IMG/VR virus record: IMGVR_UViG_3300005965_000003
From: an uncultured virus (IMG/VR IMGVR_UViG_3300005965_000003)
Lineage: Duplodnaviria > Heunggongvirae > Uroviricota > Caudoviricetes
Direction: 5' to 3' (one strand)
DNA length: 64,000 nucleotides
Made by a program: the position numbers and the translations under genes
Shown: positions 1 through 64,000 of the stretch, piece by piece
Layout of the letters: every line of letters begins with the position of its first letter
How positions within the stretch are numbered: position 1 is the stretch's first letter
Notes under the pieces: model-generated
What the model was told of the DNA's origin: nothing
Database searches by the model: none
The model's input: the letters and a program-made list of their open reading frames with translations, nothing else

Positions 1-1320
1 CAAATAAACATTAACGAAGATTACATTAGGCAATTTAATAATGTAATTAGATTTTCGTATAATAGATTTAAGGAAAATCCTAAAGCTAAGTTAAGCGATA
101 TTGAAAAGATTGTTAAAGAGAAAATGAACAATATAGGGATGCTTGATGCATCCATAATTAAAGTAGCGGTTAATAAAGCTAAAGGTTTGATTAAAAAAGA
201 TAAGGTTATCTTTGGTGGTAAAGGTAACTTTATTAAAAGAATTAAAGGATTAATTACTAAAGATGAATGGAAAGATTTAAGGAATTTTCCTCTAATGTTA
301 AGAGGTTCCTCAAGCGACAATAAAGGCAACCGTAAAGCAGAATTAAAAATTGTTGAGGATAATTGTATATTAATAAAATTAAATAGAAATGAACACTTTA
401 ATGTACAATTACCAAGATTAAATAAAAAACATAAAGAACAATTAAGTAAACTACAGTTGCTTTGTGAAAACAAAAATGGTTGTTTTTCTTTACAAATTAA
501 TAAAGATTACATATGGATTTCATTCGAAGAATTAATAAAACAAGAAAAAGAAAGAAAAATTGTTAAAGATAGAGTTTTGTCTTTTGACATGAATCCAAAT
601 TATATTGGCGTTGCCATAGTTGATTGGAAAGATCAAGACAATAAAGAAGTTATTCATAAGGAAATTATTTCTTTTAAAGAATTAAACGACATAGATGTTC
701 GGAGGTTGCCTTCAGATAAAAAGAAAATTAAGGTAAACAATAAAAGAAGACATGAAGTTTTTAATGTTTCAAAATACATTATCAATCTTGTTAAACATTT
801 TGAATGTGAATTTTTATCCTTTGAAAAATTGAATATGAAATCATCAAATAAGAAAAAAGGTAAAAGATTTAATAGATTGGTTAATAATAATTGGTTAAGA
901 GTCCCTTTTGTTAATAATTTAAAGAAAAGATGTAACATTGAAGGAATTAAGTTTCAGGAAATAGTTCCTGAATATAGTTCTTTTATTGGACAAATTAATA
1001 ATCCTAAAGAAGTTGATTCCATAGCTGCCGCTATGGAAATTTCAAGAAGAACTTATCTATTTATTAAGATATATAAACAAAAAACTTTAAGTAACCAAAA
1101 TATAGTATTTCCTGATTTTAATGTCGGTTCTTTAGATGATCATTGGAAGAAAACACTAAAGGATACTTTAAACAGCATTAAATCATGGAAACAACTATAT
1201 GAATGGTTTAAGAAATCTAAAACCAGTTATAGATTTCTTTTTAATCCTAACGATGATAGGATTAATTCTTTTAGGTTATTTTCTGTAAAAAGTAAACTAT
1301 ATAGGTATATTTTTACATGA
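1..1320 (+). CDS. tnpB: IS200/IS605/IS607-type TnpB-related RuvC nuclease, 5'-truncated by the window edge
   Basis: Frame open from base 1 (QININEDYIRQFNNVIRFSYNRF...); VIFGGK..KGN segment; RuvC-like D (LSFDMNP), E (FEKL), D (VDSIAAA); much more AT-rich than neighbours. Confidence 0.8.
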   Translation, partial: QININEDYIRQFNNVIRFSYNRFKENPKAKLSDIEKIVKEKMNNIGMLDASIIKVAVNKAKGLIKKDKVIFGGKGNFIKRIKGLITKDEWKDLRNFPLMLRGSSSDNKGNRKAELKIVEDNCILIKLNRNEHFNVQLPRLNKKHKEQLSKLQLLCENKNGCFSLQINKDYIWISFEELIKQEKERKIVKDRVLSFDMNPNYIGVAIVDWKDQDNKEVIHKEIISFKELNDIDVRRLPSDKKKIKVNNKRRHEVFNVSKYIINLVKHFECEFLSFEKLNMKSSNKKKGKRFNRLVNNNWLRVPFVNNLKKRCNIEGIKFQEIVPEYSSFIGQINNPKEVDSIAAAMEISRRTYLFIKIYKQKTLSNQNIVFPDFNVGSLDDHWKKTLKDTLNSIKSWKQLYEWFKKSKTSYRFLFNPNDDRINSFRLFSVKSKLYRYIFT

Positions 1321-1336
1321 AATATCTAACTGTATA

Positions 1337-1717
1337 ATGTCTCTTATAGAGCACCTTTCACAACTTAGTCGTAAGGACTGTGAATCCGGTCCTCTTCTCA
1401 ATTCTATTGCAAGTAATCACAATTTTAGATTTATAAGCGGTACCTACCTTACGCAAAGCGGGATAAGAGATATAGACGCAGTTCATGTAAGAGATAAGTT
1501 AATAGAGTCCTGGATTAAAGCTCTAGAATTTTACGATACTAGCAACAATTTCCCTGAGTTTGTTGAGTATACAACTTCATTTTTATCTTCCGAGCTGCAT
1601 AGATTTCTCTTCTTTGTTAATAATAAGGAACTTATACACTTTGCTACCAAAGTAGGCTCTTTACCCCCAATTGTGGAGTACTATTTAAGGTGGAGAATTA
1701 AAAACAGGAATAATTAA
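1337..1717 (+). CDS. hypothetical protein
   Basis: 126-aa ORF in operon; C-terminal ..LPP..YLRWRIK. Confidence 0.65.
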   Translation: MSLIEHLSQLSRKDCESGPLLNSIASNHNFRFISGTYLTQSGIRDIDAVHVRDKLIESWIKALEFYDTSNNFPEFVEYTTSFLSSELHRFLFFVNNKELIHFATKVGSLPPIVEYYLRWRIKNRNN

Positions 1718-1718
1718 T

Positions 1719-2309
1719 ATGGTCAGAGTAGGATTTGTCGGAGTACCCGGCGCTGGGAAGACATCCACCGCCAGGGCTTTATCCGCTTTTTGCCGGAAAA
1801 ATGAAAAGTTCAAGAAAGTAGAACTAATAGCCGAGTACGCAAGAAGATTCATCGCTAAGTATGGGACAGAAACTCTAACGCTTTCAGATCAGTTTAGGAT
1901 CATGGAAAAGCAGCTAGAGTGGGAGGATGTCATCCCTGAAGAATCCACGGACTTACTTATAACCGACAGCCCCGTTCATTTAGGTTTTATCTACGCCCTT
2001 GATCTGCGTAGAAGGAACAATCAAAAAGATACTATGTATATGAACGATATCTATAAAAGGTTGAATAAAATCAACTACCCTACCCGATATGAATACATTT
2101 TTCACTTACCCCCTGTATTTACACCCGTAGAGGATGGGGTAAGATTAGAAAAGCACTTTGAACCTGAATGGAGAAAAGAAGCAGATGCTCGAATAACTAA
2201 TGTCTTCGATCTATTTCCTCCAAGTAATTTCATTACAATCAAATCTGAGAACTTAATGGATAGAGTAGATGAATGTCTATCTCATCTTTCCAAAAGCAAA
2301 AATGTATAA
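1719..2309 (+). CDS. NadR-like P-loop kinase (AAA_28 family)
   Basis: GVPGAGKTS Walker A; EYARRFI; LLITDSP; EDGVR. Confidence 0.8.
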   Translation: MVRVGFVGVPGAGKTSTARALSAFCRKNEKFKKVELIAEYARRFIAKYGTETLTLSDQFRIMEKQLEWEDVIPEESTDLLITDSPVHLGFIYALDLRRRNNQKDTMYMNDIYKRLNKINYPTRYEYIFHLPPVFTPVEDGVRLEKHFEPEWRKEADARITNVFDLFPPSNFITIKSENLMDRVDECLSHLSKSKNV

Positions 2310-2868
2310 AAGAAAATCTATCTTAAGAATTGGGATTGACTTCGATAATACTATTGCTAAGCCAAAAGAATTTGTCGGAAAAGTAGCGGCACGGAGGCTT
2401 GGTTTAAAAGAGTATATCAAAAAGCACAGCTACGATTTTAGAGAGTGTCCTAATGAAATGAGAGAAATGATTTTTTCTCTTTTTTCTGATCCTGAATATA
2501 TGGGCGACCTTATAGCTCTTCCAGGAGCTATTACTAAATTAGCTTCGTGGAAAAAAGAGGGGTGTTCGATTGTTCTTATCACAAATAGGGACGATCATTT
2601 GAAAGAAATTACTGATAATTTTATTTCTACTCATTTCCCTATGATTGAAAAGTCCATTTATGTGGGATCCGGGAACTCTAAAATCGAGGAAATGAAATCT
2701 GAGAGTATTGATGCATGGGTAGACGACTCCCCCACTGAGGTGTGGAACGCCTTAAAGCTTAAGCTTGATACCTGCCTGATTTCCAATTCTGACACTAACT
2801 ATAACTGGCACATACGCGGTAAATTTCCCGGTAGAGTCTTCTCCAGAGTAGCCGACATAAATTTCTAG
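2302..2868 (+). CDS. HAD-family 5'(3')-deoxyribonucleotidase
   Basis: IGIDFDNTI motif I, LITNR, WVDDSP. Confidence 0.8.
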   Translation: MYKRKSILRIGIDFDNTIAKPKEFVGKVAARRLGLKEYIKKHSYDFRECPNEMREMIFSLFSDPEYMGDLIALPGAITKLASWKKEGCSIVLITNRDDHLKEITDNFISTHFPMIEKSIYVGSGNSKIEEMKSESIDAWVDDSPTEVWNALKLKLDTCLISNSDTNYNWHIRGKFPGRVFSRVADINF

Positions 2869-2880
2869 TTAAATTAACTA

Positions 2881-2897
2881 TTTTAAAATAGTATATT
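2881..2897 (+). promoter_or_regulatory. putative phage promoter motif TTTTAAAA(T/A)AGTATATT
   Basis: Recurs upstream of + genes at 7908, 22662, 30138 and degenerate at 23559, 56114, 60365, 63144. Confidence 0.6.
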
Positions 2898-2927
2898 CTG
2901 GAGAATACTTTGATATAAGGAGTCAAG

Positions 2928-3830
2928 ATGAAATCAAAGCCGAAAGTGATTATGACCTTGGGGCTTTCAGGTTGTGGCAAAACGACCTGGGCAAAACAGG
3001 TAATGGCAGATAATCCTGGTATGTACAAAAGAGTGAATAAAGACGATTTGAGAGAGCTTCTGGACCTTAGTGTTCACAGTAAAAGTAATGAGAAATTCGT
3101 CCAGAGCGTAAGGGACTTTATCATCTTAGAAGCCGTAAAAAATGGAAAATCAGTCATCAATGACGATACAAATCTACACCCGAAGCATGAAGAGCAGATT
3201 CGTGAGCTCGTAAAAGATTATGCAGATGTCGAAATAAAATCCTTTATGGATGTACCTATAGATGAGTGTATCCGCCGAGATTCTATGAGGACCGGTAAAG
3301 CTCATCTGGGGGCTAAGATTATACGATCACAGTGGAGCCAGTACAAGAAGTGGCGAAATATCGGACAAAGTCCCTCACCGCTTGTATACAATGAAAATTT
3401 GCCCTGTTGTGTCATTTTCGATATGGACGGGACTTTAGCTCTAATTAAAGATCGCAGTCCTTACGACACTGCCCGGGCTATAAACGATGAGGTAAATCTC
3501 CCGGTAATGCTTCTGGTGAATGGCTATATAAAAATGGTGGTACCTGGTATAGATAATGATCCTAAGATTTTTATAGTTACAGGTCGTGAAGATAAATTTG
3601 AGCAGGTTACCAGAGATTGGCTCGACAAGCACAACATCTATTTTGATGATCTTTTCATGCGCCCCGCTGGTAATAGGGACAAGGATATTGTCATCAAAAA
3701 ACAGATTTATGAGAAACACATAAAGGATAAGTACAACGTACTTGCTATTTATGAGGACAGGAATCAGGTAGTTCAAATGTACAGAGAACTCGGATTGCCC
3801 GTTTTTCAAGTAGCTGACGGAGATTATTAA
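2928..3830 (+). CDS. pseT: polynucleotide 5'-kinase/3'-phosphatase (T4 PseT-like), copy 1
   Basis: GLSGCGKTT P-loop, DDTNL; C-terminal HAD FDMDGTLA, VTGR, EDR..VV.MYR. Confidence 0.9.
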   Translation: MKSKPKVIMTLGLSGCGKTTWAKQVMADNPGMYKRVNKDDLRELLDLSVHSKSNEKFVQSVRDFIILEAVKNGKSVINDDTNLHPKHEEQIRELVKDYADVEIKSFMDVPIDECIRRDSMRTGKAHLGAKIIRSQWSQYKKWRNIGQSPSPLVYNENLPCCVIFDMDGTLALIKDRSPYDTARAINDEVNLPVMLLVNGYIKMVVPGIDNDPKIFIVTGREDKFEQVTRDWLDKHNIYFDDLFMRPAGNRDKDIVIKKQIYEKHIKDKYNVLAIYEDRNQVVQMYRELGLPVFQVADGDY

Positions 3831-3940
3831 TCAATGCGTCAAAATGTAATAGAAAGGATTCTTATGAAGAACCTTAATTCTTTTGATGAAGTCCTGGTCC
3901 ATCGAATGAACGTTTTCTATTGCTTTTAGGAGGAAGTAAT

Positions 3941-4627
3941 ATGGCTGCGTCTGTAATAGTTTTAAATCAAGCTGAACAATTTTGGGATGAAGTAGATATT
4001 AAAGGCTTCATTAGTCTTTTAATGCGTGGGTGCATCGAAATTATAAAAGTAGATGAGTCAGCAACTATTTGCAGCGCAGATCCTAAGAATGAATATTTAA
4101 AGGATCTCATGGACGTTAAAGGATCAGAAAAACTCTTTATCCGTGATCCTCAAAATCAGTTTATAGTTAAAATACGGCTACCTTTGATTGTAAAACTTGT
4201 AAATGGGTGGATTGGGTACAAGTTTAAAAAAGATAGCGTAAAATATAGCGATAATGCGGTTTTTGACCGGGATAATAATACCTGTCAGTACTGGCACTAT
4301 GATGAAAATGGTAACAGATACAAAAAGAAGCTTGCTGCTCAACAACGTACAATAGACCACGTATACCCAAGATCTCGTGGAGGGGAAACCAACTTTGAGA
4401 ATTGTGTCTGTGCTTGTGTGGAATGTAATACCAAAAAGAAAAGAAACCGCACTCCAAAGGAAGCAGGGTTGGAGTTAATCCGGACACCCAAGCCGCCTCA
4501 TATAAAGAAGGGTGATTTGGTAATAATGAAGTTCAACTTCAATCCAAAAAAGCGGTCTCATGTAGCTCTACTGGAACTTTATTACGGATCTATAGAAAAG
4601 GCAGGTATTACAAATGCATACACCTGA
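3941..4627 (+). CDS. HNH endonuclease (McrA-like)
   Basis: RDNNTCQY; TIDHVYPRSRGG..ENCVCACVECNTKK..RTP; AGGAGG RBS. Confidence 0.9.
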   Translation: MAASVIVLNQAEQFWDEVDIKGFISLLMRGCIEIIKVDESATICSADPKNEYLKDLMDVKGSEKLFIRDPQNQFIVKIRLPLIVKLVNGWIGYKFKKDSVKYSDNAVFDRDNNTCQYWHYDENGNRYKKKLAAQQRTIDHVYPRSRGGETNFENCVCACVECNTKKKRNRTPKEAGLELIRTPKPPHIKKGDLVIMKFNFNPKKRSHVALLELYYGSIEKAGITNAYT

Positions 4628-4822
4628 AAAAGCAATCTATGCGCTTTCTGCGGACCCCGTTACTAATGGGCATATTAATATTATTGAACGTAGTATAAAA
4701 ATGTTCGGTAGCTTAATGGTGGCTGTTGGTAATAACCCACAGAAGAAATATGTTTTTGATAAAGACGAAAGAGTGGCTCTCATTAGGAGAGCCCTTTTTC
4801 CTAGGTATGCGGATAAACTTAC
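4614..4822 (+). pseudogene. coaD: N-terminal fragment of phosphopantetheine adenylyltransferase
   Basis: AIYALSADPVTNGHINIIERS..VAVGNNPQKKYVF..ER; similarity stops at an IS-end hairpin. Confidence 0.85.
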
Positions 4823-4868
4823 GAAAGTGAGCGGGAAAGCCCACGACTTTAGTCGTGGGAGTACGTCA
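4823..4868 (+). mobile_element. IS200/IS605-family end remnant (PATE-like, ~46 bp)
   Basis: GAGCGGGAAAGCCCACGACTTTAGTCGTGGGAGTACGTCA with hairpin CCCACGACT/AGTCGTGGG (4840-4859); preceded by TTAC. Confidence 0.75.
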
Positions 4869-5356
4869 GAGATGAAGAAAACTTATTCATAGACCTAAAA
4901 GAGCTCGGAAGTATAATCTTCAATTCCAAAGAGAAGCTGGCTGAATTCAACAGAATCACGTATGATGTATTTCTTTTCTGTGTAAAAAAAGAGATATATA
5001 ACACTGAAGGTATTGCTATTGTTAATTCAGCTCTGCTAGTAGAATCAAATTTACTCCCCTACTGCAACAACGAAGTCATAATAGTTACTGCCGACGAGGG
5101 AGTAAGAGTAAATAGGCTAAGAGACCGAGGGTACCCTGAGGAAGAAATACAAAAAAGAATGTCGGCTCAATTATCTGCTAAATCAAAGATAGAAGAAACT
5201 TATAAACAAATAGGACAAGCAAGATACGGAAAATTATGGGATATTAAAAATAATGATTTACCGGTAGATAGAATAAAAAGCATACTAAATCAAATCTTTG
5301 TAGGGGAGTTAGGCTATGGCTCTCAATCAACTTTCCAAGCTCTTCCACAAGCTTAA
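4869..5356 (+). pseudogene. coaE: C-terminal fragment of dephospho-CoA kinase, P-loop missing
   Basis: Frame of ORF 5159 read upstream: IDLKELGSIIFNSKEKLAEFN..VNSALLVE..VIIVTADEGVRVNRLRDRG..QKRMSAQL. Confidence 0.75.
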
Positions 5357-5984
5357 TCCGCACCTTAACCCTACTTTCTTATCAGATACTATCAATCTGA
5401 TAAGGTCTTGCTATACCGAGAGGCACAGACACTACCATAACTTTTTTCATCTTTCGGAGTGCGTGAAAGAAGCTGAAGTAATAGAAGGTAAATTTTCTAA
5501 TTATGACGCAGCTCTGTTTGCTCTGATCTATCATGATTTATATTGGATTCCGAATAGTAAGACAAACGAAGAAATGAGCGCTGACAGAGCCTATTACGAT
5601 GCTCACCAATTGGGGATGAGCAAAGATTTTTGCAATACTGTAAGAAGTCTTATCCTTTCTACTCGCCACAATAGTACAGACGTTGATAATTTAGATACTG
5701 CTCTTGTAAGAGATATAGACTTTTGTATCCTCGGGAAGGATCCAGGGCATTATCTTTGCTACGAGTCCGGGGTGAAACTTGAATACACAAGTTTCTTCGA
5801 CAAAAATCACTATTTAGAAGGACGTGTTAAATTTCTGGAAATGATATTAAGAAGAAAACACATATTTTTTACGAATCTTTTTCAGGATAGATACGCAGAG
5901 CAAGCTCGAAAAAACATAAGGACTACTTTAGCTTGCTTTGAGAATAACGACTTTAACCTTACTAAGTGGATGTTGAGATACTAA
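5316..5984 (+). CDS. HD-superfamily metal-dependent phosphohydrolase
   Basis: HRHYHN..H, YHD, NEEMSA, DIDFCILG, ARKNI. Confidence 0.85.
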   Translation: MALNQLSKLFHKLNPHLNPTFLSDTINLIRSCYTERHRHYHNFFHLSECVKEAEVIEGKFSNYDAALFALIYHDLYWIPNSKTNEEMSADRAYYDAHQLGMSKDFCNTVRSLILSTRHNSTDVDNLDTALVRDIDFCILGKDPGHYLCYESGVKLEYTSFFDKNHYLEGRVKFLEMILRRKHIFFTNLFQDRYAEQARKNIRTTLACFENNDFNLTKWMLRY

Positions 5985-7012
5985 TGACTTTACTCTCTCG
6001 TGATAAATTTAGAGAGACAGTATTCCAAAGGGACAATTACAAGTGCGTCGTCTGTGGAGCTCCCGCAGTAGATGCCCATCACATAATTGATAGATCTCTT
6101 TGGGACGATGGGGGATACTATTTAGACAATGGAGTATCCCTATGCGAGGAGCACCACCTGGCTGCTGAACGAACCACCATCTCCTGCAACGATCTTAGGG
6201 AAAAAGCCAAAATTAAACAGAAAATCCTACCGGAGCATTTTTACTCAGATAGAGAATATGATAAGTGGGGTAATATTATATTGCCTACTGGAGTCAGAGT
6301 AAAAGGTGAGATTTTTCAAAATGAGAATGTACAAAAGATGCTGCGAGAGGGTAGCGTCTTACAGTTATTTTCTCCTTATATAAAGTATCCACGCACATAC
6401 CATTTTTCGTTTTCTCCTGGTCTTCAGAACGATGACAAGATGCATGAAAACGATGACTTCTTTCAGGGGAAAGAGGTTGTAGCGACTGTTAAGATGGATG
6501 GCGAAAATTTGACGATGTACCCAGACTATCTCCATGCCAGATCATTGGATTCTAAAAACCACCCATCGAGAAATTATGTAAAACAAATGCACGGTTATAT
6601 TTCTCACCAGATACCTACTGGGTGGAGGATATGTGGGGAAAATCTTTACGCAGAGCACTCAATACATTATGATAACCTGGAAGATTATTTCTTGGTCTTT
6701 TCTATCTGGGACGAAAACAACTTTTGTTTAAGCTGGGAAGATACCCAAGTCTATGCAAAAGTTTTAGGTTTAAAGTTAGTAGATGAAATCTATAAAGGCA
6801 TTTATGATAAAGAAAAAATTCTTAATGCTTTTAAACGCTATTCAGATAAATCCAAAGATGAAGTTGAGGGGTTTGTTGTACGGTTGTCCGAAAAGTTCCA
6901 TTATAAAGAATTTAGAAAAAAAGTGGCTAAATACGTACGCAGTAACCACGTACAGACGGATCAGTTTTGGATGAATAAACCGGTTGTGCCTAATCATTTG
7001 AGAAAAATATGA
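5984..7012 (+). CDS. HNH domain fused to ATP-dependent RNA ligase
   Basis: N-term RDNYKCVVC..DAHHI..NGVSLCEEHH; C-term KYPRTYH, KMDGEN, GEN, EGFV, AKYVR..H. Confidence 0.85.
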   Translation: MTLLSRDKFRETVFQRDNYKCVVCGAPAVDAHHIIDRSLWDDGGYYLDNGVSLCEEHHLAAERTTISCNDLREKAKIKQKILPEHFYSDREYDKWGNIILPTGVRVKGEIFQNENVQKMLREGSVLQLFSPYIKYPRTYHFSFSPGLQNDDKMHENDDFFQGKEVVATVKMDGENLTMYPDYLHARSLDSKNHPSRNYVKQMHGYISHQIPTGWRICGENLYAEHSIHYDNLEDYFLVFSIWDENNFCLSWEDTQVYAKVLGLKLVDEIYKGIYDKEKILNAFKRYSDKSKDEVEGFVVRLSEKFHYKEFRKKVAKYVRSNHVQTDQFWMNKPVVPNHLRKI

Positions 7013-7899
7013 GAACAATTATTCTAACCAAAGGGCTACCTGGATCAGGAAAGAGCACCTGGGCCAAAAAAGAAGTCATAGCACACCCTGGGAAGTACAT
7101 TCGTATAAACCGGGACCTGATGCGCTCTATGCTACTCTGTGGAGAAGGTAATCAAAGAATGGAGAATATGATTACATCCTTCAGGGATAGGATGGTAGAA
7201 ACATCCTTAGCCAAGGGTTTTGATATAATTTTAGATGACACCAACTTGAGTGAGCGTCACTTTCGGGCTATGATAGACATCGCTGATAGATTTGGTAACG
7301 TCCAGGTAATAGAAAAATTCTTTGATACCAGCTTAAAAGAATGTCTGAAAAACAACGAAAATAGAGAAAACCCGGTACCCCCGCATATCATTAAAAAGAT
7401 GCATGATAGATATCTAAAGAACAAAAAGGTAGAAGCAAGAACATACTTCTCTCCCCCTAAAAAATTAAAAAAAGAAGACGAAAGCAAAACCTCAGCTTTT
7501 ATTTTGGATATAGACGGCACTCTAGCCTTGAACCTCGGTAAAAGAGATTATTATGATCTCTCTACTGTTCTTAACGATGATCCTCATACAGATATTATTA
7601 CGATAGCCAATGCCTTAAAGAAGGCTGGGCACACTATAATTATAGTCTCTGGCAGGGATGACGTTAGCAAAGAAGACACAATTCTATGGTTAAATAGCCA
7701 CGGCGTGCTTTTTGACGAGATCTATATGAGAAAAACCGGAGACGTGCGAAAGGATTGGATAATTAAAGAAGAATTTTATAATAGGCATCTGAAAAACAAG
7801 TACGCCATTAAAGGTGTAATTGATGATAGGCCTCAAGTGGTCCGGATGTGGAGAAGAATAGGAATGACCGCTCTTCAAATAAACGATTTTGATTTTTAG
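7009..7899 (+). CDS. pseT: polynucleotide 5'-kinase/3'-phosphatase, copy 2
   Basis: GLPGSGKST, INRD, DDTNL; LDIDGTLA, VSGR, DDRPQVVRMWR. Confidence 0.9.
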   Translation: MRTIILTKGLPGSGKSTWAKKEVIAHPGKYIRINRDLMRSMLLCGEGNQRMENMITSFRDRMVETSLAKGFDIILDDTNLSERHFRAMIDIADRFGNVQVIEKFFDTSLKECLKNNENRENPVPPHIIKKMHDRYLKNKKVEARTYFSPPKKLKKEDESKTSAFILDIDGTLALNLGKRDYYDLSTVLNDDPHTDIITIANALKKAGHTIIIVSGRDDVSKEDTILWLNSHGVLFDEIYMRKTGDVRKDWIIKEEFYNRHLKNKYAIKGVIDDRPQVVRMWRRIGMTALQINDFDF

Positions 7900-7940
7900 A
7901 TTACTAATTTAAAATAGTATATTACCTTGAGGGGCAAATC

Positions 7941-8705
7941 ATGAAATACATTTTAAAAATATCCAAAGTAATTTCCACGATACTAAGTGACTGGACACTC
8001 TTTGTCGTAAAGGGTATCCCTATAAAGGCTCACTGCAGCTTTTACATTATTCCTATAATAATGGCTTACGGCATAATTCGATTGATGATTACCGGCGACT
8101 CCCAATGGATTTCCGAATGTGAAAATTTGGTTAAATTCATCATCCTTTTCGGCACCGTCACTATACACGAACTGGGGCACTCCCTTTGGGCCAAAAAGAA
8201 AGGATATCCAACTAAGGATATCTTACTGATAGCTATCGGCGGTTTAGCTCGAATAAATAAGCTCCCAAACAAGCCAAAAGAAGAATTAGGCATCGCCGTC
8301 GCAGGACCTTTAACCAACGTTCTTATAGCATTTATTTTCTTTGTCATAGCGTTATTTTTAGACTATGGACTTATTAACTGGGTGTGGCAGATAAACATAG
8401 CAATCCTAATCTTTAATTTGGTTCCTGCTTATCCTATGGATGGCGGTAGGATCCTTAGGGCACTCTTAAACTATTTTGTAGAAGATAAGAAAGCTACAAA
8501 GTTTGCCTCCATTACAGCTTTGGGATTTTTTTCCCTTTTCATTTTTGGAGGCTTTTACCTAAAGGTTTATAATCTCGCTTTTATAGGTGCCTTTATGGCT
8601 CTTATGCTATCCATTGAATTAGTAGTAAGGAAAAAGAAACCCGAGCTTTTATATGATAGCTACAAAGAAATAGAGACGCCATTAGGTACAGTCAGCTATA
8701 CTTAA
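7941..8705 (+). CDS. M50 family site-2 membrane metalloprotease
   Basis: HELGH, AGPLTN, FNLVPAYPMDGGRIL; hydrophobic segments. Confidence 0.92.
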   Translation: MKYILKISKVISTILSDWTLFVVKGIPIKAHCSFYIIPIIMAYGIIRLMITGDSQWISECENLVKFIILFGTVTIHELGHSLWAKKKGYPTKDILLIAIGGLARINKLPNKPKEELGIAVAGPLTNVLIAFIFFVIALFLDYGLINWVWQINIAILIFNLVPAYPMDGGRILRALLNYFVEDKKATKFASITALGFFSLFIFGGFYLKVYNLAFIGAFMALMLSIELVVRKKKPELLYDSYKEIETPLGTVSYT

Positions 8706-9370
8706 GCAGGACACAAAGATAACAAATCGTTCTTAATTTTATACCGCAGGGTCTTCACTTTCATTTTCCTCAGCTCAGACAGTACAAACCCATCATAACT
8801 AGCACAAATCGTAACTGGCTGCACTTTGGAATATAACTTATAATGGAGCTTTAACCTGATAGCAAGCTCGTACTTCATTACCTGACCGATTAAAGCGTGC
8901 GTACCCTCCCCTCTTTTCACCTCAACCGGATAAGCAGTATCTTTATCGTGATAAAGCATATCCACCCTTCCGTAAGGGTCACAAGGATGTTCCAGGTTAT
9001 AAAGGTGTAAATCGTCGGAGCCCCCGATTAAGGATTTCAAATCTGAAAGTGCATCAAAATGCACTTTTCTTGTTACTTCGACCTCTTTAATCGATTTAGT
9101 AGAGATACCGTCACCGGAAGGTGCAGCATTCTGCACTTCTTTTACCCAATTTTTAGGGCTGATGCTTCCCGAGCTTAGAGCTTGCCTAATTTCTTTAAGT
9201 TGCTCTAATTGTGTTTTATTCAGAGAATGCTTAGTACCCGACTTCTTAAACTCTTCCTTTAAAAATTCATAGTACATCAGGGTATCGTTCAAGTTCCCGT
9301 GGAGGTAGGAATAGTAGCAGGAATAAAAGAGGGTCTCAATCAAAATAAAAATCTCCATGTAAATGTTCAT
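8702..9370 (-). CDS. PD-(D/E)XK nuclease, NucS/EndoMS C-terminal-like
   Basis: EH..GRVDML..VEVKR..ALIGQVMKY. Confidence 0.65.
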   Translation of the reverse strand: MNIYMEIFILIETLFYSCYYSYLHGNLNDTLMYYEFLKEEFKKSGTKHSLNKTQLEQLKEIRQALSSGSISPKNWVKEVQNAAPSGDGISTKSIKEVEVTRKVHFDALSDLKSLIGGSDDLHLYNLEHPCDPYGRVDMLYHDKDTAYPVEVKRGEGTHALIGQVMKYELAIRLKLHYKLYSKVQPVTICASYDGFVLSELRKMKVKTLRYKIKNDLLSLCPA

Positions 9371-9386
9371 CTACATGGAGATATAG

Positions 9387-9398
9387 ATTAAAAGATTA
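9387..9398 (-). promoter_or_regulatory. putative late-promoter motif T(A/T)ATCTTTT(A/G)AT
   Basis: Same 12-mer upstream of genes at 21734-21745(-), 22632-22643(-), 32124-32135(+). Confidence 0.55.
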
Positions 9399-10118
9399 TT
9401 GTAATGGGTTTAGCATTAACGCTAAGGCATCTGCTGCTTCAGGGTACCAATGATATACCATGGAGCACACGGTCCCCACAGAGCCATTAATAAGCACATA
9501 GCAATGGTCATCTAGGATGATATGAGATACACCACCATACTCGTCTTTTAGAGTCAGCAGAGGCTGTACATGAGAGCCGTTATCTAAAATGGCATATGGA
9601 TCTGGTTGCGGTTGAATCTCATATTTAGCTAATTTTTCAAAAAAGGACTGTACTAATTTATGCGCTTTTTTCCGAATACCCATCTGCTGGAGTTTAGACC
9701 AATCTTCAACTTTTTCAGCCCCGGGCTCAGGGGAAGGCCCAAACTGACCCCCATGCTGCATTTCTTGGTGTATATGTTCTGTTTCGTGGGGGATTACAAC
9801 ATCACGAATATAAGTCTTTACCAACTCTGCCATTTTTATCTGATCCTCTGGATCAGTCATCTTATATTCGTTTTGGTGCATTCTTTGGAAGGTATTCTTT
9901 ATATCTCTTAGACAAAGATGTATGACTCGCTGTTTACCAGGACGCCCCTTGATAAGATCCTCATTTGTCACCCATCCTGCTTTTCCAGGAGGGCAGGCAT
10001 TCTCTAATTTAATTACATCCACATTCTTTAAAGCTGGGCCTAATTCCTGAACAGCCTTTTGCACTAAAGAATCGAACGGAGTTACTACCACAGGGGAATT
10101 CCTAAATTCCATAATCAT
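9396..10118 (-). CDS. hypothetical protein with zincin-like HEXXH
   Basis: VIPHETEHIHQE. Confidence 0.6.
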   Translation of the reverse strand: MIMEFRNSPVVVTPFDSLVQKAVQELGPALKNVDVIKLENACPPGKAGWVTNEDLIKGRPGKQRVIHLCLRDIKNTFQRMHQNEYKMTDPEDQIKMAELVKTYIRDVVIPHETEHIHQEMQHGGQFGPSPEPGAEKVEDWSKLQQMGIRKKAHKLVQSFFEKLAKYEIQPQPDPYAILDNGSHVQPLLTLKDEYGGVSHIILDDHCYVLINGSVGTVCSMVYHWYPEAADALALMLNPLQ

Positions 10119-10743
10119 TCCTATTTTTTACGAACATTTTCAAAAGAACATCTTTAGCCATAGCCGTTCTTTTTTCTTTCTCAAATAACCTTTTTGCTTC
10201 AACCTGCGTGATATAATCCTCTACCATAGTATGAAGATAGTCTTCTAAAAACTTCCAAGCTTTTCTTTCATCTAATTCCGGTGGGTCCTGCTGATAATTA
10301 TGATCCATTGCTACCAAGCCTGCACCATTATCCTTAGCTACTAACCTGCTATTGCCGTCGCTTATTCCCGGGATAACTACAAAGCAGGAATTTTTATGGG
10401 TACCTATATTTCCAGGGTATCTGCCAAAATTGTCATAGAAACTTCCTGAAGTAATCTGACATCGAAAATAACAGGAAGGCTCTTGCCAGTCACCACCAGC
10501 TTTATGCATCCTACACTTAAATTCATATTTCAACGGATAGATGTTTTCGGGAGGCCTGGATACTTCAACAGTGAACATTTTCCCCGAATCTACAGCATCA
10601 TCATTCTCATGATCGAAATAGATATTAAAGTGATCATGTGCCTTATTAATCAAGTCCGACCACATAGCATCAGCTATCTCATTATAATTGAAAAAGGGCT
10701 TATCCTTTTCCGGGACGCTTCTGCTATTAATAGTGACAGGCAT
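10102..10743 (-). CDS. hypothetical protein
   Basis: 213-aa ORF in the minus-strand operon. Confidence 0.7.
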   Translation of the reverse strand: MPVTINSRSVPEKDKPFFNYNEIADAMWSDLINKAHDHFNIYFDHENDDAVDSGKMFTVEVSRPPENIYPLKYEFKCRMHKAGGDWQEPSCYFRCQITSGSFYDNFGRYPGNIGTHKNSCFVVIPGISDGNSRLVAKDNGAGLVAMDHNYQQDPPELDERKAWKFLEDYLHTMVEDYITQVEAKRLFEKEKRTAMAKDVLLKMFVKNRNDYGI

Positions 10744-10746
10744 TTA

Positions 10747-11634
10747 TTATTTCCAATCTCTAAATTTAAGCATATCTTTTTTATAAGGCTTAGATAGTTC
10801 CTCAAGCTTCTTCATCTCATCATTGCTCAGCTCTTTATAAGTCCTAGCGAGCTCAATATTTTTATCCAACTCACCAATACTATTGTGTCCTATGATAGCT
10901 ATATCACAGCCCTTAGTAATAGCATAGTTAAAGGAGTTCTGTATATTTACTTCTCCACTCTTTTTCGGTATCGAACCATCAGCACATATTTTCATTCCTA
11001 CTATACCCATACCCTTCTTCTTAGCTGTAGGAATTAATTCTTTAAGAAAGGGTTTATCCCATTTATCGGCTGGGTTAATAGCACATAGCAAAGTATCAAA
11101 GTTATATTCTTTGAGAGCCTTTAATAAAGGGGAGGGGCTTGAGTGGCCAGTGATCCCTAAGTACTTAACTAATCCCTGCTCCTTGGCCTCTAAAAGAGCC
11201 TTCATAGCGCCGTCGTCTTTGAATATACGGTTTACTTCCCTGTCGTAATCAAGATGATGGATTTGCCAAATGTCGAGGTAATCAGTTTTTAGCCTATTTA
11301 AGGTTCTTTCCAGCAGCCTCCAGGATCCGTCTCTTGTCCTATCATGGGTCTTGGAAGCAAGGACTAATCCCTGACGATTTGGGTATAAGGCTTCTCCTAA
11401 ATGACTCTCACTTGCCTTATATTCTGGAGCGGTATCAAAGTAATTGATTCCTAAATCAAGAGCGTGGCGGACTAAGTCAACACCTTCAGAGAACTTATCT
11501 TTTTTGGAAAGTATCTGACCGCATCCTAATCCGAGGAGGGAGACATTTAATCCGGTTCTACCCAGAGTAACATATGGGAGACCGCATAATCCCTGAGCTG
11601 TTGTTCTTAGTATCTCTGCTATTGATATATACAT
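10747..11634 (-). CDS. aldo/keto reductase
   Basis: LGRTGLNVSLLGLG, GINYFDTAPEY..SE..LG, ASK, LKTDYLDIWQIH, LGITGH. Confidence 0.95.
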   Translation of the reverse strand: MYISIAEILRTTAQGLCGLPYVTLGRTGLNVSLLGLGCGQILSKKDKFSEGVDLVRHALDLGINYFDTAPEYKASESHLGEALYPNRQGLVLASKTHDRTRDGSWRLLERTLNRLKTDYLDIWQIHHLDYDREVNRIFKDDGAMKALLEAKEQGLVKYLGITGHSSPSPLLKALKEYNFDTLLCAINPADKWDKPFLKELIPTAKKKGMGIVGMKICADGSIPKKSGEVNIQNSFNYAITKGCDIAIIGHNSIGELDKNIELARTYKELSNDEMKKLEELSKPYKKDMLKFRDWK

Positions 11635-11636
11635 TT

Positions 11637-12737
11637 TTAATCATCAAAACTAAATTGGGTAAGGAGTTCTTCTGCATAATCCCAGTTTAATAAATTTTTT
11701 ATAACTGCTTCCAAGTATGATCCCCTATCACTTTGGTAATCCATATAATAAGCATGTTCCCAAAGATCTATGCAAAGTATAGACATGGCACCACTCTGTG
11801 AAAAGAGGGTGTCTCCGTCTTCTGTAGTCTTTATCTCAAGCTTATCTTTATTAAGAGCAAGCCAACCCCACCCACTACCGAAATGCTCTATACACTTTTT
11901 CTTAAACTCGATCATAAAATTTTTATAACCGTCAAAACTATCATTAATTAGCTGCATAGTTTTTCCGGACGGAGCCATGGGGGTACTCGTAGGATTCAAA
12001 GATTTCCAAAAGAAATTATGATTCCATACTTGAGAAGCATTGTTATATACATCCTGGTTTATAGGATTCTTAATAATATCGGGTAAAGAAAAGTATTCCT
12101 TCTTTTTCTCAACCAATGCCTTATTAAGTTTCTCCAGGTATTTAGCATGATGATCTAAATAATGGGTGAGTACCTGGCTAGAACTTAAAAAAGGCTGTAA
12201 AGCCCCAGATGCGTAGGGCAGCTTAGGAAGTTTAAATACGTATACAGATTCGGGTTGAGTAACAGCTTGTTTCTTTCCCCAATCTTGAATAACTTCAGCG
12301 AGTTTAATCAAAGTTTTGGGGGTACTGAAATGCTGGATACCAATCCCACCAGCTTTCTCCCACTTATCGATGTTCTGCTTACGGTCATCTATTAAGATAG
12401 CCTCAGGAGATGCGTATTTGTATTTATCCTGCTCAATAATGAATGGTACTCCGGGAAGATTTTTCTTTAACCATTCTTTTTTTCCTTCGTAGGATGATTT
12501 ATGATTAGATGGTGCTGTCAGAACAATAGGTTCGTACTTTTTTATCTCCTGCCAGAGAATATCTCCTCCAGGCATCCAGTCCATACTAGACCAAAATTTT
12601 GTACCGGCCTTCGTAATAGCTCCCCATGTCTTCGGGTCGTTTCCTTCTTTATCCATAGTAGTAGGACGCCCTAAAAGTTTGGAGAGCTGCTTATCAAAAT
12701 CGGTTATGACCCCATCCAAATCTAAATAGATCCTCAT
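11637..12737 (-). CDS. fusion of HAD 5'-nucleotidase and Fe/Mn superoxide dismutase
   Basis: N-term IYLDLDGVITDF..ILIDD..W..AGGIGIQH; C-term LPKLPY..HYLDHH..QVWNHNFFW..FGSGWGWL..DLWEHAYY. Confidence 0.92.
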   Translation of the reverse strand: MRIYLDLDGVITDFDKQLSKLLGRPTTMDKEGNDPKTWGAITKAGTKFWSSMDWMPGGDILWQEIKKYEPIVLTAPSNHKSSYEGKKEWLKKNLPGVPFIIEQDKYKYASPEAILIDDRKQNIDKWEKAGGIGIQHFSTPKTLIKLAEVIQDWGKKQAVTQPESVYVFKLPKLPYASGALQPFLSSSQVLTHYLDHHAKYLEKLNKALVEKKKEYFSLPDIIKNPINQDVYNNASQVWNHNFFWKSLNPTSTPMAPSGKTMQLINDSFDGYKNFMIEFKKKCIEHFGSGWGWLALNKDKLEIKTTEDGDTLFSQSGAMSILCIDLWEHAYYMDYQSDRGSYLEAVIKNLLNWDYAEELLTQFSFDD

Positions 12738-15700
12738 CCTATTTCCTTTTTCGCTAATTCAGCAAGCTTACGTTGGAACCGAGGACTGTAGAAGATAGCT
12801 GAATTAAAGTTTTTATCTTCTCTATAACTCAGCTTGATCAAATCTTCTTCCTTCTCTAATTCAGCAGGTTCTGAAGGTTTTTCTGCCTTTTCCTCTACAG
12901 GTTTCTCTGTAGGTGTTTCCCTTTCCATAGTTACTTCTTCTGTTTTCTTAGCTAATGCTTCTGTTTCCTTCTTAACCTCTTCTCTCATCTTTTCTATGTA
13001 CGCTTCCTCTTCCGATGTATCTTCTTTTATCTTCTTTTTCAACGCATTTAGTACTGAAGTCATCAAAGCTTTATCCGCTACATCGAGCATCATCTTGAAC
13101 AGCTCATCCACACCATGTTTCTTCTTTTTTTGTATAGTGTTTCTTTTCTCTATCAAAGCTCTAAGGTCTTTGTGAGGCGCACCGAATTCTTCCCTGAAAT
13201 ATTTGTCATCAGACTTAAGTTTCTCAAGCAATTCAGATGTTTTTTCTTTCTTTTCGGCTTCTGATAAATAACGAGAGTCTCGAATTCTACCTAATTGCTG
13301 TTCTAAATCCCTTTTTTCTAATAGTCTCTCTTTATAGGAATTTTCAAATTTTTCCAGGAAGTCTTTTCCTTCTGTCTTTCTGTACTTAGCTATATCTTTA
13401 TTAATATCCTGCAGATCCTTTATCTCCCTGTCTATTAACCTTATCTTCTCAAGTATGTTAGGATTTGTCCTTACACCTACTAGATTCTTAAAGGTATCGT
13501 ACACCTGCATATAGGGTGCATATTCCCTACCGCCAAAAACATTATGTCGTCCTACTGTTGTCATCCAATATCTTTGGAGATCCCAGAAGAGCTGTTTGTA
13601 AAAAATATTCTTGAAAGTTTCCTTATGTTCCTCTGAGAATCCTTTAAATTCACCAGTCTTAGGATCAATAAAGCGTTTTATATCTCTCAACGTATCTTTA
13701 GATTTCATAGCTATATTTTGATAATTTCTTCTTCTTGATCTAAGCTTGTTTAACTCGCCCTGGTATTTTTCAAGTAATTCCCGGAAGTTGTCGCTAGCTT
13801 CGTTAACAGGCACTTTTTTATTACCTATGGGTATTTCTATTTCGCTAATTTTTTTCTTACGCAATACATTCTTTAGCTGCTTATTGGCTTTAAGAATCAT
13901 TTCTTTAAAGACTTCAGGATTAGAAAGGACGTATTTGTCATCAGTTTCTTCCTTAATGTCTCTTAGTTTTTGGGCTTCCTCACCGAGCATATGCTGCACT
14001 ACTTCCCAATCCTTGATTTTAGGCTCAGGTGTTTTAAGTTTTTTCTCTATACGTTTGTATTCAGGACCCTCTCCTCTAGTGGGGTACGAGACATAATCCT
14101 CAATGATATCTGTAGGTGACTTTTGTTCGTCCGCAACCTTTTTTGTAGCTCTTGCTCCGGTAAGCAATTGAGTAAAATTCTGGAATAGTTTTGCTTTCTG
14201 GTCGGGCAACAGGTTAAGAGCGCCAATAAAAGGAGCTATTTTTCTGCTCACTTCTTCCTCTGACACAGATTCTCCAGCACCTTCTAATACTTTTTCTTTA
14301 TATTTTGCCATATAGTCTTCTACGGCGTTAATTAAGTCAGAAATATATCTATCTCTATAGTGTACCAAAATGTCCTTTTTAATAAATTCACTGATTTGTT
14401 TGACTTTACCTATAAATTTATCGGGATCGGTAATCGATCCTAACTCTTTACGCATCTGTTCATAGCGTGGACTTATACCTTTAGAAGTTTGAGATTGAAA
14501 TTTATACACATCCTTTTGAAAATCTAACAGTTCACCCTTATAGTATGCCAAATTAGTTTGAATATGAGTTCTCCTGTTTTCAAACTCATTTAAAATCTGA
14601 TGGTACTTTCTCAAGCCCTCGTTTATATCATTTATAGCTTTCTTATCCTCTTTAGTAATCTCCTTTTTATTTTCTTTCATCATGTTTAGAGCTTTTTTTG
14701 CCTCTTCTATATCCTCACGAAATTCTTTTTCTATTCTTTTAAAATCTTCTTTAGTACTCTTAATTTCTTCTTGCCTTTTATGGAATCGTTCTGCCTTTTC
14801 TTTTTCTTGCCCTGTTAGCTGCTCTAGACCCTCTATACCATCCTCAATTTGATGATACTCTTTAACAGCTTCTGGACTTGAAAGGAAATCTCTATCTCGG
14901 CGTTTACGCTCCTCATTAAACTTAGCAATGAGCTTATTTAGTCGTTCATCTTTTTCCTTTAGCTCTTGGTTTCTTTTTTCTAGAGCTTTCAAGTCAGGTA
15001 CTAACTGTTTAGTCCCTGGGCTTTCCTTCTTTTCTATAGGGACGTCCCATCCTTCAGGGGCCTTCGACTGAGGAACATACTTCTCTAAAAATTTTGCAAG
15101 AGTACCCCGCACGTAAGTTTTATCCCACATAGGAGACTTAGCTTTTTCTTTTTCTTTTCTTTCTTCCTTAATTCTTTCTTTCTTCTTTTCTATTTCTTCT
15201 TCTTTTGTAGGTAGGTATCTCGACTTATCCCTAATTTGGGAGATGCTTCTTCTAAATCGTGTTGTTAAGTCCTTCAATACTTTTTGAGCTAAGGGATCGG
15301 TCTGCTTTTGACCATAGGGCTTAAACTCAGCTTTTTGTATGTCATAAATGTCATCAATCACTTCCTTTGGATCATCAGCATCTACTTTCAGAAGCTCCAC
15401 ATAATCCTTTACGCTATCAATATCTTTATTGATAATAGCTTTTTGGAAATTTTCTAGATGATCTTCTACAATAGGATCTTCCATCCTATCAAGGAATAAT
15501 TCTTGAGCTTCCTGCTTTAAGCCTTTTTTCTTAGCTTGTTCAATTATTATTGGCTTAGGATTATTGAAGAATTTTGCATAATCGTCCAATATCGGTAAAT
15601 ACTTATTTTTTACCTCTACAATCTCACCATTTACTTCTCGCATTTTTTTATTAGCTTCTTGTAGCTTATCATAAGCGGTCATATGAGGACTACCTTTCGT

Positions 15701-18700
15701 ACCCTCATCGGCTTCTTTTATCATATCCTCACCGAGTTTCGTAAGTACCAAATCTTCAATTTTCTGACCACCTCTCAGTATTACTTCGGCAACTATTTTA
15801 TCGATACCATTTTCAAAGTATTGCTCCGCGTCAGCTTCTTCGACTTCTTTCCCTTGATTGAAAAATTTGAAGCTTCTGGAGGATATAGCATCAATAAAAG
15901 AGGATACTTGATCGGGGCGGTCGAAAAAACTCCGATATGTTTTTTTGGCAGCGCCTCCCCCTGCGGGCCTATACTTTTGACTATAGACCATCCAATCCGG
16001 AGCTTTGAGATCCTGCCGAGCAGCCAACTTTAATAAATAATCCGATATACACCGATATCGATTTACACTAGCTTTCTTTTTCTTTCTTTTTCTTTTAGAT
16101 TCTTCATCCGGAACTACTTCTTCTCTAATATTTATAGCTTTTACCAAATCCTTGTTTATCTTACTATAAACCGGACCCAGCCTTCCTTGAGAAAGCTCAC
16201 TTTGTACCTTTCCTAGATCTTCTACTATAGACTCAAATTTACTTCTTAGCTCCTGAGAAGTATACCAGGGCATAGAGTATTGCAAATTAAAGATATGGAG
16301 AAATTCTTTTAATTTACTAAGAGATTCATTTTCGTCTAAGTAACGAATAATAGGATGTACTCTAGCACGTTCTTTCTGGAGAATTTCCTCAGCTTTTTCC
16401 TCACTTATATCTTTAGTATCAACTGATTTAGCTGGACCGTATTTCTCCTTCATTTCTTCTCTTTTTTTTCTTAACTTTTCCCTCTTTTCCATCACATCTT
16501 TGTATTTGTCTTGATCATCCGTATCTTCGATTTTATCCTTCCGATAAATCTCACGCTGGAAAATTGTAGCCCCTGCTAAAGTAGTAAAAAACTTAGGTTT
16601 TTTAAGAAGAAATTTCGTGCTATCTATAATAGATTTTATGGCATCCGCAAGAGCTTCTAACCGAGGCACATCTTTCTTTCTTAAGGATTTTGCACGCTCA
16701 TCAAATCCTTTAATGTAGGTTGCGTAATCGTCTACTGCATCCTGTAGCTCTTTTGACCCTTTTGCATTAACTAACTTGCTAAGGTTCTCTTTCCTCTCTT
16801 GATTACGACCTAAGTCCTCTTTTGTATTCTTCAGCTTATCCTTTAGCTTCTGTATATATTGTTCGGATTTTTCGATAACATTAGATACGATCTCGTACCG
16901 ATATCCTTTTTGATCCATTAAACGTCGGTAGAATGGGGATAACTTTTCACCCTCTTTCTCTGCCTCTTTCTTTGTGTTTTCTATCATTTGTAACATCAAA
17001 GCATCAAGGTTTCTATAGGTTTCCTCATGCTTTGTACCCCGACCCTCCCCCTCTTCTCTTCTACGTCTTTTTAAGACATCTAGTAGCGGGGGTAATTTCG
17101 ATTTCTGTTTTTCTTCTTTTTTACCCTCAGATTCAATTTCTTCTTTCTCAGATTCAATTTCTTCTTTTAGTAATCTAACAAAATAAGATAAGTTATTATA
17201 ATATAGTTTTTTCGGAGAATCGTCATCTTTATCCGGTGGGTTTTCAGTTACTTTAGTAATGGTTTTAGGATCTGCCTTTTTTAGGAATTCGTGAGTTACA
17301 TTGATTTTATCAATATTCTTCCGAAATTTTTCAATGCTGTCTTCAGTAAAATCTATCTTTTCCTCTAAGTCTTTAAGATCATCCTGAGTGTATGTTTTAT
17401 ATGTAAAAGTCTTTGGGTCTATATCTAAAAAGCGTTTTTTGAGAGAATCAGGCAAGTCAACCTTACGGTAAGCTTCTTTTATCCTACTGATATAGGGCTC
17501 TACATCATCATCTGTAGGCACGGCTCCTTCCATAAGCTCATCTATCTTTTTTCCTTCTTCTGTTAGTTCGCCCGTATAAAGGATGTCATCTAAAGCATCA
17601 ATACGAGTCTCTAAACGTTTTGCCTCTTGCTTTAACGTCTCTAGATCACTCACCCCAGGATCTTCAACTTTTTCTTCTTTCTGCGCACGTCTCTTATAGA
17701 TAGCTGCGGCGCTTCTTCCTATATCTTCCGTAACAAAATTTTTCTCTTTTAACTTAAAATTACCAGCTTCTTCTTTTACATTTTTGAAATCAGTTAGAAA
17801 AGAATAAATATACTTAGCTTTAGTAATTTCATCTATATCATTTATTTTACTGAGGTAATCCTCTATCTGCTTTTTCTCATCCCCTTTTTTCCCACTAACA
17901 GTAATTTTTACAGGCTTACTATTAAAATCACCCGGGATAGCTCTTTTTTGTCCTAGTATATAGTCGATAGCTTTTTTTGCTTCCTCTACGGACATATCAG
18001 CAGTAGGCGTACCCTTTAGGCCGAAATACTTTCTATAGTCTGCTTCGGATAGTCCTAATGGGTCAGTGGTTTTATTATATTTTTGGAAAAAGTCTTCAGC
18101 TTTTTTTCTTACGTCATTTATATTGCTATCCAACCATTGCTGATCCCGCTGTCCTGATAGAAAATGAAAGATTAACTCTTTCTTTTTTCTATCGTCTAAA
18201 CCCTTTGATGCCGGGTTTGTTTCTTTGAAGACAAAATGAGACTCTTCATCAGGATGGCCAAGCACACCCTTGCCCATAAATTTAGCTATAGCTTTCATAG
18301 CCTCTCTTTCAGAAAGGCCTTCTTTATACTGATTTTCTGTAACACCAAAATAGGGCAGTATGTCTTGCTTACGTATCTCTTCAGGTTTTACCACAGTCTG
18401 TCTGCCCAGGCCCTTACCCTTGGATTCCTCTTTATAGTACTTAATAAAATCAAATAAAATCCTTCTATAGTTCTGATTACTATAGATTACATTTGACTTA
18501 ACAGCAGCAAAGTCAATTATCTCTTTTAGCTTCTCCGCTATCTCCGAAGTTTTAACTTGTTGGAGTAACCGAGCTTCATCCTCTTCTGTAAAAAAGTAGT
18601 TCTTCTTAGCGGACTGGAGAAGAGGTTTCGAGTTCTTTGCGGCATTACGGAGCATTTCCTTCAAAGCTTTTTCAAACTCAGTAGTATTATCCGCAGTCGT

Positions 18701-18934
18701 AAGCTTATTGTAGATATCACCATTTAAGGCAAAGAAGTTATAGAGGTCGTCACTAAGCTTCTTAGGGACGCTAATCCTATTTATAGGACCTTCTGCATTA
18801 GGATCTCTTCTCTTTAAGTACTCCTCTTCCTTTTTACGCATCAAATTATGAATTCGATCTACCGAAGAGGAAGTTTTGTTCCTGATTCCTAATAAGTCTT
18901 TTAGATCTGTTTTTAAAATTGAACTAAGGTCCAT
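12734..18934 (-). CDS. 2066-aa K/E-rich coiled-coil protein, possibly virion-internal
   Basis: Uninterrupted ORF; no catalytic motif recognised. Confidence 0.75.
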   Translation of the reverse strand: MDLSSILKTDLKDLLGIRNKTSSSVDRIHNLMRKKEEEYLKRRDPNAEGPINRISVPKKLSDDLYNFFALNGDIYNKLTTADNTTEFEKALKEMLRNAAKNSKPLLQSAKKNYFFTEEDEARLLQQVKTSEIAEKLKEIIDFAAVKSNVIYSNQNYRRILFDFIKYYKEESKGKGLGRQTVVKPEEIRKQDILPYFGVTENQYKEGLSEREAMKAIAKFMGKGVLGHPDEESHFVFKETNPASKGLDDRKKKELIFHFLSGQRDQQWLDSNINDVRKKAEDFFQKYNKTTDPLGLSEADYRKYFGLKGTPTADMSVEEAKKAIDYILGQKRAIPGDFNSKPVKITVSGKKGDEKKQIEDYLSKINDIDEITKAKYIYSFLTDFKNVKEEAGNFKLKEKNFVTEDIGRSAAAIYKRRAQKEEKVEDPGVSDLETLKQEAKRLETRIDALDDILYTGELTEEGKKIDELMEGAVPTDDDVEPYISRIKEAYRKVDLPDSLKKRFLDIDPKTFTYKTYTQDDLKDLEEKIDFTEDSIEKFRKNIDKINVTHEFLKKADPKTITKVTENPPDKDDDSPKKLYYNNLSYFVRLLKEEIESEKEEIESEGKKEEKQKSKLPPLLDVLKRRRREEGEGRGTKHEETYRNLDALMLQMIENTKKEAEKEGEKLSPFYRRLMDQKGYRYEIVSNVIEKSEQYIQKLKDKLKNTKEDLGRNQERKENLSKLVNAKGSKELQDAVDDYATYIKGFDERAKSLRKKDVPRLEALADAIKSIIDSTKFLLKKPKFFTTLAGATIFQREIYRKDKIEDTDDQDKYKDVMEKREKLRKKREEMKEKYGPAKSVDTKDISEEKAEEILQKERARVHPIIRYLDENESLSKLKEFLHIFNLQYSMPWYTSQELRSKFESIVEDLGKVQSELSQGRLGPVYSKINKDLVKAINIREEVVPDEESKRKRKKKKASVNRYRCISDYLLKLAARQDLKAPDWMVYSQKYRPAGGGAAKKTYRSFFDRPDQVSSFIDAISSRSFKFFNQGKEVEEADAEQYFENGIDKIVAEVILRGGQKIEDLVLTKLGEDMIKEADEGTKGSPHMTAYDKLQEANKKMREVNGEIVEVKNKYLPILDDYAKFFNNPKPIIIEQAKKKGLKQEAQELFLDRMEDPIVEDHLENFQKAIINKDIDSVKDYVELLKVDADDPKEVIDDIYDIQKAEFKPYGQKQTDPLAQKVLKDLTTRFRRSISQIRDKSRYLPTKEEEIEKKKERIKEERKEKEKAKSPMWDKTYVRGTLAKFLEKYVPQSKAPEGWDVPIEKKESPGTKQLVPDLKALEKRNQELKEKDERLNKLIAKFNEERKRRDRDFLSSPEAVKEYHQIEDGIEGLEQLTGQEKEKAERFHKRQEEIKSTKEDFKRIEKEFREDIEEAKKALNMMKENKKEITKEDKKAINDINEGLRKYHQILNEFENRRTHIQTNLAYYKGELLDFQKDVYKFQSQTSKGISPRYEQMRKELGSITDPDKFIGKVKQISEFIKKDILVHYRDRYISDLINAVEDYMAKYKEKVLEGAGESVSEEEVSRKIAPFIGALNLLPDQKAKLFQNFTQLLTGARATKKVADEQKSPTDIIEDYVSYPTRGEGPEYKRIEKKLKTPEPKIKDWEVVQHMLGEEAQKLRDIKEETDDKYVLSNPEVFKEMILKANKQLKNVLRKKKISEIEIPIGNKKVPVNEASDNFRELLEKYQGELNKLRSRRRNYQNIAMKSKDTLRDIKRFIDPKTGEFKGFSEEHKETFKNIFYKQLFWDLQRYWMTTVGRHNVFGGREYAPYMQVYDTFKNLVGVRTNPNILEKIRLIDREIKDLQDINKDIAKYRKTEGKDFLEKFENSYKERLLEKRDLEQQLGRIRDSRYLSEAEKKEKTSELLEKLKSDDKYFREEFGAPHKDLRALIEKRNTIQKKKKHGVDELFKMMLDVADKALMTSVLNALKKKIKEDTSEEEAYIEKMREEVKKETEALAKKTEEVTMERETPTEKPVEEKAEKPSEPAELEKEEDLIKLSYREDKNFNSAIFYSPRFQRKLAELAKKEIG

Positions 18935-21696
18935 TAATAACCTCTCTTATTCATTACCAAATTCCGAATCATGTAATGACCGGTGGGATTCATGTTATTT
19001 AAACCTGAAAGGATTTCTTCATAAAAATCAGCAGCTACCTTAACGGTAGCGTCCGCCAGTATAGATGCCATCTTCTTTTGTTGTTCAGCCTGTTCAGCCT
19101 GTTCAGCCTGTTCAGCCTTCTTTTTGTAATATTTCTTGAGATAACCCTTAATTAGGTCTTTTGGCTTTTTCTTTAGATTTTCAAAGGGTATAGGATTACC
19201 TTCTTTATCCGTGTACTTGTAACGATCTAAATTTGCTTTACCCTTATCGGTTAATTTTATACCAAATTTTCTAAGGGCATCATCATTTTGCGCAATAATA
19301 GCCTGTACAAGGCTTTTTGCTTCTTCATCTAAATTGTCCTGTTCTATCGCTTCTAGTTTTTCTTCTATGGGATTCATCTTCTGTGCTTTAGCCTCTTCTT
19401 TTTTCTCTAAATCATAAACTTTATCGAGGATAGTTCTATAGGTATCCGGTCTCAGTGTTCTTTTAAATAACTCCATTATATACGGATTCTTATTCTTAAT
19501 TAATTTGAACATTTTTTCTTTTAGATCTAAGATAAATCTACTGGTATCTTTTACTTCTGCGGCAATAGCATTCACTTTAGAAAGAATAAACTTTTTGGCT
19601 TCGTTAGCGTATTCGTTGGCTTTTTCTTTAATGTAAGCATCAGGGTCGCCCCCTCTTTGCTTAACATTCATAGATTCAGCTTTTAATTTTGTTTCCCAGT
19701 TATTCCCATGCATCAGCTTTACTATATCTTCTAGGATACTTTGAAATTCTTCGGTCTCAAACGCTTTGCTACTAGAGATCTGATTCATTATAATGGGAGC
19801 CCAGATTCTCTCTGCTGTAACTTTTTTCGCACCTACATCTATCTCATCCGATATTATTTTCATAGCCCATTGTATAAAAGGCTTTGAAAAAACAATAGCC
19901 GGACCAGAGAGTTTAGTGACATTATCCGGGTAAGATGAAGCTATAGTTTTTATCAACGGTGATATTTTTGTAGAACCCTGCGACAGAATATAGTTAGAAA
20001 GGTTCTCATAGACATCACCTTCCCAGAAACTTTTAGTCTCTTCTTCAGCTTCCTGCTCAGCTTCCTCAGCTTCCTCATGGTATTTTATAGCAGCCTCTTC
20101 CCATTTATCTTTCTTTTCTAATATCTCAGGCTTATCCTTTGATAGTACAGCGCTAGCTAAATCACCAGGCTCATAAACCTCTTTCCCGTTTATTACTATT
20201 TGACCAGAGAATTCTTTTACCATTTCTCCTAATTTAACATTCCGTATCTTTTGATCTAAATAGTCCGCTGTCATTTTTGTAACTAACTTTTTTATCTCAT
20301 CTGAATCGAGTCCTCTTTCCTTAGTAGTCTCGTATCTATCTTCTTCTAGATTTTTCTTAAAATCTACAAAATCTAGTATCAACTTCTTAGAATTTTTAGG
20401 AATTGGATTTACTTTTACGTTATAGGTTTCTCCTATGGGTAATGCTCCTATTTTTTCAGGAACTTCCATAGTAAAAATTCGATCCTCTTTAATACCGTTA
20501 ATACCATAAATATTAAAGTATAACTTTTTCTTAGCCTTACCTGTAACCTCAGCCTCCTTTAACTTCATGGTAAACTCACCCTCGTCCTCAAGGATGTCTA
20601 TCACTTCCATATCCACTCTATTTTCTGCTACCATGTCAGCCCCATCAATCTGAGACGGGGGGGCGTTTTTAGGTAAGTTTTGCTCTTTTCTAAGTTCTTC
20701 TAATTTTTTATCTCTTGTTTCGGCATCTATCCTGGGAACAAAATACTCCTGTGATTCCGTTATTCTTTCTATTTTCTCCTTATGCCCTTTTTCTCTAAAC
20801 TTTTTTTCCCTGTCTTTGCCAAAAGCAGAGTCAACTATTAATTTCTTTAGACGTAAAGGGTCGCCAATGTTGTAGTAACTTATCATATCTATCAACATAT
20901 CTTGAATTTTTTCTTGTATACGATCAGGATCAAATTTAATATCGGATTGCGATAAATCTGCAGCAACTGTTTTTTCAACCACCATCCCATTGGATAAAAC
21001 GTATTGATCCCCACCTACCGTGAGTCCTGATTTGCTTTTGTTTTTTTCATCTAGTTCCGAGTAGCCATTAACTTTGTCCAAAATTTTATCGTTTATTCTT
21101 TCGTACTTTCTAATTTCTTTCAATACTCCTTTTTCTGCTAGCGCTTCAACGCCCTCTGTGATCGAAGATCCTTTATCTAGATGTACCTCTCCAACATCAT
21201 TTTTATAAAGAGGGACGCCACTATAAAGAGTGTACTTTGTAGGGGAATATTCTGCATTTATCTTTTTGGCTATTTTTTTTGGAATTAAATTTAAGGCTGT
21301 AGCATAAGCCATAGGATAAAATTCCCCGGCTGCATCCACTACACTTTTTGAAAAAGTTTCTTCCTTCTCCCCGCCTGTTTCTGTGTCAAAATGAAGTTCA
21401 TGTACATGGGGACTTAATGTATCAAGAAAGTATTTACCAAACGCCTCCGCCATAGCTTTGTCAGGAGCCTGATAACGATGTTTTCGTTGTTCTTTAAGAA
21501 GACTAGCCGCTGTTTTCCCACTAAAAGCACACGCAAGCTTTATAAATCCTTCTGCTCCAAAGAAAGCCCGGAGCAGATTTATATCGGTAGCTATCATTTC
21601 AGCTTGATGCTGAGCTATCTTTTTATAACCGGATAAAGTGTTGGCTATTAACTTCTGAAAGTTAACCCTATTTTTGTAATTCATTATAAGCTCCAA
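18934..21696 (-). CDS. 920-aa K/E-rich hypothetical protein
   Basis: Long ORF; stop overlaps the next start; AEQ x4 near C-terminus. Confidence 0.75.
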   Translation of the reverse strand: MELIMNYKNRVNFQKLIANTLSGYKKIAQHQAEMIATDINLLRAFFGAEGFIKLACAFSGKTAASLLKEQRKHRYQAPDKAMAEAFGKYFLDTLSPHVHELHFDTETGGEKEETFSKSVVDAAGEFYPMAYATALNLIPKKIAKKINAEYSPTKYTLYSGVPLYKNDVGEVHLDKGSSITEGVEALAEKGVLKEIRKYERINDKILDKVNGYSELDEKNKSKSGLTVGGDQYVLSNGMVVEKTVAADLSQSDIKFDPDRIQEKIQDMLIDMISYYNIGDPLRLKKLIVDSAFGKDREKKFREKGHKEKIERITESQEYFVPRIDAETRDKKLEELRKEQNLPKNAPPSQIDGADMVAENRVDMEVIDILEDEGEFTMKLKEAEVTGKAKKKLYFNIYGINGIKEDRIFTMEVPEKIGALPIGETYNVKVNPIPKNSKKLILDFVDFKKNLEEDRYETTKERGLDSDEIKKLVTKMTADYLDQKIRNVKLGEMVKEFSGQIVINGKEVYEPGDLASAVLSKDKPEILEKKDKWEEAAIKYHEEAEEAEQEAEEETKSFWEGDVYENLSNYILSQGSTKISPLIKTIASSYPDNVTKLSGPAIVFSKPFIQWAMKIISDEIDVGAKKVTAERIWAPIIMNQISSSKAFETEEFQSILEDIVKLMHGNNWETKLKAESMNVKQRGGDPDAYIKEKANEYANEAKKFILSKVNAIAAEVKDTSRFILDLKEKMFKLIKNKNPYIMELFKRTLRPDTYRTILDKVYDLEKKEEAKAQKMNPIEEKLEAIEQDNLDEEAKSLVQAIIAQNDDALRKFGIKLTDKGKANLDRYKYTDKEGNPIPFENLKKKPKDLIKGYLKKYYKKKAEQAEQAEQAEQQKKMASILADATVKVAADFYEEILSGLNNMNPTGHYMIRNLVMNKRGY
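19082..19117. repeat. 9-bp tandem repeat (TGTTCAGCC)x4, in frame
   Basis: Read directly; encodes AEQ repeats on the minus strand. Confidence 0.95.
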
Positions 21697-21764
21697 ATAT
21701 GACTCGAAGAAGAGTAATCTACATAGGATTATTATTAAAAGATAATTAGGTAGGTATATTTAAT

Positions 21765-21801
21765 AAAAAAGGGCACTGTTTTAACCGGCAGCACCCTTTT
21801 T
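21765..21801. terminator. probable intrinsic terminator
   Basis: AAAAAAGGG..CCCTTTTT imperfect hairpin after the stop of 21824..22591. Confidence 0.55.
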
Positions 21802-21823
21802 AACATCTAAATAAAAGAGATCT

Positions 21824-22591
21824 TTATTTGGGTTTTGCGTACTCTCCACCACCCTTAGGGATCTCACCCTTTTTTTCGAGCATCTTACGGTAACTCACAC
21901 CACCTACCAGATGATCACCCTCAAGCTCCTTGGAACCATCCTGGTAAGTAATCAAAGTACTGATATTCCCGTATTGGTCCTTTTCACGTTCTGTATCAAC
22001 AACCGGCTTAGCTTTGGATCCAGGAGCAATACCTTGCTGAGAACGCTGAATATTACGCTCTCTACGTGCGCCTGCCTGCTGCTTTTGTCCCAACTGCTCA
22101 ATTAAACGCTCCATCGCAATAGCACCACTCTTAGGCTCACTCTTCATCAAATCCTTCAATTCTTTCAGAGTGTAAGTCTTTGCGCCGGTTGGAAAATCGA
22201 TAGTGAATTCTTTTTGACCCTTTGGAAGCATATTGAATACACCCTTACCAGCTTCAGCCTGGCTAGTCAGAAGACCTGCCAGCATAGCAGCTAAAGTGGC
22301 CCACTGACGCATTTTACCACCAGCAGCAGCTTCTTTGGGCATATTAGGATTGTAGTACTTCTGGATGATATCCAAAGCATTGTCTAAAGTCAGATTAACC
22401 CCTAATTCCTTAGCAAGCTCCTTGGCCTCTGCCGGAACATCCTGCAAAGCCATCTGCCCCGCAGCCTGCTTCTCAATTGTATTGGCGATTATATCTAACT
22501 GATATGCCTCTTCCATGGCCCCACGCAGCTCACAGGAATCAGCTATTTTCTCAATCTGAGAAACAATTTGCGATGCTATACGAATATCCAT
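21824..22591 (-). CDS. hypothetical protein, probably virion-associated; start reassigned to MDIRIASQ
   Basis: AGGAG RBS before ATG 22591; N-terminal IEKIAD..G..EA..LD.IA segment; one hydrophobic stretch. Confidence 0.7.
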   Translation of the reverse strand: MDIRIASQIVSQIEKIADSCELRGAMEEAYQLDIIANTIEKQAAGQMALQDVPAEAKELAKELGVNLTLDNALDIIQKYYNPNMPKEAAAGGKMRQWATLAAMLAGLLTSQAEAGKGVFNMLPKGQKEFTIDFPTGAKTYTLKELKDLMKSEPKSGAIAMERLIEQLGQKQQAGARRERNIQRSQQGIAPGSKAKPVVDTEREKDQYGNISTLITYQDGSKELEGDHLVGGVSYRKMLEKKGEIPKGGGEYAKPK

Positions 22592-22733
22592 ACTTTCTCC
22601 TTTAAAAAATTGCCTAGAGAAAAAAATAAATATCAAAAGATAATTAGTGTTTAACATAGAGTTTTTAAAAAGTATATTGTATATGAGAGGAAAAATACGG
22701 AATTCGCTCAAATCCAGCAAAAGGAGTCTACTG

Positions 22734-23234
22734 ATGAAAAAGCTCATGAGCATCCTCATAATCAGCCTGGTGGCAGCTAGCATCTCCCAAGCCACCCCTG
22801 CTATAATCAAACAGAAGTACCAGTCAATAAAAAGAGATGATTCCCGCAGAGAAATGAATACTCATTATGTGGGCTCCCTCATCGCTACCGGTCTCGCCTC
22901 CTCTGAAATGGATCTAGAAATCCAAAAGATGGATCCGGCAAAAATAGGTGAAATCGGTAAAAATACCATCACTCTAATTGGAGATGAGGAACACCCCGAA
23001 GAAATCTACAAATTCCGCAAAATACGCTACTATAAGGTAAAACTAGGTGATCAAGAATATTTCATTATGTACATGAAAGCCAAGCGGGACGGTCAAAAAT
23101 ACGAGATCATTGTAGACCTAAATAGTCCCTATAACTATTGTGACCGTATCATCACTATCTATCAGGACCAAAAACCTTATTTGCTCATCCTCTGGATAGA
23201 TACACTGCGCGTAAAAGAAAAAGACAAGATATGA
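22734..23234 (+). CDS. exported protein with signal peptide
   Basis: MKKLMSILIISLVAASISQA; AAGGAG RBS. Confidence 0.7.
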   Translation: MKKLMSILIISLVAASISQATPAIIKQKYQSIKRDDSRREMNTHYVGSLIATGLASSEMDLEIQKMDPAKIGEIGKNTITLIGDEEHPEEIYKFRKIRYYKVKLGDQEYFIMYMKAKRDGQKYEIIVDLNSPYNYCDRIITIYQDQKPYLLILWIDTLRVKEKDKI

Positions 23235-23545
23235 TTAGGTTTTTCAAGCACCAACTCATCCAGTTTCAGTGTGCCAGAATAAGCAAAATTCCTCTGTGCT
23301 GCATAATGTGGTGGATGATAGCTTACCAATGGCTCGTCAGAGATTTTGGAAAAACAGAATACATTCCCGAAGAAAAAAAGTCTCGCAGGCGAGCTATCGC
23401 AGAGATCTATCTGAAAAAAATAGATCTCTCTAAAAAAGACTATCGGTACATTCCCTGCCCCCTGTGTCTGCTCAGAAAAAAGAAAGCTGAAATACTAATT
23501 TGTGACTGTGAAAAAGACTACAAAACCTGTGGTATCATAGCTTGA
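23231..23545 (+). CDS. Cys-rich hypothetical protein
   Basis: IPLCCI and YIPCPLC motifs. Confidence 0.65.
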   Translation: MIRFFKHQLIQFQCARISKIPLCCIMWWMIAYQWLVRDFGKTEYIPEEKKSRRRAIAEIYLKKIDLSKKDYRYIPCPLCLLRKKKAEILICDCEKDYKTCGIIA

Positions 23546-23606
23546 TTTAAAAAAGGTCTTCAAAAAGGTATTTTGGTACTAATACTAACAATGAAGGGAA
23601 ATACTA

Positions 23607-24365
23607 ATGCCTACGACTAAAGTCTCGCTCACAAAAGAACTCGCTGTAAAAGGAAAAGAATTCTCAGAAAACCTGCATATGTGGAATATTGAAGTGTTTA
23701 ATAAATGGCACAATGCAGGGTATCCCTACCTGACTATCCTCATGGCTACCAACCTCAAATGGTCCGGTCACGCTAAAAATAATGACGAGTTCCTGGATGT
23801 AGCTATCCCCTGGTTCGAGTCTAACGACCCCCTCGATCCCCAGATAGTAGCCGACTATAAACAGTACCTGGGAGGAGAAGCCCTCCAAAGAGCTATGTAC
23901 GGTCTCCGGACCCTCAAGAATAACCTCGTGAATATTACACCCGACTTTCGTACATGCGGGACCAAAGAGATTCTCCAGTACCAGGAGCAAGCACTGAGAA
24001 AAGCTATCCGACTCATCGATACTAGCCAAATGAGCGGAGTCGGGGCGTGGCTCTTCCTCGGCATTTTCAAAATTCTCCTCAGCATCGAAACACGACTCTG
24101 GGACGCTCCCAATATTGATTCAGTATGCCTCCCGTCCGGACGAGAGGTAATAAGAGGAATCTACAGACTCCGCTCAGAAGCCCCTGGAAGCTCCAGATTC
24201 GACCTGAACTGGCTCAGCGACGTAGAGCCAGGCCTCAAATGCGGGTACACTACAGAAGCTCTCATACATGATGAGTGTAAGAATATAGCAAAGCAAAATG
24301 ACACTATTGCTATGCATATCAATAGCGCCCTGTATCTTTATGGTAGGAAGGAAATAGATCTCTAA
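23607..24365 (+). CDS. hypothetical protein
   Basis: 252-aa ORF with RBS and upstream promoter-like motif. Confidence 0.7.
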   Translation: MPTTKVSLTKELAVKGKEFSENLHMWNIEVFNKWHNAGYPYLTILMATNLKWSGHAKNNDEFLDVAIPWFESNDPLDPQIVADYKQYLGGEALQRAMYGLRTLKNNLVNITPDFRTCGTKEILQYQEQALRKAIRLIDTSQMSGVGAWLFLGIFKILLSIETRLWDAPNIDSVCLPSGREVIRGIYRLRSEAPGSSRFDLNWLSDVEPGLKCGYTTEALIHDECKNIAKQNDTIAMHINSALYLYGRKEIDL

Positions 24366-24366
24366 C

Positions 24367-26207
24367 ATGGGTGTAGAAAGATACGATATAATAGACGATC
24401 CCGAAGCAGAATGCAGTGAATGCGGAGCCAAAGAAGATCTGGTCAATGACGATGATAAAGTGATCTGCACGGATTGTCTCTTTGAGAAAAAAACCGAGGA
24501 AATCATGAAGGATTATTTAGACTACCACGACATTGAGGAGGATTTAGGATTTTGAAAACACTTCTAAAAGGTATAGCGCTAATGATGCCACTACTACTGA
24601 TTGTAGCTGGAGTGGTGACCTTTCTCTGGACACAGGAAGAAGCTGGCGGGAGAGAAGTATTGTTGTTCCTGGCTCAAGTATGCCTGGTAATGGCTGTTTT
24701 TATGGTATCCCTTTGGCTTTTTTCTGCCGGAGTCAGCACCATAAGATATGCTCTACAAAAAGACAATTATAGCGCATACATCCCCCCACCGACGAAAAGA
24801 AACTCAAAGAACATATGGAAAAATGTCTACCCGGCAGCGAGTGGACTAACATGGTCAACTCCATAATAGGAAAAGGGAAAGAAAATGAACCATGATAGCT
24901 ACTGCAAAGAAACTGCCAGTGCCCAAGAGTGCAGCGACACCCACCACTGCGACCTCTGTAGGAAAGCGTATGAAAAAGGATTTGAGGACGGGTCCGGGGC
25001 CAAAGGAGAAAAAAAAGTTCAGCTTTCCGAAAGATATCTTCTGTGGGCATATCTATGAACAGATCAATGAAAAATACCTCAGAATAGATAGAGAAGTCAT
25101 AGGGGCTTTTTCTTCTGACTATAAGGTTACTGCAGTCACAGAGAAATGCATAAAATGTGGTAAAGAACGAGTATGGGAAAGAAAAATAAGAGTATGTCGA
25201 AAGGAAAATTCTGACTATGAATAATAATGTACGAGAAACAGAATATGATCCAAACGCCCCGATTATTACCATGGGTAACGATATCGATAAAGTCACTATC
25301 TATCCCCATGGTAACAGAGTAGAAATACGAACAAAAATCAATTCTCACCAGGCCATAGATATTACCCCACGACTGAATGTAACAGAAATGGGAATAACCC
25401 CTGAGCTGCGTATCACCAAAAAACATTACATTCCCTTAGAGGATAACCCAGTGTACGCAGAAGACCTCCTGCACGAATTTATTAAGCTCTATGATAAATC
25501 TGCAGGCATAATAGAATATGATTCACCAAGGATAATGAAGTACTTCAGAAACAGGGTAGAGGACTGGAGAAGAAACCGTGAGCTCAAATCAAACAATGAA
25601 AAAATCCAAGAAGGATGATGTAATAGATTTTAACTACCGGAGCAGTCTCCCCGGAATGACTGTCTACCCAGGGGCGTGCGCCCATTTGACAAAGGTCCTA
25701 CGTAATAAAACGTATAAAAAGGGATATGCCATCATTCCTGGTTACTATGTCGGTCAGTTTGTACCAGTAGAATAAACCATGTACAAACCAAAAGGACAAA
25801 AGTATCCCCAAATTTATGTCTTTAGCGGAGGAAATGATATCCTTATAATGCGTAGACACGATGTAGTGAAAGCAACAAAGGAAAACAAAAAAGAAATAGA
25901 ACGCTATAATACGATAGCCACTTGCCTTGATATGAATCAAGAACATTTCCGGAAGTTACTCCGTGAAAGCAGGGAAAAACTTTTAAGCGTCGGATAAGGA
26001 GTAACAATGCCAGTAGCCGTAAACCCAAAATTCAAGGATCACCCAACTATACAAAAATTTGAAGAGTGGGTGAAAAAGCACTATACCGCACAAATAACCC
26101 CCGATAAACCCGAAGGTGTCGATCTCACGAAGGTGTTCTATTACAAAATAGACAATAAGCAATATGGGCCAATACCATACAAAAAAGTTCCTAAAGCCTT
26201 TAAATAG
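24367..26207 (+). other. run of short hypothetical genes (24367, 24552, 24892, 25217, 25779, 26007)
   Basis: Tightly packed + ORFs; CxxC pairs in 24367; two TM segments in 24552. Confidence 0.6.
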
Positions 26208-26294
26208 AGACTAATCTCTATGGAAACAAATCTAAAAATACACAACGAAGATAACTCTTCTTAAAAAAATTAGAAATACTCAGGGAAATACCTA

Positions 26295-26955
26295 ATGCCA
26301 AGAGAAAAAACCAAGGGGCATTGTATACTGTGCGGGAACCGCACAGATATAATCTATAAATCCAAGAAGGCTCCGTATGTCCCCCTGTGTTTTATGTGCC
26401 ACAGGCACGCAAACACGAATCGGCACCAGTTTACTCGTTTCTTCTATGAGAATAATGACCTGCTCAGACAGATAGATACGGTGGTCGTAAACGAAAGTTT
26501 GTTTCTGGACAAAGCGGATGTCATGGACGATCAGCATTGGTGCAAAGAATTGATTGTAAACGGGAGCCTTTTTATTGAGAATAATGCCTGGCTGAAAAGA
26601 TTACCCAAAAAAATTTCTACCACCGTTGATTTCAAGGTCTTTAATTGCTCAGGACTTATGGAAATGCCTGAAGCAATAAGCACGTCAAAAGTATTGACCA
26701 TATGGGATTGCCCGTCAATTACTGACCCGTATGACTGCAGCATGGCTGCTGAATTTATATACTTCCGGGATTGCAAAAACCTTACGAGACTACCTAAAAA
26801 TCTCCACGCTCAATACATCGATATCCACGGATGCCCAAATTTATCCTACATCCCCCCCTCATATCAACGCGGAAATAGGGTGTGAGATAAAACAGATAGA
26901 TAATATACCAGCAGAAAAACTACCCCTGTACCCCTGTACCTCAATAACTTTATAG
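26295..26955 (+). pseudogene. CxxC + LRR-like protein, frameshifted near a C7 run
   Basis: LKRLPKKI, LMEMPEAI, LTRLPKNL repeats; family tail (IDNIPAEKLPLY) lies in another frame after TCCCCCCCT at ~26851. Confidence 0.6.
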
Positions 26956-27013
26956 GGGATGCTAAAAAGTACCTGTTGGAGAAATTACGTAACCGGAAAA
27001 CAACAGCCTGAAT

Positions 27014-27732
27014 ATGAAAAACGGGTACATAAATATCACATTAAATCGTATCAAAGACTCTGGAGAACTCTCCCCCGCCTGCCACTTTTGCGGGGATAGT
27101 GACGAGATCCTGAACCATGGTATTTGCCCCCAGTGCCGGAAGCATACAGCAATCAGCATGTCTAAGCTTAAAGATATGTACAATAAAGGCCTGGGGCCCA
27201 TATTCAGACACGTAAAAGCTATGACGGTAACCGACTCCCTCTACCTGGTCCAGACTATTGTCCCAAATGAACCCATAGTCTGGCCCCATACTCTCCATGT
27301 AATGGGAGAGCTATACTTGGAGGGGAATGGAGCTGTACTGAACCTACCTAAAAAATATGGGTGGCAAAGAGTGTGAAACTATATAACGATGCCGATATCA
27401 ATAATATGCCAGAAGAAATAACCGCCCAAACGGTAATAATCAAAAAACCCTTTATACAAGACTATTTTGATGTGACTATAAACGCCGTAGCACTCTCTAT
27501 AAATGCGGAAAAATTAAATAGCATCTACTGGGGTAATATCCACGTATCTGACCTGATTGAGCTGACCAACTCTAAACACATTACCTCACTGCCGGAAAAC
27601 TTTGAAGGAACGCTCAATGTGTCTCCAGAAGTGGTCAAAACAATACCCAGGCATAAACTACCCCTCTACCTGAACTACCTCTGCGGAGAAGCCAAAGAAG
27701 CCCTTTTAAAAAGACTCAAAGGCATATCATGA
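27014..27732 (+). pseudogene. CxxC + LRR-like protein split by a frameshift near an A6 run
   Basis: ORFs 27014..27376 and 27361..27732 join if one A is added at ~27350 (LPKKIWVAKSV); tail IPRHKLPLY..KRLKG. Confidence 0.55.
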
Positions 27733-28073
27733 ACGAACAGCAAATCCTTGAAGATTACGATAACTGGCTCAAACAATATCACGCAAAAAACGACAGAAAT
27801 AACCAGCGCATTCTCAAAGCCATAAAAGCCGTAAAAGGACAAGAATACCACGATTCCCTGGTGGAAATGCTTGAAGAGAATGAACAACAAGGTGAAATGG
27901 AAATCACCCACCACCCCGAAGGTAAATATCAGGATGAGGATGACTACGGACCTATTAAAGGATGCTGGGTAGACCAGCATATAAACGGAGGATATACAGG
28001 GGATGAATACGCTGGATACGTGTATCTCGAACTCAAACCCAGTAAATACCTAAAGTACTATTATGCTATGTGA
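27729..28073 (+). CDS. hypothetical protein
   Basis: 114-aa ORF; WVDQ..G..GD.YAG. Confidence 0.7.
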   Translation: MNEQQILEDYDNWLKQYHAKNDRNNQRILKAIKAVKGQEYHDSLVEMLEENEQQGEMEITHHPEGKYQDEDDYGPIKGCWVDQHINGGYTGDEYAGYVYLELKPSKYLKYYYAM

Positions 28074-28226
28074 TAATGTCCAAATTATAAAGAAATGCTC
28101 CGTCTGTGACGGGTACGGGGATGTGCCCTCCCTCGAACCCGGAGAAGAACTGGTAGATCAAAAAGGCCCCGCCTGCAAAGGCACCGGCGTAGATCCTCGC
28201 TCAATTAAAAAAGCCGAGAAAGAATC

Positions 28227-28694
28227 ATGACTGGTTTTTTTAAACCCGAAGAAACGACCTTTGATCAATTGGTGATGTATAAAGGTATTAGTCGTAGCTC
28301 ATTCTATAGATTTATGGACTTGTATGAAAAAGATCCTATGATTACTAAGGTACCCGATGGTCTGGGTATGGCCGGAGATATAGACCTCTCAGGACGAAAC
28401 TTTACCCATTACCCCCACGATAAACTCACAGTCCTCGGTAACCTCTCCCTGACTAGCTGTTTGTATCTGGAAAAATTGCCTAAATATCTCTATGTCACAG
28501 AAAATCTGTATCTTAATGATTGCCCAAGCCTCTTTAGCCTGCCTCCCACAATAACCGTCAAAGGCGTACTTTTTTGCGATGCTCAACTCATCGAAGCTAT
28601 ACCCAACAAAGACCTGCCCCTCTATGTGAACTATAAATTCAAACCCGATAGCTTACAGCAACTATACTATAAACGCCTCAAGGAGCAAAAATGA
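28227..28694 (+). CDS. LRR-like repeat protein
   Basis: ITKVPDGL, LTVLGNLSL, LEKLPKYL, LFSLPPTITVKG; tail IPNKDLPLY..KRLK. Confidence 0.75.
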   Translation: MTGFFKPEETTFDQLVMYKGISRSSFYRFMDLYEKDPMITKVPDGLGMAGDIDLSGRNFTHYPHDKLTVLGNLSLTSCLYLEKLPKYLYVTENLYLNDCPSLFSLPPTITVKGVLFCDAQLIEAIPNKDLPLYVNYKFKPDSLQQLYYKRLKEQK

Positions 28695-29158
28695 GTGACA
28701 ATCTCGAAATGAAAATCACCCTGCTGGAAAACAGAATCAGAAAACTCGAAGAAAAATTATATGGAGACGACCCCGGTACAACCATCTCTACCTATGCCAC
28801 CCAATTACTCATGAGAATCTATCTCTGCCCCGTTTTCGACTACGAGAAAAAATGGGTAGACCTCGTGAACCATAAACTCGTTAAACCTTACCAGAGAGTA
28901 CTCGACCTCACAAGCGATAAAGAAGCCTCCACCCAGGAACTCTTTAAATGCTATGCCACAGAATGCATACGCTACCTGAAAAATACCGCAGAAGATACCA
29001 TACTGAAAGAGGCCGCTGAAAAGAAAGAAAACCCCACTCAGCATCTGACTAAAGACCTCTTTAAAGCCTCTATAGACCGGTCTGAAAAAAATATCGAGAT
29101 CTTGGTAGCCAATATCAGCCTCGGGTATCTGCCCCTCAACCTACCCGATATATTCTAA
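28691..29158 (+). CDS. hypothetical protein
   Basis: AAGGAG RBS, 155 aa. Confidence 0.7.
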   Translation: MSDNLEMKITLLENRIRKLEEKLYGDDPGTTISTYATQLLMRIYLCPVFDYEKKWVDLVNHKLVKPYQRVLDLTSDKEASTQELFKCYATECIRYLKNTAEDTILKEAAEKKENPTQHLTKDLFKASIDRSEKNIEILVANISLGYLPLNLPDIF

Positions 29159-29321
29159 CTATAACATTATCTCTTCCACTGAATTCTATGGGATCCTACA
29201 GTCACTATATAGAGGAGATATACAGAATGTAGACTACCTGTGCGTAACCTCTAGATCCTCAGATGATGGCCACGTAGACCTCTCAGTAACAAACCCCGCA
29301 GGCTCCTTTGCTAATCTGCCC

Positions 29322-29609
29322 ATGGATCACCTGAGAATTATAGGAAACCTCCTCTATACAGATCATAAAAATCTCACCCGACTCCCAAAATACCTCGAAG
29401 TCACAGGATACCTGCTTATAGAAAATTCCCCCAAACTTATGTGTATCCCACCAACTATTAAAGTACATGGTAATATATGGTGCGATCCACAAATTATTAC
29501 CAATATACCCGAAACACAATTACCACTCTATATGAACTTTAACTTCGGAGCTAGTGTAATGCGAAAAATCTACCTTAATAGATTGAGAGGCGCTAAATGT
29601 CTAATCTAA
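29322..29609 (+). CDS. LRR-like repeat protein; frame open upstream to ~29165
   Basis: LRIIGNL, LTRLPKYLEVTG, IPPTIKVHG; tail IPETQLPLY..RLRG. Confidence 0.7.
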   Translation: MDHLRIIGNLLYTDHKNLTRLPKYLEVTGYLLIENSPKLMCIPPTIKVHGNIWCDPQIITNIPETQLPLYMNFNFGASVMRKIYLNRLRGAKCLI

Positions 29610-29968
29610 TAGAAATCGCCCTGCTGAAAAGAATAGAACGAAGACTCGCTAACATAGAAGCTATCCTCACGGAACAAGCTCCAACAAAAAATCAAGAGGA
29701 TTCCCCTAAATTACCCTCCTATCCCGAATATATCAGGATAGGAAAGGATCCCGGGGGTGTGTGCCTCAGGTATGAACACGATAACCACTACCATAGAGAC
29801 GCAGGAAACTGGACCGTGTACGTTAAACAAGTATATGATAGATTCTTCATAGATATGGCATTCGATCCACATCTTAATCATCTACACGGTGAAGAAGTAT
29901 TCCCAGTCTCTAAAGAAGAATGGAAAGAAAGTAATAAAGGATACGTGTATAATTCCTTTCTCACATAA
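29597..29968 (+). CDS. hypothetical protein
   Basis: GAGG RBS, 123 aa. Confidence 0.65.
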   Translation: MSNLIEIALLKRIERRLANIEAILTEQAPTKNQEDSPKLPSYPEYIRIGKDPGGVCLRYEHDNHYHRDAGNWTVYVKQVYDRFFIDMAFDPHLNHLHGEEVFPVSKEEWKESNKGYVYNSFLT

Positions 29969-30004
29969 TACCCTTCCCCCATATCGCATTTTTACCCCAG
30001 ACAT

Positions 30005-30039
30005 AAAAAGGACCTTTAGATACCTAAGGGTCCCTTTTT
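30005..30039 (+). terminator. intrinsic terminator
   Basis: AAAAAGGACCTTTAG/CTAAGGGTCCCTTTTT hairpin with T-tract. Confidence 0.65.
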
Positions 30040-30075
30040 GCTTTTTACCCCTCCTTACAAATATTACCCCGGCAT
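30038..30075 (+). repeat. 38-bp direct repeat, copy 1 (copy 2 at 32077-32114)
   Basis: TTGCTTTTTACCCCTCCTTACAAATATTA(C/A)CCCGGCAT, one mismatch. Confidence 0.95.
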
Positions 30076-30177
30076 CATATCCCTGATACAGTCACTAAAT
30101 ACCCCCAAAAAATATCCTATAGTGCTTGAATATACAATTTTAAAAAAGTATATTATGATAAACACGGAGAAGAATCT

Positions 30178-30966
30178 ATGATAGTAAGTCAGTATCAAAG
30201 GGCTATAAAGAAGCAGAAAGAGGCAGAAAATGCCATAAATGAAGACATGTACGCCAGTGCCTATTATTCCTCATATGATGCTATAATGCATTGCCTGAAT
30301 CATATACTCATCGCTAATGGCAAAAAAATCTCTGAAAATAAAGATTCAATACTGGAAAACAACGAACAAACCTGGAAAAATATATTAAATACCGGAGTAT
30401 TTCCCCAGGCCTACGAGAAAGTAGCTAAAGAATATTATTGCTACCAAAATGACGTAAACCGCATAGGAGGATGCTGGGCAGATACCTTTTATGAAGAAAA
30501 AAATACTATAATAGAACTAGTTAATATATCCCGTAAATGCATAGAAGAAAATAAAGATACAAAGAAAAGAACACACGGATCAGTAAAAGTGATCCAGAGA
30601 ACCTCAGTTTTTCCTATAGAAGAAATTCTGGATATTATACTCTCTGATATTGAGTCTTTAGTAATCGATGGCAATCTAGTAAACCTTAATAAAGACCAAC
30701 ATAGCAAAGATAGATATAGATGTTTTAAAGAAAACGGAACCGTATGTAAAAAATGTGGGAAAAAAGCTCAATACTTCGCGCTGGAATTAGTGGAAAGTAA
30801 GTCCTACAATGGATGGACCCTGGGCCTCTATGGTACACATAATGATGAAGAAATCTATTTTACTAAAGACCATATAATAGCAAAGAGCCTGGGAGGACCA
30901 GACTCTTTGGAAAACTATCAAACTTTTTGCTGGAAATGTAACAGCCTCAAAGGGAATCGTCACTAA
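30178..30966 (+). CDS. HEPN-like N-terminus fused to HNH endonuclease
   Basis: YASAYYSSYDAIMHCL; CKKCG..TKDHIIAKSLGGPDSLENYQTFCWKCNSLKG. Confidence 0.75.
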   Translation: MIVSQYQRAIKKQKEAENAINEDMYASAYYSSYDAIMHCLNHILIANGKKISENKDSILENNEQTWKNILNTGVFPQAYEKVAKEYYCYQNDVNRIGGCWADTFYEEKNTIIELVNISRKCIEENKDTKKRTHGSVKVIQRTSVFPIEEILDIILSDIESLVIDGNLVNLNKDQHSKDRYRCFKENGTVCKKCGKKAQYFALELVESKSYNGWTLGLYGTHNDEEIYFTKDHIIAKSLGGPDSLENYQTFCWKCNSLKGNRH

Positions 30967-32008
30967 GAATCTGCGCAAACTTCCTTAAATAATACGATAC
31001 ACTAGCCTTCTTAGTAATTGCTGATGGTAACTTACCTATTACGTAAGGACCATGAGATGTCTCCCCAGAATTTACCTGATAACCATGCTTCTTAAGATAT
31101 TCCATCCTAAGATCATTAATCTTCTTTACCGCTTCCTCACCCTTTTTTGATTGCTTGTTCTGAGACGTCTTTGCTAATTGTTCGTAATCCTCAAAACTCA
31201 TATGGGGAGCTATAACCTTATGACTCACCGCCCGATACCTGTCAGCACAACAACTCGCTATAAATATTAAAGGCACCTTCTTTTCCACCGCCTTCTTTAA
31301 AGTACCATCCGTAATACCACCACAAGCATGCTTCATGTATATAGCATCCGGTATCTCACCCGTTTTATCTTTTCCTAAATCATTCCAATCATTTAACTTC
31401 TCTTCCCAACCAGGACCTAACTCCTTTATAGTACCATCATCCAAATTCTCACTATTAAAAAAACTCCATTGATAGTTCTTCGCACGGTTAAGACCTAATT
31501 GCTTATTCTTTTGATCAGCTAATGAAACCGATTTCTCCTGAAACTCTAATCCCGTCCAATCTAAATCTGGAGATACTGCCTGCTCATGACCTAAACCCGA
31601 TCCAGGAGATAATACCTTGCTGCTAGGCTTTAATCCCCCCTTCTCCTTTAATATCTTAGTAAACTCAGAATGACCACGTACAGCCTTCTCCGCCTGCCTG
31701 CGTGCCTCCTCATCAACTGTACGTGAAAAATTTATCTTCCTGCCCCTTTTTTCCTCCTGTTCCTTACGAGATCTTATTATGTCATTCTTATAAAGAGGTA
31801 TCAATTTCTCTAAATACCTCTCGGGATCCTTAGCATCCTCAGGTGTAAATGCTCCCTCAGGTATAGTATCACTCCGCGTAGGATTCGTAGATATCGTACG
31901 AGAATGCTCATTCGAAGCCGTTACCTCATCATAATCTACCGTAACTCTCACCTCAAAAGGTGACCAACAACTATCATAACTGGAATACCCTTCTAAATCA
32001 GGCATCAT
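30947..32008 (-). CDS. class I SAM-dependent methyltransferase-like protein
   Basis: VLSPGSGLGH, GLE, KHACGGITD, ASCC. Confidence 0.65.
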   Translation of the reverse strand: MMPDLEGYSSYDSCWSPFEVRVTVDYDEVTASNEHSRTISTNPTRSDTIPEGAFTPEDAKDPERYLEKLIPLYKNDIIRSRKEQEEKRGRKINFSRTVDEEARRQAEKAVRGHSEFTKILKEKGGLKPSSKVLSPGSGLGHEQAVSPDLDWTGLEFQEKSVSLADQKNKQLGLNRAKNYQWSFFNSENLDDGTIKELGPGWEEKLNDWNDLGKDKTGEIPDAIYMKHACGGITDGTLKKAVEKKVPLIFIASCCADRYRAVSHKVIAPHMSFEDYEQLAKTSQNKQSKKGEEAVKKINDLRMEYLKKHGYQVNSGETSHGPYVIGKLPSAITKKASVSYYLRKFAQILSDDSL

Positions 32009-32171
32009 TACCCCTTTATTTTATACCAGCCTCCTTATAAAGATATAAACATAACTTGTATTAGAACATTATTAAATTGCTTTTTACCCCTCCTTACAAA
32101 TATTAACCCGGCATAAAAACCTATAATCTTTTAATAAATACTTTATAGTTTAATTAAATCAGGAGCCCACC

Positions 32172-33263
32172 TTGAATGTACATAAAGTCGTATTATCATA
32201 CTTTAAAAGCATAGAAGCTAGAAGTATACCAGCCCTGGAAGACCAGGTAAATATTGCCGCTGATATATTCTCTGAGGCTATGGATAAAGTACCTAACAAG
32301 TTCAAGGAAGATGGGCACGACTTTAAAGAATCCCTAAAAAAATACTTCGATGATGAAGGACTCTATAACTACTTCTATAACACCCTCGAAGAACTGTTCT
32401 ATGATAACCCTAAAAAAGACAAACTATCAATAGACCTACATATAAGCTATGAAAAAAACTACGAAGGCATCAGAGCTGAACAAAAATTAGGCAACACCGT
32501 AGAAATAGTGTTCGGACAAAAATTTTTAGCCGAAATGATAGAAGGATGGTACTACAAAGATGAAAAAAAGAAATTTATCGATGAAATAAAAACAGAAATA
32601 GGACACGAAACCATACACATACAACAACCCGGACTACTCAAAGAAAATGAACGTAAAATCCCCAGAATAGAAGATGAAGTAAATAAACAGCTAGAACCTT
32701 ATAAACCCAAACTTAAAGAATTCACAAAAAATCTAGGCCCCAAAATAAAAGAATATATAAATACAGAAGGTAGAAAAAAATTTCTGGATGGATTTCAGAA
32801 GTATTATACGAAACTTTTAAATGATTCCAAAATAAGAGAAGGAATTGTACCCCCATACCTCAAAGAACTATACCACGGAATCATTAAAACCCTACCACAA
32901 GAACTAGTAATACCTGCCCTAAAACAAAACGCCTATCTAATAGACGATAAAGTAATATCCAAATATAAAGGATACTCTCCCGATAAAGAATGGTACTCCT
33001 ATATCTCTGACCCCAGAGAAATTATGGCTTATGCATACTCTCTCGTATCCAAAGCCCATAAAAAAGGAATGCCTAAAGAAGAACTTATGAAAGCCCTCTC
33101 TAAACCAGATGACTATAAAAAAGAACTGTACCCCCTGGACTTCTACCAGGAATTTAAAAAGTTCGAAGGTGATAAAAATCTATCCGCTCAAGATAAAAAA
33201 AAGATTTGGCAAAAATTCCTAAAACATGTAAGTGGATATATAAACCAAATCTATCCTGAATAA
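32172..33263 (+). CDS. zincin-like metalloprotease, probably late/virion
   Basis: IGHETIHIQQ and Y..DPREIMAYA; late-type motif upstream. Confidence 0.7.
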   Translation: MNVHKVVLSYFKSIEARSIPALEDQVNIAADIFSEAMDKVPNKFKEDGHDFKESLKKYFDDEGLYNYFYNTLEELFYDNPKKDKLSIDLHISYEKNYEGIRAEQKLGNTVEIVFGQKFLAEMIEGWYYKDEKKKFIDEIKTEIGHETIHIQQPGLLKENERKIPRIEDEVNKQLEPYKPKLKEFTKNLGPKIKEYINTEGRKKFLDGFQKYYTKLLNDSKIREGIVPPYLKELYHGIIKTLPQELVIPALKQNAYLIDDKVISKYKGYSPDKEWYSYISDPREIMAYAYSLVSKAHKKGMPKEELMKALSKPDDYKKELYPLDFYQEFKKFEGDKNLSAQDKKKIWQKFLKHVSGYINQIYPE

Positions 33264-33665
33264 CCATCCCGATAAGTATTACATCTCCATAATACCCCCC
33301 TTTAAGGGCTTAATACCTCCCCCCTTTTTTCACCATATCTCCGTATCTCTATATCTATTAAGATGTTAGGTTTGGGAAGGTCTGAGTAGGGTTTAGGTAC
33401 TTGCTGGTTACTTGCTGGGATGCCTGTAGGGTCGGTAAGGTAAGGTAGGGTTTAGGTAGGGTTGGGGGAGTTTAGGTAGCTGTCTGATCAGTTTCTTTCC
33501 CAAAGAACCTGGGCAGAAGGTGGGGGGGTGTTAGGTAGCTGCAGAAACATCGAATTTTACTGGGGCTTCGAAAATTGAAATCGCAAAATACCGAAAATTT
33601 GTGTGTACCTCAAGCGGGCCTGCGGGCCTCTGAGGCCTTTTTCCTATATTATAGTGTCTTTACAA

Positions 33666-33935
33666 ATTCCTGAAAAATGGAAAAAAAATTTCAGCTGAAA
33701 ATATTTGATTCTTGCCTATATGTATTAGTTAGGTGAGATAGATATTTCCACTATATTTTATTCCTGAAAAATGGAAAAAAAGATTTTAGTTGAAAATATC
33801 CGATTCTTGCCTATATGTATTAGTTAGGTGAGATAGATAGGTGAGATAGATATTTCCACTATATTTTATTCCTGAAAAATGGAAAAAAAGATTTTAGTTG
33901 AAAATATCCGATTCTTGCCTATATGTATTAGTTAG
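33666..33935 (+). repeat. three tandem AT-rich ~94-108-bp repeats, third partial
   Basis: Units start ATTCCTGAAAAATGGAAAA at 33666, 33760, 33868; share GATTCTTGCCTATATGTATTAGTTAG. Confidence 0.95.
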
Positions 33936-34055
33936 ATAGCAAAAGGCTCTGCGTGACCGGCAGAGCCTTTCTTAGTTGAGAGCAGCCGAGGGTGGCCGAA
34001 GGGATCGGCGGGCTGCCAGTAATGGAGACAACTTAACACAGAGAGGAGGCGCACC

Positions 34056-34331
34056 ATGAGCGCAACAAAAATTCTCCGAACAATCGCAGCCGACCCCCGC
34101 CACCTCACCCTCGATGATTTCGCGGGGTTTATCCCCGCAGATGCGGTCGTGTACAGCTTGCCTACGGGCAAGCTGTTTAAATGGGTCAGCCGGACAAAGT
34201 CCGGCTGGGGCTGGCTCCCACACGGGGAGCGGGCGGACTACGCCCGCGTATCCGTAGATGAGGAGGGGGTTGACCCCTCCTCAATCTGTTGCACCCGCGC
34301 AATGGGGCCATTGTCCCCATTGCGACGCTAA
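34056..34331 (+). CDS. hypothetical protein, first gene of the GC-rich array
   Basis: AGGAGG RBS. Confidence 0.7.
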   Translation: MSATKILRTIAADPRHLTLDDFAGFIPADAVVYSLPTGKLFKWVSRTKSGWGWLPHGERADYARVSVDEEGVDPSSICCTRAMGPLSPLRR

Positions 34332-34363
34332 GAGGGGACCCTCCGCCTAGGAGGGTCTCTCTT

Positions 34364-34478
34364 GACTCCGAACAGCACCGGAGTCTAAACATAGTGCTGG
34401 CAGCCATGCCCTAACGGGCATGACCGTCGCGGGCTGTACGATGCCCGCCATTGCCCCACGTACGGGGAAAAAAGATAA
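34364..34478 (+). ncRNA. structured element family 1 (H-type pseudoknot + hairpins); copies at 36178-36290 and, pseudoknot only, 38151-38184
   Basis: Compensatory changes between copies; conserved CTAAACATA linker. Confidence 0.7.
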
Positions 34479-34533
34479 TATCCAAAACCGCCCCCGCCTA
34501 AACGGGCGGGGGCAAAACAGAAAGGAGTATACC

Positions 34534-35433
34534 ATGCGTATACTCATCTCAAACAATGCCGACAACCTGACAGCCGCCCTCAGCGGCACAAACTCCGCCA
34601 CGGTCGAAGCCGAATACGGCGAGACCGTGGTGCAGGGGTCAATACTGACCCTTGCCCACCACGGGGACCGGGCGTCCCGCCCGTGCCCCTGTAGTCTGCC
34701 AAACATGGCAGACCTCGGGGTGGAGACCATTGGGGTGTCGCACTTCGATTTGGACACCCTTGGGGGTGTCATGGCAATTCTCGGGCGCAAGCCCGAGGTA
34801 GAGTATGACTGGTTGGGGGACTCATACCCCCACCAATATGACTCGTTTTGGGACACCGCCGCAGCGGTGGACCTCAATGGCGTCCATAAGCTCTCTGAGC
34901 TTATGGCGAATGGTTCCGACATGCTCGACATGTCCACGACCGAAGTTGTGGAAGCCCTCAACGCCTTCTGGGCATGGTCGGAGTCGAACCGACTGTTCCC
35001 CGAGAGGGACGGTTCCGTGACATCGGTCACGGAATTTTTCGAGACCGCCATGGAGGTGGTCGAAAAAATCCTGCAGGGGGACGAAACCCTCCTGCAGGCG
35101 GGGCGGGACTGGGCCACCGCCAAAGCCCAGCTCGACAAGGACAGCCTTGTCGAGAGCATGAACGGAGTCCAGCTTCGTTCTTCGGACAGCTTCGTGAACC
35201 ATCTCTATGGCACGGACACCCGTGCCATAGTCGGGTATTCCACGAAGTTTAAGAGCATCACGGTGTCCGTGCCGGATGCTATTGACGGGTTTTCCTGCGG
35301 GGAATTCCTGCAGGGTATCTTCGGCCCCGAGGCCGGAGGACACGCAGGGATCGGGGGATCCCCCCGGGGTATCGAGTATACGCTCGATGACGCCCGGGAA
35401 GTAGCGGTTAAGCTGGCGGAAACGCTGGCCTAA
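34534..35433 (+). CDS. DHH/MYG1-like phosphoesterase
   Basis: TLAHHG, SHFDLDTLGG, C-terminal AGGHAGIGGSPR; AAGGAG RBS. Confidence 0.6.
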   Translation: MRILISNNADNLTAALSGTNSATVEAEYGETVVQGSILTLAHHGDRASRPCPCSLPNMADLGVETIGVSHFDLDTLGGVMAILGRKPEVEYDWLGDSYPHQYDSFWDTAAAVDLNGVHKLSELMANGSDMLDMSTTEVVEALNAFWAWSESNRLFPERDGSVTSVTEFFETAMEVVEKILQGDETLLQAGRDWATAKAQLDKDSLVESMNGVQLRSSDSFVNHLYGTDTRAIVGYSTKFKSITVSVPDAIDGFSCGEFLQGIFGPEAGGHAGIGGSPRGIEYTLDDAREVAVKLAETLA

Positions 35434-35437
35434 TCTT

Positions 35438-35501
35438 TCCTGAGGGGCACCCGCCTAAACAGGCGGGTGTTAAAGGACAGACCTGGTCCCAAGTCCGGGT
35501 C
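35438..35501 (+). ncRNA. twister ribozyme, circularly permuted (P5-type)
   Basis: CCT-GAGGG-P1(GCACCCGCC/GGCGGGTGT)-TAA-AGG-AC-P4(GACCTGG-TCCCAAGT-CCGGGTC); both pseudoknots can form. Confidence 0.8.
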
Positions 35502-35507
35502 ACCTTT

Positions 35508-35572
35508 TGCTTGGCGGCTGACTACTGCCAGGCATTTTTTATAGATAGCCGGACTGGTCAACCGGCAATAAC
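35508..35572 (+). ncRNA. structured element family 2 (hairpin-T6-hairpin, complementary loops); copy at 35838-35903
   Basis: Covarying 10-bp stems; loop TGAC(T/C)A complementary to loop TGGTCA. Confidence 0.65.
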
Positions 35573-35586
35573 AGAAAAGGGGTTAT

Positions 35587-37151
35587 ATGTTGAGTAAATC
35601 TAATGCTCGCCGCCTGGCGGGCTCCCTGGGCGAGGATAAACTCGCCAACAACCCCGGGCATACCTGCACGGTGTGCGGGGTTGTTCTTTCCGAGGGTGAG
35701 GGAGTTGACTCCCTCACCCTCACGGGTGAGCCTCTGTGCGAGGCTCATCTCTGGGATGCAATTAATTAGCATCCTGCCGTCAGCCCATAACACGGGGGTA
35801 CGCCATCACCCCGGCAACAGAAGGCAATGTTTTCTACTGCCTGACGGCATGACCACCGTCAGGCATTTTTTATAGACTGTCGGCCTGGTCAACCGGCATT
35901 AACCCAATGGAATGGGGGTTATTATGAAAAAAGCCGCGACCGCCGCTGAACGGCGGTCAAAAAAGCGGGCCGCAGAAGCTCGCCGTAAAGCAATCTGGCG
36001 TGGGGTTTGCCTTACCCACAAGGCGGGCCGCGAGCTCGCCTTCTTCGGTATTATTACCGCTCTCGGGCTGAAGCTGCCCGAAATTGGTGCCAGCGCCTGG
36101 CACCACCTGACCGCCTTTGCGGTCAGCACTTGGATGCAGGTGCTGACCGTTTTTGGTCTCGCCTAAACGGCGGGACCGCCCCGAACGGTACCGGGGCCTA
36201 AACATAGTACCGGCAGTCATGGTTTATAGCCATGGCCGTCGCGGGCTGTACGATGCCCGTCTATGCCCCACGTACGGGGAAAACAGATAACACACTCTAA
36301 ACAGAGAGGACCACCCATGAACCAGCTAATTTTGGACGCCCTTAAACAATCACTCGCCCACAAAGAGGCGAATGACTGTGACTGTGAGAGTCTATACGGT
36401 GAGACCCAACTACAACTCCGAGAAGGGGTTGTTTATGCTGTTGTTAAGACGCACAGCATAAACCCGATGACTGACGAGCTCCCCGAGCCCGCCGAAGGTG
36501 TTAAGCGGTTCAGGGAGTACATTAACTCGGGCCACGCATTCTATTATGATTGCGTGCCACTCGCTTCATAAACCGGATGCCCATAACACGGGGGCATTAT
36601 AATACCGTGTCCACGAATAGGGACGAAACAAAACGGGTTCGTGCTGATGTGTCCCGCCCGATAGATAACATCCTAAACAGAGGAGCCTAAACATGGTTAC
36701 CAAAACACTTCCCGGTACCCTGGTTCTCAACATCCTTGAATCGGAATTCGTGGTCACGCACCACGACATCCCGCAGTTCGCGGGGGCCACTCACAACAAG
36801 TGCTTCGAGTGGCTCTTGAAGAATCAGTCGTGCTCGGTCAAAGAAGCGACCGAACATCAGGGATGGGCAATCAAGACCCGTGACGAGATCGTTGAGGATC
36901 CCGACCCCGAAACGATAGTCCGGATCGGGCGGTATGGGAAGTTCGGCTCCCGGAAAGCCATCCGGGAATTGTGTCGGGTTTCCGATACCATGCAGAAGCA
37001 GGAACGGGTGTCCGGCTTCATTGCCGGGCACAAGGTAGAGGGCTACTTCACACGGTCGGAAATTACCGACCTGTGCAAGCAGGATCCTCCCTACGAGCCT
37101 TCTCCTGAAGAGAAGGCTGCGTTCAAGGATTGGGTTGATAACCATTCATAA
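35587..37151 (+). other. four small hypothetical genes (35587, 35912, 36317, 36693), each separated by a structured spacer
   Basis: RBS-bearing + ORFs; CxxC/CxxH in 35587. Confidence 0.65.
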
Positions 37152-37231
37152 TGGTGCTGTGGATCCCCCTTCGGGGGGACCGGGGGCATGTCTAATCAAT
37201 AAGCACGGAAGGCCCCGAAAAAGATTAGACA
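37150..37231 (+). ncRNA. structured element family 3 (three interlaced helices); copies at 38964-39050 and 41520-41597
   Basis: GGT(G/A)CTGTGG start; all three pairings covary across copies. Confidence 0.7.
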
Positions 37232-37352
37232 CTACAGATGAAAGGACTGAACATGATTCAGGAAATAATCATTCTTGCTGTAACCTTCGGGCTCCCCTGC
37301 TGTGTGGGAGCTCTTTTGTTATGGCCCGAAGATAAACCTACAAAAGAAAGGG

Positions 37353-38126
37353 ATGGCCATGAGCCTACACATCGATAACCTGGTCCTTGAAGTGACCAGA
37401 AAATGCAACATGAAGTGCCAGCACTGCCTACGGGGCAGTGCTCAGCGGATGGATATGCCCAGGCACGTCATGTTCCGGACGCTCCGGGATGTGAGTTCTA
37501 TTCACTGCCTCACCCTCACGGGGGGTGAGCCGAGCATGGTCCCGGATGTGTTGGAAAATCTTCGTTCTGAACTCATCTGTAACCGCGTGGATATCAATTA
37601 CTTCTACGTGGTGACAAATGCCCACAGCACAAGGAACCGTAGCCGGTTCATTGAGTTCCTGGACTGGCTTAATGACTACACTGACGAACCAGAGATGAAT
37701 GCACTCGTCGTGTCTCAAGATCAGTTCCACAAAGCTGAACACGAGCCTAAGTGGAACGGTTTTGTGGACGAATGGGGTGAGCCTCTGCCCTACTTCCACC
37801 GGGAAGAGCGTCAACAGTACATCACATACGTCCTGAACGAAGGACGTGCTGTTGAACTGGGTACCGCAACCGCTGACCGCAAGGAACAGCGGGGGTGGGA
37901 ACTCACCCAGTGGGAGGAGTACGGCGAGATTCAGGTCATGGAGAATGAAGTATACGTTTCTGCCAATGGTAACGTCACAGGCTGTTGTGACATGGCTTTC
38001 AAGCGTATAGACGCTGAAGCCTATGGCAATGTTCTTCATGAAGATCTCGAAACCATTATCCTTCGGCACGGTGAGTGGTCGAAGGAATCAATACAGAACC
38101 AACAGACAGAGGAGGTCGCCGCTTAA
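37353..38126 (+). CDS. radical SAM protein with SPASM/twitch-like C-terminus
   Basis: EVTRKCNMKCQHC, LTGGEP, VVTN, YVSANGNVTGCC..YGNV. Confidence 0.9.
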   Translation: MAMSLHIDNLVLEVTRKCNMKCQHCLRGSAQRMDMPRHVMFRTLRDVSSIHCLTLTGGEPSMVPDVLENLRSELICNRVDINYFYVVTNAHSTRNRSRFIEFLDWLNDYTDEPEMNALVVSQDQFHKAEHEPKWNGFVDEWGEPLPYFHREERQQYITYVLNEGRAVELGTATADRKEQRGWELTQWEEYGEIQVMENEVYVSANGNVTGCCDMAFKRIDAEAYGNVLHEDLETIILRHGEWSKESIQNQQTEEVAA

Positions 38127-38228
38127 AGAAACAGAATGGGGTTTGGTTGTCGTCCTTCCCCGAGCGGACGCTAAACATATCGGGTGTACTCAACAACAAT
38201 CCCTTACTTATTCGAAAGGAGCCATACC

Positions 38229-38861
38229 GTGGCTAACACTATCGCTATTCAGACCAACGCCGACCGCCAGTCTAATATCCGGGAAATATTCAACGGGTTT
38301 CGCTTCAACAACGATGTGACCGAGCGGATTGAGCTGTTGAATGACCCTCGGTCCTTCTCTCTTCATGACCTGAATTTTTACCGGGGGCTGTACCAGCAGT
38401 TCAAGGAGAAGCCCAACAAGCGCTTCCCCAAGGGTGTCCTCGGTGAGATCGAGGAGCTCCAGGCCGAGCGCGACGATCTTAAGGAGCGGGGTCGGTCGAT
38501 GGACTACAAGAAAGTCCTGAGGCTGGAACAGCTCAAAGGTAACCTGCTCCGGCTCGAAAAGATGCTTACGGTGTTGGAGACCGCTATCGCTGAGCGTAAG
38601 CTCGCGATAACGGAAAAGAAGCTGGAGGAGGCTAAGGCTCAGAAGCCTGCGGCTCCCATCGGGAAGTGGGAGCGGGATGTGGTGATCAACAAGGCCGAAG
38701 CGGCCTCCCGCCTCGGGGGAGGGGACATCCTGAAGCGCAAGCTGAAGCACGCTAAGGACCACGGCAAGACCGTGATCCAGATGCTCAGCAATATCCAGCG
38801 CCTCTCCTTCGAGCCCTGCGGGGCAACCATCCGCTACATTCTTGAGAAGCGGGTGGGCTAA
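38229..38861 (+). CDS. coiled-coil hypothetical protein (GTG start)
   Basis: AAGGAG RBS; strong codon bias. Confidence 0.7.
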   Translation: MANTIAIQTNADRQSNIREIFNGFRFNNDVTERIELLNDPRSFSLHDLNFYRGLYQQFKEKPNKRFPKGVLGEIEELQAERDDLKERGRSMDYKKVLRLEQLKGNLLRLEKMLTVLETAIAERKLAITEKKLEEAKAQKPAAPIGKWERDVVINKAEAASRLGGGDILKRKLKHAKDHGKTVIQMLSNIQRLSFEPCGATIRYILEKRVG

Positions 38862-39663
38862 CCTTCACGGGGAGGTAAACCTTATGCCTCCGCTAAATTC
38901 CCCCCATCGCCGGGGACACCCTGAGGCATAGAAAGTGAGGTGTATCATGCGCTATCGTTAAACAATGGTACTGTGGGGGTCTGCTCATCGAGAGCGCCCT
39001 CGGGGACAGAGCCTGAGCATTAAGTACTGAAAGTCCCGAAAAAGCCAGGCATTACTAACCGAAAGGAGCCATACTATGGCACGCTCGAAGAAAGTTGACA
39101 GCATCACCCCGGCGTATTACCCTTGCGAGTCCTCTTGCGGACGGACTGCTCGTCCGCAAGAGGTCGATGACTACGAGAAATACGCCGAGCACTTTGAGGG
39201 TAACTACGGCGAAAAGATGAACATCACTTCTTTCCTCAAGGAGGTAATATGCTGAGAATCACCGGCGATATCAATGCAGTCCTGAACAAGGCCGTGGAGA
39301 CTAACAGTCTCCCGGCTCTTCAGGAGAAGGCAGTGACCCCGACACCAGCGAGCCTGGTGTTTGGTTTGACTGCTTCTATGAGGAGTAAGCATGAACCCTC
39401 GCCTGAAAAACGAGGCCCTCAGCATTGCTGGGGGCCTCTTCTCGAGGAGAGACCATAGTGTTAAGAAGAATTCGTAAGCTCCCTCCCCTCGCTGAGCATG
39501 ACGCCAGGCGTATCGCAAACGCCTGGTTTAAGTGGGGCGGTGACAAAGCGGAAAAGCTCTGGCAACAGCTCGTGACCAAACGAAAGATAAAGAAGTACGA
39601 AGCAATCATTTTTGCCGAGTACATCAGAGAGTTCTATGGAGACCTTCAACAAAAGGAGACAGC

Positions 39664-42600
39664 ATGAGCATAGTAACAGGTGTGATTCAGGCTAACAACG
39701 TCAGCTCTGAAGCCGTGATCAATGAGTTCATGAACAATGGAGTTGACCTCGGGTTTGAGGAGTACCTTGCCGAGAACGGTGAGGATGCTGCGGATGACTA
39801 CATGGACAACGGTGATAGCACCTACCTCTGCGGCTTCTACAAGAAAGAGGAAGGGCCGGATGCTGGTAAGTATGTCCCTGACCCTGACGCCCCATGCTCA
39901 GCCATCTTCAGCGCAGACCGGAACGTGATACAGGTTGTCCGCTCAAAATGGGTAGTCAGGGATGCACGATGGTGTTCCCCCTGCTATCCGGGACAGGCCG
40001 ATCTCGACTCTACTGACGGAGGCATCGAGGCATACACACTCCCCGAGGATTGGTTTGATATAGAGCATCCTCCGGTCAACCAGCCGGAATACATAGGATA
40101 AGTTGAATCTCTCGAATTCAGAAAGGACTAAACCATGTACAAAGAACTTGCATTCCCGAACGTGAAACGCTTGAGCGGGCTCTTTAGCTCGCTCAAGTAT
40201 TATGAGCCCGGCAAACGTGACCCTCACAGCCACAAGTACACCAAGATACACCCAACCGGACCAGAGATCTCGACCTTCTGTCAGATCACCGGGCCGGGTA
40301 TCGAAGGGTACCACACAGCCGACGCAGTCCCTAACAAGGTACTCGATAAGTACATCGCCAAGAACATGCTGGACATCGAAGGCGGTGTCTTCTTCGAGAT
40401 CGTTTGCCGTAAGGATGGTTCGGCTCTGGTGATCGTGAAGTACAATTCGATCATCGGAGATCGGTGGCTGGCAGAGATCCAGACCGATATGATTCCCGGT
40501 CTGGCTGAAGAAGAAGAAAAACACATAGCCGAGATGGCTGAACTAAAATCCTAAAGAAAGGTGGTCTCTCATGACTGACACACAGACACAGGTCAAGTCC
40601 AAAGTCGTCCTCTATAAAGGGGGCGGCTATGATGGGTGTATCTGGGAAGTGAACTGGTTTATGTTTGATGCCCAAGGCAACTGGCATAACTTGTACAGCT
40701 CAGGATACTCCGGCTTCAAGGATGACCAGGAGCACAAAGCCCGGGAGCTGTACAAGGAATGGGACACCGAAGTCCCCTCCGAAGAGTATGACTTCACGTA
40801 CGAAGGAGTCATGGAGGTGATAGATTTGGATAGAGATGAGTCCATCCTCTCGTTCTCGAAAGAGTACGAAACGGTGGTCACTCTGGCAGTCATCCGCACA
40901 GTCAACGACACCCTCGTTGAACAGGGTGAGAACGCCAAGATGTTCTTCAAATGTGACCATTGTGAGAAGCATATCTATCCCCTGTCCGAAGTCGAGGACG
41001 GGCATGTCGAGGGGCTCTCCGGGAACGGTGGGGTTGGATTCAGGGGTGACGAACTCTACTGTGATGAGTGTCACTTAAGTCTCTCCTGCGGGTACTGCGG
41101 GGAGTTTGACAGCGATACCCACAAGCAGGGCGGGTACTGCTCCTATCACTTTGAGACGGCTCTCAAGCGATGGCTGGAGAGCTTTGGGAGTGAGGGAATA
41201 CAGCACCTGTATGTCACAAACCTTAACGAGGTCGATATTGAGAACTATGTCGAGTGGGGTTTCTGCTTCGAGGACTGGATCAATACCGACCCTTCCGATG
41301 GTGAAGACATTCTCTGGATCATGAAGACAGACGAGCTGGATCGGTGGGGGATACATGAAGCTCGGTGGTACATCATCGAGGCTTCGTCAGAGAACCAAGC
41401 TCTCGACATCCTCACCGAGTGGACCGAGCGGAAACACTTTCAGATTGATATCTGGAAAGCTCGGGATTACATGGTGAAGAACATCGAAGAGCTGGAAAGG
41501 CATGTACACCATTAACCAAGGTGCTGTGGCTCCCTACGGGGAGCCGGGGTAGTATACAAACAGGATGAAAGCACTGAGACTACCCATTGAATCCTGTACT
41601 AACCACAACCAAAAGGAGGTTCTCATGAACCCGGATACCGAAACGACCGAACTGCTTTCGAAGGCTGACTATGAGAACGCTGTTCAGTCTCAGAATGCCT
41701 GCAACCTTTCAGGCGTTGTCTATTCACTGGCTTCCATCATGCCCAAGATCTGGAACGAAGCTCGGGCAAGAGAAAAGGGCACCAAGTGGGTCAACGAGCA
41801 CCCCATCTGTGCCTTGTTCGCTGAACAGATTTCCCACCTCTCGGGATGTGGGATAACGAACAACGATAGATACGGCACGCACATTAATTACTGTGAAGCG
41901 ATGGCTCAGGAGAACCGAGTCAAAGCTGCACAGTTTCTCCCGGAATACGCACCCCTTCAGAAGGAGGCTGGGATTCTGGCAGCACGGTAGTTCCCGTACG
42001 GCGATTGACTACCCTTTCGATCTGGTTAAGGAGGTTTGATATGATGACCAAGATGTTGTTCGCGCTGCACTTGATGGCAGCGAAGAGTGCTTTCTACACC
42101 AATCCCTATATGTACTGTGCCCCGGGAGGGGTCGACATCAACGAAGTCAACCGGGCAAAGAAAAAGAACCGCAGGAACAAGTCTCAGAAACGCAAAGCAA
42201 AAAGATAGGAGGGTTTAATGGTTGGTGATATCGTGATGACAGTCATACAGGGGCTTTATCCGGGTGGAATGTCCGCCTTCGAGGAAGAGGGCGGCTCTGT
42301 ATTCTACATCCCGGATGAAGAAATCCTGATCTATCACCCTTCCCTTGACCCCAAGGCAAAGGCGAAGATACTCAATTCCCTGAAGGGTCTGAACATAACC
42401 ATATCGTTTGTGTCCGCTGGAAACTTTGAGGACTTCCATATGGATCAGATCAAAGACTTCCAGGAGTATCTGATCATGAAGTTGATGGATCTGAAACTCA
42501 GTGCTGCAACGGTTCTGGTTTCCCGAGCCAGTATCTTCATCGGCATCCCGCACTACAAGAGTACTCAGATGGCTGTCAAACGTCTGAAGGATTTCCTCAC

Positions 42601-45600
42601 AACGTTTGAAGGTGTCGTGCGGGGTCACATCAAATGTCGGGATCGGATTGTCCGGTTCGGCAAGCCGGGACCAAAGACACGAGTCAGAAAGCACGCTCAG
42701 TCAAAGATCCAACCCGAGTATGGGAGACCGGATCGAGAACATACTATCACTGAGGATGACGTACTGAATCTCAAGATAGCTTTAGAGTCATCCAAATCAT
42801 TCGAAGAATTCCTCAACAACATATAAGGAGGTACTGATGAACGTGAACGTCACAAAAGATCAGCTCGCTCAGGCAATCGCTACCATGAAGCAGGCATACC
42901 AGTCCGAGAGCTTCAAGCAGCTCATGGATCTGGTCAAGAACAACCCTGAACTGAGTGCGTTCGTTGACGCGGACAGCATTAAGACGGTCACAGAGGTTGT
43001 TCATACTGCCCCTACGGTCGAGGTGGTCACCCCTGAGCGTAAGCCTCGGGTGGAGCTGAACAATGCCCCCAGCGGGCAGCACAGGCGGCTCAAGAAGCAG
43101 GTCAACAAGCTCCCTGTGAAGGAGCGGGAGCTGCTTCCTGAAGAGCGTGACCAGATTATCCAGTACATGAACAAGACACAGGATCTGATGCCCCACGACT
43201 CCGGTGAGGGTGATGGGATCTGTCAGCAGATGTGTGACAAGTTCAATGCTGAGAGTCCTCGCCTCAATCGGGTGTGGCCTTATCAGGTGAGCGGGTACTA
43301 CTCTCACCTGTGTCGGATGGCCATGAAGCCCAAAGATAACCGGGACGATTGGTTTGTGAGAGCCGTCGCCAAAGGATCGCTGACCGGCAATGTCCGTCCC
43401 TACTTCGGGGTCAATCTCCAGCGTCGGGTAGCCTCGAACTGGAGTAAGGCCCGCCGTGAGGAGTGGGAGCGCAAACAGGATCACGCTCAGATGCTGTCGG
43501 AAAGAATGGAAAAGGGAGTCCTTTAAGGGCTCCCTTCACTTTAACAAAGGAGTTTGTATGCCTCAGACAGTGAAGGAACTGCCGTGGTTCGATGAGTATG
43601 GTTGGGTACAACGTGACATCCCCCAGCCCGCAGTCGAAGCCTGCTATCACTCAGGTCAGTGTCAGGGTGACGTTGAGCACTGGCGTAAGGTGCTCAACTT
43701 TCAGGTGCCTCGACAGAAAGCCATCGACTATCTCAAGGAATACGGTGCCTGGGAAGTCGAAGAGATGAATGCATGGTCGGACGAAGAGCTTGCCGAGAAG
43801 GTGCTGTGGTTAGCCTGCGGAGACATCTCCGAACAGGGTGAATGGTTAGGACTCATACACTAAGGAGGACTCGTGGTACTGGATAAAGCCGTGGAAGTTG
43901 CCGAGGCTATCGGTAAGAAGGTTCGGGTCAGGCAGAAGGTCGTGAGCACGGGAGTGTTCACTGCCATCAATGCCGCCGAAGAGATTGTCGAGGAGGGCGG
44001 ATTCAAACCGGGCAGGCTCTGCGGTGATGCCCCTGTCGCAATCGCTCCGGGTGACTTCAACTATGTCGCCAAGTGGGCGAACATCAGCAGGGATGAATGG
44101 CCCAAGCTCAAGGGAGTCATTGTTTCGGAGGACTTCCGCAACGGTGATGCCTATATCTGTTACTTCGACTGAAGGAGATCTCATGGGTGATGGCACTGAC
44201 TATCAAATAGAAGAAGCATACGACTACACCGAGGATGAACTGTGGGGTTCTGGTTATGTCGTAAGCCTGATGGGAAGGTACGACCAAAACAAATCCGCTA
44301 AGATCGGTGACGTAATCAGCTGCCCGGTATGCGACAAACGATTTGTTAAGCGTACCCGCGATCATACCTTCTGCTCCAATGGTCGGAGAAAGAAGGGTGG
44401 TAACTGCAAAGACCGATACTGGAACACTGTCGATGATGAAAGGAGAGAACGTGCGAAGGCTTATAAAAAAGTATAAGGGCCACGAGATTGTTGAAGAAGA
44501 GGGCTTAATCATTGTCCACAAAGACGACAGTGATTATATAGTCGCTTTAGATGACTCTAAATCGAAAGGCCCCAAGTTTATTAACCTGAGCAATAACACT
44601 GTCGAGGCCGCTAAGGAATACATCGACTGGAAGGAGAAAGCATGTCAAAAAGATACTACACCCGTAAGCAACTCCTGAATAAGGAATGCACACATAGTGA
44701 GTACTATGCTCCCTTCATCTCCGAACGTATGGTGTGTATCGTCCTGAACCGTATTGGAAAGGAAAGGATATTAGCCAGCACAGACCCTAACTTTAATGAT
44801 ATTCCTCTAAAGGTCTGGGATAACCTGCCTTATCTGAATGGGGTGGGTGAGGTTTATAAAGAGAAGACAGGAGACTGGATGACACAGAGCTCCTGGGTGT
44901 GTATGTATAAAGAAGCCGCTCACAATATCAAACAAAAGGAGGAAGCATGCCTGAGATCTCCAAGGACATGATCGAGCACATCCGCGCCGTCATAGAGTAT
45001 GTCGAACCCAACGAACAGGAACACTACGAGTCCATGGTTGAGGAAGACCCTGACTACAAGCAAGAGAACCATGTCTACTACCACATACAAAGAGTCTCCC
45101 AATGGCTCGAACAGCAGGAGGAGTCATGAAGCATTCAATCCGATACATTCAGGTCCGGGTCGAGGTGGTCCACGATGAAGGCGTGGACCCCGAAGATGTC
45201 CTGAGTGAATGTGACTACAAGTTCGAGTCCACAAGCCCCGGTCAACAGATCCGGGACACAGAGATCCAAGCCTATTCAGAATCACCCTGGGAGTAGCCAT
45301 GAATAACTCACAGAAGTATGAGAACTCAATGATGTATTGGCACAACAACCCTCCCCCACCTTTTAACCCCGAGGCTGACCCTAAAGCAGGGGAACGCTAC
45401 GAGATGGTCACAAAGAGCATGGTAGCTGACAACTACTATGCTAACCATACCCGTGAGGAATGCAAACAGGAATGGCGGAGACGCTATGAACTTCTAAAGG
45501 AGGAACAGGCATGAAACGTTTCGTACAAGCCCTTAAAAACCCCTCTCAGTTCGGATCGGGCACCCGGACTACCCCCGCGTTTGACAGCTTCTACCGCAAG

Positions 45601-46329
45601 ACTGTCAATGATTTCAAGAAGCACTTCTCGGATGTTGCTGATAACATTCAGCTCTCCAAAGGACACTTCTACTTCAAGGGATTCCTGACTCGTAAGCGTG
45701 ACGGTCAGGTGATCTACTTCTCGATCAGCGATGTCCGGTACTTCCCGCAGACTGATATGCTCATCCGAACTGCCAAGAGCTATCGGGATTATACGGGTGG
45801 GCCTAACCATCGCGTCTCCATCGATAGCAACTTCGAGCAGAACTTCAAGAAGGGGATCGACTCTCTTCAAGAAGCCGCCTTCCAGGTTATTTAACAATGG
45901 GTGGGATATCCCACCCCCTACTCCTCGAAAGGAGAACTTATGAGGATCAAAGCTACCATCGAGATCGAGTATGAATCCAACAACATCAACCCCAAGGAGT
46001 TGAGACAAAAGATCTATGCAGCAGCTATGAGCTGTCGTCACAGGATGACAACTGTGATGGGCTTTGGCTTTCGGCAGGAAGAAGCCGAACAGATTACCGA
46101 GCCTGTAGTGTCGAGTCAAAAAATCTCTGTGGTCGATCCGGATGAGGACATCCATATCAGATGGACTGCCAATGACGTGATCGACAGAGCCGCCTATAGA
46201 GGCATCACCCTCTCCCGTGAACAGGCCAAAGAAATCCTCAGCACAATGAAAAGGAGGCACGATTGCGAAGTAGGCATCAACTGGGATGTCATTGATGTCC
46301 ATACGGACGACTTGCTCGATAACCAATAA
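39664..46329 (+). other. array of small-to-medium hypothetical genes (39664, 40135, 40571, 41625, 42218, 42837, 43558, 43873, 44183, 44642, 44947, 45299, 45511, 45940)
   Basis: Co-oriented, mostly with AGGAG RBS, many acidic or CxxC-bearing; typical of phage early regions. Confidence 0.7.
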
Positions 46330-46382
46330 CCTTCAACCAAACGTACCTATAAACCAAACCTTTTACTTACGAGGAGGCTTAA

Positions 46383-47144
46383 ATGCCAGCCAAAGCAAAA
46401 ATCATCGACGCCAACGTTCTGACCCCCGTCGCCTTCAAGGAAGCCGCTCAGCTCGCCAAGAAGATCGCCACCACCCACAAGAAGATCGCCGATATGACCG
46501 ATGAGATCACGGGCCATAAGAACAGGCTCTGTGAGATCAGCAAGGACGTGTTCTTCCGGGATCTTGGTGCCGAAATCGACTCCGAGGGTGAGCTCGTGCT
46601 GACCAACCATTCCGACCATGTCCCTCAGATCTTCGGCAACCACGAGTACGATGCCGAGAAAGCCCGCGTCTCCATCAACTTCAAGGTGTCCGCCAAGGAG
46701 ATTAAGGAGGTCGAGGGTAAGAATGCTGACAAGCGCCTGGCGGAGATCTTCGGTGAGGATTACGAGAAGCTGTTCGTGAAGGATAAGGAGTATGAGATCA
46801 CTTCCTCCCCCGATCAGATTCGCCGTAACCTTGATCGTCGCCCGGAACTCTTCGACATCACCCTCAAACCCAACCTGCCCATCGAGAAGCTCAGGGAAAT
46901 GCGTGCCGCCTTCCCGGGATGCTTCGAGCTGACGGTCAAGGACGGTGAGCAGTACGCCAAGGTCCATCCCGATCAGGTCGAGGAGAAGGTGAAGGTCAAG
47001 CTCGGTGCGAAGTTCCTGGAGAAAGCTGCCAAGCTGACCGATGATGTCCTCAAGGAAGCCAAGGTCTTCATCGTCGGCTACCTCTCCAAGAACATGTCCT
47101 CGGCAGTCGTGGTCGGTCCCAAGGCTAAGAACGGCAAAGCATAA
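46383..47144 (+). CDS. hypothetical protein, strongly codon-biased
   Basis: GAGGAGG RBS; followed by hairpin ~47149-47170. Confidence 0.8.
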   Translation: MPAKAKIIDANVLTPVAFKEAAQLAKKIATTHKKIADMTDEITGHKNRLCEISKDVFFRDLGAEIDSEGELVLTNHSDHVPQIFGNHEYDAEKARVSINFKVSAKEIKEVEGKNADKRLAEIFGEDYEKLFVKDKEYEITSSPDQIRRNLDRRPELFDITLKPNLPIEKLREMRAAFPGCFELTVKDGEQYAKVHPDQVEEKVKVKLGAKFLEKAAKLTDDVLKEAKVFIVGYLSKNMSSAVVVGPKAKNGKA

Positions 47145-47665
47145 CCTGAAGGGGGTAACCAACCCCCCTCTACCTTGATACTCGCTAAATTCCCAATCAA
47201 TCTTCTCACTCAACAACAAAGGAGCCTATCATGGCTAAGAAAAAACTCAAGCTCAACTTTCGCACAATCGCTTTCCTCTCCGTCTCAACTCTCGGTGTCG
47301 TCGGCTGGTCCGGTCCTGACTATCAACCCCTTATCTCCGCCCGAGACTCGGGGTCACGAGTCATCACGCGAACGAAGGATAAGATCGAGGCTCTAAGGGA
47401 CTCAGCTTCCGAATGGGTAGAGGCTCTAAGGGGTCACGAGTCATCACGCCGATAGAGCCTCAGGCTCTAACACGAGTCATCACGTAGATCAGGGAGGCTC
47501 TAAGGAGTCTCCCCTTTTTATTCCAAGGCTCTACCACATATCAGGGAGGCTCTATGTGGAAACAGGCTCTAATGCAGGGATATAGTATAGCTCTTGGCTT
47601 AGCGGTACTTGCCCTGCTTGTTGACCAGGCTCTAAGAATTGTACATAAATCCGTAAAAAGGCTCT

Positions 47666-48256
47666 ATGAAAGAAACTCGAAAGGAGAACTACCCAATGAA
47701 TAACACGGTAAAAATTATCCTCACCCAAGACGGTCCCATGTCCTTGAGTGAAGATGCCCACGGATCTCTTCGCCCCGAAGTCCCCACCCGGCTTTCAGCC
47801 GAGGGGTGGGACGAACTGAATACGTTGCTTGAGAACTGTTCAGTGGAATCAGCCTGGCGCTCCGCAGATGGGTGGGAGCTTATGAGTAATCGAGGCTCTA
47901 CCATCAGTATCTATGACCTACTCAAGCCTCTGGAAGGCTCTAACGAGGATCTGGTCATGGCTTTGTGTGATGCCTTCGATACACACCTGAGTGAATACGG
48001 GTTCCAGGCTGTCGAAGCCGCCTACGATGCCAATGTCCTCTGCTGGAGAACTACCTCTCAGGTAAAACTTGAAGCACAAGTGCAGGAAATTGCGGTGAGC
48101 AAAGACTGCTACGGGTGCGGGGCTGAGCTTGAGGATTGGTATGATGTGAGTGAGGCTCTAACAGACCCTACAACGGGGTACGTAGTGCCTGAGGCTCTAT
48201 GCGAAGAATGTCTCAATACACAGGAGGAGAAAATAAGAAAGAGAACTGAAACCTAA
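47666..48256 (+). CDS. hypothetical protein with C-terminal CxxC pairs
   Basis: CYGC..CEEC. Confidence 0.65.
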   Translation: MKETRKENYPMNNTVKIILTQDGPMSLSEDAHGSLRPEVPTRLSAEGWDELNTLLENCSVESAWRSADGWELMSNRGSTISIYDLLKPLEGSNEDLVMALCDAFDTHLSEYGFQAVEAAYDANVLCWRTTSQVKLEAQVQEIAVSKDCYGCGAELEDWYDVSEALTDPTTGYVVPEALCEECLNTQEEKIRKRTET

Positions 48257-48281
48257 GGCTCTAAAACCCAGGTAAGCATCT

Positions 48282-48746
48282 ATGAGTCGCCGAAAACCCA
48301 AACGACAACCCAATATCCTTATATCCAACCCTCCGGTATCCTCTCAGGCAGCTTACCACCTTTTGGTGTGTAAGCTGGCCTCTGAGGCCGGTGAGAGACC
48401 ATTCCGCTGGTGGGAATGGGTGGCATTCAGAGCAAACTACCTAACAAATCTTGAGAGGCTCTACGGTATGCTGTGGTGTGAATACTGTGGAAAGCATCCT
48501 CTACAGATAAATGGTGAACTGTACTCTAACCAGTGTCTGGCGACGCTGGATCACATCCACGCTGTAGCACATGGAGGCTCTATCTATGATCCGAAAAATT
48601 TAGCGGTAGCCTGTCATGCCTGCAATCAAGAAAAGAATGATAGTAGGGGCTTTCACCCGAGGCTCTACCCCTACGAAAAAGAAACTATAGCATTACTCGA
48701 AAGGAGTATGTATGTCGAATCTGTCACCAAAGCTTACCCGAGGTAA
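48282..48746 (+). CDS. HNH endonuclease
   Basis: CEYCG..ATLDHIHAVAHGG..NLAVACHACNQEK. Confidence 0.9.
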   Translation: MSRRKPKRQPNILISNPPVSSQAAYHLLVCKLASEAGERPFRWWEWVAFRANYLTNLERLYGMLWCEYCGKHPLQINGELYSNQCLATLDHIHAVAHGGSIYDPKNLAVACHACNQEKNDSRGFHPRLYPYEKETIALLERSMYVESVTKAYPR

Positions 48747-49386
48747 CGAGAAGATCAAGGAGGCTCTTGTCTGGTCGATCCCCTCTGGTAAGACCTGCCC
48801 TGGAGCTACAAAGCTCTGTAGCGTGATCTGTTATGCCAGACAGTCGGAGATACAGTATCACAATGTTGTCCCACCGAGTCGCTGGCATAATCTGAGGCTC
48901 ACCAAACGGGCTGACTTTGCCGAGATCATGATCAAGGCTCTAAAGAGACGGCGCTACCGGGCGTTGCGGATACATGAGAGTGGTGACTTCTACTCTCAGG
49001 TGTACCTCAACAAGTGGGTAGGGATCATCAAGGCTCTACCGGAATGGATCTTTTGGGCTTACACGAAGTCTCACTCGCTGGACTTCTCCGAGGCTCTAAA
49101 GCTCCCCAACCTCAACCTGAGGTATTCGGTGGATGCCACCACAAAGAAGTATCCCAAACAGGATATGCCGCTGGCTCACCTGTCCATGCATCAGCCTGAC
49201 GGTGCCTTCGAGTGTCCCGGCACCGGAGCTGCTGGCGGGATCAAGTGTGCCAGAGATTGCAAGGTTTGTATGGAAACCTCTAAATCAATCTGGTTTCACC
49301 CCCATGGGACGCACCGAAAGAAGATTGAACGCTTCGAGAGTATCACTCCAGAGCACGAGTCATCACGTATTCTGGCTGGGGCTTAA
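48712..49386 (+). CDS. phage Gp88-like Fe-S/radical-SAM-related protein
   Basis: TCPGAT..C...CYA, RIHESGDFYS, WAYTKS, C-terminal Cys cluster and HG. Confidence 0.8.
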   Translation: MSNLSPKLTRGNEKIKEALVWSIPSGKTCPGATKLCSVICYARQSEIQYHNVVPPSRWHNLRLTKRADFAEIMIKALKRRRYRALRIHESGDFYSQVYLNKWVGIIKALPEWIFWAYTKSHSLDFSEALKLPNLNLRYSVDATTKKYPKQDMPLAHLSMHQPDGAFECPGTGAAGGIKCARDCKVCMETSKSIWFHPHGTHRKKIERFESITPEHESSRILAGA

Positions 49387-49411
49387 CGGCTCCAGCCTCT
49401 AAGGAGGCTCT

Positions 49412-52400
49412 ATGAATTACTGTCATGTCCCGGAGAACATCCGGGACATCATCAACAATTCTACTGAGGGCACACAGCAGGAATGCTATGATGCTATCGA
49501 GGAAGCAAAGGACTGGGAAGAAGCAAAGATGAATGTGAAAAATGCTCTCTACAATCTTGAGAGTGAATCTAAACGTATAAGGGAGGCTCTATCATGAGTG
49601 GATTTGTGAAGTATTCAAAGCCCATCGACTTTCAGACCATGAAGAAAGAAATGGAAGCCCGCCTCAAGGATTACCGGGAGAGTGTGAAATTCTTTCGGCT
49701 GGTTTATGGAATCCTCAAGGGATGGGAAGGAAAGCAGATCAGTAAGCGGATGACTACCTATGTCGATAAGCAGTTGCCCGAGAACACATGGTCGGCATTG
49801 GAGTTCAGTTTTTCCTCAATCTCAATGAGGTTCTACCGGAAGCAGACCGAACCCACATACAGAAACGAGCGGTTCATGACTCTTTCAATAGGGTCTGTGG
49901 ATAACAAGACATTCTCAATGGATGCCTTGAATATCGAGGTGGATTCTTACCAGTCACTTGAGGAGTCCGCCGACAAGCTGGAAGTGGGACTCAAGGCTCT
50001 ACCGCTCTTCGTGAAGGAATACAACGAGATTCTTTCCAGAGCACAGGCTTTGGTGGAAGAAGCGACTAAGGTCAAAATGGAGTATGACTTCGACATCATA
50101 ACGAGAGGGACAAATGAACCGGATTCAGCTCAAGACTCTAAGAGAACAGATTCAGGAAAATATCCGAAGAAGGAGAAGACATCGATGAATAACAAACAAC
50201 GACACGAAACCTTTGACGAGGCTCTAAAGATTCTTAAACAGGACTGGATGGATGCCCGACCGGGAAGCGCTCACAAGCAGAAGCTTTCCCATGTCTATGC
50301 AAGCCTCAAGAAGATTGCAGAGGAACGTACTCGGGTGGCTGTCTTCATGGACGGTGGACTGATCCAAGAAATATACTCCGACTCCCCGGTAGAGGTCATG
50401 AAGATCGACCTCGACGTCGAGGGGGCTGAAGAAGAAGAAGAGCTGACCACCTATCCCGACCGGGAAGGTGTGGCTAATAAAGCCTACATCTCGCTGGAAA
50501 AATCCGGGTACGGGGTGGATGTAGATGAAGAGTACATCGATACCCTGTGGAACAACCTCAACAAGGAGGACTGATGAGTAACCGAGCAATCCTGACAGCC
50601 ATGAAGTTCGAGGCTCTAAGCGGGGATGTGTCCTATGGATACACCCTGTCCGATGAGTATGCTCTGGACTACGATAACAATTCTGAAGCCATGATCGAAG
50701 ATGACCTCGACCTGCTCCGCTATGCCCTCAAGAACGCGGGCAACGGCGGGGATGAAATCCTTGGCAGTGTCAGGGATAACGAGAAAGGTATACAGATCAA
50801 TGACCAGTGGTATGACTGGGAAGAAATCGAATCCATTATGGAAGGAGATGAACAATGAATAACGAAGCCGCTGTGATCATCGTCATGGATAATGACAACC
50901 TCATGGATACCATCCTCGTGCCCAATGGGCATGAGGATGATCGGGCGGAGAAGGTCTTCGCCAAAACCTGCCAGCTCCACCTCCATGCTACCGCTAAATT
51001 CCCCCGAAGATGCAAACTTTGATGGGGGCTACATGAAGAAGGGGAATATGTATGTCATGCTCACATGGCCCCGACTGCCTGAGTATGAGTATGAGAATCG
51101 GTGTCGGGTCTGTGCCCATGATGTGAGGTTCTGGTACAAGGGTGAAGAACCAATCACCGATGAGATCAAAGAGATCATGAATGAGGAAGCAGAGAGCCGG
51201 GCAAAAGATATGATCATTGAGGACTATACCTCCGGTGAACTCAATCTGGAAAATGATGAATACTCTTTCCGAGGATGGTGGGAAATTGAAAAACAGTAAC
51301 CTGGCTTTCGAGATAACCGTGGAGGACGTGATAAACGTCCTCCGCAAAGAGAACAGAATCGCTCAACTCAGTAGAGTGGAAGAACTCTATAACGAGCTGG
51401 ACTTTGGAGCCATTGAGAAAGAGGCTCTATACGGAGATGACATCGATGAACAGACAGAGTATGCGTATGATGCCATTTGGGAACAAATCAAAGGGAGGCT
51501 CTAATGAATCCGAATGCTTGTGAAGAGTCGATCAAGGCTCTAAGCGATCTGCTCCATCAGTATCACGCACAGGAAAAGTGTGGTATGCAGTCCGTACTGC
51601 GGGATGTGTTGACAGACCTGCGCCATGCAGCCCATGAAAGGCATCTGGACATCGATAAGGCAATCGAAGGCTCCCGGATGGTATGGGAATCAGAAATGGG
51701 ACGATGGTTCGTGCCCGGCATGGAAGTCATGGTGGACTCCCCCCCGAATGAAAAAGCCTGCTGGAACAATGAGTTCCGGGGGACCATCGTTAAGGTCAGC
51801 CAGGAAAGAAAGATGTATGATGCAGGCAGGAATGAATATTCCTGCTACTGCACCGTCAAAGATCAGGAAGACAACCACTACGATATCGATTACAAGTATG
51901 TTCATCCTATGGAAAAGGAGGACTGAATGGGAGACTCTAAGATGTCTTTTGAAGAAATGGAACAGAAGTATGTCCTAAACAATGGGCTGACCTGCCTCAA
52001 CCCTGAGTGTGACGGCACAGACTTCGAGGGAGGCTCTATCAAAATCGATGGACCCATCGCTGTACAATCCATTACCTGCAACAAATGTGGATCTTCATGG
52101 AGCGACATCTACAAGTTGCAAGGTGTAGATGACGTGGAGCTGGAAAATGAATGAGATAAAACGTATGGATCTCATGAGATTCAGAGTGCTCTACATCCCT
52201 GTGGGTGTAGAGCATCCCCACTTTCCGGCAGTCAAACACGAGAAGCCTATTGTAGAGTTCTATGATATGCTTTACCAGCATACACCCGATGGGCAGTTCA
52301 CGGGGGGACGCTACTATATAGAGACTCTACTGGAAGACTCCGAGCGTCTAAGAGTAACAGGACTTTCCCTCGAAGGATCAATTCCTTCATGGGTAATCTT

Positions 52401-54641
52401 TCCTACAGAAATGAACAATACCTTGAACTGGATTGAAGCATTGCAAAAGGAATCCGAATGATCAATAACCGCAAGAAGCTGGAGAACTACCGCAAGCTAC
52501 TCCAAGAAAGATATGAGGCTCTAACAAAAGAACTCATGGGTCGAGAAGCCGATTATGAGAAATTCGAAGACCGACACCACGGAACAGGACGGGGAACATA
52601 CACAAAAGAATATGTGGATGCGTCCAATATCTCAGACTCCCTCAAGGTACGTATGGCTGTCGATGACTTCCAGACTATCCTCAAAGAAATCAAGAAACTC
52701 GCTGCCAAATAAGGAGGCTCTATGAGCAAGTACATCTGCGGAATGTGTGGTGGTACCGAAGCCGATTTATTTAGGAGGCTCTAAAATGATTGAATCCACA
52801 ATCGAATACAAGATCCCCTTCAAGGATGGTATAGAGGGTATAGAGTACGTGGAAGATTGAGTATGCACAAATCCAACATTGCCAAAGTGAAATGTATGGA
52901 ATGCAATGAGTTCTTTCCCCCCGAGGATTTCGAGGGGGAAGACCTCACTAAGCAGGCCATTCATAAGAAATGTGGACGACTGACTGTCTGTCCAATCTTC
53001 ATTATACATCCCATAAATGAAAGGATAATATGAACACCAAGATCGCCTACATGTATCGTGACGGTGACAACTACAAACAATACGAGGAAGTCGTCATCCC
53101 CGGAGAGATCACCGACGAAGACAAGGCTCTAATCCTCAGCAAGCGGGATGAGGGTCAATACTTCATCCCCTCTCAGGTAGGACTCAATGACTTGCAGGAA
53201 AGAATGTGCTCACCCATCGGGGACTCAGACCATGTGTGGCATGAGCTGGAAGAAGAAGATATCTCCCACACCCATGATGACCCCACCCCTAACCACGGCT
53301 TTGATAATATCTCGGAGCTGGTGGAAAGGTTCAAGGCTCTAAAAGAGTGGGATATCATGGGCGCTACCAAAGATCACAATTTTAATCCCGAACAGTAATA
53401 TTCTTTCACAATCAAACAAATGGAGGACAATATGTCCCGTACGGTAGAAATCTATCTGTCTGACCTCACCGAAGAGAAACAGCAGGAAGTCCTTGAGGCT
53501 TCCGGACTCTCATCCGCCGACAACTGGGATGTATCACCTCTGGCTATCCTCGAATACGAGGACGAACCCTATGAAGAATAAACGCTTCACCATCCCCCGG
53601 TCCTCTAAATATGCCCGACACCTTTGGGGTCGGGCAGGGACCCTCCTTAAAGAAACACCCACACAGGTATACGATTATGCAAATAATCGTATAAAAGACT
53701 CTAAAGAATACTGGCTCAAGTTTGATGAGCCTGTACCAGCCAAGGATGAGTTCGGGCATGACTCCCCTCTGGCTGGTTGGGAAGGCATATGGATATCCAA
53801 GGAACTCATAACCGAAGCGGAGGACAACTGATATGAATAAGAATTGTAACGACTGCGGGGTATTGCTCCCCACCGATGCCAAAGGATCACTGTGCGTCTA
53901 TTGTGAGAAATCAAAAGAACGCAGAGAAGAACACAGAGCCTCTTGGATCTCCTACAATGAACCCGAGGCTATGAAAGAACTCAAGCCCGGTATGTATCTC
54001 GGTCTGTACCATGGATTCAAGAACGAGCAAGAACGACAAGAGACAGAGGATTGGGGAGCCAATGGCCCCTGTATAGGTCCCCTCGTCTTTGCCCATACCA
54101 CCTATGCGGCTCACATCAAACTGCGCTTCAAGGATGATGAGACGGCTCAGAGATTCGGCTTTAATGAAGCCGATGACTTTAATGAGATAAAGATTAAAGG
54201 AGATGTCGTAGAATACGATGGTATGGAATACGGAGACTGGACCTGCTTCACCCACCCCACCCCGGAGATGAAATGACTAAACGTAAGTACGGGTATATCA
54301 TTACCCAAAAAGGTGCCCCCCAACTCACAAAGAATATCGGTGACTCCTATACTTTTCTGGTGCCGGTAAGCATTCAAACAGATAACAATAAACAAAGAGA
54401 AACTCTTGAGGAAGTCACTCACATTTTCTATAACTCAGATAAAGGATGGGTACCGTACCTGAGTACATGCGAAAGTGACTACAGTACCCTGCTCTTTGAT
54501 TCCGATGAAGATGCCGAACTGCTCTCCGAAATGGCTCAAGCCCTCGGGGACAAAGCCATCAGCCAGATGTTCTATACGGCTGAATGCATCTGGAAAGCAG
54601 CACCCCAGGAGTTCTCTATCACAGATGAAGATATCCTCTAA
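49412..54641 (+). other. array of small acidic hypothetical genes (49412, 49594, 50574, 51504, 51927, 52458, 53030, 53833, 54273 and others)
   Basis: Co-oriented overlapping ORFs; several starts use GGAGGCTCTATG. Confidence 0.65.
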
Positions 54642-54921
54642 GACACAAGTCATCACGTATTATCAAGGCTCTAACACAAACAAGGAGACTCTATGAACAA
54701 GGCTCTAACCTATAAGACTGAAGACTTCCGAGTCATCACCGATACAGACATGACCCACTGCCGCTCCACCCGCTGAGGAAGTGATCCAATTGATCATCAC
54801 CAAACTCAAACGTGGAGAGTATCAGTAAGTATACGAGGCTCTATCCTTAGAGCCTCTATCCCTCCTCCCACCACCACGGGGAGGGTCTAACCAAGGATCT
54901 AACACCCAACAAGGAGGCTCT

Positions 54922-55719
54922 ATGAGCACCCGTGGTAATGTCACTATCAAAACAAAACATGGGACTTTCATGTATGAAATCCCCTCCTCAGCAGATGAGA
55001 TGGACAACATTAAGCTGCTTGAGAACTGGTCTGGAGATATGCCCGAACTCCAGGAACTCCATATGAATCCCGGTCACGTAGGAAATCCCTCCATCTTCCT
55101 CGATGTCGATGCCATCAAAGGTACCCTGACCATCAGGAAAGCTCAATCCTTTTGGGTCAATGCCCCTGAGGATTGGAGAGAACGTGGGTATATCTGCTAC
55201 CAGAGCGATAAAGACTATAAGCAGTGGGGATACCACTCATGGAGAAGAGGTAATGTAATCATGAGACATACCTATCCCGAGGCTCTAACAACTCCCGGAG
55301 CCGCCCCCGACTGGCTCTATACCAAAGAGGACATGAAGGAACTGGCAAGTATCTTCCAAGGCTCTAACGGGTACAGCCAAGCCGCCTACCTCATGAAGAA
55401 AGTCTCAGCCGTAAAAGAACTGGTACCGGTCTTGTTTGGACCCTATACCAAAGAGGAAATGAAGGAACTGGCAAGTATCTCCCAAGGCTATAACGGGTAC
55501 AGCCAAGGCTCTAACGGGTACAGCCAAGCCGCCTACCTCATGAAGAAAGAATACAAGTACGACCCTCAGAAGATTTATCTGTGGCTCTCAGCCGTAAAAG
55601 AACTGGTACCGGTCTTGTTTGGACCCTATGAAGAACTCCCTACCATGCTCAACTCATGGGAACCTATCAAATCAATCGCCATCTGGCGGATGAAAATGAA
55701 TGAAAGGAAAGCAGTATAA
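54922..55719 (+). CDS. hypothetical protein with recent internal duplication
   Basis: MKELASI.QG.NGYSQ and SAVKELVPVLFGPY each occur twice; tail EELPTML..AIWRMK. Confidence 0.75.
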   Translation: MSTRGNVTIKTKHGTFMYEIPSSADEMDNIKLLENWSGDMPELQELHMNPGHVGNPSIFLDVDAIKGTLTIRKAQSFWVNAPEDWRERGYICYQSDKDYKQWGYHSWRRGNVIMRHTYPEALTTPGAAPDWLYTKEDMKELASIFQGSNGYSQAAYLMKKVSAVKELVPVLFGPYTKEEMKELASISQGYNGYSQGSNGYSQAAYLMKKEYKYDPQKIYLWLSAVKELVPVLFGPYEELPTMLNSWEPIKSIAIWRMKMNERKAV

Positions 55720-56180
55720 ATGCTGCACAAAAACTACTACGGCATTTTCGGCCTTGCACCAGTAAAATTCGGCGCAAGGCTCTCTAAACCGATCCTAAAC
55801 CAGTCCTAAACGGAGGTACACGAATGAAAAACGTCCAAATCCCGATGCAGTTTGATGAAGAGGCTCTAAAAAACCTCAGAGAGCAGAAAAATGAGCTGAT
55901 TAGGGCAAGAAATAATGATGCTCTCTCAGAAAATGTAGAGGGTATCATACACATGATCGACCACATCCAGGATTATTTGGCGGACAACAAGATATTTCCT
56001 GAAAATGTGGTATTCGACAAGGGATTGCGAAGACTGGCAGTATGAAGTAGCAAACAATGATACCCGCCTCGGGTATCATGAGTGGGTCGAAAAGAAAAAA
56101 GAAGAAGATTCGTAATCAAATAAGTATATTGTTATTGGTTGTTCCCTTTTACCTCCATTTAAGGTGCAACCGACTCCGAC

Positions 56181-56218
56181 GGCCCCAAGGAGCCACCACC
56201 TCCGAGGGGCCTTTTTTT
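56181..56218 (+). terminator. intrinsic terminator
   Basis: GGCCCC..GGAG/CTCC..GGGGCC followed by T7. Confidence 0.7.
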
Positions 56219-56261
56219 ATGTCTGAGGAATCGGACCCAATCAACAAAGGAGCAAGTAATC

Positions 56262-56705
56262 ATGACTACCAAAACTATTAAAGAATTCATCATCAAGTTT
56301 AATGAAGACCTCGAATGGAATATCGTAGGCGAAAAACCTACCCCTAAAGAATGGGATCTCTTAGAGGAATATATGAAGCCCACCGTAAAAGCCGTAGATA
56401 ACGGTATCGGCTATTATGAGTATGGTTCCATATGTGCCACACATACCCAAATAGAACCCGAAGTCCAGGAAGAAGGAGAAACCCTCAAAATTAAAGCGCT
56501 GATATCAAATAGCGAACTCCTCAATATGACCCCCGAAGAAATCATTTATGAGTTCTTGGAATACCAAGACTACATCCCAAGCACATACCAATGGAGTACC
56601 CCCAGAAATGAAGTCTCCTGTGACTTCGAACTCGAATGCATCAAAGCTCACTACTCTCCTGAAGATAAAGCAGTAATAGCCGAAATAGGATACGTAGAAG
56701 CCTGA
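56262..56705 (+). CDS. acidic hypothetical protein
   Basis: AAGGAG RBS, 147 aa. Confidence 0.7.
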   Translation: MTTKTIKEFIIKFNEDLEWNIVGEKPTPKEWDLLEEYMKPTVKAVDNGIGYYEYGSICATHTQIEPEVQEEGETLKIKALISNSELLNMTPEEIIYEFLEYQDYIPSTYQWSTPRNEVSCDFELECIKAHYSPEDKAVIAEIGYVEA

Positions 56706-56713
56706 CACCCCCA

Positions 56714-56739
56714 AAATTCTTCCACAGGTGGAAGAATTT
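56714..56739. promoter_or_regulatory. 26-bp palindromic site AAATTCTTCCAC-NN-GTGGAAGAATTT; also 56798, 57035, partial 57303, 59108, 59222
   Basis: Perfect 12-bp arms in three copies. Confidence 0.85.
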
Positions 56740-57343
56740 CGGGGGTACCCCCTCCCTTTTACCCCCCAAGTCCACAAGTCATCACGTAAAACATACAAAA
56801 TTCTTCCACAGGTGGAAGAATTTCGCACCCCCCAAGGCTCTAACAGAAAGGATTTACTATGTCCAAGGCTCTACCCCAAGGGTATGAGGAAGAAGCAGAT
56901 GAATACGCATCCATAGGTTATATCCTGTGGTACGATGAAAAAAAACCACAATACTGGATAACTGATATGGGTGGTGAAGAAATAACCACCTTTAGAAACC
57001 TCGAAGAAGCCAAAAAATGGAGACTCAACCATTAAAATTCTTCCACCTGTGGAAGAATTTCCAACATCCGGGAGGATTAAACATGCCCTTCTACAAAAAC
57101 CAAATCCTCGTAAATGGAAAAGAAAGAAAAGTCAGTAACAATATCACAGATGACAAAACAATCGCACTCGAAAGACACGAAAAAGCCGTAGCATGGGCTG
57201 AACAGTATTCCACTACCTTTGGATACTCCGTTACTGTGAACCTATACAAAGATAATAACCCCATCCTTTCCGTAGATTACGAATACTAAAAACACCCATA
57301 TACTTCCACCTGTGGAAGATTTCCTAACACCCAGGAGGTAAAC

Positions 57344-57883
57344 ATGACCCTCAGAAAAGGCGACAGGGTAGCTTTCAAAAACCAAGGCTCTATCTTCTCC
57401 AGAACCGTGGTCAAAGGAGGCTCTAAAAGAATCCATGTCATACGTGATGGTGGTGAGTATGAAGTAAAAGGACCACCCGAATGCTTCAAGAAGGTAGATA
57501 TACCACTACCAAAAGACCCACCCTCCCCCATGGATAAATACCAAGTCATCAGCTATAACGAGATCCCAGGACACGGAGATACCCCCACTTTCTCCGCTAC
57601 CATCACTAAAGACGGTATACCCATCCTGAAAGCCTCTAACGATGGGTGGGGTGGCTCTAACTGCTATGATCCCATCTCCTCAGGCTATAAAGAAGAAGTC
57701 TGGAAGTTCAAAGATGCCGCAAAAATATGGGCCCTCCAGTTCGGGGCATCCAATCCCCTCGAAGCTGAAGACCTATGGATAGATTGGTACGTAAATAAAC
57801 GCCCTTATGCCGTCACTGCCCAAGCATATTGGGAGGAATACAACGAAATGATCAACCCTAAAGGAGGTACCCCTATCGATTAA
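57344..57883 (+). CDS. hypothetical protein
   Basis: AGGAGG RBS; NDGWGG motif. Confidence 0.75.
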   Translation: MTLRKGDRVAFKNQGSIFSRTVVKGGSKRIHVIRDGGEYEVKGPPECFKKVDIPLPKDPPSPMDKYQVISYNEIPGHGDTPTFSATITKDGIPILKASNDGWGGSNCYDPISSGYKEEVWKFKDAAKIWALQFGASNPLEAEDLWIDWYVNKRPYAVTAQAYWEEYNEMINPKGGTPID

Positions 57884-58014
57884 TTGACTGCCTCTGTCTC
57901 TTTTATTCACTTTTCCCAAAGGTACCCTATCCCTATTTAATTGAATGCTCTTAAATAATACCCGTATACCGATGGGGTACCACCCAAAACCAAACCAATC
58001 ATGGAGGTAAAACC

Positions 58015-58287
58015 ATGGCAACAGCAACCAAATCCACCAAAAACAACATCATCCAGACCAAAAACGGACCCCGGACCTACAATTTCGGTCCCGTGAAACT
58101 CGGTACCATCACCTACAGCAACAAAAAGAAGGCCATCATCCAGCTTCTAAAGCGATCCAAGATGTCCCAACATGAAATCGCCCTCAAGATCGGAGTCACC
58201 GAAGCCCGTGTGTCTCAGGTGAAGAAGGAACAGGGCCTCAGAACGCCCGAAGGGCGTGTCGTAGGCTCTAAAAAGCGCATCCGGTAA
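58015..58287 (+). CDS. small basic helix-turn-helix DNA-binding protein
   Basis: MSQHEIALKIGVTEARVSQVK; GGAGG RBS. Confidence 0.8.
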   Translation: MATATKSTKNNIIQTKNGPRTYNFGPVKLGTITYSNKKKAIIQLLKRSKMSQHEIALKIGVTEARVSQVKKEQGLRTPEGRVVGSKKRIR

Positions 58288-58536
58288 CCCAACTAGGGTA
58301 CCCCCCTCCAAAATGTCTCTGTGGGCTTTTAAAAAGCTCTCAGGGGCAAGGGGTACCCCCTACCTTCTCCAAGGGTTTATATCTATGATGTACGTCCTCA
58401 CAGTCCTTCTCATCATCATTATCGTGATGATGTTAGGTATGTGGCAAGGATTAGTCACAATGAATACCAACATGGTAAAATGTCTCAGGGCTATACAGAT
58501 AGAAATAAAGGCTCTAAAAACCAATAAGGAGGATCT

Positions 58537-58971
58537 ATGATTATGATATCTCTGAACATCGTTATCATTCTGCTGGTTCTGTGGTCGATACTCTGGAACT
58601 ATAAGATGATGAATAACCTTTATAACGAAGTTATAGAGAAGTCATCCATACTCAGAGAGAAGATCGACTTCCAGGAAAGAAAGGTAGAAGGCTTCGGTAC
58701 AAAACTCCAAGGCTCTTATGCCATGGGTGAAGCTATGTGTAGGAGAGTAGATATACTATCCAAGGATATAGACTCCCAATCCAAAATGCTTACCGGTTTA
58801 TGTGTCTCTCTCATACCCCCCGATAAAATGGATGCCTTCTTCACTACACTGGATGAATACCAGAAGATGAGAAAGAAGTTCACCCAATCCCCTCCCCCGC
58901 CTACGGCGGATGAGAAAAGCTCCCATACCCAAGGCTCTACCAATTCCGATCCTGGCTCTAACGATTCCTGA
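58537..58971 (+). CDS. membrane-anchored coiled-coil protein
   Basis: N-terminal hydrophobic helix. Confidence 0.65.
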   Translation: MIMISLNIVIILLVLWSILWNYKMMNNLYNEVIEKSSILREKIDFQERKVEGFGTKLQGSYAMGEAMCRRVDILSKDIDSQSKMLTGLCVSLIPPDKMDAFFTTLDEYQKMRKKFTQSPPPPTADEKSSHTQGSTNSDPGSNDS

Positions 58972-59076
58972 TAGGATCTTAGATCAAGTATAGGTAAAAT
59001 ACTCCTACCCCCCTCCATTCTCTTCGCGCCAAAGGCGCATCGAGGGTGGGGGGAAAGGTGGGGGGTACCACACATG

Positions 59077-59104
59077 CCATCTATTAAGATTGCTTAATAG
59101 ATGG
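59077..59104. other. perfect 12-bp inverted repeat at a strand-skew switch; candidate origin element
   Basis: CCATCTATTAAG-ATTG-CTTAATAGATGG. Confidence 0.6.
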
Positions 59105-59660
59105 TCGAAATTCTTCCACAGGTGGACAAATTTGGGTATAGGAGGCTCTAAATTCTCCGGGCGCGTCAGCGCGGGGAGGGTTTTGAGGGTCTAACAGTAA
59201 ATTTTGGTGGTCTGTGGGGAGATTCTTCCACAGGTGGTCGAATGTGGCGCAAACGAATAGATCAGGATCATTTATTTGGAGTGGACTAAATTAATAGGTT
59301 ATCTTCCTATTATTTATCTATACTCCACCCCTCCCCGCCTTCGGCGGATAGGAGAGGCACTTAAAGGGGTATTCAAATGCATACCCAAGGGTTATCTTCA
59401 AGAGTATGCAGGTAATGCATAGAGATTCATTTAACATCTTAAACATCTGGATCATATCACATGACCGGATGTATATGGCTGTAGGAATGAGTGTATCGTA
59501 TTCGCTTCTATGGAGTGGGTTAGTGAAGCGTATATCGGTGAGTAGCTTTTGGGATAGATTATGGTATGCCGTAGGTGGAGCTATAGGGACGTATGTAGCT
59601 TTGTTACTCAAGGACTTTTTATAGGGGAGGTTGGGGGATATGTCGGAAAAGGGATTATGT

Positions 59661-60092
59661 ATGAGGTTGGTGACAATCTGTACAGATGGAGCGTGTTCTT
59701 GTAATCCCGGTATAGGTGGATGGGCGGTGTCATTGACAGCACGTCCTAAGGATGTGGATAGGATACGTACACGTTTTATATCGGGGTATGAGAATGACAC
59801 TACCAACAATCGTATGGAGCTTATGGCGGCTATACGGGGGTTGGAGGTATTGAAGGAGCCCTGTCGGGTAGTATTGCATAGTGATTCACAGTATTTGGTT
59901 AAGACCATGACTAAGGGGTGGTCGAGGAAAAAGAATCATGATTTATGGGCGAGTCTTGATGAGTTGAGTCGTATCCATGATATAGATTGGCAATGGGTGA
60001 GGGGTCATTCTACTCATGCGGGTAATAACAAGGTGGATGAGTTAGCGGTTCGGGCTATACGGGAGCGTGGTGGGGTGGATTACTATTCCTGA
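59661..60092 (+). CDS. rnhA: ribonuclease HI
   Basis: TDGACSCNPGIGGW, TTNNRMELMAAI, SDSQYL, WVRGH, N..VDELA. Confidence 0.97.
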   Translation: MRLVTICTDGACSCNPGIGGWAVSLTARPKDVDRIRTRFISGYENDTTNNRMELMAAIRGLEVLKEPCRVVLHSDSQYLVKTMTKGWSRKKNHDLWASLDELSRIHDIDWQWVRGHSTHAGNNKVDELAVRAIRERGGVDYYS

Positions 60093-60609
60093 TGCGGGAG
60101 GTTGATGATGCCTGTATGGATGATAGCTCTGCTTGTTGTGTACAGTATGGTAGCTACGGTGTTAGTCTACTTGATGGGTCTGAATATGGGTAGGGCTGTA
60201 CGGAGGTTGGAGTGGGTACGGGGTTATGTGCGTTGTCCTAAGCACATTTGCAAGAACCTGAACCGGAAGTGTCATATTTGTGTACGTCGTTCTTGTATAG
60301 ATATGTTTGAAGAGATAGAGGGAGATGGGATCACAAATAAGAAGTGAGAAGATTTAATTATTAATTTCTAAAAAGTATCTTGTATTGTGAGGAGGTATTA
60401 AATGATAGTAGACACTGATGCGTTGCTTCGAGCGATAGAGTATTATGAGGACTCCGAGGTTCCTGATTGGGAAACCTGCCCCATCTCCACACTCAATGCC
60501 GCAGAGCGGCGGGCACTTAATAGACGAGAGGTCATAGAGAGATTCTGTGCGTTGGCAGAAGAGTTCGGTGATTCGATAGTGGAATCCGGCGATGGGGGAG
60601 GTAAAAGCG

Positions 60610-61071
60610 ATGCAGACAATCATGACATCTCGTAAGCAGGTGCCTGCGGTATTCAAGAAGGTATCGTGGGTATCGGGTATGCGGAATCTGGATATGGGTG
60701 CGGGTCGGTATCCTGAGTTGTTTACTGAGGCTTTGGCATCAGTAGGGGTGGAGAATCATTCATACGACCCGAACAATCCTTTTATCTCACAGATGCCTGA
60801 GGGGCAGTTTGATACGGTAACGATCAGCAATGTATTGAATGTCATAGATACCTGGCGGGGGAGGATCAGTCTGGTATCGGGGGCATTGTCTAAGGCTCCT
60901 GTGGTTTATATCACGGTGTATGAGGGTGATCGTTCGAGAGAGGGCAGGGAGACTCGTGATGGTTACCAGATGAATCAGCCTCTGAGGTTCTACCTGGATG
61001 AGATCATCGAATACTTCCTTTTCATTAGCATACAGATGAAGAATGGAGTTTTGACCCTCGGGAGGATTTGA
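60610..61071 (+). CDS. small class I SAM-dependent methyltransferase
   Basis: NLDMGAGR, YDP, FDTVTISNVLNVI, TVYEGD. Confidence 0.8.
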   Translation: MQTIMTSRKQVPAVFKKVSWVSGMRNLDMGAGRYPELFTEALASVGVENHSYDPNNPFISQMPEGQFDTVTISNVLNVIDTWRGRISLVSGALSKAPVVYITVYEGDRSREGRETRDGYQMNQPLRFYLDEIIEYFLFISIQMKNGVLTLGRI

Positions 61072-61791
61072 TTGGAATTTTTTCGGATAGTATTTATGAT
61101 GGCCTTTCCTTTGGCTGTCATATATTTGGTGGTAATGATAGCCGCGAGGGTTGACTGGATCAATCCTTTAAGTTGGGGGGTGAGTGAGGTACTTCTGGCG
61201 TATGTATTAACCATAGGGTTTATACTTTTCGTTACCTCCTGTCTTGTACTGGTAGAGTACCGGGAGTATGGTGTATACTTAGCTTTCTTTTTTGGTTCCA
61301 CCTTGGCTACTCAGAGATACAGTGTAGTATTACCGTTGCTTTTCCACATCATTTCTTTGTTCTTAATGGGTGGGATGGTTTATCAATTCTTTCTTTAGGG
61401 GGTGCCTTTATGGGATTCATTACTTGATGCTTTAGCGTGGGGAATAATAGGGTTTATCGTTGGTGTGGTAGTGGAGAGGGTGCTTAGCGGGATTCATAAG
61501 AAAAAGGATAGCTGATGCGTTGCTTACGGTGATGGTACAAGGATACACCTTGTTATGCTCACACGCAATTTGAGCGTATTCATAGTGATTGCCGGATCGG
61601 CAAACACCTGATGAAGGTACAGGAGGAAAAGGTATGAGTGATACATTCAAGCAGACTTTAAAGAGGATAGCTGAGAGTCGTGGGATATCTTATGGTGATG
61701 TCCTGAGAAAGTGGGAATCCTACAAGTATGATTTCATGATGGGGAAGTTCATCACTCCCCCTAACCTGGAGACTTTTCAGGAGGATTATGT

Positions 61792-62118
61792 ATGAATCAG
61801 GCAGAAAAGGACAAGCGTTTTAAGATGTTTGTGGCTGCTGTTACTCGTACCTATCGTCCTTCGGGATCGTATGGGAAGGGTAACAAGTGGATACCATCTC
61901 AAGGGGAGCTACAGCCTTGTTGTGAGCATGTGAGGGCACCTTCACATGCTTATCCTCTATCCATGAAGCGTCATTGTGGGACACGCAAGCATGTGGTGGA
62001 GGTCTTGCGGAACTGTTATCAGATCACGAAGTATGAGGATTTGCCTTTGCTTCTTTCCCAGGATAATGCTTTGGGGAAAGCGGCGAGGGATGTATTAACG
62101 GGTTTTTCATTCAATTAA
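61792..62118 (+). CDS. hypothetical protein
   Basis: CC..VRAPS..YP.S...HC.T.KH; tail YEDLPLLL. Confidence 0.7.
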   Translation: MNQAEKDKRFKMFVAAVTRTYRPSGSYGKGNKWIPSQGELQPCCEHVRAPSHAYPLSMKRHCGTRKHVVEVLRNCYQITKYEDLPLLLSQDNALGKAARDVLTGFSFN

Positions 62119-62783
62119 GGAGGGGTAGATGCCACCTTTCACTTTCATTATTGATCGTCCTTCACTTGTGGGTGAGGCGGTAATGCAGATACTTCTTGAG
62201 CGAGAGTACGATTTTGATGTACGCAGGACATTGACTCAGGGGTTGGTAGTTACCGTACACAGTCCACGGTCCACGGTATGAGGACATACAGAGGATCAGG
62301 GGTATGGAGAAAGTACGGACTTAATAAATGGAGGTACTGATGTACGAAACAACGGTGTCGGTGAGCTTGAAGGTTTCGGTAAAGGTGGAGAGTGAGATAC
62401 ATCCGCAAGACCTTACGGTTAAGGAGATGCGTTTTCTGGCGGCTAATGCAGTTGCTGAGCTTAGCGAGGCAGATATAGACAAGGGAATTACTTCGGTGTC
62501 GGTGGGGCGCACTACGGCGAAGAAGAAAGAGCCGGTTGAGAAGAAGGTGTCCCGGATAGCTTCTCTTTCCCCCTGAGATGCAGGCACGTATCGGTAATCT
62601 TTTCAGTTGCCTTTCCCCCGAGAACTTGTCTGGTGACGGGGAATACAGTCGGGCACAGGTGGAGCGGAGGTTGGCTGATCTGAAGCGGGAGTGGAGGGCG
62701 ATTAATAAGGAGGTAGGTTTTCAGGTGAGTGAGGCTGAGTATTGGGCGTGGGAGTTCAGTAAGCATTGTAAGGAGGAGAGGAA

Positions 62784-63134
62784 ATGATTGATACAATCGT
62801 GAGGGCGGTAGACGGTACTTACATCGATCTATCGAGGGTGGTAGCGATTCTTCCGGTGGAGGAGCTCCCACATTATTTTGGAGGCTTGTACGGGTATGAT
62901 GTAATGTTTTTGCCTGAGGGTATTCCTTTCAAGCAGGACCAGACATTCTCGGTGACAATTAGCAAGAGGTTCGGAAGGCCACCTGAGCTAAGGCGAGAGT
63001 ATACAGAATTTGGTGGAATCACAGATAAGGGCAGGGAGATACTGGAATCTTTTAATCAGAAGTGTATAGCGGAGATGGAACTGTCTCGTGAATCTCTGGC
63101 TAATCAGTGGCGGGGATACAGGAAGCAGGTTTAA
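62784..63134 (+). CDS. hypothetical protein
   Basis: RBS, 116 aa. Confidence 0.65.
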   Translation: MIDTIVRAVDGTYIDLSRVVAILPVEELPHYFGGLYGYDVMFLPEGIPFKQDQTFSVTISKRFGRPPELRREYTEFGGITDKGREILESFNQKCIAEMELSRESLANQWRGYRKQV

Positions 63135-63221
63135 TTAGACTCACCCAAATAGTATGTTAATAAATGGACTCTCTTTATAGGGGCTTTGACCGGCCCCCTA
63201 TTTTATTAAAAGGAGTGATGG

Positions 63222-64000
63222 ATGTCAAACAAAACGAGGGAAGAAGTCCTCAATATCTTTGAGGATCGCTTCAAGAGGCTTACGGGGTACAAGGGTCGTT
63301 TCGATCATTACCCTTTGATGAAGCATGAGCTCGATAGATTTGATACGGATAAAGACAAGTCTCGCTCGTTTGCTGAGGTATTCACTCCTCTGTACATCGT
63401 GGATGAGATGATAGGTACAGTAGAGAATGTGGGTGGTATGGATCAGGGTAATAAGTATCTTGATTTCTGTGCGGGTCATGGTCAGTTCTCTATTCGGATA
63501 CTCCGTATGCTTTATGAGAAGCATGGTGAGGAATTTGATATAGGGAGATACCTGAAGCAGAAACATTATTTCTGTGAGCTTCAGACTTCATCCTGCTACA
63601 AGTTGCTCTGGACTTTTTCCTCAAAGATCAATCTGGCTATTGGTGATGCTCTTCAGTTGGGGAAACTCCCTAAGAAGGCTCGTGGTATATGGGCTTACCT
63701 TGAGAGTATTGATAGCTGGATTGATGTATCGAATTTTACTCGTGCTTTGTTTGCAAAGACTGGCATGGGTAAGAATTATTCTGAGGAGAAAGAGCAAGAG
63801 TTTGTACGGATATATGATTCCTTTATCGGGTTTCTCAATGGTATTACGGAGGAAAAAAATATGTTGTCGAATATAAAGCAGATCATTGCCACGAAGGAGG
63901 GTCGGCAGAAGTTTCTGGAGATTATCAACGAGGCATCGGATGGTGTTGATCAGAACTGGCAGGACAAGGCTACACCTGAGTGGGTGGTACGGGAGATGGT
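63222..64000 (+). CDS. N6-adenine DNA methyltransferase-like protein, 3'-truncated by the window edge (absent from the ORF track)
   Basis: Open to the end; AEVFTPLYIVDEMI, YLDFCAGHGQF, CELQ, GDAL; second TPEWVVREM at the edge. Confidence 0.8.
   Translation, partial: MSNKTREEVLNIFEDRFKRLTGYKGRFDHYPLMKHELDRFDTDKDKSRSFAEVFTPLYIVDEMIGTVENVGGMDQGNKYLDFCAGHGQFSIRILRMLYEKHGEEFDIGRYLKQKHYFCELQTSSCYKLLWTFSSKINLAIGDALQLGKLPKKARGIWAYLESIDSWIDVSNFTRALFAKTGMGKNYSEEKEQEFVRIYDSFIGFLNGITEEKNMLSNIKQIIATKEGRQKFLEIINEASDGVDQNWQDKATPEWVVREM

Follow-up and report, generated by a model that had tools for sequence, protein, structure and literature searches.

A sharp strand-composition switch at a hairpin-rich gap between two co-directional gene blocks of an uncultured Caudoviricetes genome

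Introduction

Transcript-primed replication origins include those of ColE1 (RNA II), the T7 primary origin, T4 oriF and oriG, and mitochondrial CSB II. Rho-independent terminators and the RNase III sites of T7 are examples of intergenic hairpins at which early phage transcripts are terminated or processed. To our knowledge, the replication origins of large uncultured phages have almost never been mapped, and we know of few phage genomes in which strand bias can be separated from gene direction, most being unable to provide this separation. In one study, about 30% of huge-phage genomes have a skew that points to bidirectional replication, and skew is accepted there as an indicator of an origin (PMC7162821). 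At the inner end of the left terminal repeat of phage T5, a preprint describes a large untranslated region (repeat region 3), rich in repeats and palindromes, that acts as an injection stop signal and carries paired DnaA boxes in inverted repeats (bioRxiv 10.1101/866236).

Here we examine a locus in an uncultured salt-lake phage (IMG/VR record IMGVR_UViG_3300005965_000003) for which an original prediction, made from the letters alone, had proposed a replication origin, possibly R-loop primed, next to a partition-like domain. The window is the whole 64,000-nucleotide stretch analysed; together with a further 1.4 kb (64 kb + 1.4 kb in all) it belongs to a contig that is at least 134,268 nt long.

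Results

A conserved non-coding gap separates two gene blocks

Tiling of open reading frames placed the locus in the longest ORF-free gap of the 47–65 kb region (Table 1), and its 434 bp agree with the ~400 largely non-coding bp that had been described. This gap is a real boundary between two gene blocks that run in the same direction and have opposite strand composition. The last gene of the left block gave zero matches in Pfam and PHROG searches, and its relatives (78%, 68% and 51% identity) were present on short contigs only. The first gene of the right block matched phrog_6764 weakly (E 7e-5), and a search for its relatives returned only itself. The statement that rnhA follows was correct as to the RNase HI gene (Pfam RNase_H, E 1.9e-32; phrog_531, E 4.9e-44), with the 72-aa ORF intervening between this gene and the gap. 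RNase H is a gene common in phages; 1636 homologues were found at E ≤ 1e-10, the best three at 94%, 76% and 76% identity. The contigs on which the protein relatives of RNase H and of the 144-aa ORF lie are short and differ in length. Within the gap, small ORFs that encode (K/R)FFHRW(T/S)N twice were rejected as by-products of a DNA repeat, because they have TTG or GTG starts and no ribosome-binding site. A 920-aa protein gave no match in a phage search, and a search of the right block for repeats returned nothing notable.

Table 1. Positions of the features in and around the gap.
Feature	Position	Strand	Description
Last gene of the left block, 144 aa	58537..58971	+	ORF tiling; C/A-rich, AGGCTCTA-bearing block
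Non-coding gap	58972-59405		434 bp; ORFs ≤ 48 aa, or antisense ORFs overlapping real genes
Hairpin 1, three-tier	58996..59072	+	RNA fold -43.4 kcal/mol, z -5.6
Hairpin 2, A+T-rich, perfect	59076..59105	+	12-nt inverted repeat 59077-59104, 4-nt loop
Operator-like site 5, degenerate palindrome copy	59107..59135	+	One mismatch to TTCCACNNGTGGAA
Final copy of the 8-mer AGGCTCTA	59143..59150	+	One-strand motif
Hairpin 3, G+C-rich stem-loop	59150..59185	+	Followed by GGGUUUUG; weak terminator-like element
Operator-like site 6, degenerate palindrome copy	59219..59247	+	Two mismatches to palindrome core; 112 nt after site 5
A+T-rich stretch	59253..59322	.	73% A+T over 70 nt; possible promoter or unwinding region
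Small hairpin CCGCC-UUCG-GGCGG	59328..59358	+	Fold -15.7 kcal/mol, z -2.0
First gene of the right block, 72 aa	59406..59624	+	G/T-rich block
RNase HI gene	59631..60092	+	Probable ATG at 59640

Two independent assemblies cross the gap: an independent metagenome contig (L001, 7573 nt, 99.77% identical) that spans 57808-65380, and a 6006-nt contig from run X1 that covers 57017-63022 with 2 differences. As both bridge it, the gap is not a mis-assembly. Five SNPs distinguish the window from L001 within the gap, three of them inside the A+T-rich stretch and the others at 59212 and 59216. In a ~92% relative from run X4, the gap core (58888-59371) aligned at ≥ 90% and was found beside RNase H on one 3257-nt contig, while the flanking ORFs were partly unaligned and the stretch 59406-59624 was replaced or diverged (joint 59444-59650).

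Eight runs were found, all of them DNA contigs; X1–X4 were used, the small-share runs X5–X8 being set aside, also as a guide to habitat, and uncovered parts (e.g. 59601-59676 in X2) were left uninterpreted. In four runs, contig depth was ~two-fold higher to the left of ~59.6 kb than to the right (X1, 20-27 vs 11-15; X2, 12.8-13.8 vs 7.2-8.0; X4, 9.9-13.8 vs 5.3; X3, about 5 vs 1-3.7), a step that is only a hint, since depth is one figure per contig (Logan), summed over strains, and covers the sequence right of 40 kb. A 29-mer from the gap had 0 matches in viral_contigs and a 49-mer had 0 in genome_contigs; RNase H, the 144-aa ORF and a 664-aa methylase, used as queries in viral_contigs, returned no loci, and blastn of 56.5–64 kb against GenBank phages gave no match.

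Strand composition flips in a single step

As had been proposed, the composition flips between genes that lie on the + strand on both sides. The flip is real and step-like, and strongest at synonymous sites, where the compositional class changes across the gap. At four-fold sites, the GC skew of the + strand changed from -0.50 (53–59 kb) to +0.39 (59.4–65.4 kb); in 300-nt windows it changed from -0.16 at 58800 to +0.46 at 59400. At third codon positions, the 28 genes on the left had a GC skew of -0.114 and an AT skew of +0.053, and the 14 genes on the right had values of +0.423 and -0.306. The skew plot that had been suggested as a check gave a sign change with the polarity of an origin: over 65 kb, the cumulative four-fold (G-C) curve reversed nowhere except at 58968, its only global minimum. 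The change is not gradual, as the change point of keto content (59034) is confined to a 2-lnL interval of 59012-59050 (39 nt); the change point of G versus C falls at 59042.

The flip looks mutational, unlike a codon-selection class; the G+T share of four-fold sites was 65% on the right vs 35% on the left. The two flanks of the gap were alike in GC (0.456 and 0.452), and their strand-symmetric dinucleotide signatures were the closest of all block pairs (delta* 57), which speaks against a foreign origin of the right block and in favour of a single type of DNA with mirrored strand bias. A regression per gene (84 genes) gave a side effect of 0.165 ± 0.033 vs an orientation effect of -0.069 ± 0.033.

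The size of the bias varied along the window. Across successive blocks, GC4 on the + strand was -0.21, +0.04, -0.36, -0.12, -0.15, -0.50 and +0.39, a patchy pattern in which strong bias was absent in 1–22.8 kb and weak in 34–53 kb. The backbone at 1–22.8 kb has genes on both strands and almost no strand-specific GC4 bias; for its eight - strand genes at 8.7–22.8 kb, the + strand GC4 was +0.04. Only one - strand gene, at 30947-32008, has a codon style like that of the right block; it encodes a methyltransferase, as do two right-block genes, and its + strand GC4 of -0.67 (129 four-fold sites) follows the bias of the strand and not that of its own direction. The GC of the window is a mosaic (30–60%) with several sharp boundaries.

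Stable hairpins follow the last stop codon of the left block

The C-tract and G-tracts that had been put forward are present, as C6 at 59008-59013 and as GAGGGTGGGGGGAAAGGTGGGGGG at 59042-59065. As marks of an origin they lose their force, both being arms of one hairpin, and the G-tracts contain no canonical G4 motif (G3+ x4, loops up to 12 nt). Within this structure, hairpin 1, the C6 pairs with two G6 tracts (59048-59053 and 59060-59065). It starts ~25 nt past the last stop codon of the left block, and the interval of the compositional change point falls inside it. None of 200 shuffles was equally stable, and among 6530 80-nt windows it ranked fifth in stability and first outside the 60%-GC stretch at 34–37 kb. 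Hairpin 2, directly after it, is formed by the perfect 12-bp inverted repeat that had been reported (arms 59077-59088 and 59093-59104) and folds into 13 bp at -16.8 kcal/mol (z -6.4); the other large non-coding boundary also contains its 12-mer, ATCTATTAAGAT, at 33353. The fold of hairpin 3 has a stability of -17.7 kcal/mol (z -2.1).

Like the hairpins of early phage transcripts, these are very stable stem-loops placed right after stop codons, between small genes of a polycistronic block. In contrast to Rho-independent terminators, hairpins 1 and 2, the two strongest in the gap, have no U-tract, and a scan for consensus terminators made zero calls in the gap, hairpins 1–3 included. Comparable G/C-tract hairpins follow other left-block stop codons (47146-47172 and 56706-56745), and the small hairpin near the right end of the gap repeats, as a 77% copy, the sequence 58890-58920 with which the upstream gene closes. 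The gap as a whole folds at -165.5 vs -130 ± 6.2 kcal/mol in shuffles (z -5.8).

Repeats, A+T-rich stretch and initiation signals

Two TTCCACAGGTGG sites had been placed at 59108 and 59222; both exist, with starts at 59114 and 59226, and sit within a direct repeat of 29 nt, whose copies (59107 and 59219) are 86% alike. They belong to a palindrome family of six copies, AAATTCTTCCAC-NN-GTGGAAGAATTT (26 bp), of which the two in the gap are degenerate and four, at 56.7–57.3 kb, are perfect and lie 20–45 nt upstream of start codons. With the best copies of the family upstream of genes 2 kb away, the sites no longer serve to mark an origin. Site 5 carries an exact 15-mer, TTCTTCCACAGGTGG, at 59111 and does not fold alone (z -0.8). 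Since the gap copies keep the exact 15-mer and have lost the hairpin, their sequence points to protein binding rather than structure, making them candidate protein-binding sites. The palindrome pattern had 0 matches in viral_contigs and 0 in genome_contigs. A 90-aa HTH protein is encoded nearby, at 58015-58287.

The AT-rich stretch of the original prediction is present at 59253 and ranks among the top 0.25% when 70-nt windows of 34–65 kb are compared, though it is not unique, being equalled or exceeded at 60338, 65019 and 56090. A scan of 58972-59405 for the sigma-70 consensus, which left phage-specific promoters outside its range, gave no match. DnaA boxes (≤ 1 mismatch) had 18 matches vs 16.8 expected, with 0 in the gap and no cluster. 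No initiator, helicase, primase or polymerase was found among the ORFs scanned, and Rfam returned nothing at E ≤ 1 for 46–64 kb.

A one-strand motif ends in the gap

GGCTCTA occurs 57 times in the whole window vs 8.0 expected, a count reached by none of 100 shuffles. Within 47389-59150 there are 55 copies of this asymmetric motif, 53 on the + strand and 2 on the - strand, the final one at 59144-59150, where the last copy had been reported. The corresponding 8-mer, AGGCTCTA, has 50 copies on the + strand and 2 on the - strand in 47.3–59.15 kb, a stretch that makes up the last 11.8 kb of the all-+ left block. It is in the sense of the mRNA strand, with 21, 13 and 5 copies in the three frames and 14 intergenic copies, and its run stops at 59150, directly before the third stem-loop. 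GGCTCTA belongs, on one strand, to a gene block of 11.8 kb that stops at the gap, and it is not specific to origins. A partition (parS/ParB-type) domain, with palindromic centromere sites beside ParA/ParB genes, is a poor match: the motif is asymmetric, confined to one strand and present in all reading frames, and none of the 19/28 left-block ORFs scanned had a ParA/ParB Pfam match.

Discussion

We tentatively read the gap as the boundary of two gene blocks or transcription units, at which hairpins end one block and a regulated restart follows (probability about 0.42). The gap would then form the right edge of a block made up of small phage genes of early type, with a differently composed block, opened by the 72-aa ORF and RNase H, to its right. 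Left-block transcripts would run ~200 nt beyond the last stop codon, crossing two exceptionally stable hairpins, the last AGGCTCTA and the third G+C-rich stem-loop, and the hairpins and this stem-loop would end or stabilise the left-block RNA. A new transcription unit may begin in the A+T-rich stretch, and a dimeric DNA-binding protein would probably control both sides via the AAATTCTTCCAC-NN-GTGGAAGAATTT family. The skew would flip at the gap because the blocks belong to different compositional classes, left genes favouring C-ending codons and right genes G/T-ending ones in a genome that is mosaic throughout, and no fork need start there.

Several observations count for such a boundary. Hairpins 1 and 2 are placed right after the last left-block stop codon, the mRNA-sense AGGCTCTA ends before the third stem-loop, and perfect palindromes lie near start codons. 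The GC is mosaic, GC4 changes block by block, and the two-strand backbone is almost unbiased. The codon style of the right block recurs in the - strand methyltransferase, and the right block itself holds two methyltransferases. The depth step fits a block that is shared unequally among strains. In the X4 relative the gap core is kept where the flanking ORFs partly are not. Against a boundary count the mutational look of the flip, the GC and dinucleotide signature shared by the flanks, and the single global minimum, which would be expected of an origin. Because the strong hairpins have no U-tract and the terminator and sigma-70 scans were empty in the gap, which also counts against it, we infer termination and restart, as we do the promoter and the binding protein. 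If the gap is no more than a block boundary, it shows that a mosaic phage genome can, with no origin present, produce a perfect origin-like skew step together with clustered hairpins and repeats that resemble one; the T5 iss region gives a like caution.

That the gap is a bidirectional origin strikes us as unlikely, yet deserving of serious consideration. Forks would diverge from the gap, so that the + strand would be leading on the right, where it is G/T-rich, and lagging on the left, where it is C/A-rich; the A+T-rich stretch would unwind, the 29-mers would bind an initiator, and a transcript could serve for priming, the adjacent RNase H trimming it. The sign, sharpness (59034 ± ~20 nt) and synonymous-site nature of the step fit the origin that had been predicted, and so do the unreversed cumulative minimum, the excess of the side effect over the orientation effect, the likeness of the flanks, and a gap, the longest of its region, that is kept in the ~92% relative and contains repeats as well as an A+T-rich stretch. 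The elements listed in support of the prediction are mostly not specific to origins: the G-tracts are hairpin arms, and the best copies of the repeat family lie near genes elsewhere. Bias of patchy size, near zero at 8.7–22.8 kb, also speaks against an origin, as do ~36 kb of genes head-on to the fork, a contig depth that steps and does not peak (a weak measure), a second origin-like non-coding region at 33.3–34.0 kb, and the fact that the sequence seen is 65 kb of at least 134 kb. The independence from gene direction comes from one gene, the - strand methyltransferase, with its 129 four-fold sites.

Like the skew origins of huge phages and bacteria (PMC7162821), the locus has a sharp intergenic cumulative minimum that is strongest at synonymous sites, and a G/T-rich strand that points away from the site on the right. 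Unlike them, it combines patchy bias and head-on left genes with a lack of DnaA boxes and of an initiator gene. With transcript-primed origins it shares G-rich RNA-sense tracts, an A+T-rich stretch downstream and an RNase H gene 230 nt away, and its first downstream kilobase, with a GC skew of +0.4 to +0.5, would favour R-loops. It differs from them in having no promoter match and no canonical G4 motif, and in that the G-tracts pair with the upstream C-tract (-43 kcal/mol). The only support for R-loop priming comes from the adjacent rnhA and from G-rich transcripts. As a candidate origin, a 0.9-unit flip at synonymous sites, placed to ~40 nt between co-directional genes, is unusually precise and testable, and it separates strand bias from gene direction.

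An improbable alternative is that the gap is the edge of a long direct terminal repeat, or of an early region of higher copy number, as at the iss of T5. Each virion DNA would hold two copies of a ~25-kb island (34.0–59.x kb), collapsed into one by the assembly, and the gap would mark a physical end or a signal for DNA transfer or processing. The two-fold depth step to the left of ~59.6 kb in four runs hints at this, within the limits of a contig-level depth summed over strains, as does the make-up of the island, which consists of small ORFan genes that run in one direction throughout. On the left the island is bounded, at 33264-34056, by a large stretch of non-coding DNA that carries 108-bp tandem repeats and at which GC jumps from 0.36 to 0.60. 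ATCTATTAAGAT, AAGGTGGGGGG and TACCCCCCT are common to both edges (4/200 shuffles gave a shared 12-mer or longer). Like the T5 region (bioRxiv 10.1101/866236), the gap is untranslated, has inverted repeats and palindromes, forms the edge of small early-type genes and looks origin-like; in contrast to it, the gap measures 434 bp (about 1.2 kb in T5), paired DnaA boxes are absent, no T5-like genes were seen, and the terminal repeat is a candidate only. The composition of the island is not uniform, and a skew flip with the sign of an origin is not accounted for by a terminal repeat alone.

Slightly more doubtful again is a composite in which a transcript-primed bidirectional origin lies at the inner edge of the ~25-kb early-gene island. 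If true, G-rich transcripts of the first downstream kilobase would form R-loops and be trimmed to primers by the phage RNase H, and a palindrome-binding protein would couple early-gene control with initiation. The island might then be the long terminal repeat of a large hypersaline phage, and the AGGCTCTA array a DNA-polarity signal tied to an end or a fork (Chi-like protection or a nicking site) and not an RNA motif.

It is very improbable that the gap encodes a structured non-coding RNA of ~190 nt, comprising hairpin 1, hairpin 2, AGGCUCUA and, with its U-run, the third stem-loop. The fold of the gap is far more stable than those of its shuffles, the third stem-loop with UUUU resembles an sRNA terminator, and the core is ≥ 90% conserved in the X4 relative; the Rfam search and the scan for an upstream promoter were empty, and hairpins that act as terminators or stabilisers would account for the structure equally well. 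An artefact, in which two phages were joined as a chimera at 59 kb or the composition fluctuated by chance, might be suspected from the very heterogeneous GC of the window and is close to refuted by the contigs L001 and X1 that cross the gap, the X4 relative that keeps its core beside RNase H, and the 39-nt interval of the change point.

Occurrence of the left-block motif elsewhere

Among the entries listed by a search of the phage literature for AGGCTCTA, all were primer-type matches. The jumbo phages Salicola phage SCTP-2 (50%) and LR745208 (52.6%), which share an RNA ligase, are no comparators, because they have no RNase H match and few AGGCTCTA copies (3 in the 440 kb of SCTP-2 and 5 in the 485 kb of LR745208). 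In the collections searched, the 50 one-strand AGGCTCTA copies of the 11.8-kb block had no counterpart, and the block deserves separate study. A scan of IMG/VR for triple AGGCTCTA arrays found at least 122 loci; none of the 122 matches listed was similar to the window by blastn, and the highest copy numbers belonged to short tandem or low-complexity arrays.

Composition reverses sharply across a conserved non-coding gap

The analysis firmly establishes that two gene blocks running in the same direction, with mirrored composition at synonymous sites, meet at the gap (58972–59405, 434 bp), a conserved non-coding boundary rich in hairpins. The left block ends with a 144-aa ORF, the right block begins with a 72-aa ORF and an RNase H gene, and no credible ORF was found in between. 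As the original prediction had it, the skew flip is real, with GC skew passing from −0.16 to +0.46 inside 600 nt (300-nt windows), and every element that it listed is present, the two TTCCACAGGTGG sites being 4–6 nt off (true starts 59114 and 59226). Third codon positions concentrate the flip (left GC skew −0.114, AT skew +0.053; right +0.423 and −0.306). At four-fold degenerate sites, + strand GC skew (GC4) goes from −0.50 (53–59 kb; 14 genes, 681 sites) to +0.39 (59.4–65.4 kb; 13 genes, 761 sites), and the G+T share from 35% to 65%. Two-segment likelihood scans placed the change point at 59034 for keto content (2-lnL interval 59012–59050) and at 59042 for G versus C.

The probability of an artefact is practically negligible, and the flip is not a mis-assembly, since an independently assembled 7573-nt metagenome contig (L001) covers 57808–65380 at 99.77% identity; within the gap it differs at five positions only, all within 59212–59322. 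A 6006-nt contig from metagenome run X1 covers 57017–63022 with two differences. In a ~92% identical relative from a microbial-mat run (X4), the gap core (58888–59371) is kept at at least 90% identity, adjoining RNase H on one 3257-nt contig, while both ORFs flanking the gap are partly replaced or more diverged; constraint on the gap is therefore no weaker than on its neighbours.

Hairpins and palindromes at the boundary

Hairpin 1 ranks fifth in stability among 6530 80-nt windows and first outside the 60%-GC stretch at 34–37 kb. No canonical G-quadruplex motif was found in its tracts, even when 12-nt loops were allowed. Other left-block stop codons also precede similar G/C-tract hairpins (47146–47172, 56706–56745). 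Scans of the gap returned no sigma-70 promoter, consensus terminator or DnaA-box cluster.

Features of the gap, the palindrome family and the second non-coding region
Feature	Position	Description	Fold energy; z
Hairpin 1	58996–59072	three-tier; C6 tract and two G6 tracts form the arms of one hairpin	−43.4 kcal/mol; −5.6
Hairpin 2		perfect inverted repeat; second strong hairpin	−16.8 kcal/mol; −6.4
Last AGGCTCTA	59143–59150	followed by hairpin 3, a weaker G+C-rich stem-loop with GGGUUUUG	z −2.1 (hairpin 3)
Right half of gap		in order after hairpin 3: second site, 73% A+T stretch, two small hairpins, 72-aa ORF	
Four perfect palindromes	56720, 56804, 57304 and a fourth (printed '41'), all within 56706–57325	each 20–45 nt upstream of a start codon	
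Second non-coding region	33264–34056	790 bp; two C6 tracts, G7 tract, GGGTTTAGGTAG repeats; GC jump 0.36 to 0.60	
108-bp tandem repeat	in 33264–34056	2.7 copies, last two 99% alike; sigma-70-like matches on − strand	

The two sites in the gap are left halves of a 26-bp palindrome, AAATTCTTCCAC-NN-GTGGAAGAATTT, which has six members in the window. The gap copies carry one and two mismatches, in the right half; because a 15-mer is retained exactly in both while neither folds (z −0.8 and +0.2), the sequences point to a putative DNA-binding dimer as the partner of this family rather than to an RNA structure. The product of a nearby gene (58015–58287), 90 aa long, weakly matches a helix-turn-helix domain. 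The perfect palindromes sit between small genes, and 57076–57340, exactly one gene between two palindromes, is absent in the X4 relative; the palindromes thus flank a strain-variable gene cassette.

An asymmetric motif runs through the left block and ends at the gap

The window holds 57 copies of GGCTCTA where 8.0 are expected; 55 of them are within 47389–59150, 53 on the + strand. Its core, AGGCTCTA, usually preceded by G or A, has 50 copies on the + and two on the − strand of an 11.8-kb run of small + strand genes. The window's other blocks hold no comparable motif, and no counterpart of the motif block was found in IMG/VR (among the matches listed), GTDB genomes or two jumbo phages. Since copies lie in each of the three frames (21, 13 and 5) and between ORFs or at ORF edges (14), the motif is a nucleic-acid signal and not a peptide; it may act either in RNA (the copies are all mRNA-sense) or in DNA (it is polar and ends at the gap). 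The description of this domain as partition-like was not upheld, because the motif is asymmetric and neither ParA nor ParB was found in the 19 of 28 block ORFs scanned.

The motif is often joined to a ribosome-binding site (GGAGGCTCTATG), and its density peaks at 47389–47666 (10 copies in 280 nt). Another short repeat, (GGGGT)CACGAGTCATCACG, has three copies at the start of the block (47345–47490), and its core, GTCATCACGT, returns before genes at 54.67 and 56.78 kb (54660–54680, 56775–56795). Inside a 265-aa ORF, a 21-nt tandem repeat, CCAAGGCTATAACGGGTACAG (55482–55528; 2.2 copies), carries block-motif variants; its copy number varies, as contigs from X4 and run X3 skip 147 nt there (55355–55503).

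Gene-block boundary or replication origin

The leading interpretation, to which we assign a probability of about 0.4, is that the gap separates blocks or transcription units and holds no origin. Left-block RNA would be ended or stabilised by the gap hairpins, beyond which would lie the target of a putative palindrome-binding regulator and an A+T-rich restart region.

That the gap is a bidirectional replication origin, as originally proposed, is possible though somewhat unlikely. In its favour are the sign, sharpness and synonymous-site nature of the flip, together with the single global minimum, at 58968, of cumulative (G−C) at four-fold sites along the full 65 kb. In a per-gene regression on 84 genes, side of 59 kb (0.165 ± 0.033) weighed more than gene direction (−0.069 ± 0.033), and once strand asymmetry is removed the two flanks are the most alike of the block pairs (Karlin delta* 57), with equal GC (0.456, 0.452). 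Skew is an accepted indicator of origins in huge phages (PMC7162821), which also speaks for an origin. The sole − strand gene within strongly biased territory, a methyltransferase by Pfam (30947–32008), carries the bias of the strand (+ strand GC4 −0.67); however, it has the G/T-ending codon style of the right block, which also contains methyltransferase genes, and an explanation by gene class therefore suits it too. Against an origin, the bias is patchy (+ strand GC4 −0.21 at 1–8.7 kb, +0.04 among the − strand genes of 8.7–22.8 kb, −0.36 at 23–33.3 kb, −0.12 at 34–47.2 kb and −0.15 at 47.2–53 kb), and the backbone, with genes in both directions, should best show replication bias yet has almost none. 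The window is also grossly mosaic (GC 30 to 60%, with a jump from 0.36 to 0.60 at 33.5–34.0 kb), so any single change in composition is, a priori, likely to mark a block junction. The scanned subset of ORFs yielded no initiator, helicase, primase or polymerase, which likewise weighs against an origin; proteins of 2066 and 920 aa had no matches. The R-loop/G-quadruplex and partition components of the original prediction were supported by no test here.

A terminal-repeat or iss-like boundary is improbable, and would be compatible with an origin; by analogy, phage T7 has its primary origin immediately beyond the early region, close to the left end. Systems for comparison are the ColE1, T7 and T4 origins, mitochondrial CSB II, T7 RNase III sites and Chi polarity. 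In all four runs (X1–X4), summed contig depth left of ~59.6 kb is about twice that on the right, with no step at 47.3 kb (depth data start at 40 kb); since contig depth is a crude measure that sums strains, the step is no more than a hint. A long terminal repeat that collapsed in assembly would fit it, as would a block present in more strains than its neighbour; a simple origin peak does not. Assembly breaks and loose ends recur at 57790–57808 in runs X2 and X3, and L001 also starts there; with the depth step, these breaks suggest strain-level block variation or a collapsed repeat. An untranslated repeat region of T5 is described as reminiscent of oriC, yet is the injection stop signal (bioRxiv 10.1101/866236), a documented case of an origin-like appearance without an origin.

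A structured RNA is very improbable; the gap has strong hairpins, and no Rfam family matched.

A second non-coding region and the phage

Three words, a 12-mer, an 11-mer and a 9-mer, are common to the gap and the region at 33264–34056 (4 of 200 shuffles gave a shared word of 12 nt or more). Candidate readings of that region are an early-promoter array, an origin or an island edge. The 60%-GC start of the island (34100–37100) is packed with perfect 10–14-bp hairpins; of the 25 most stable 80-nt windows in the 65 kb, 14 fall within it.

The window derives from a large uncultured phage, with a genome of at least 134,268 nt, because a contig of that length is recorded as carrying the 144-aa ORF that adjoins the gap. 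No GenBank phage matched 56.5–64 kb at the DNA level; DNA of the window is present in hypersaline-lake metagenome runs from three studies. Its genes include two polynucleotide kinases, an RNA ligase, several HNH endonucleases, RNase H, methyltransferases, a superoxide dismutase fusion and many small ORFans. The ligase has ~50% identity to jumbo-phage ligases, such as those of Salicola phage SCTP-2 and an uncultured 485-kb phage. It lies between the two kinase genes (2928–7899; phrog_505, E 3e-84 and 2e-89) in a cluster that looks like a tRNA-repair type module; its N-terminus also matches HNH endonuclease families, and another HNH gene lies at 3920–4627. On the − strand, at 11637–12737, one phage gene encodes an NT5C-like deoxyribonucleotidase domain in fusion with a complete Fe/Mn superoxide dismutase, with an aldo/keto reductase (10747–11634) and an M50 peptidase (7941–8705) among its neighbours.
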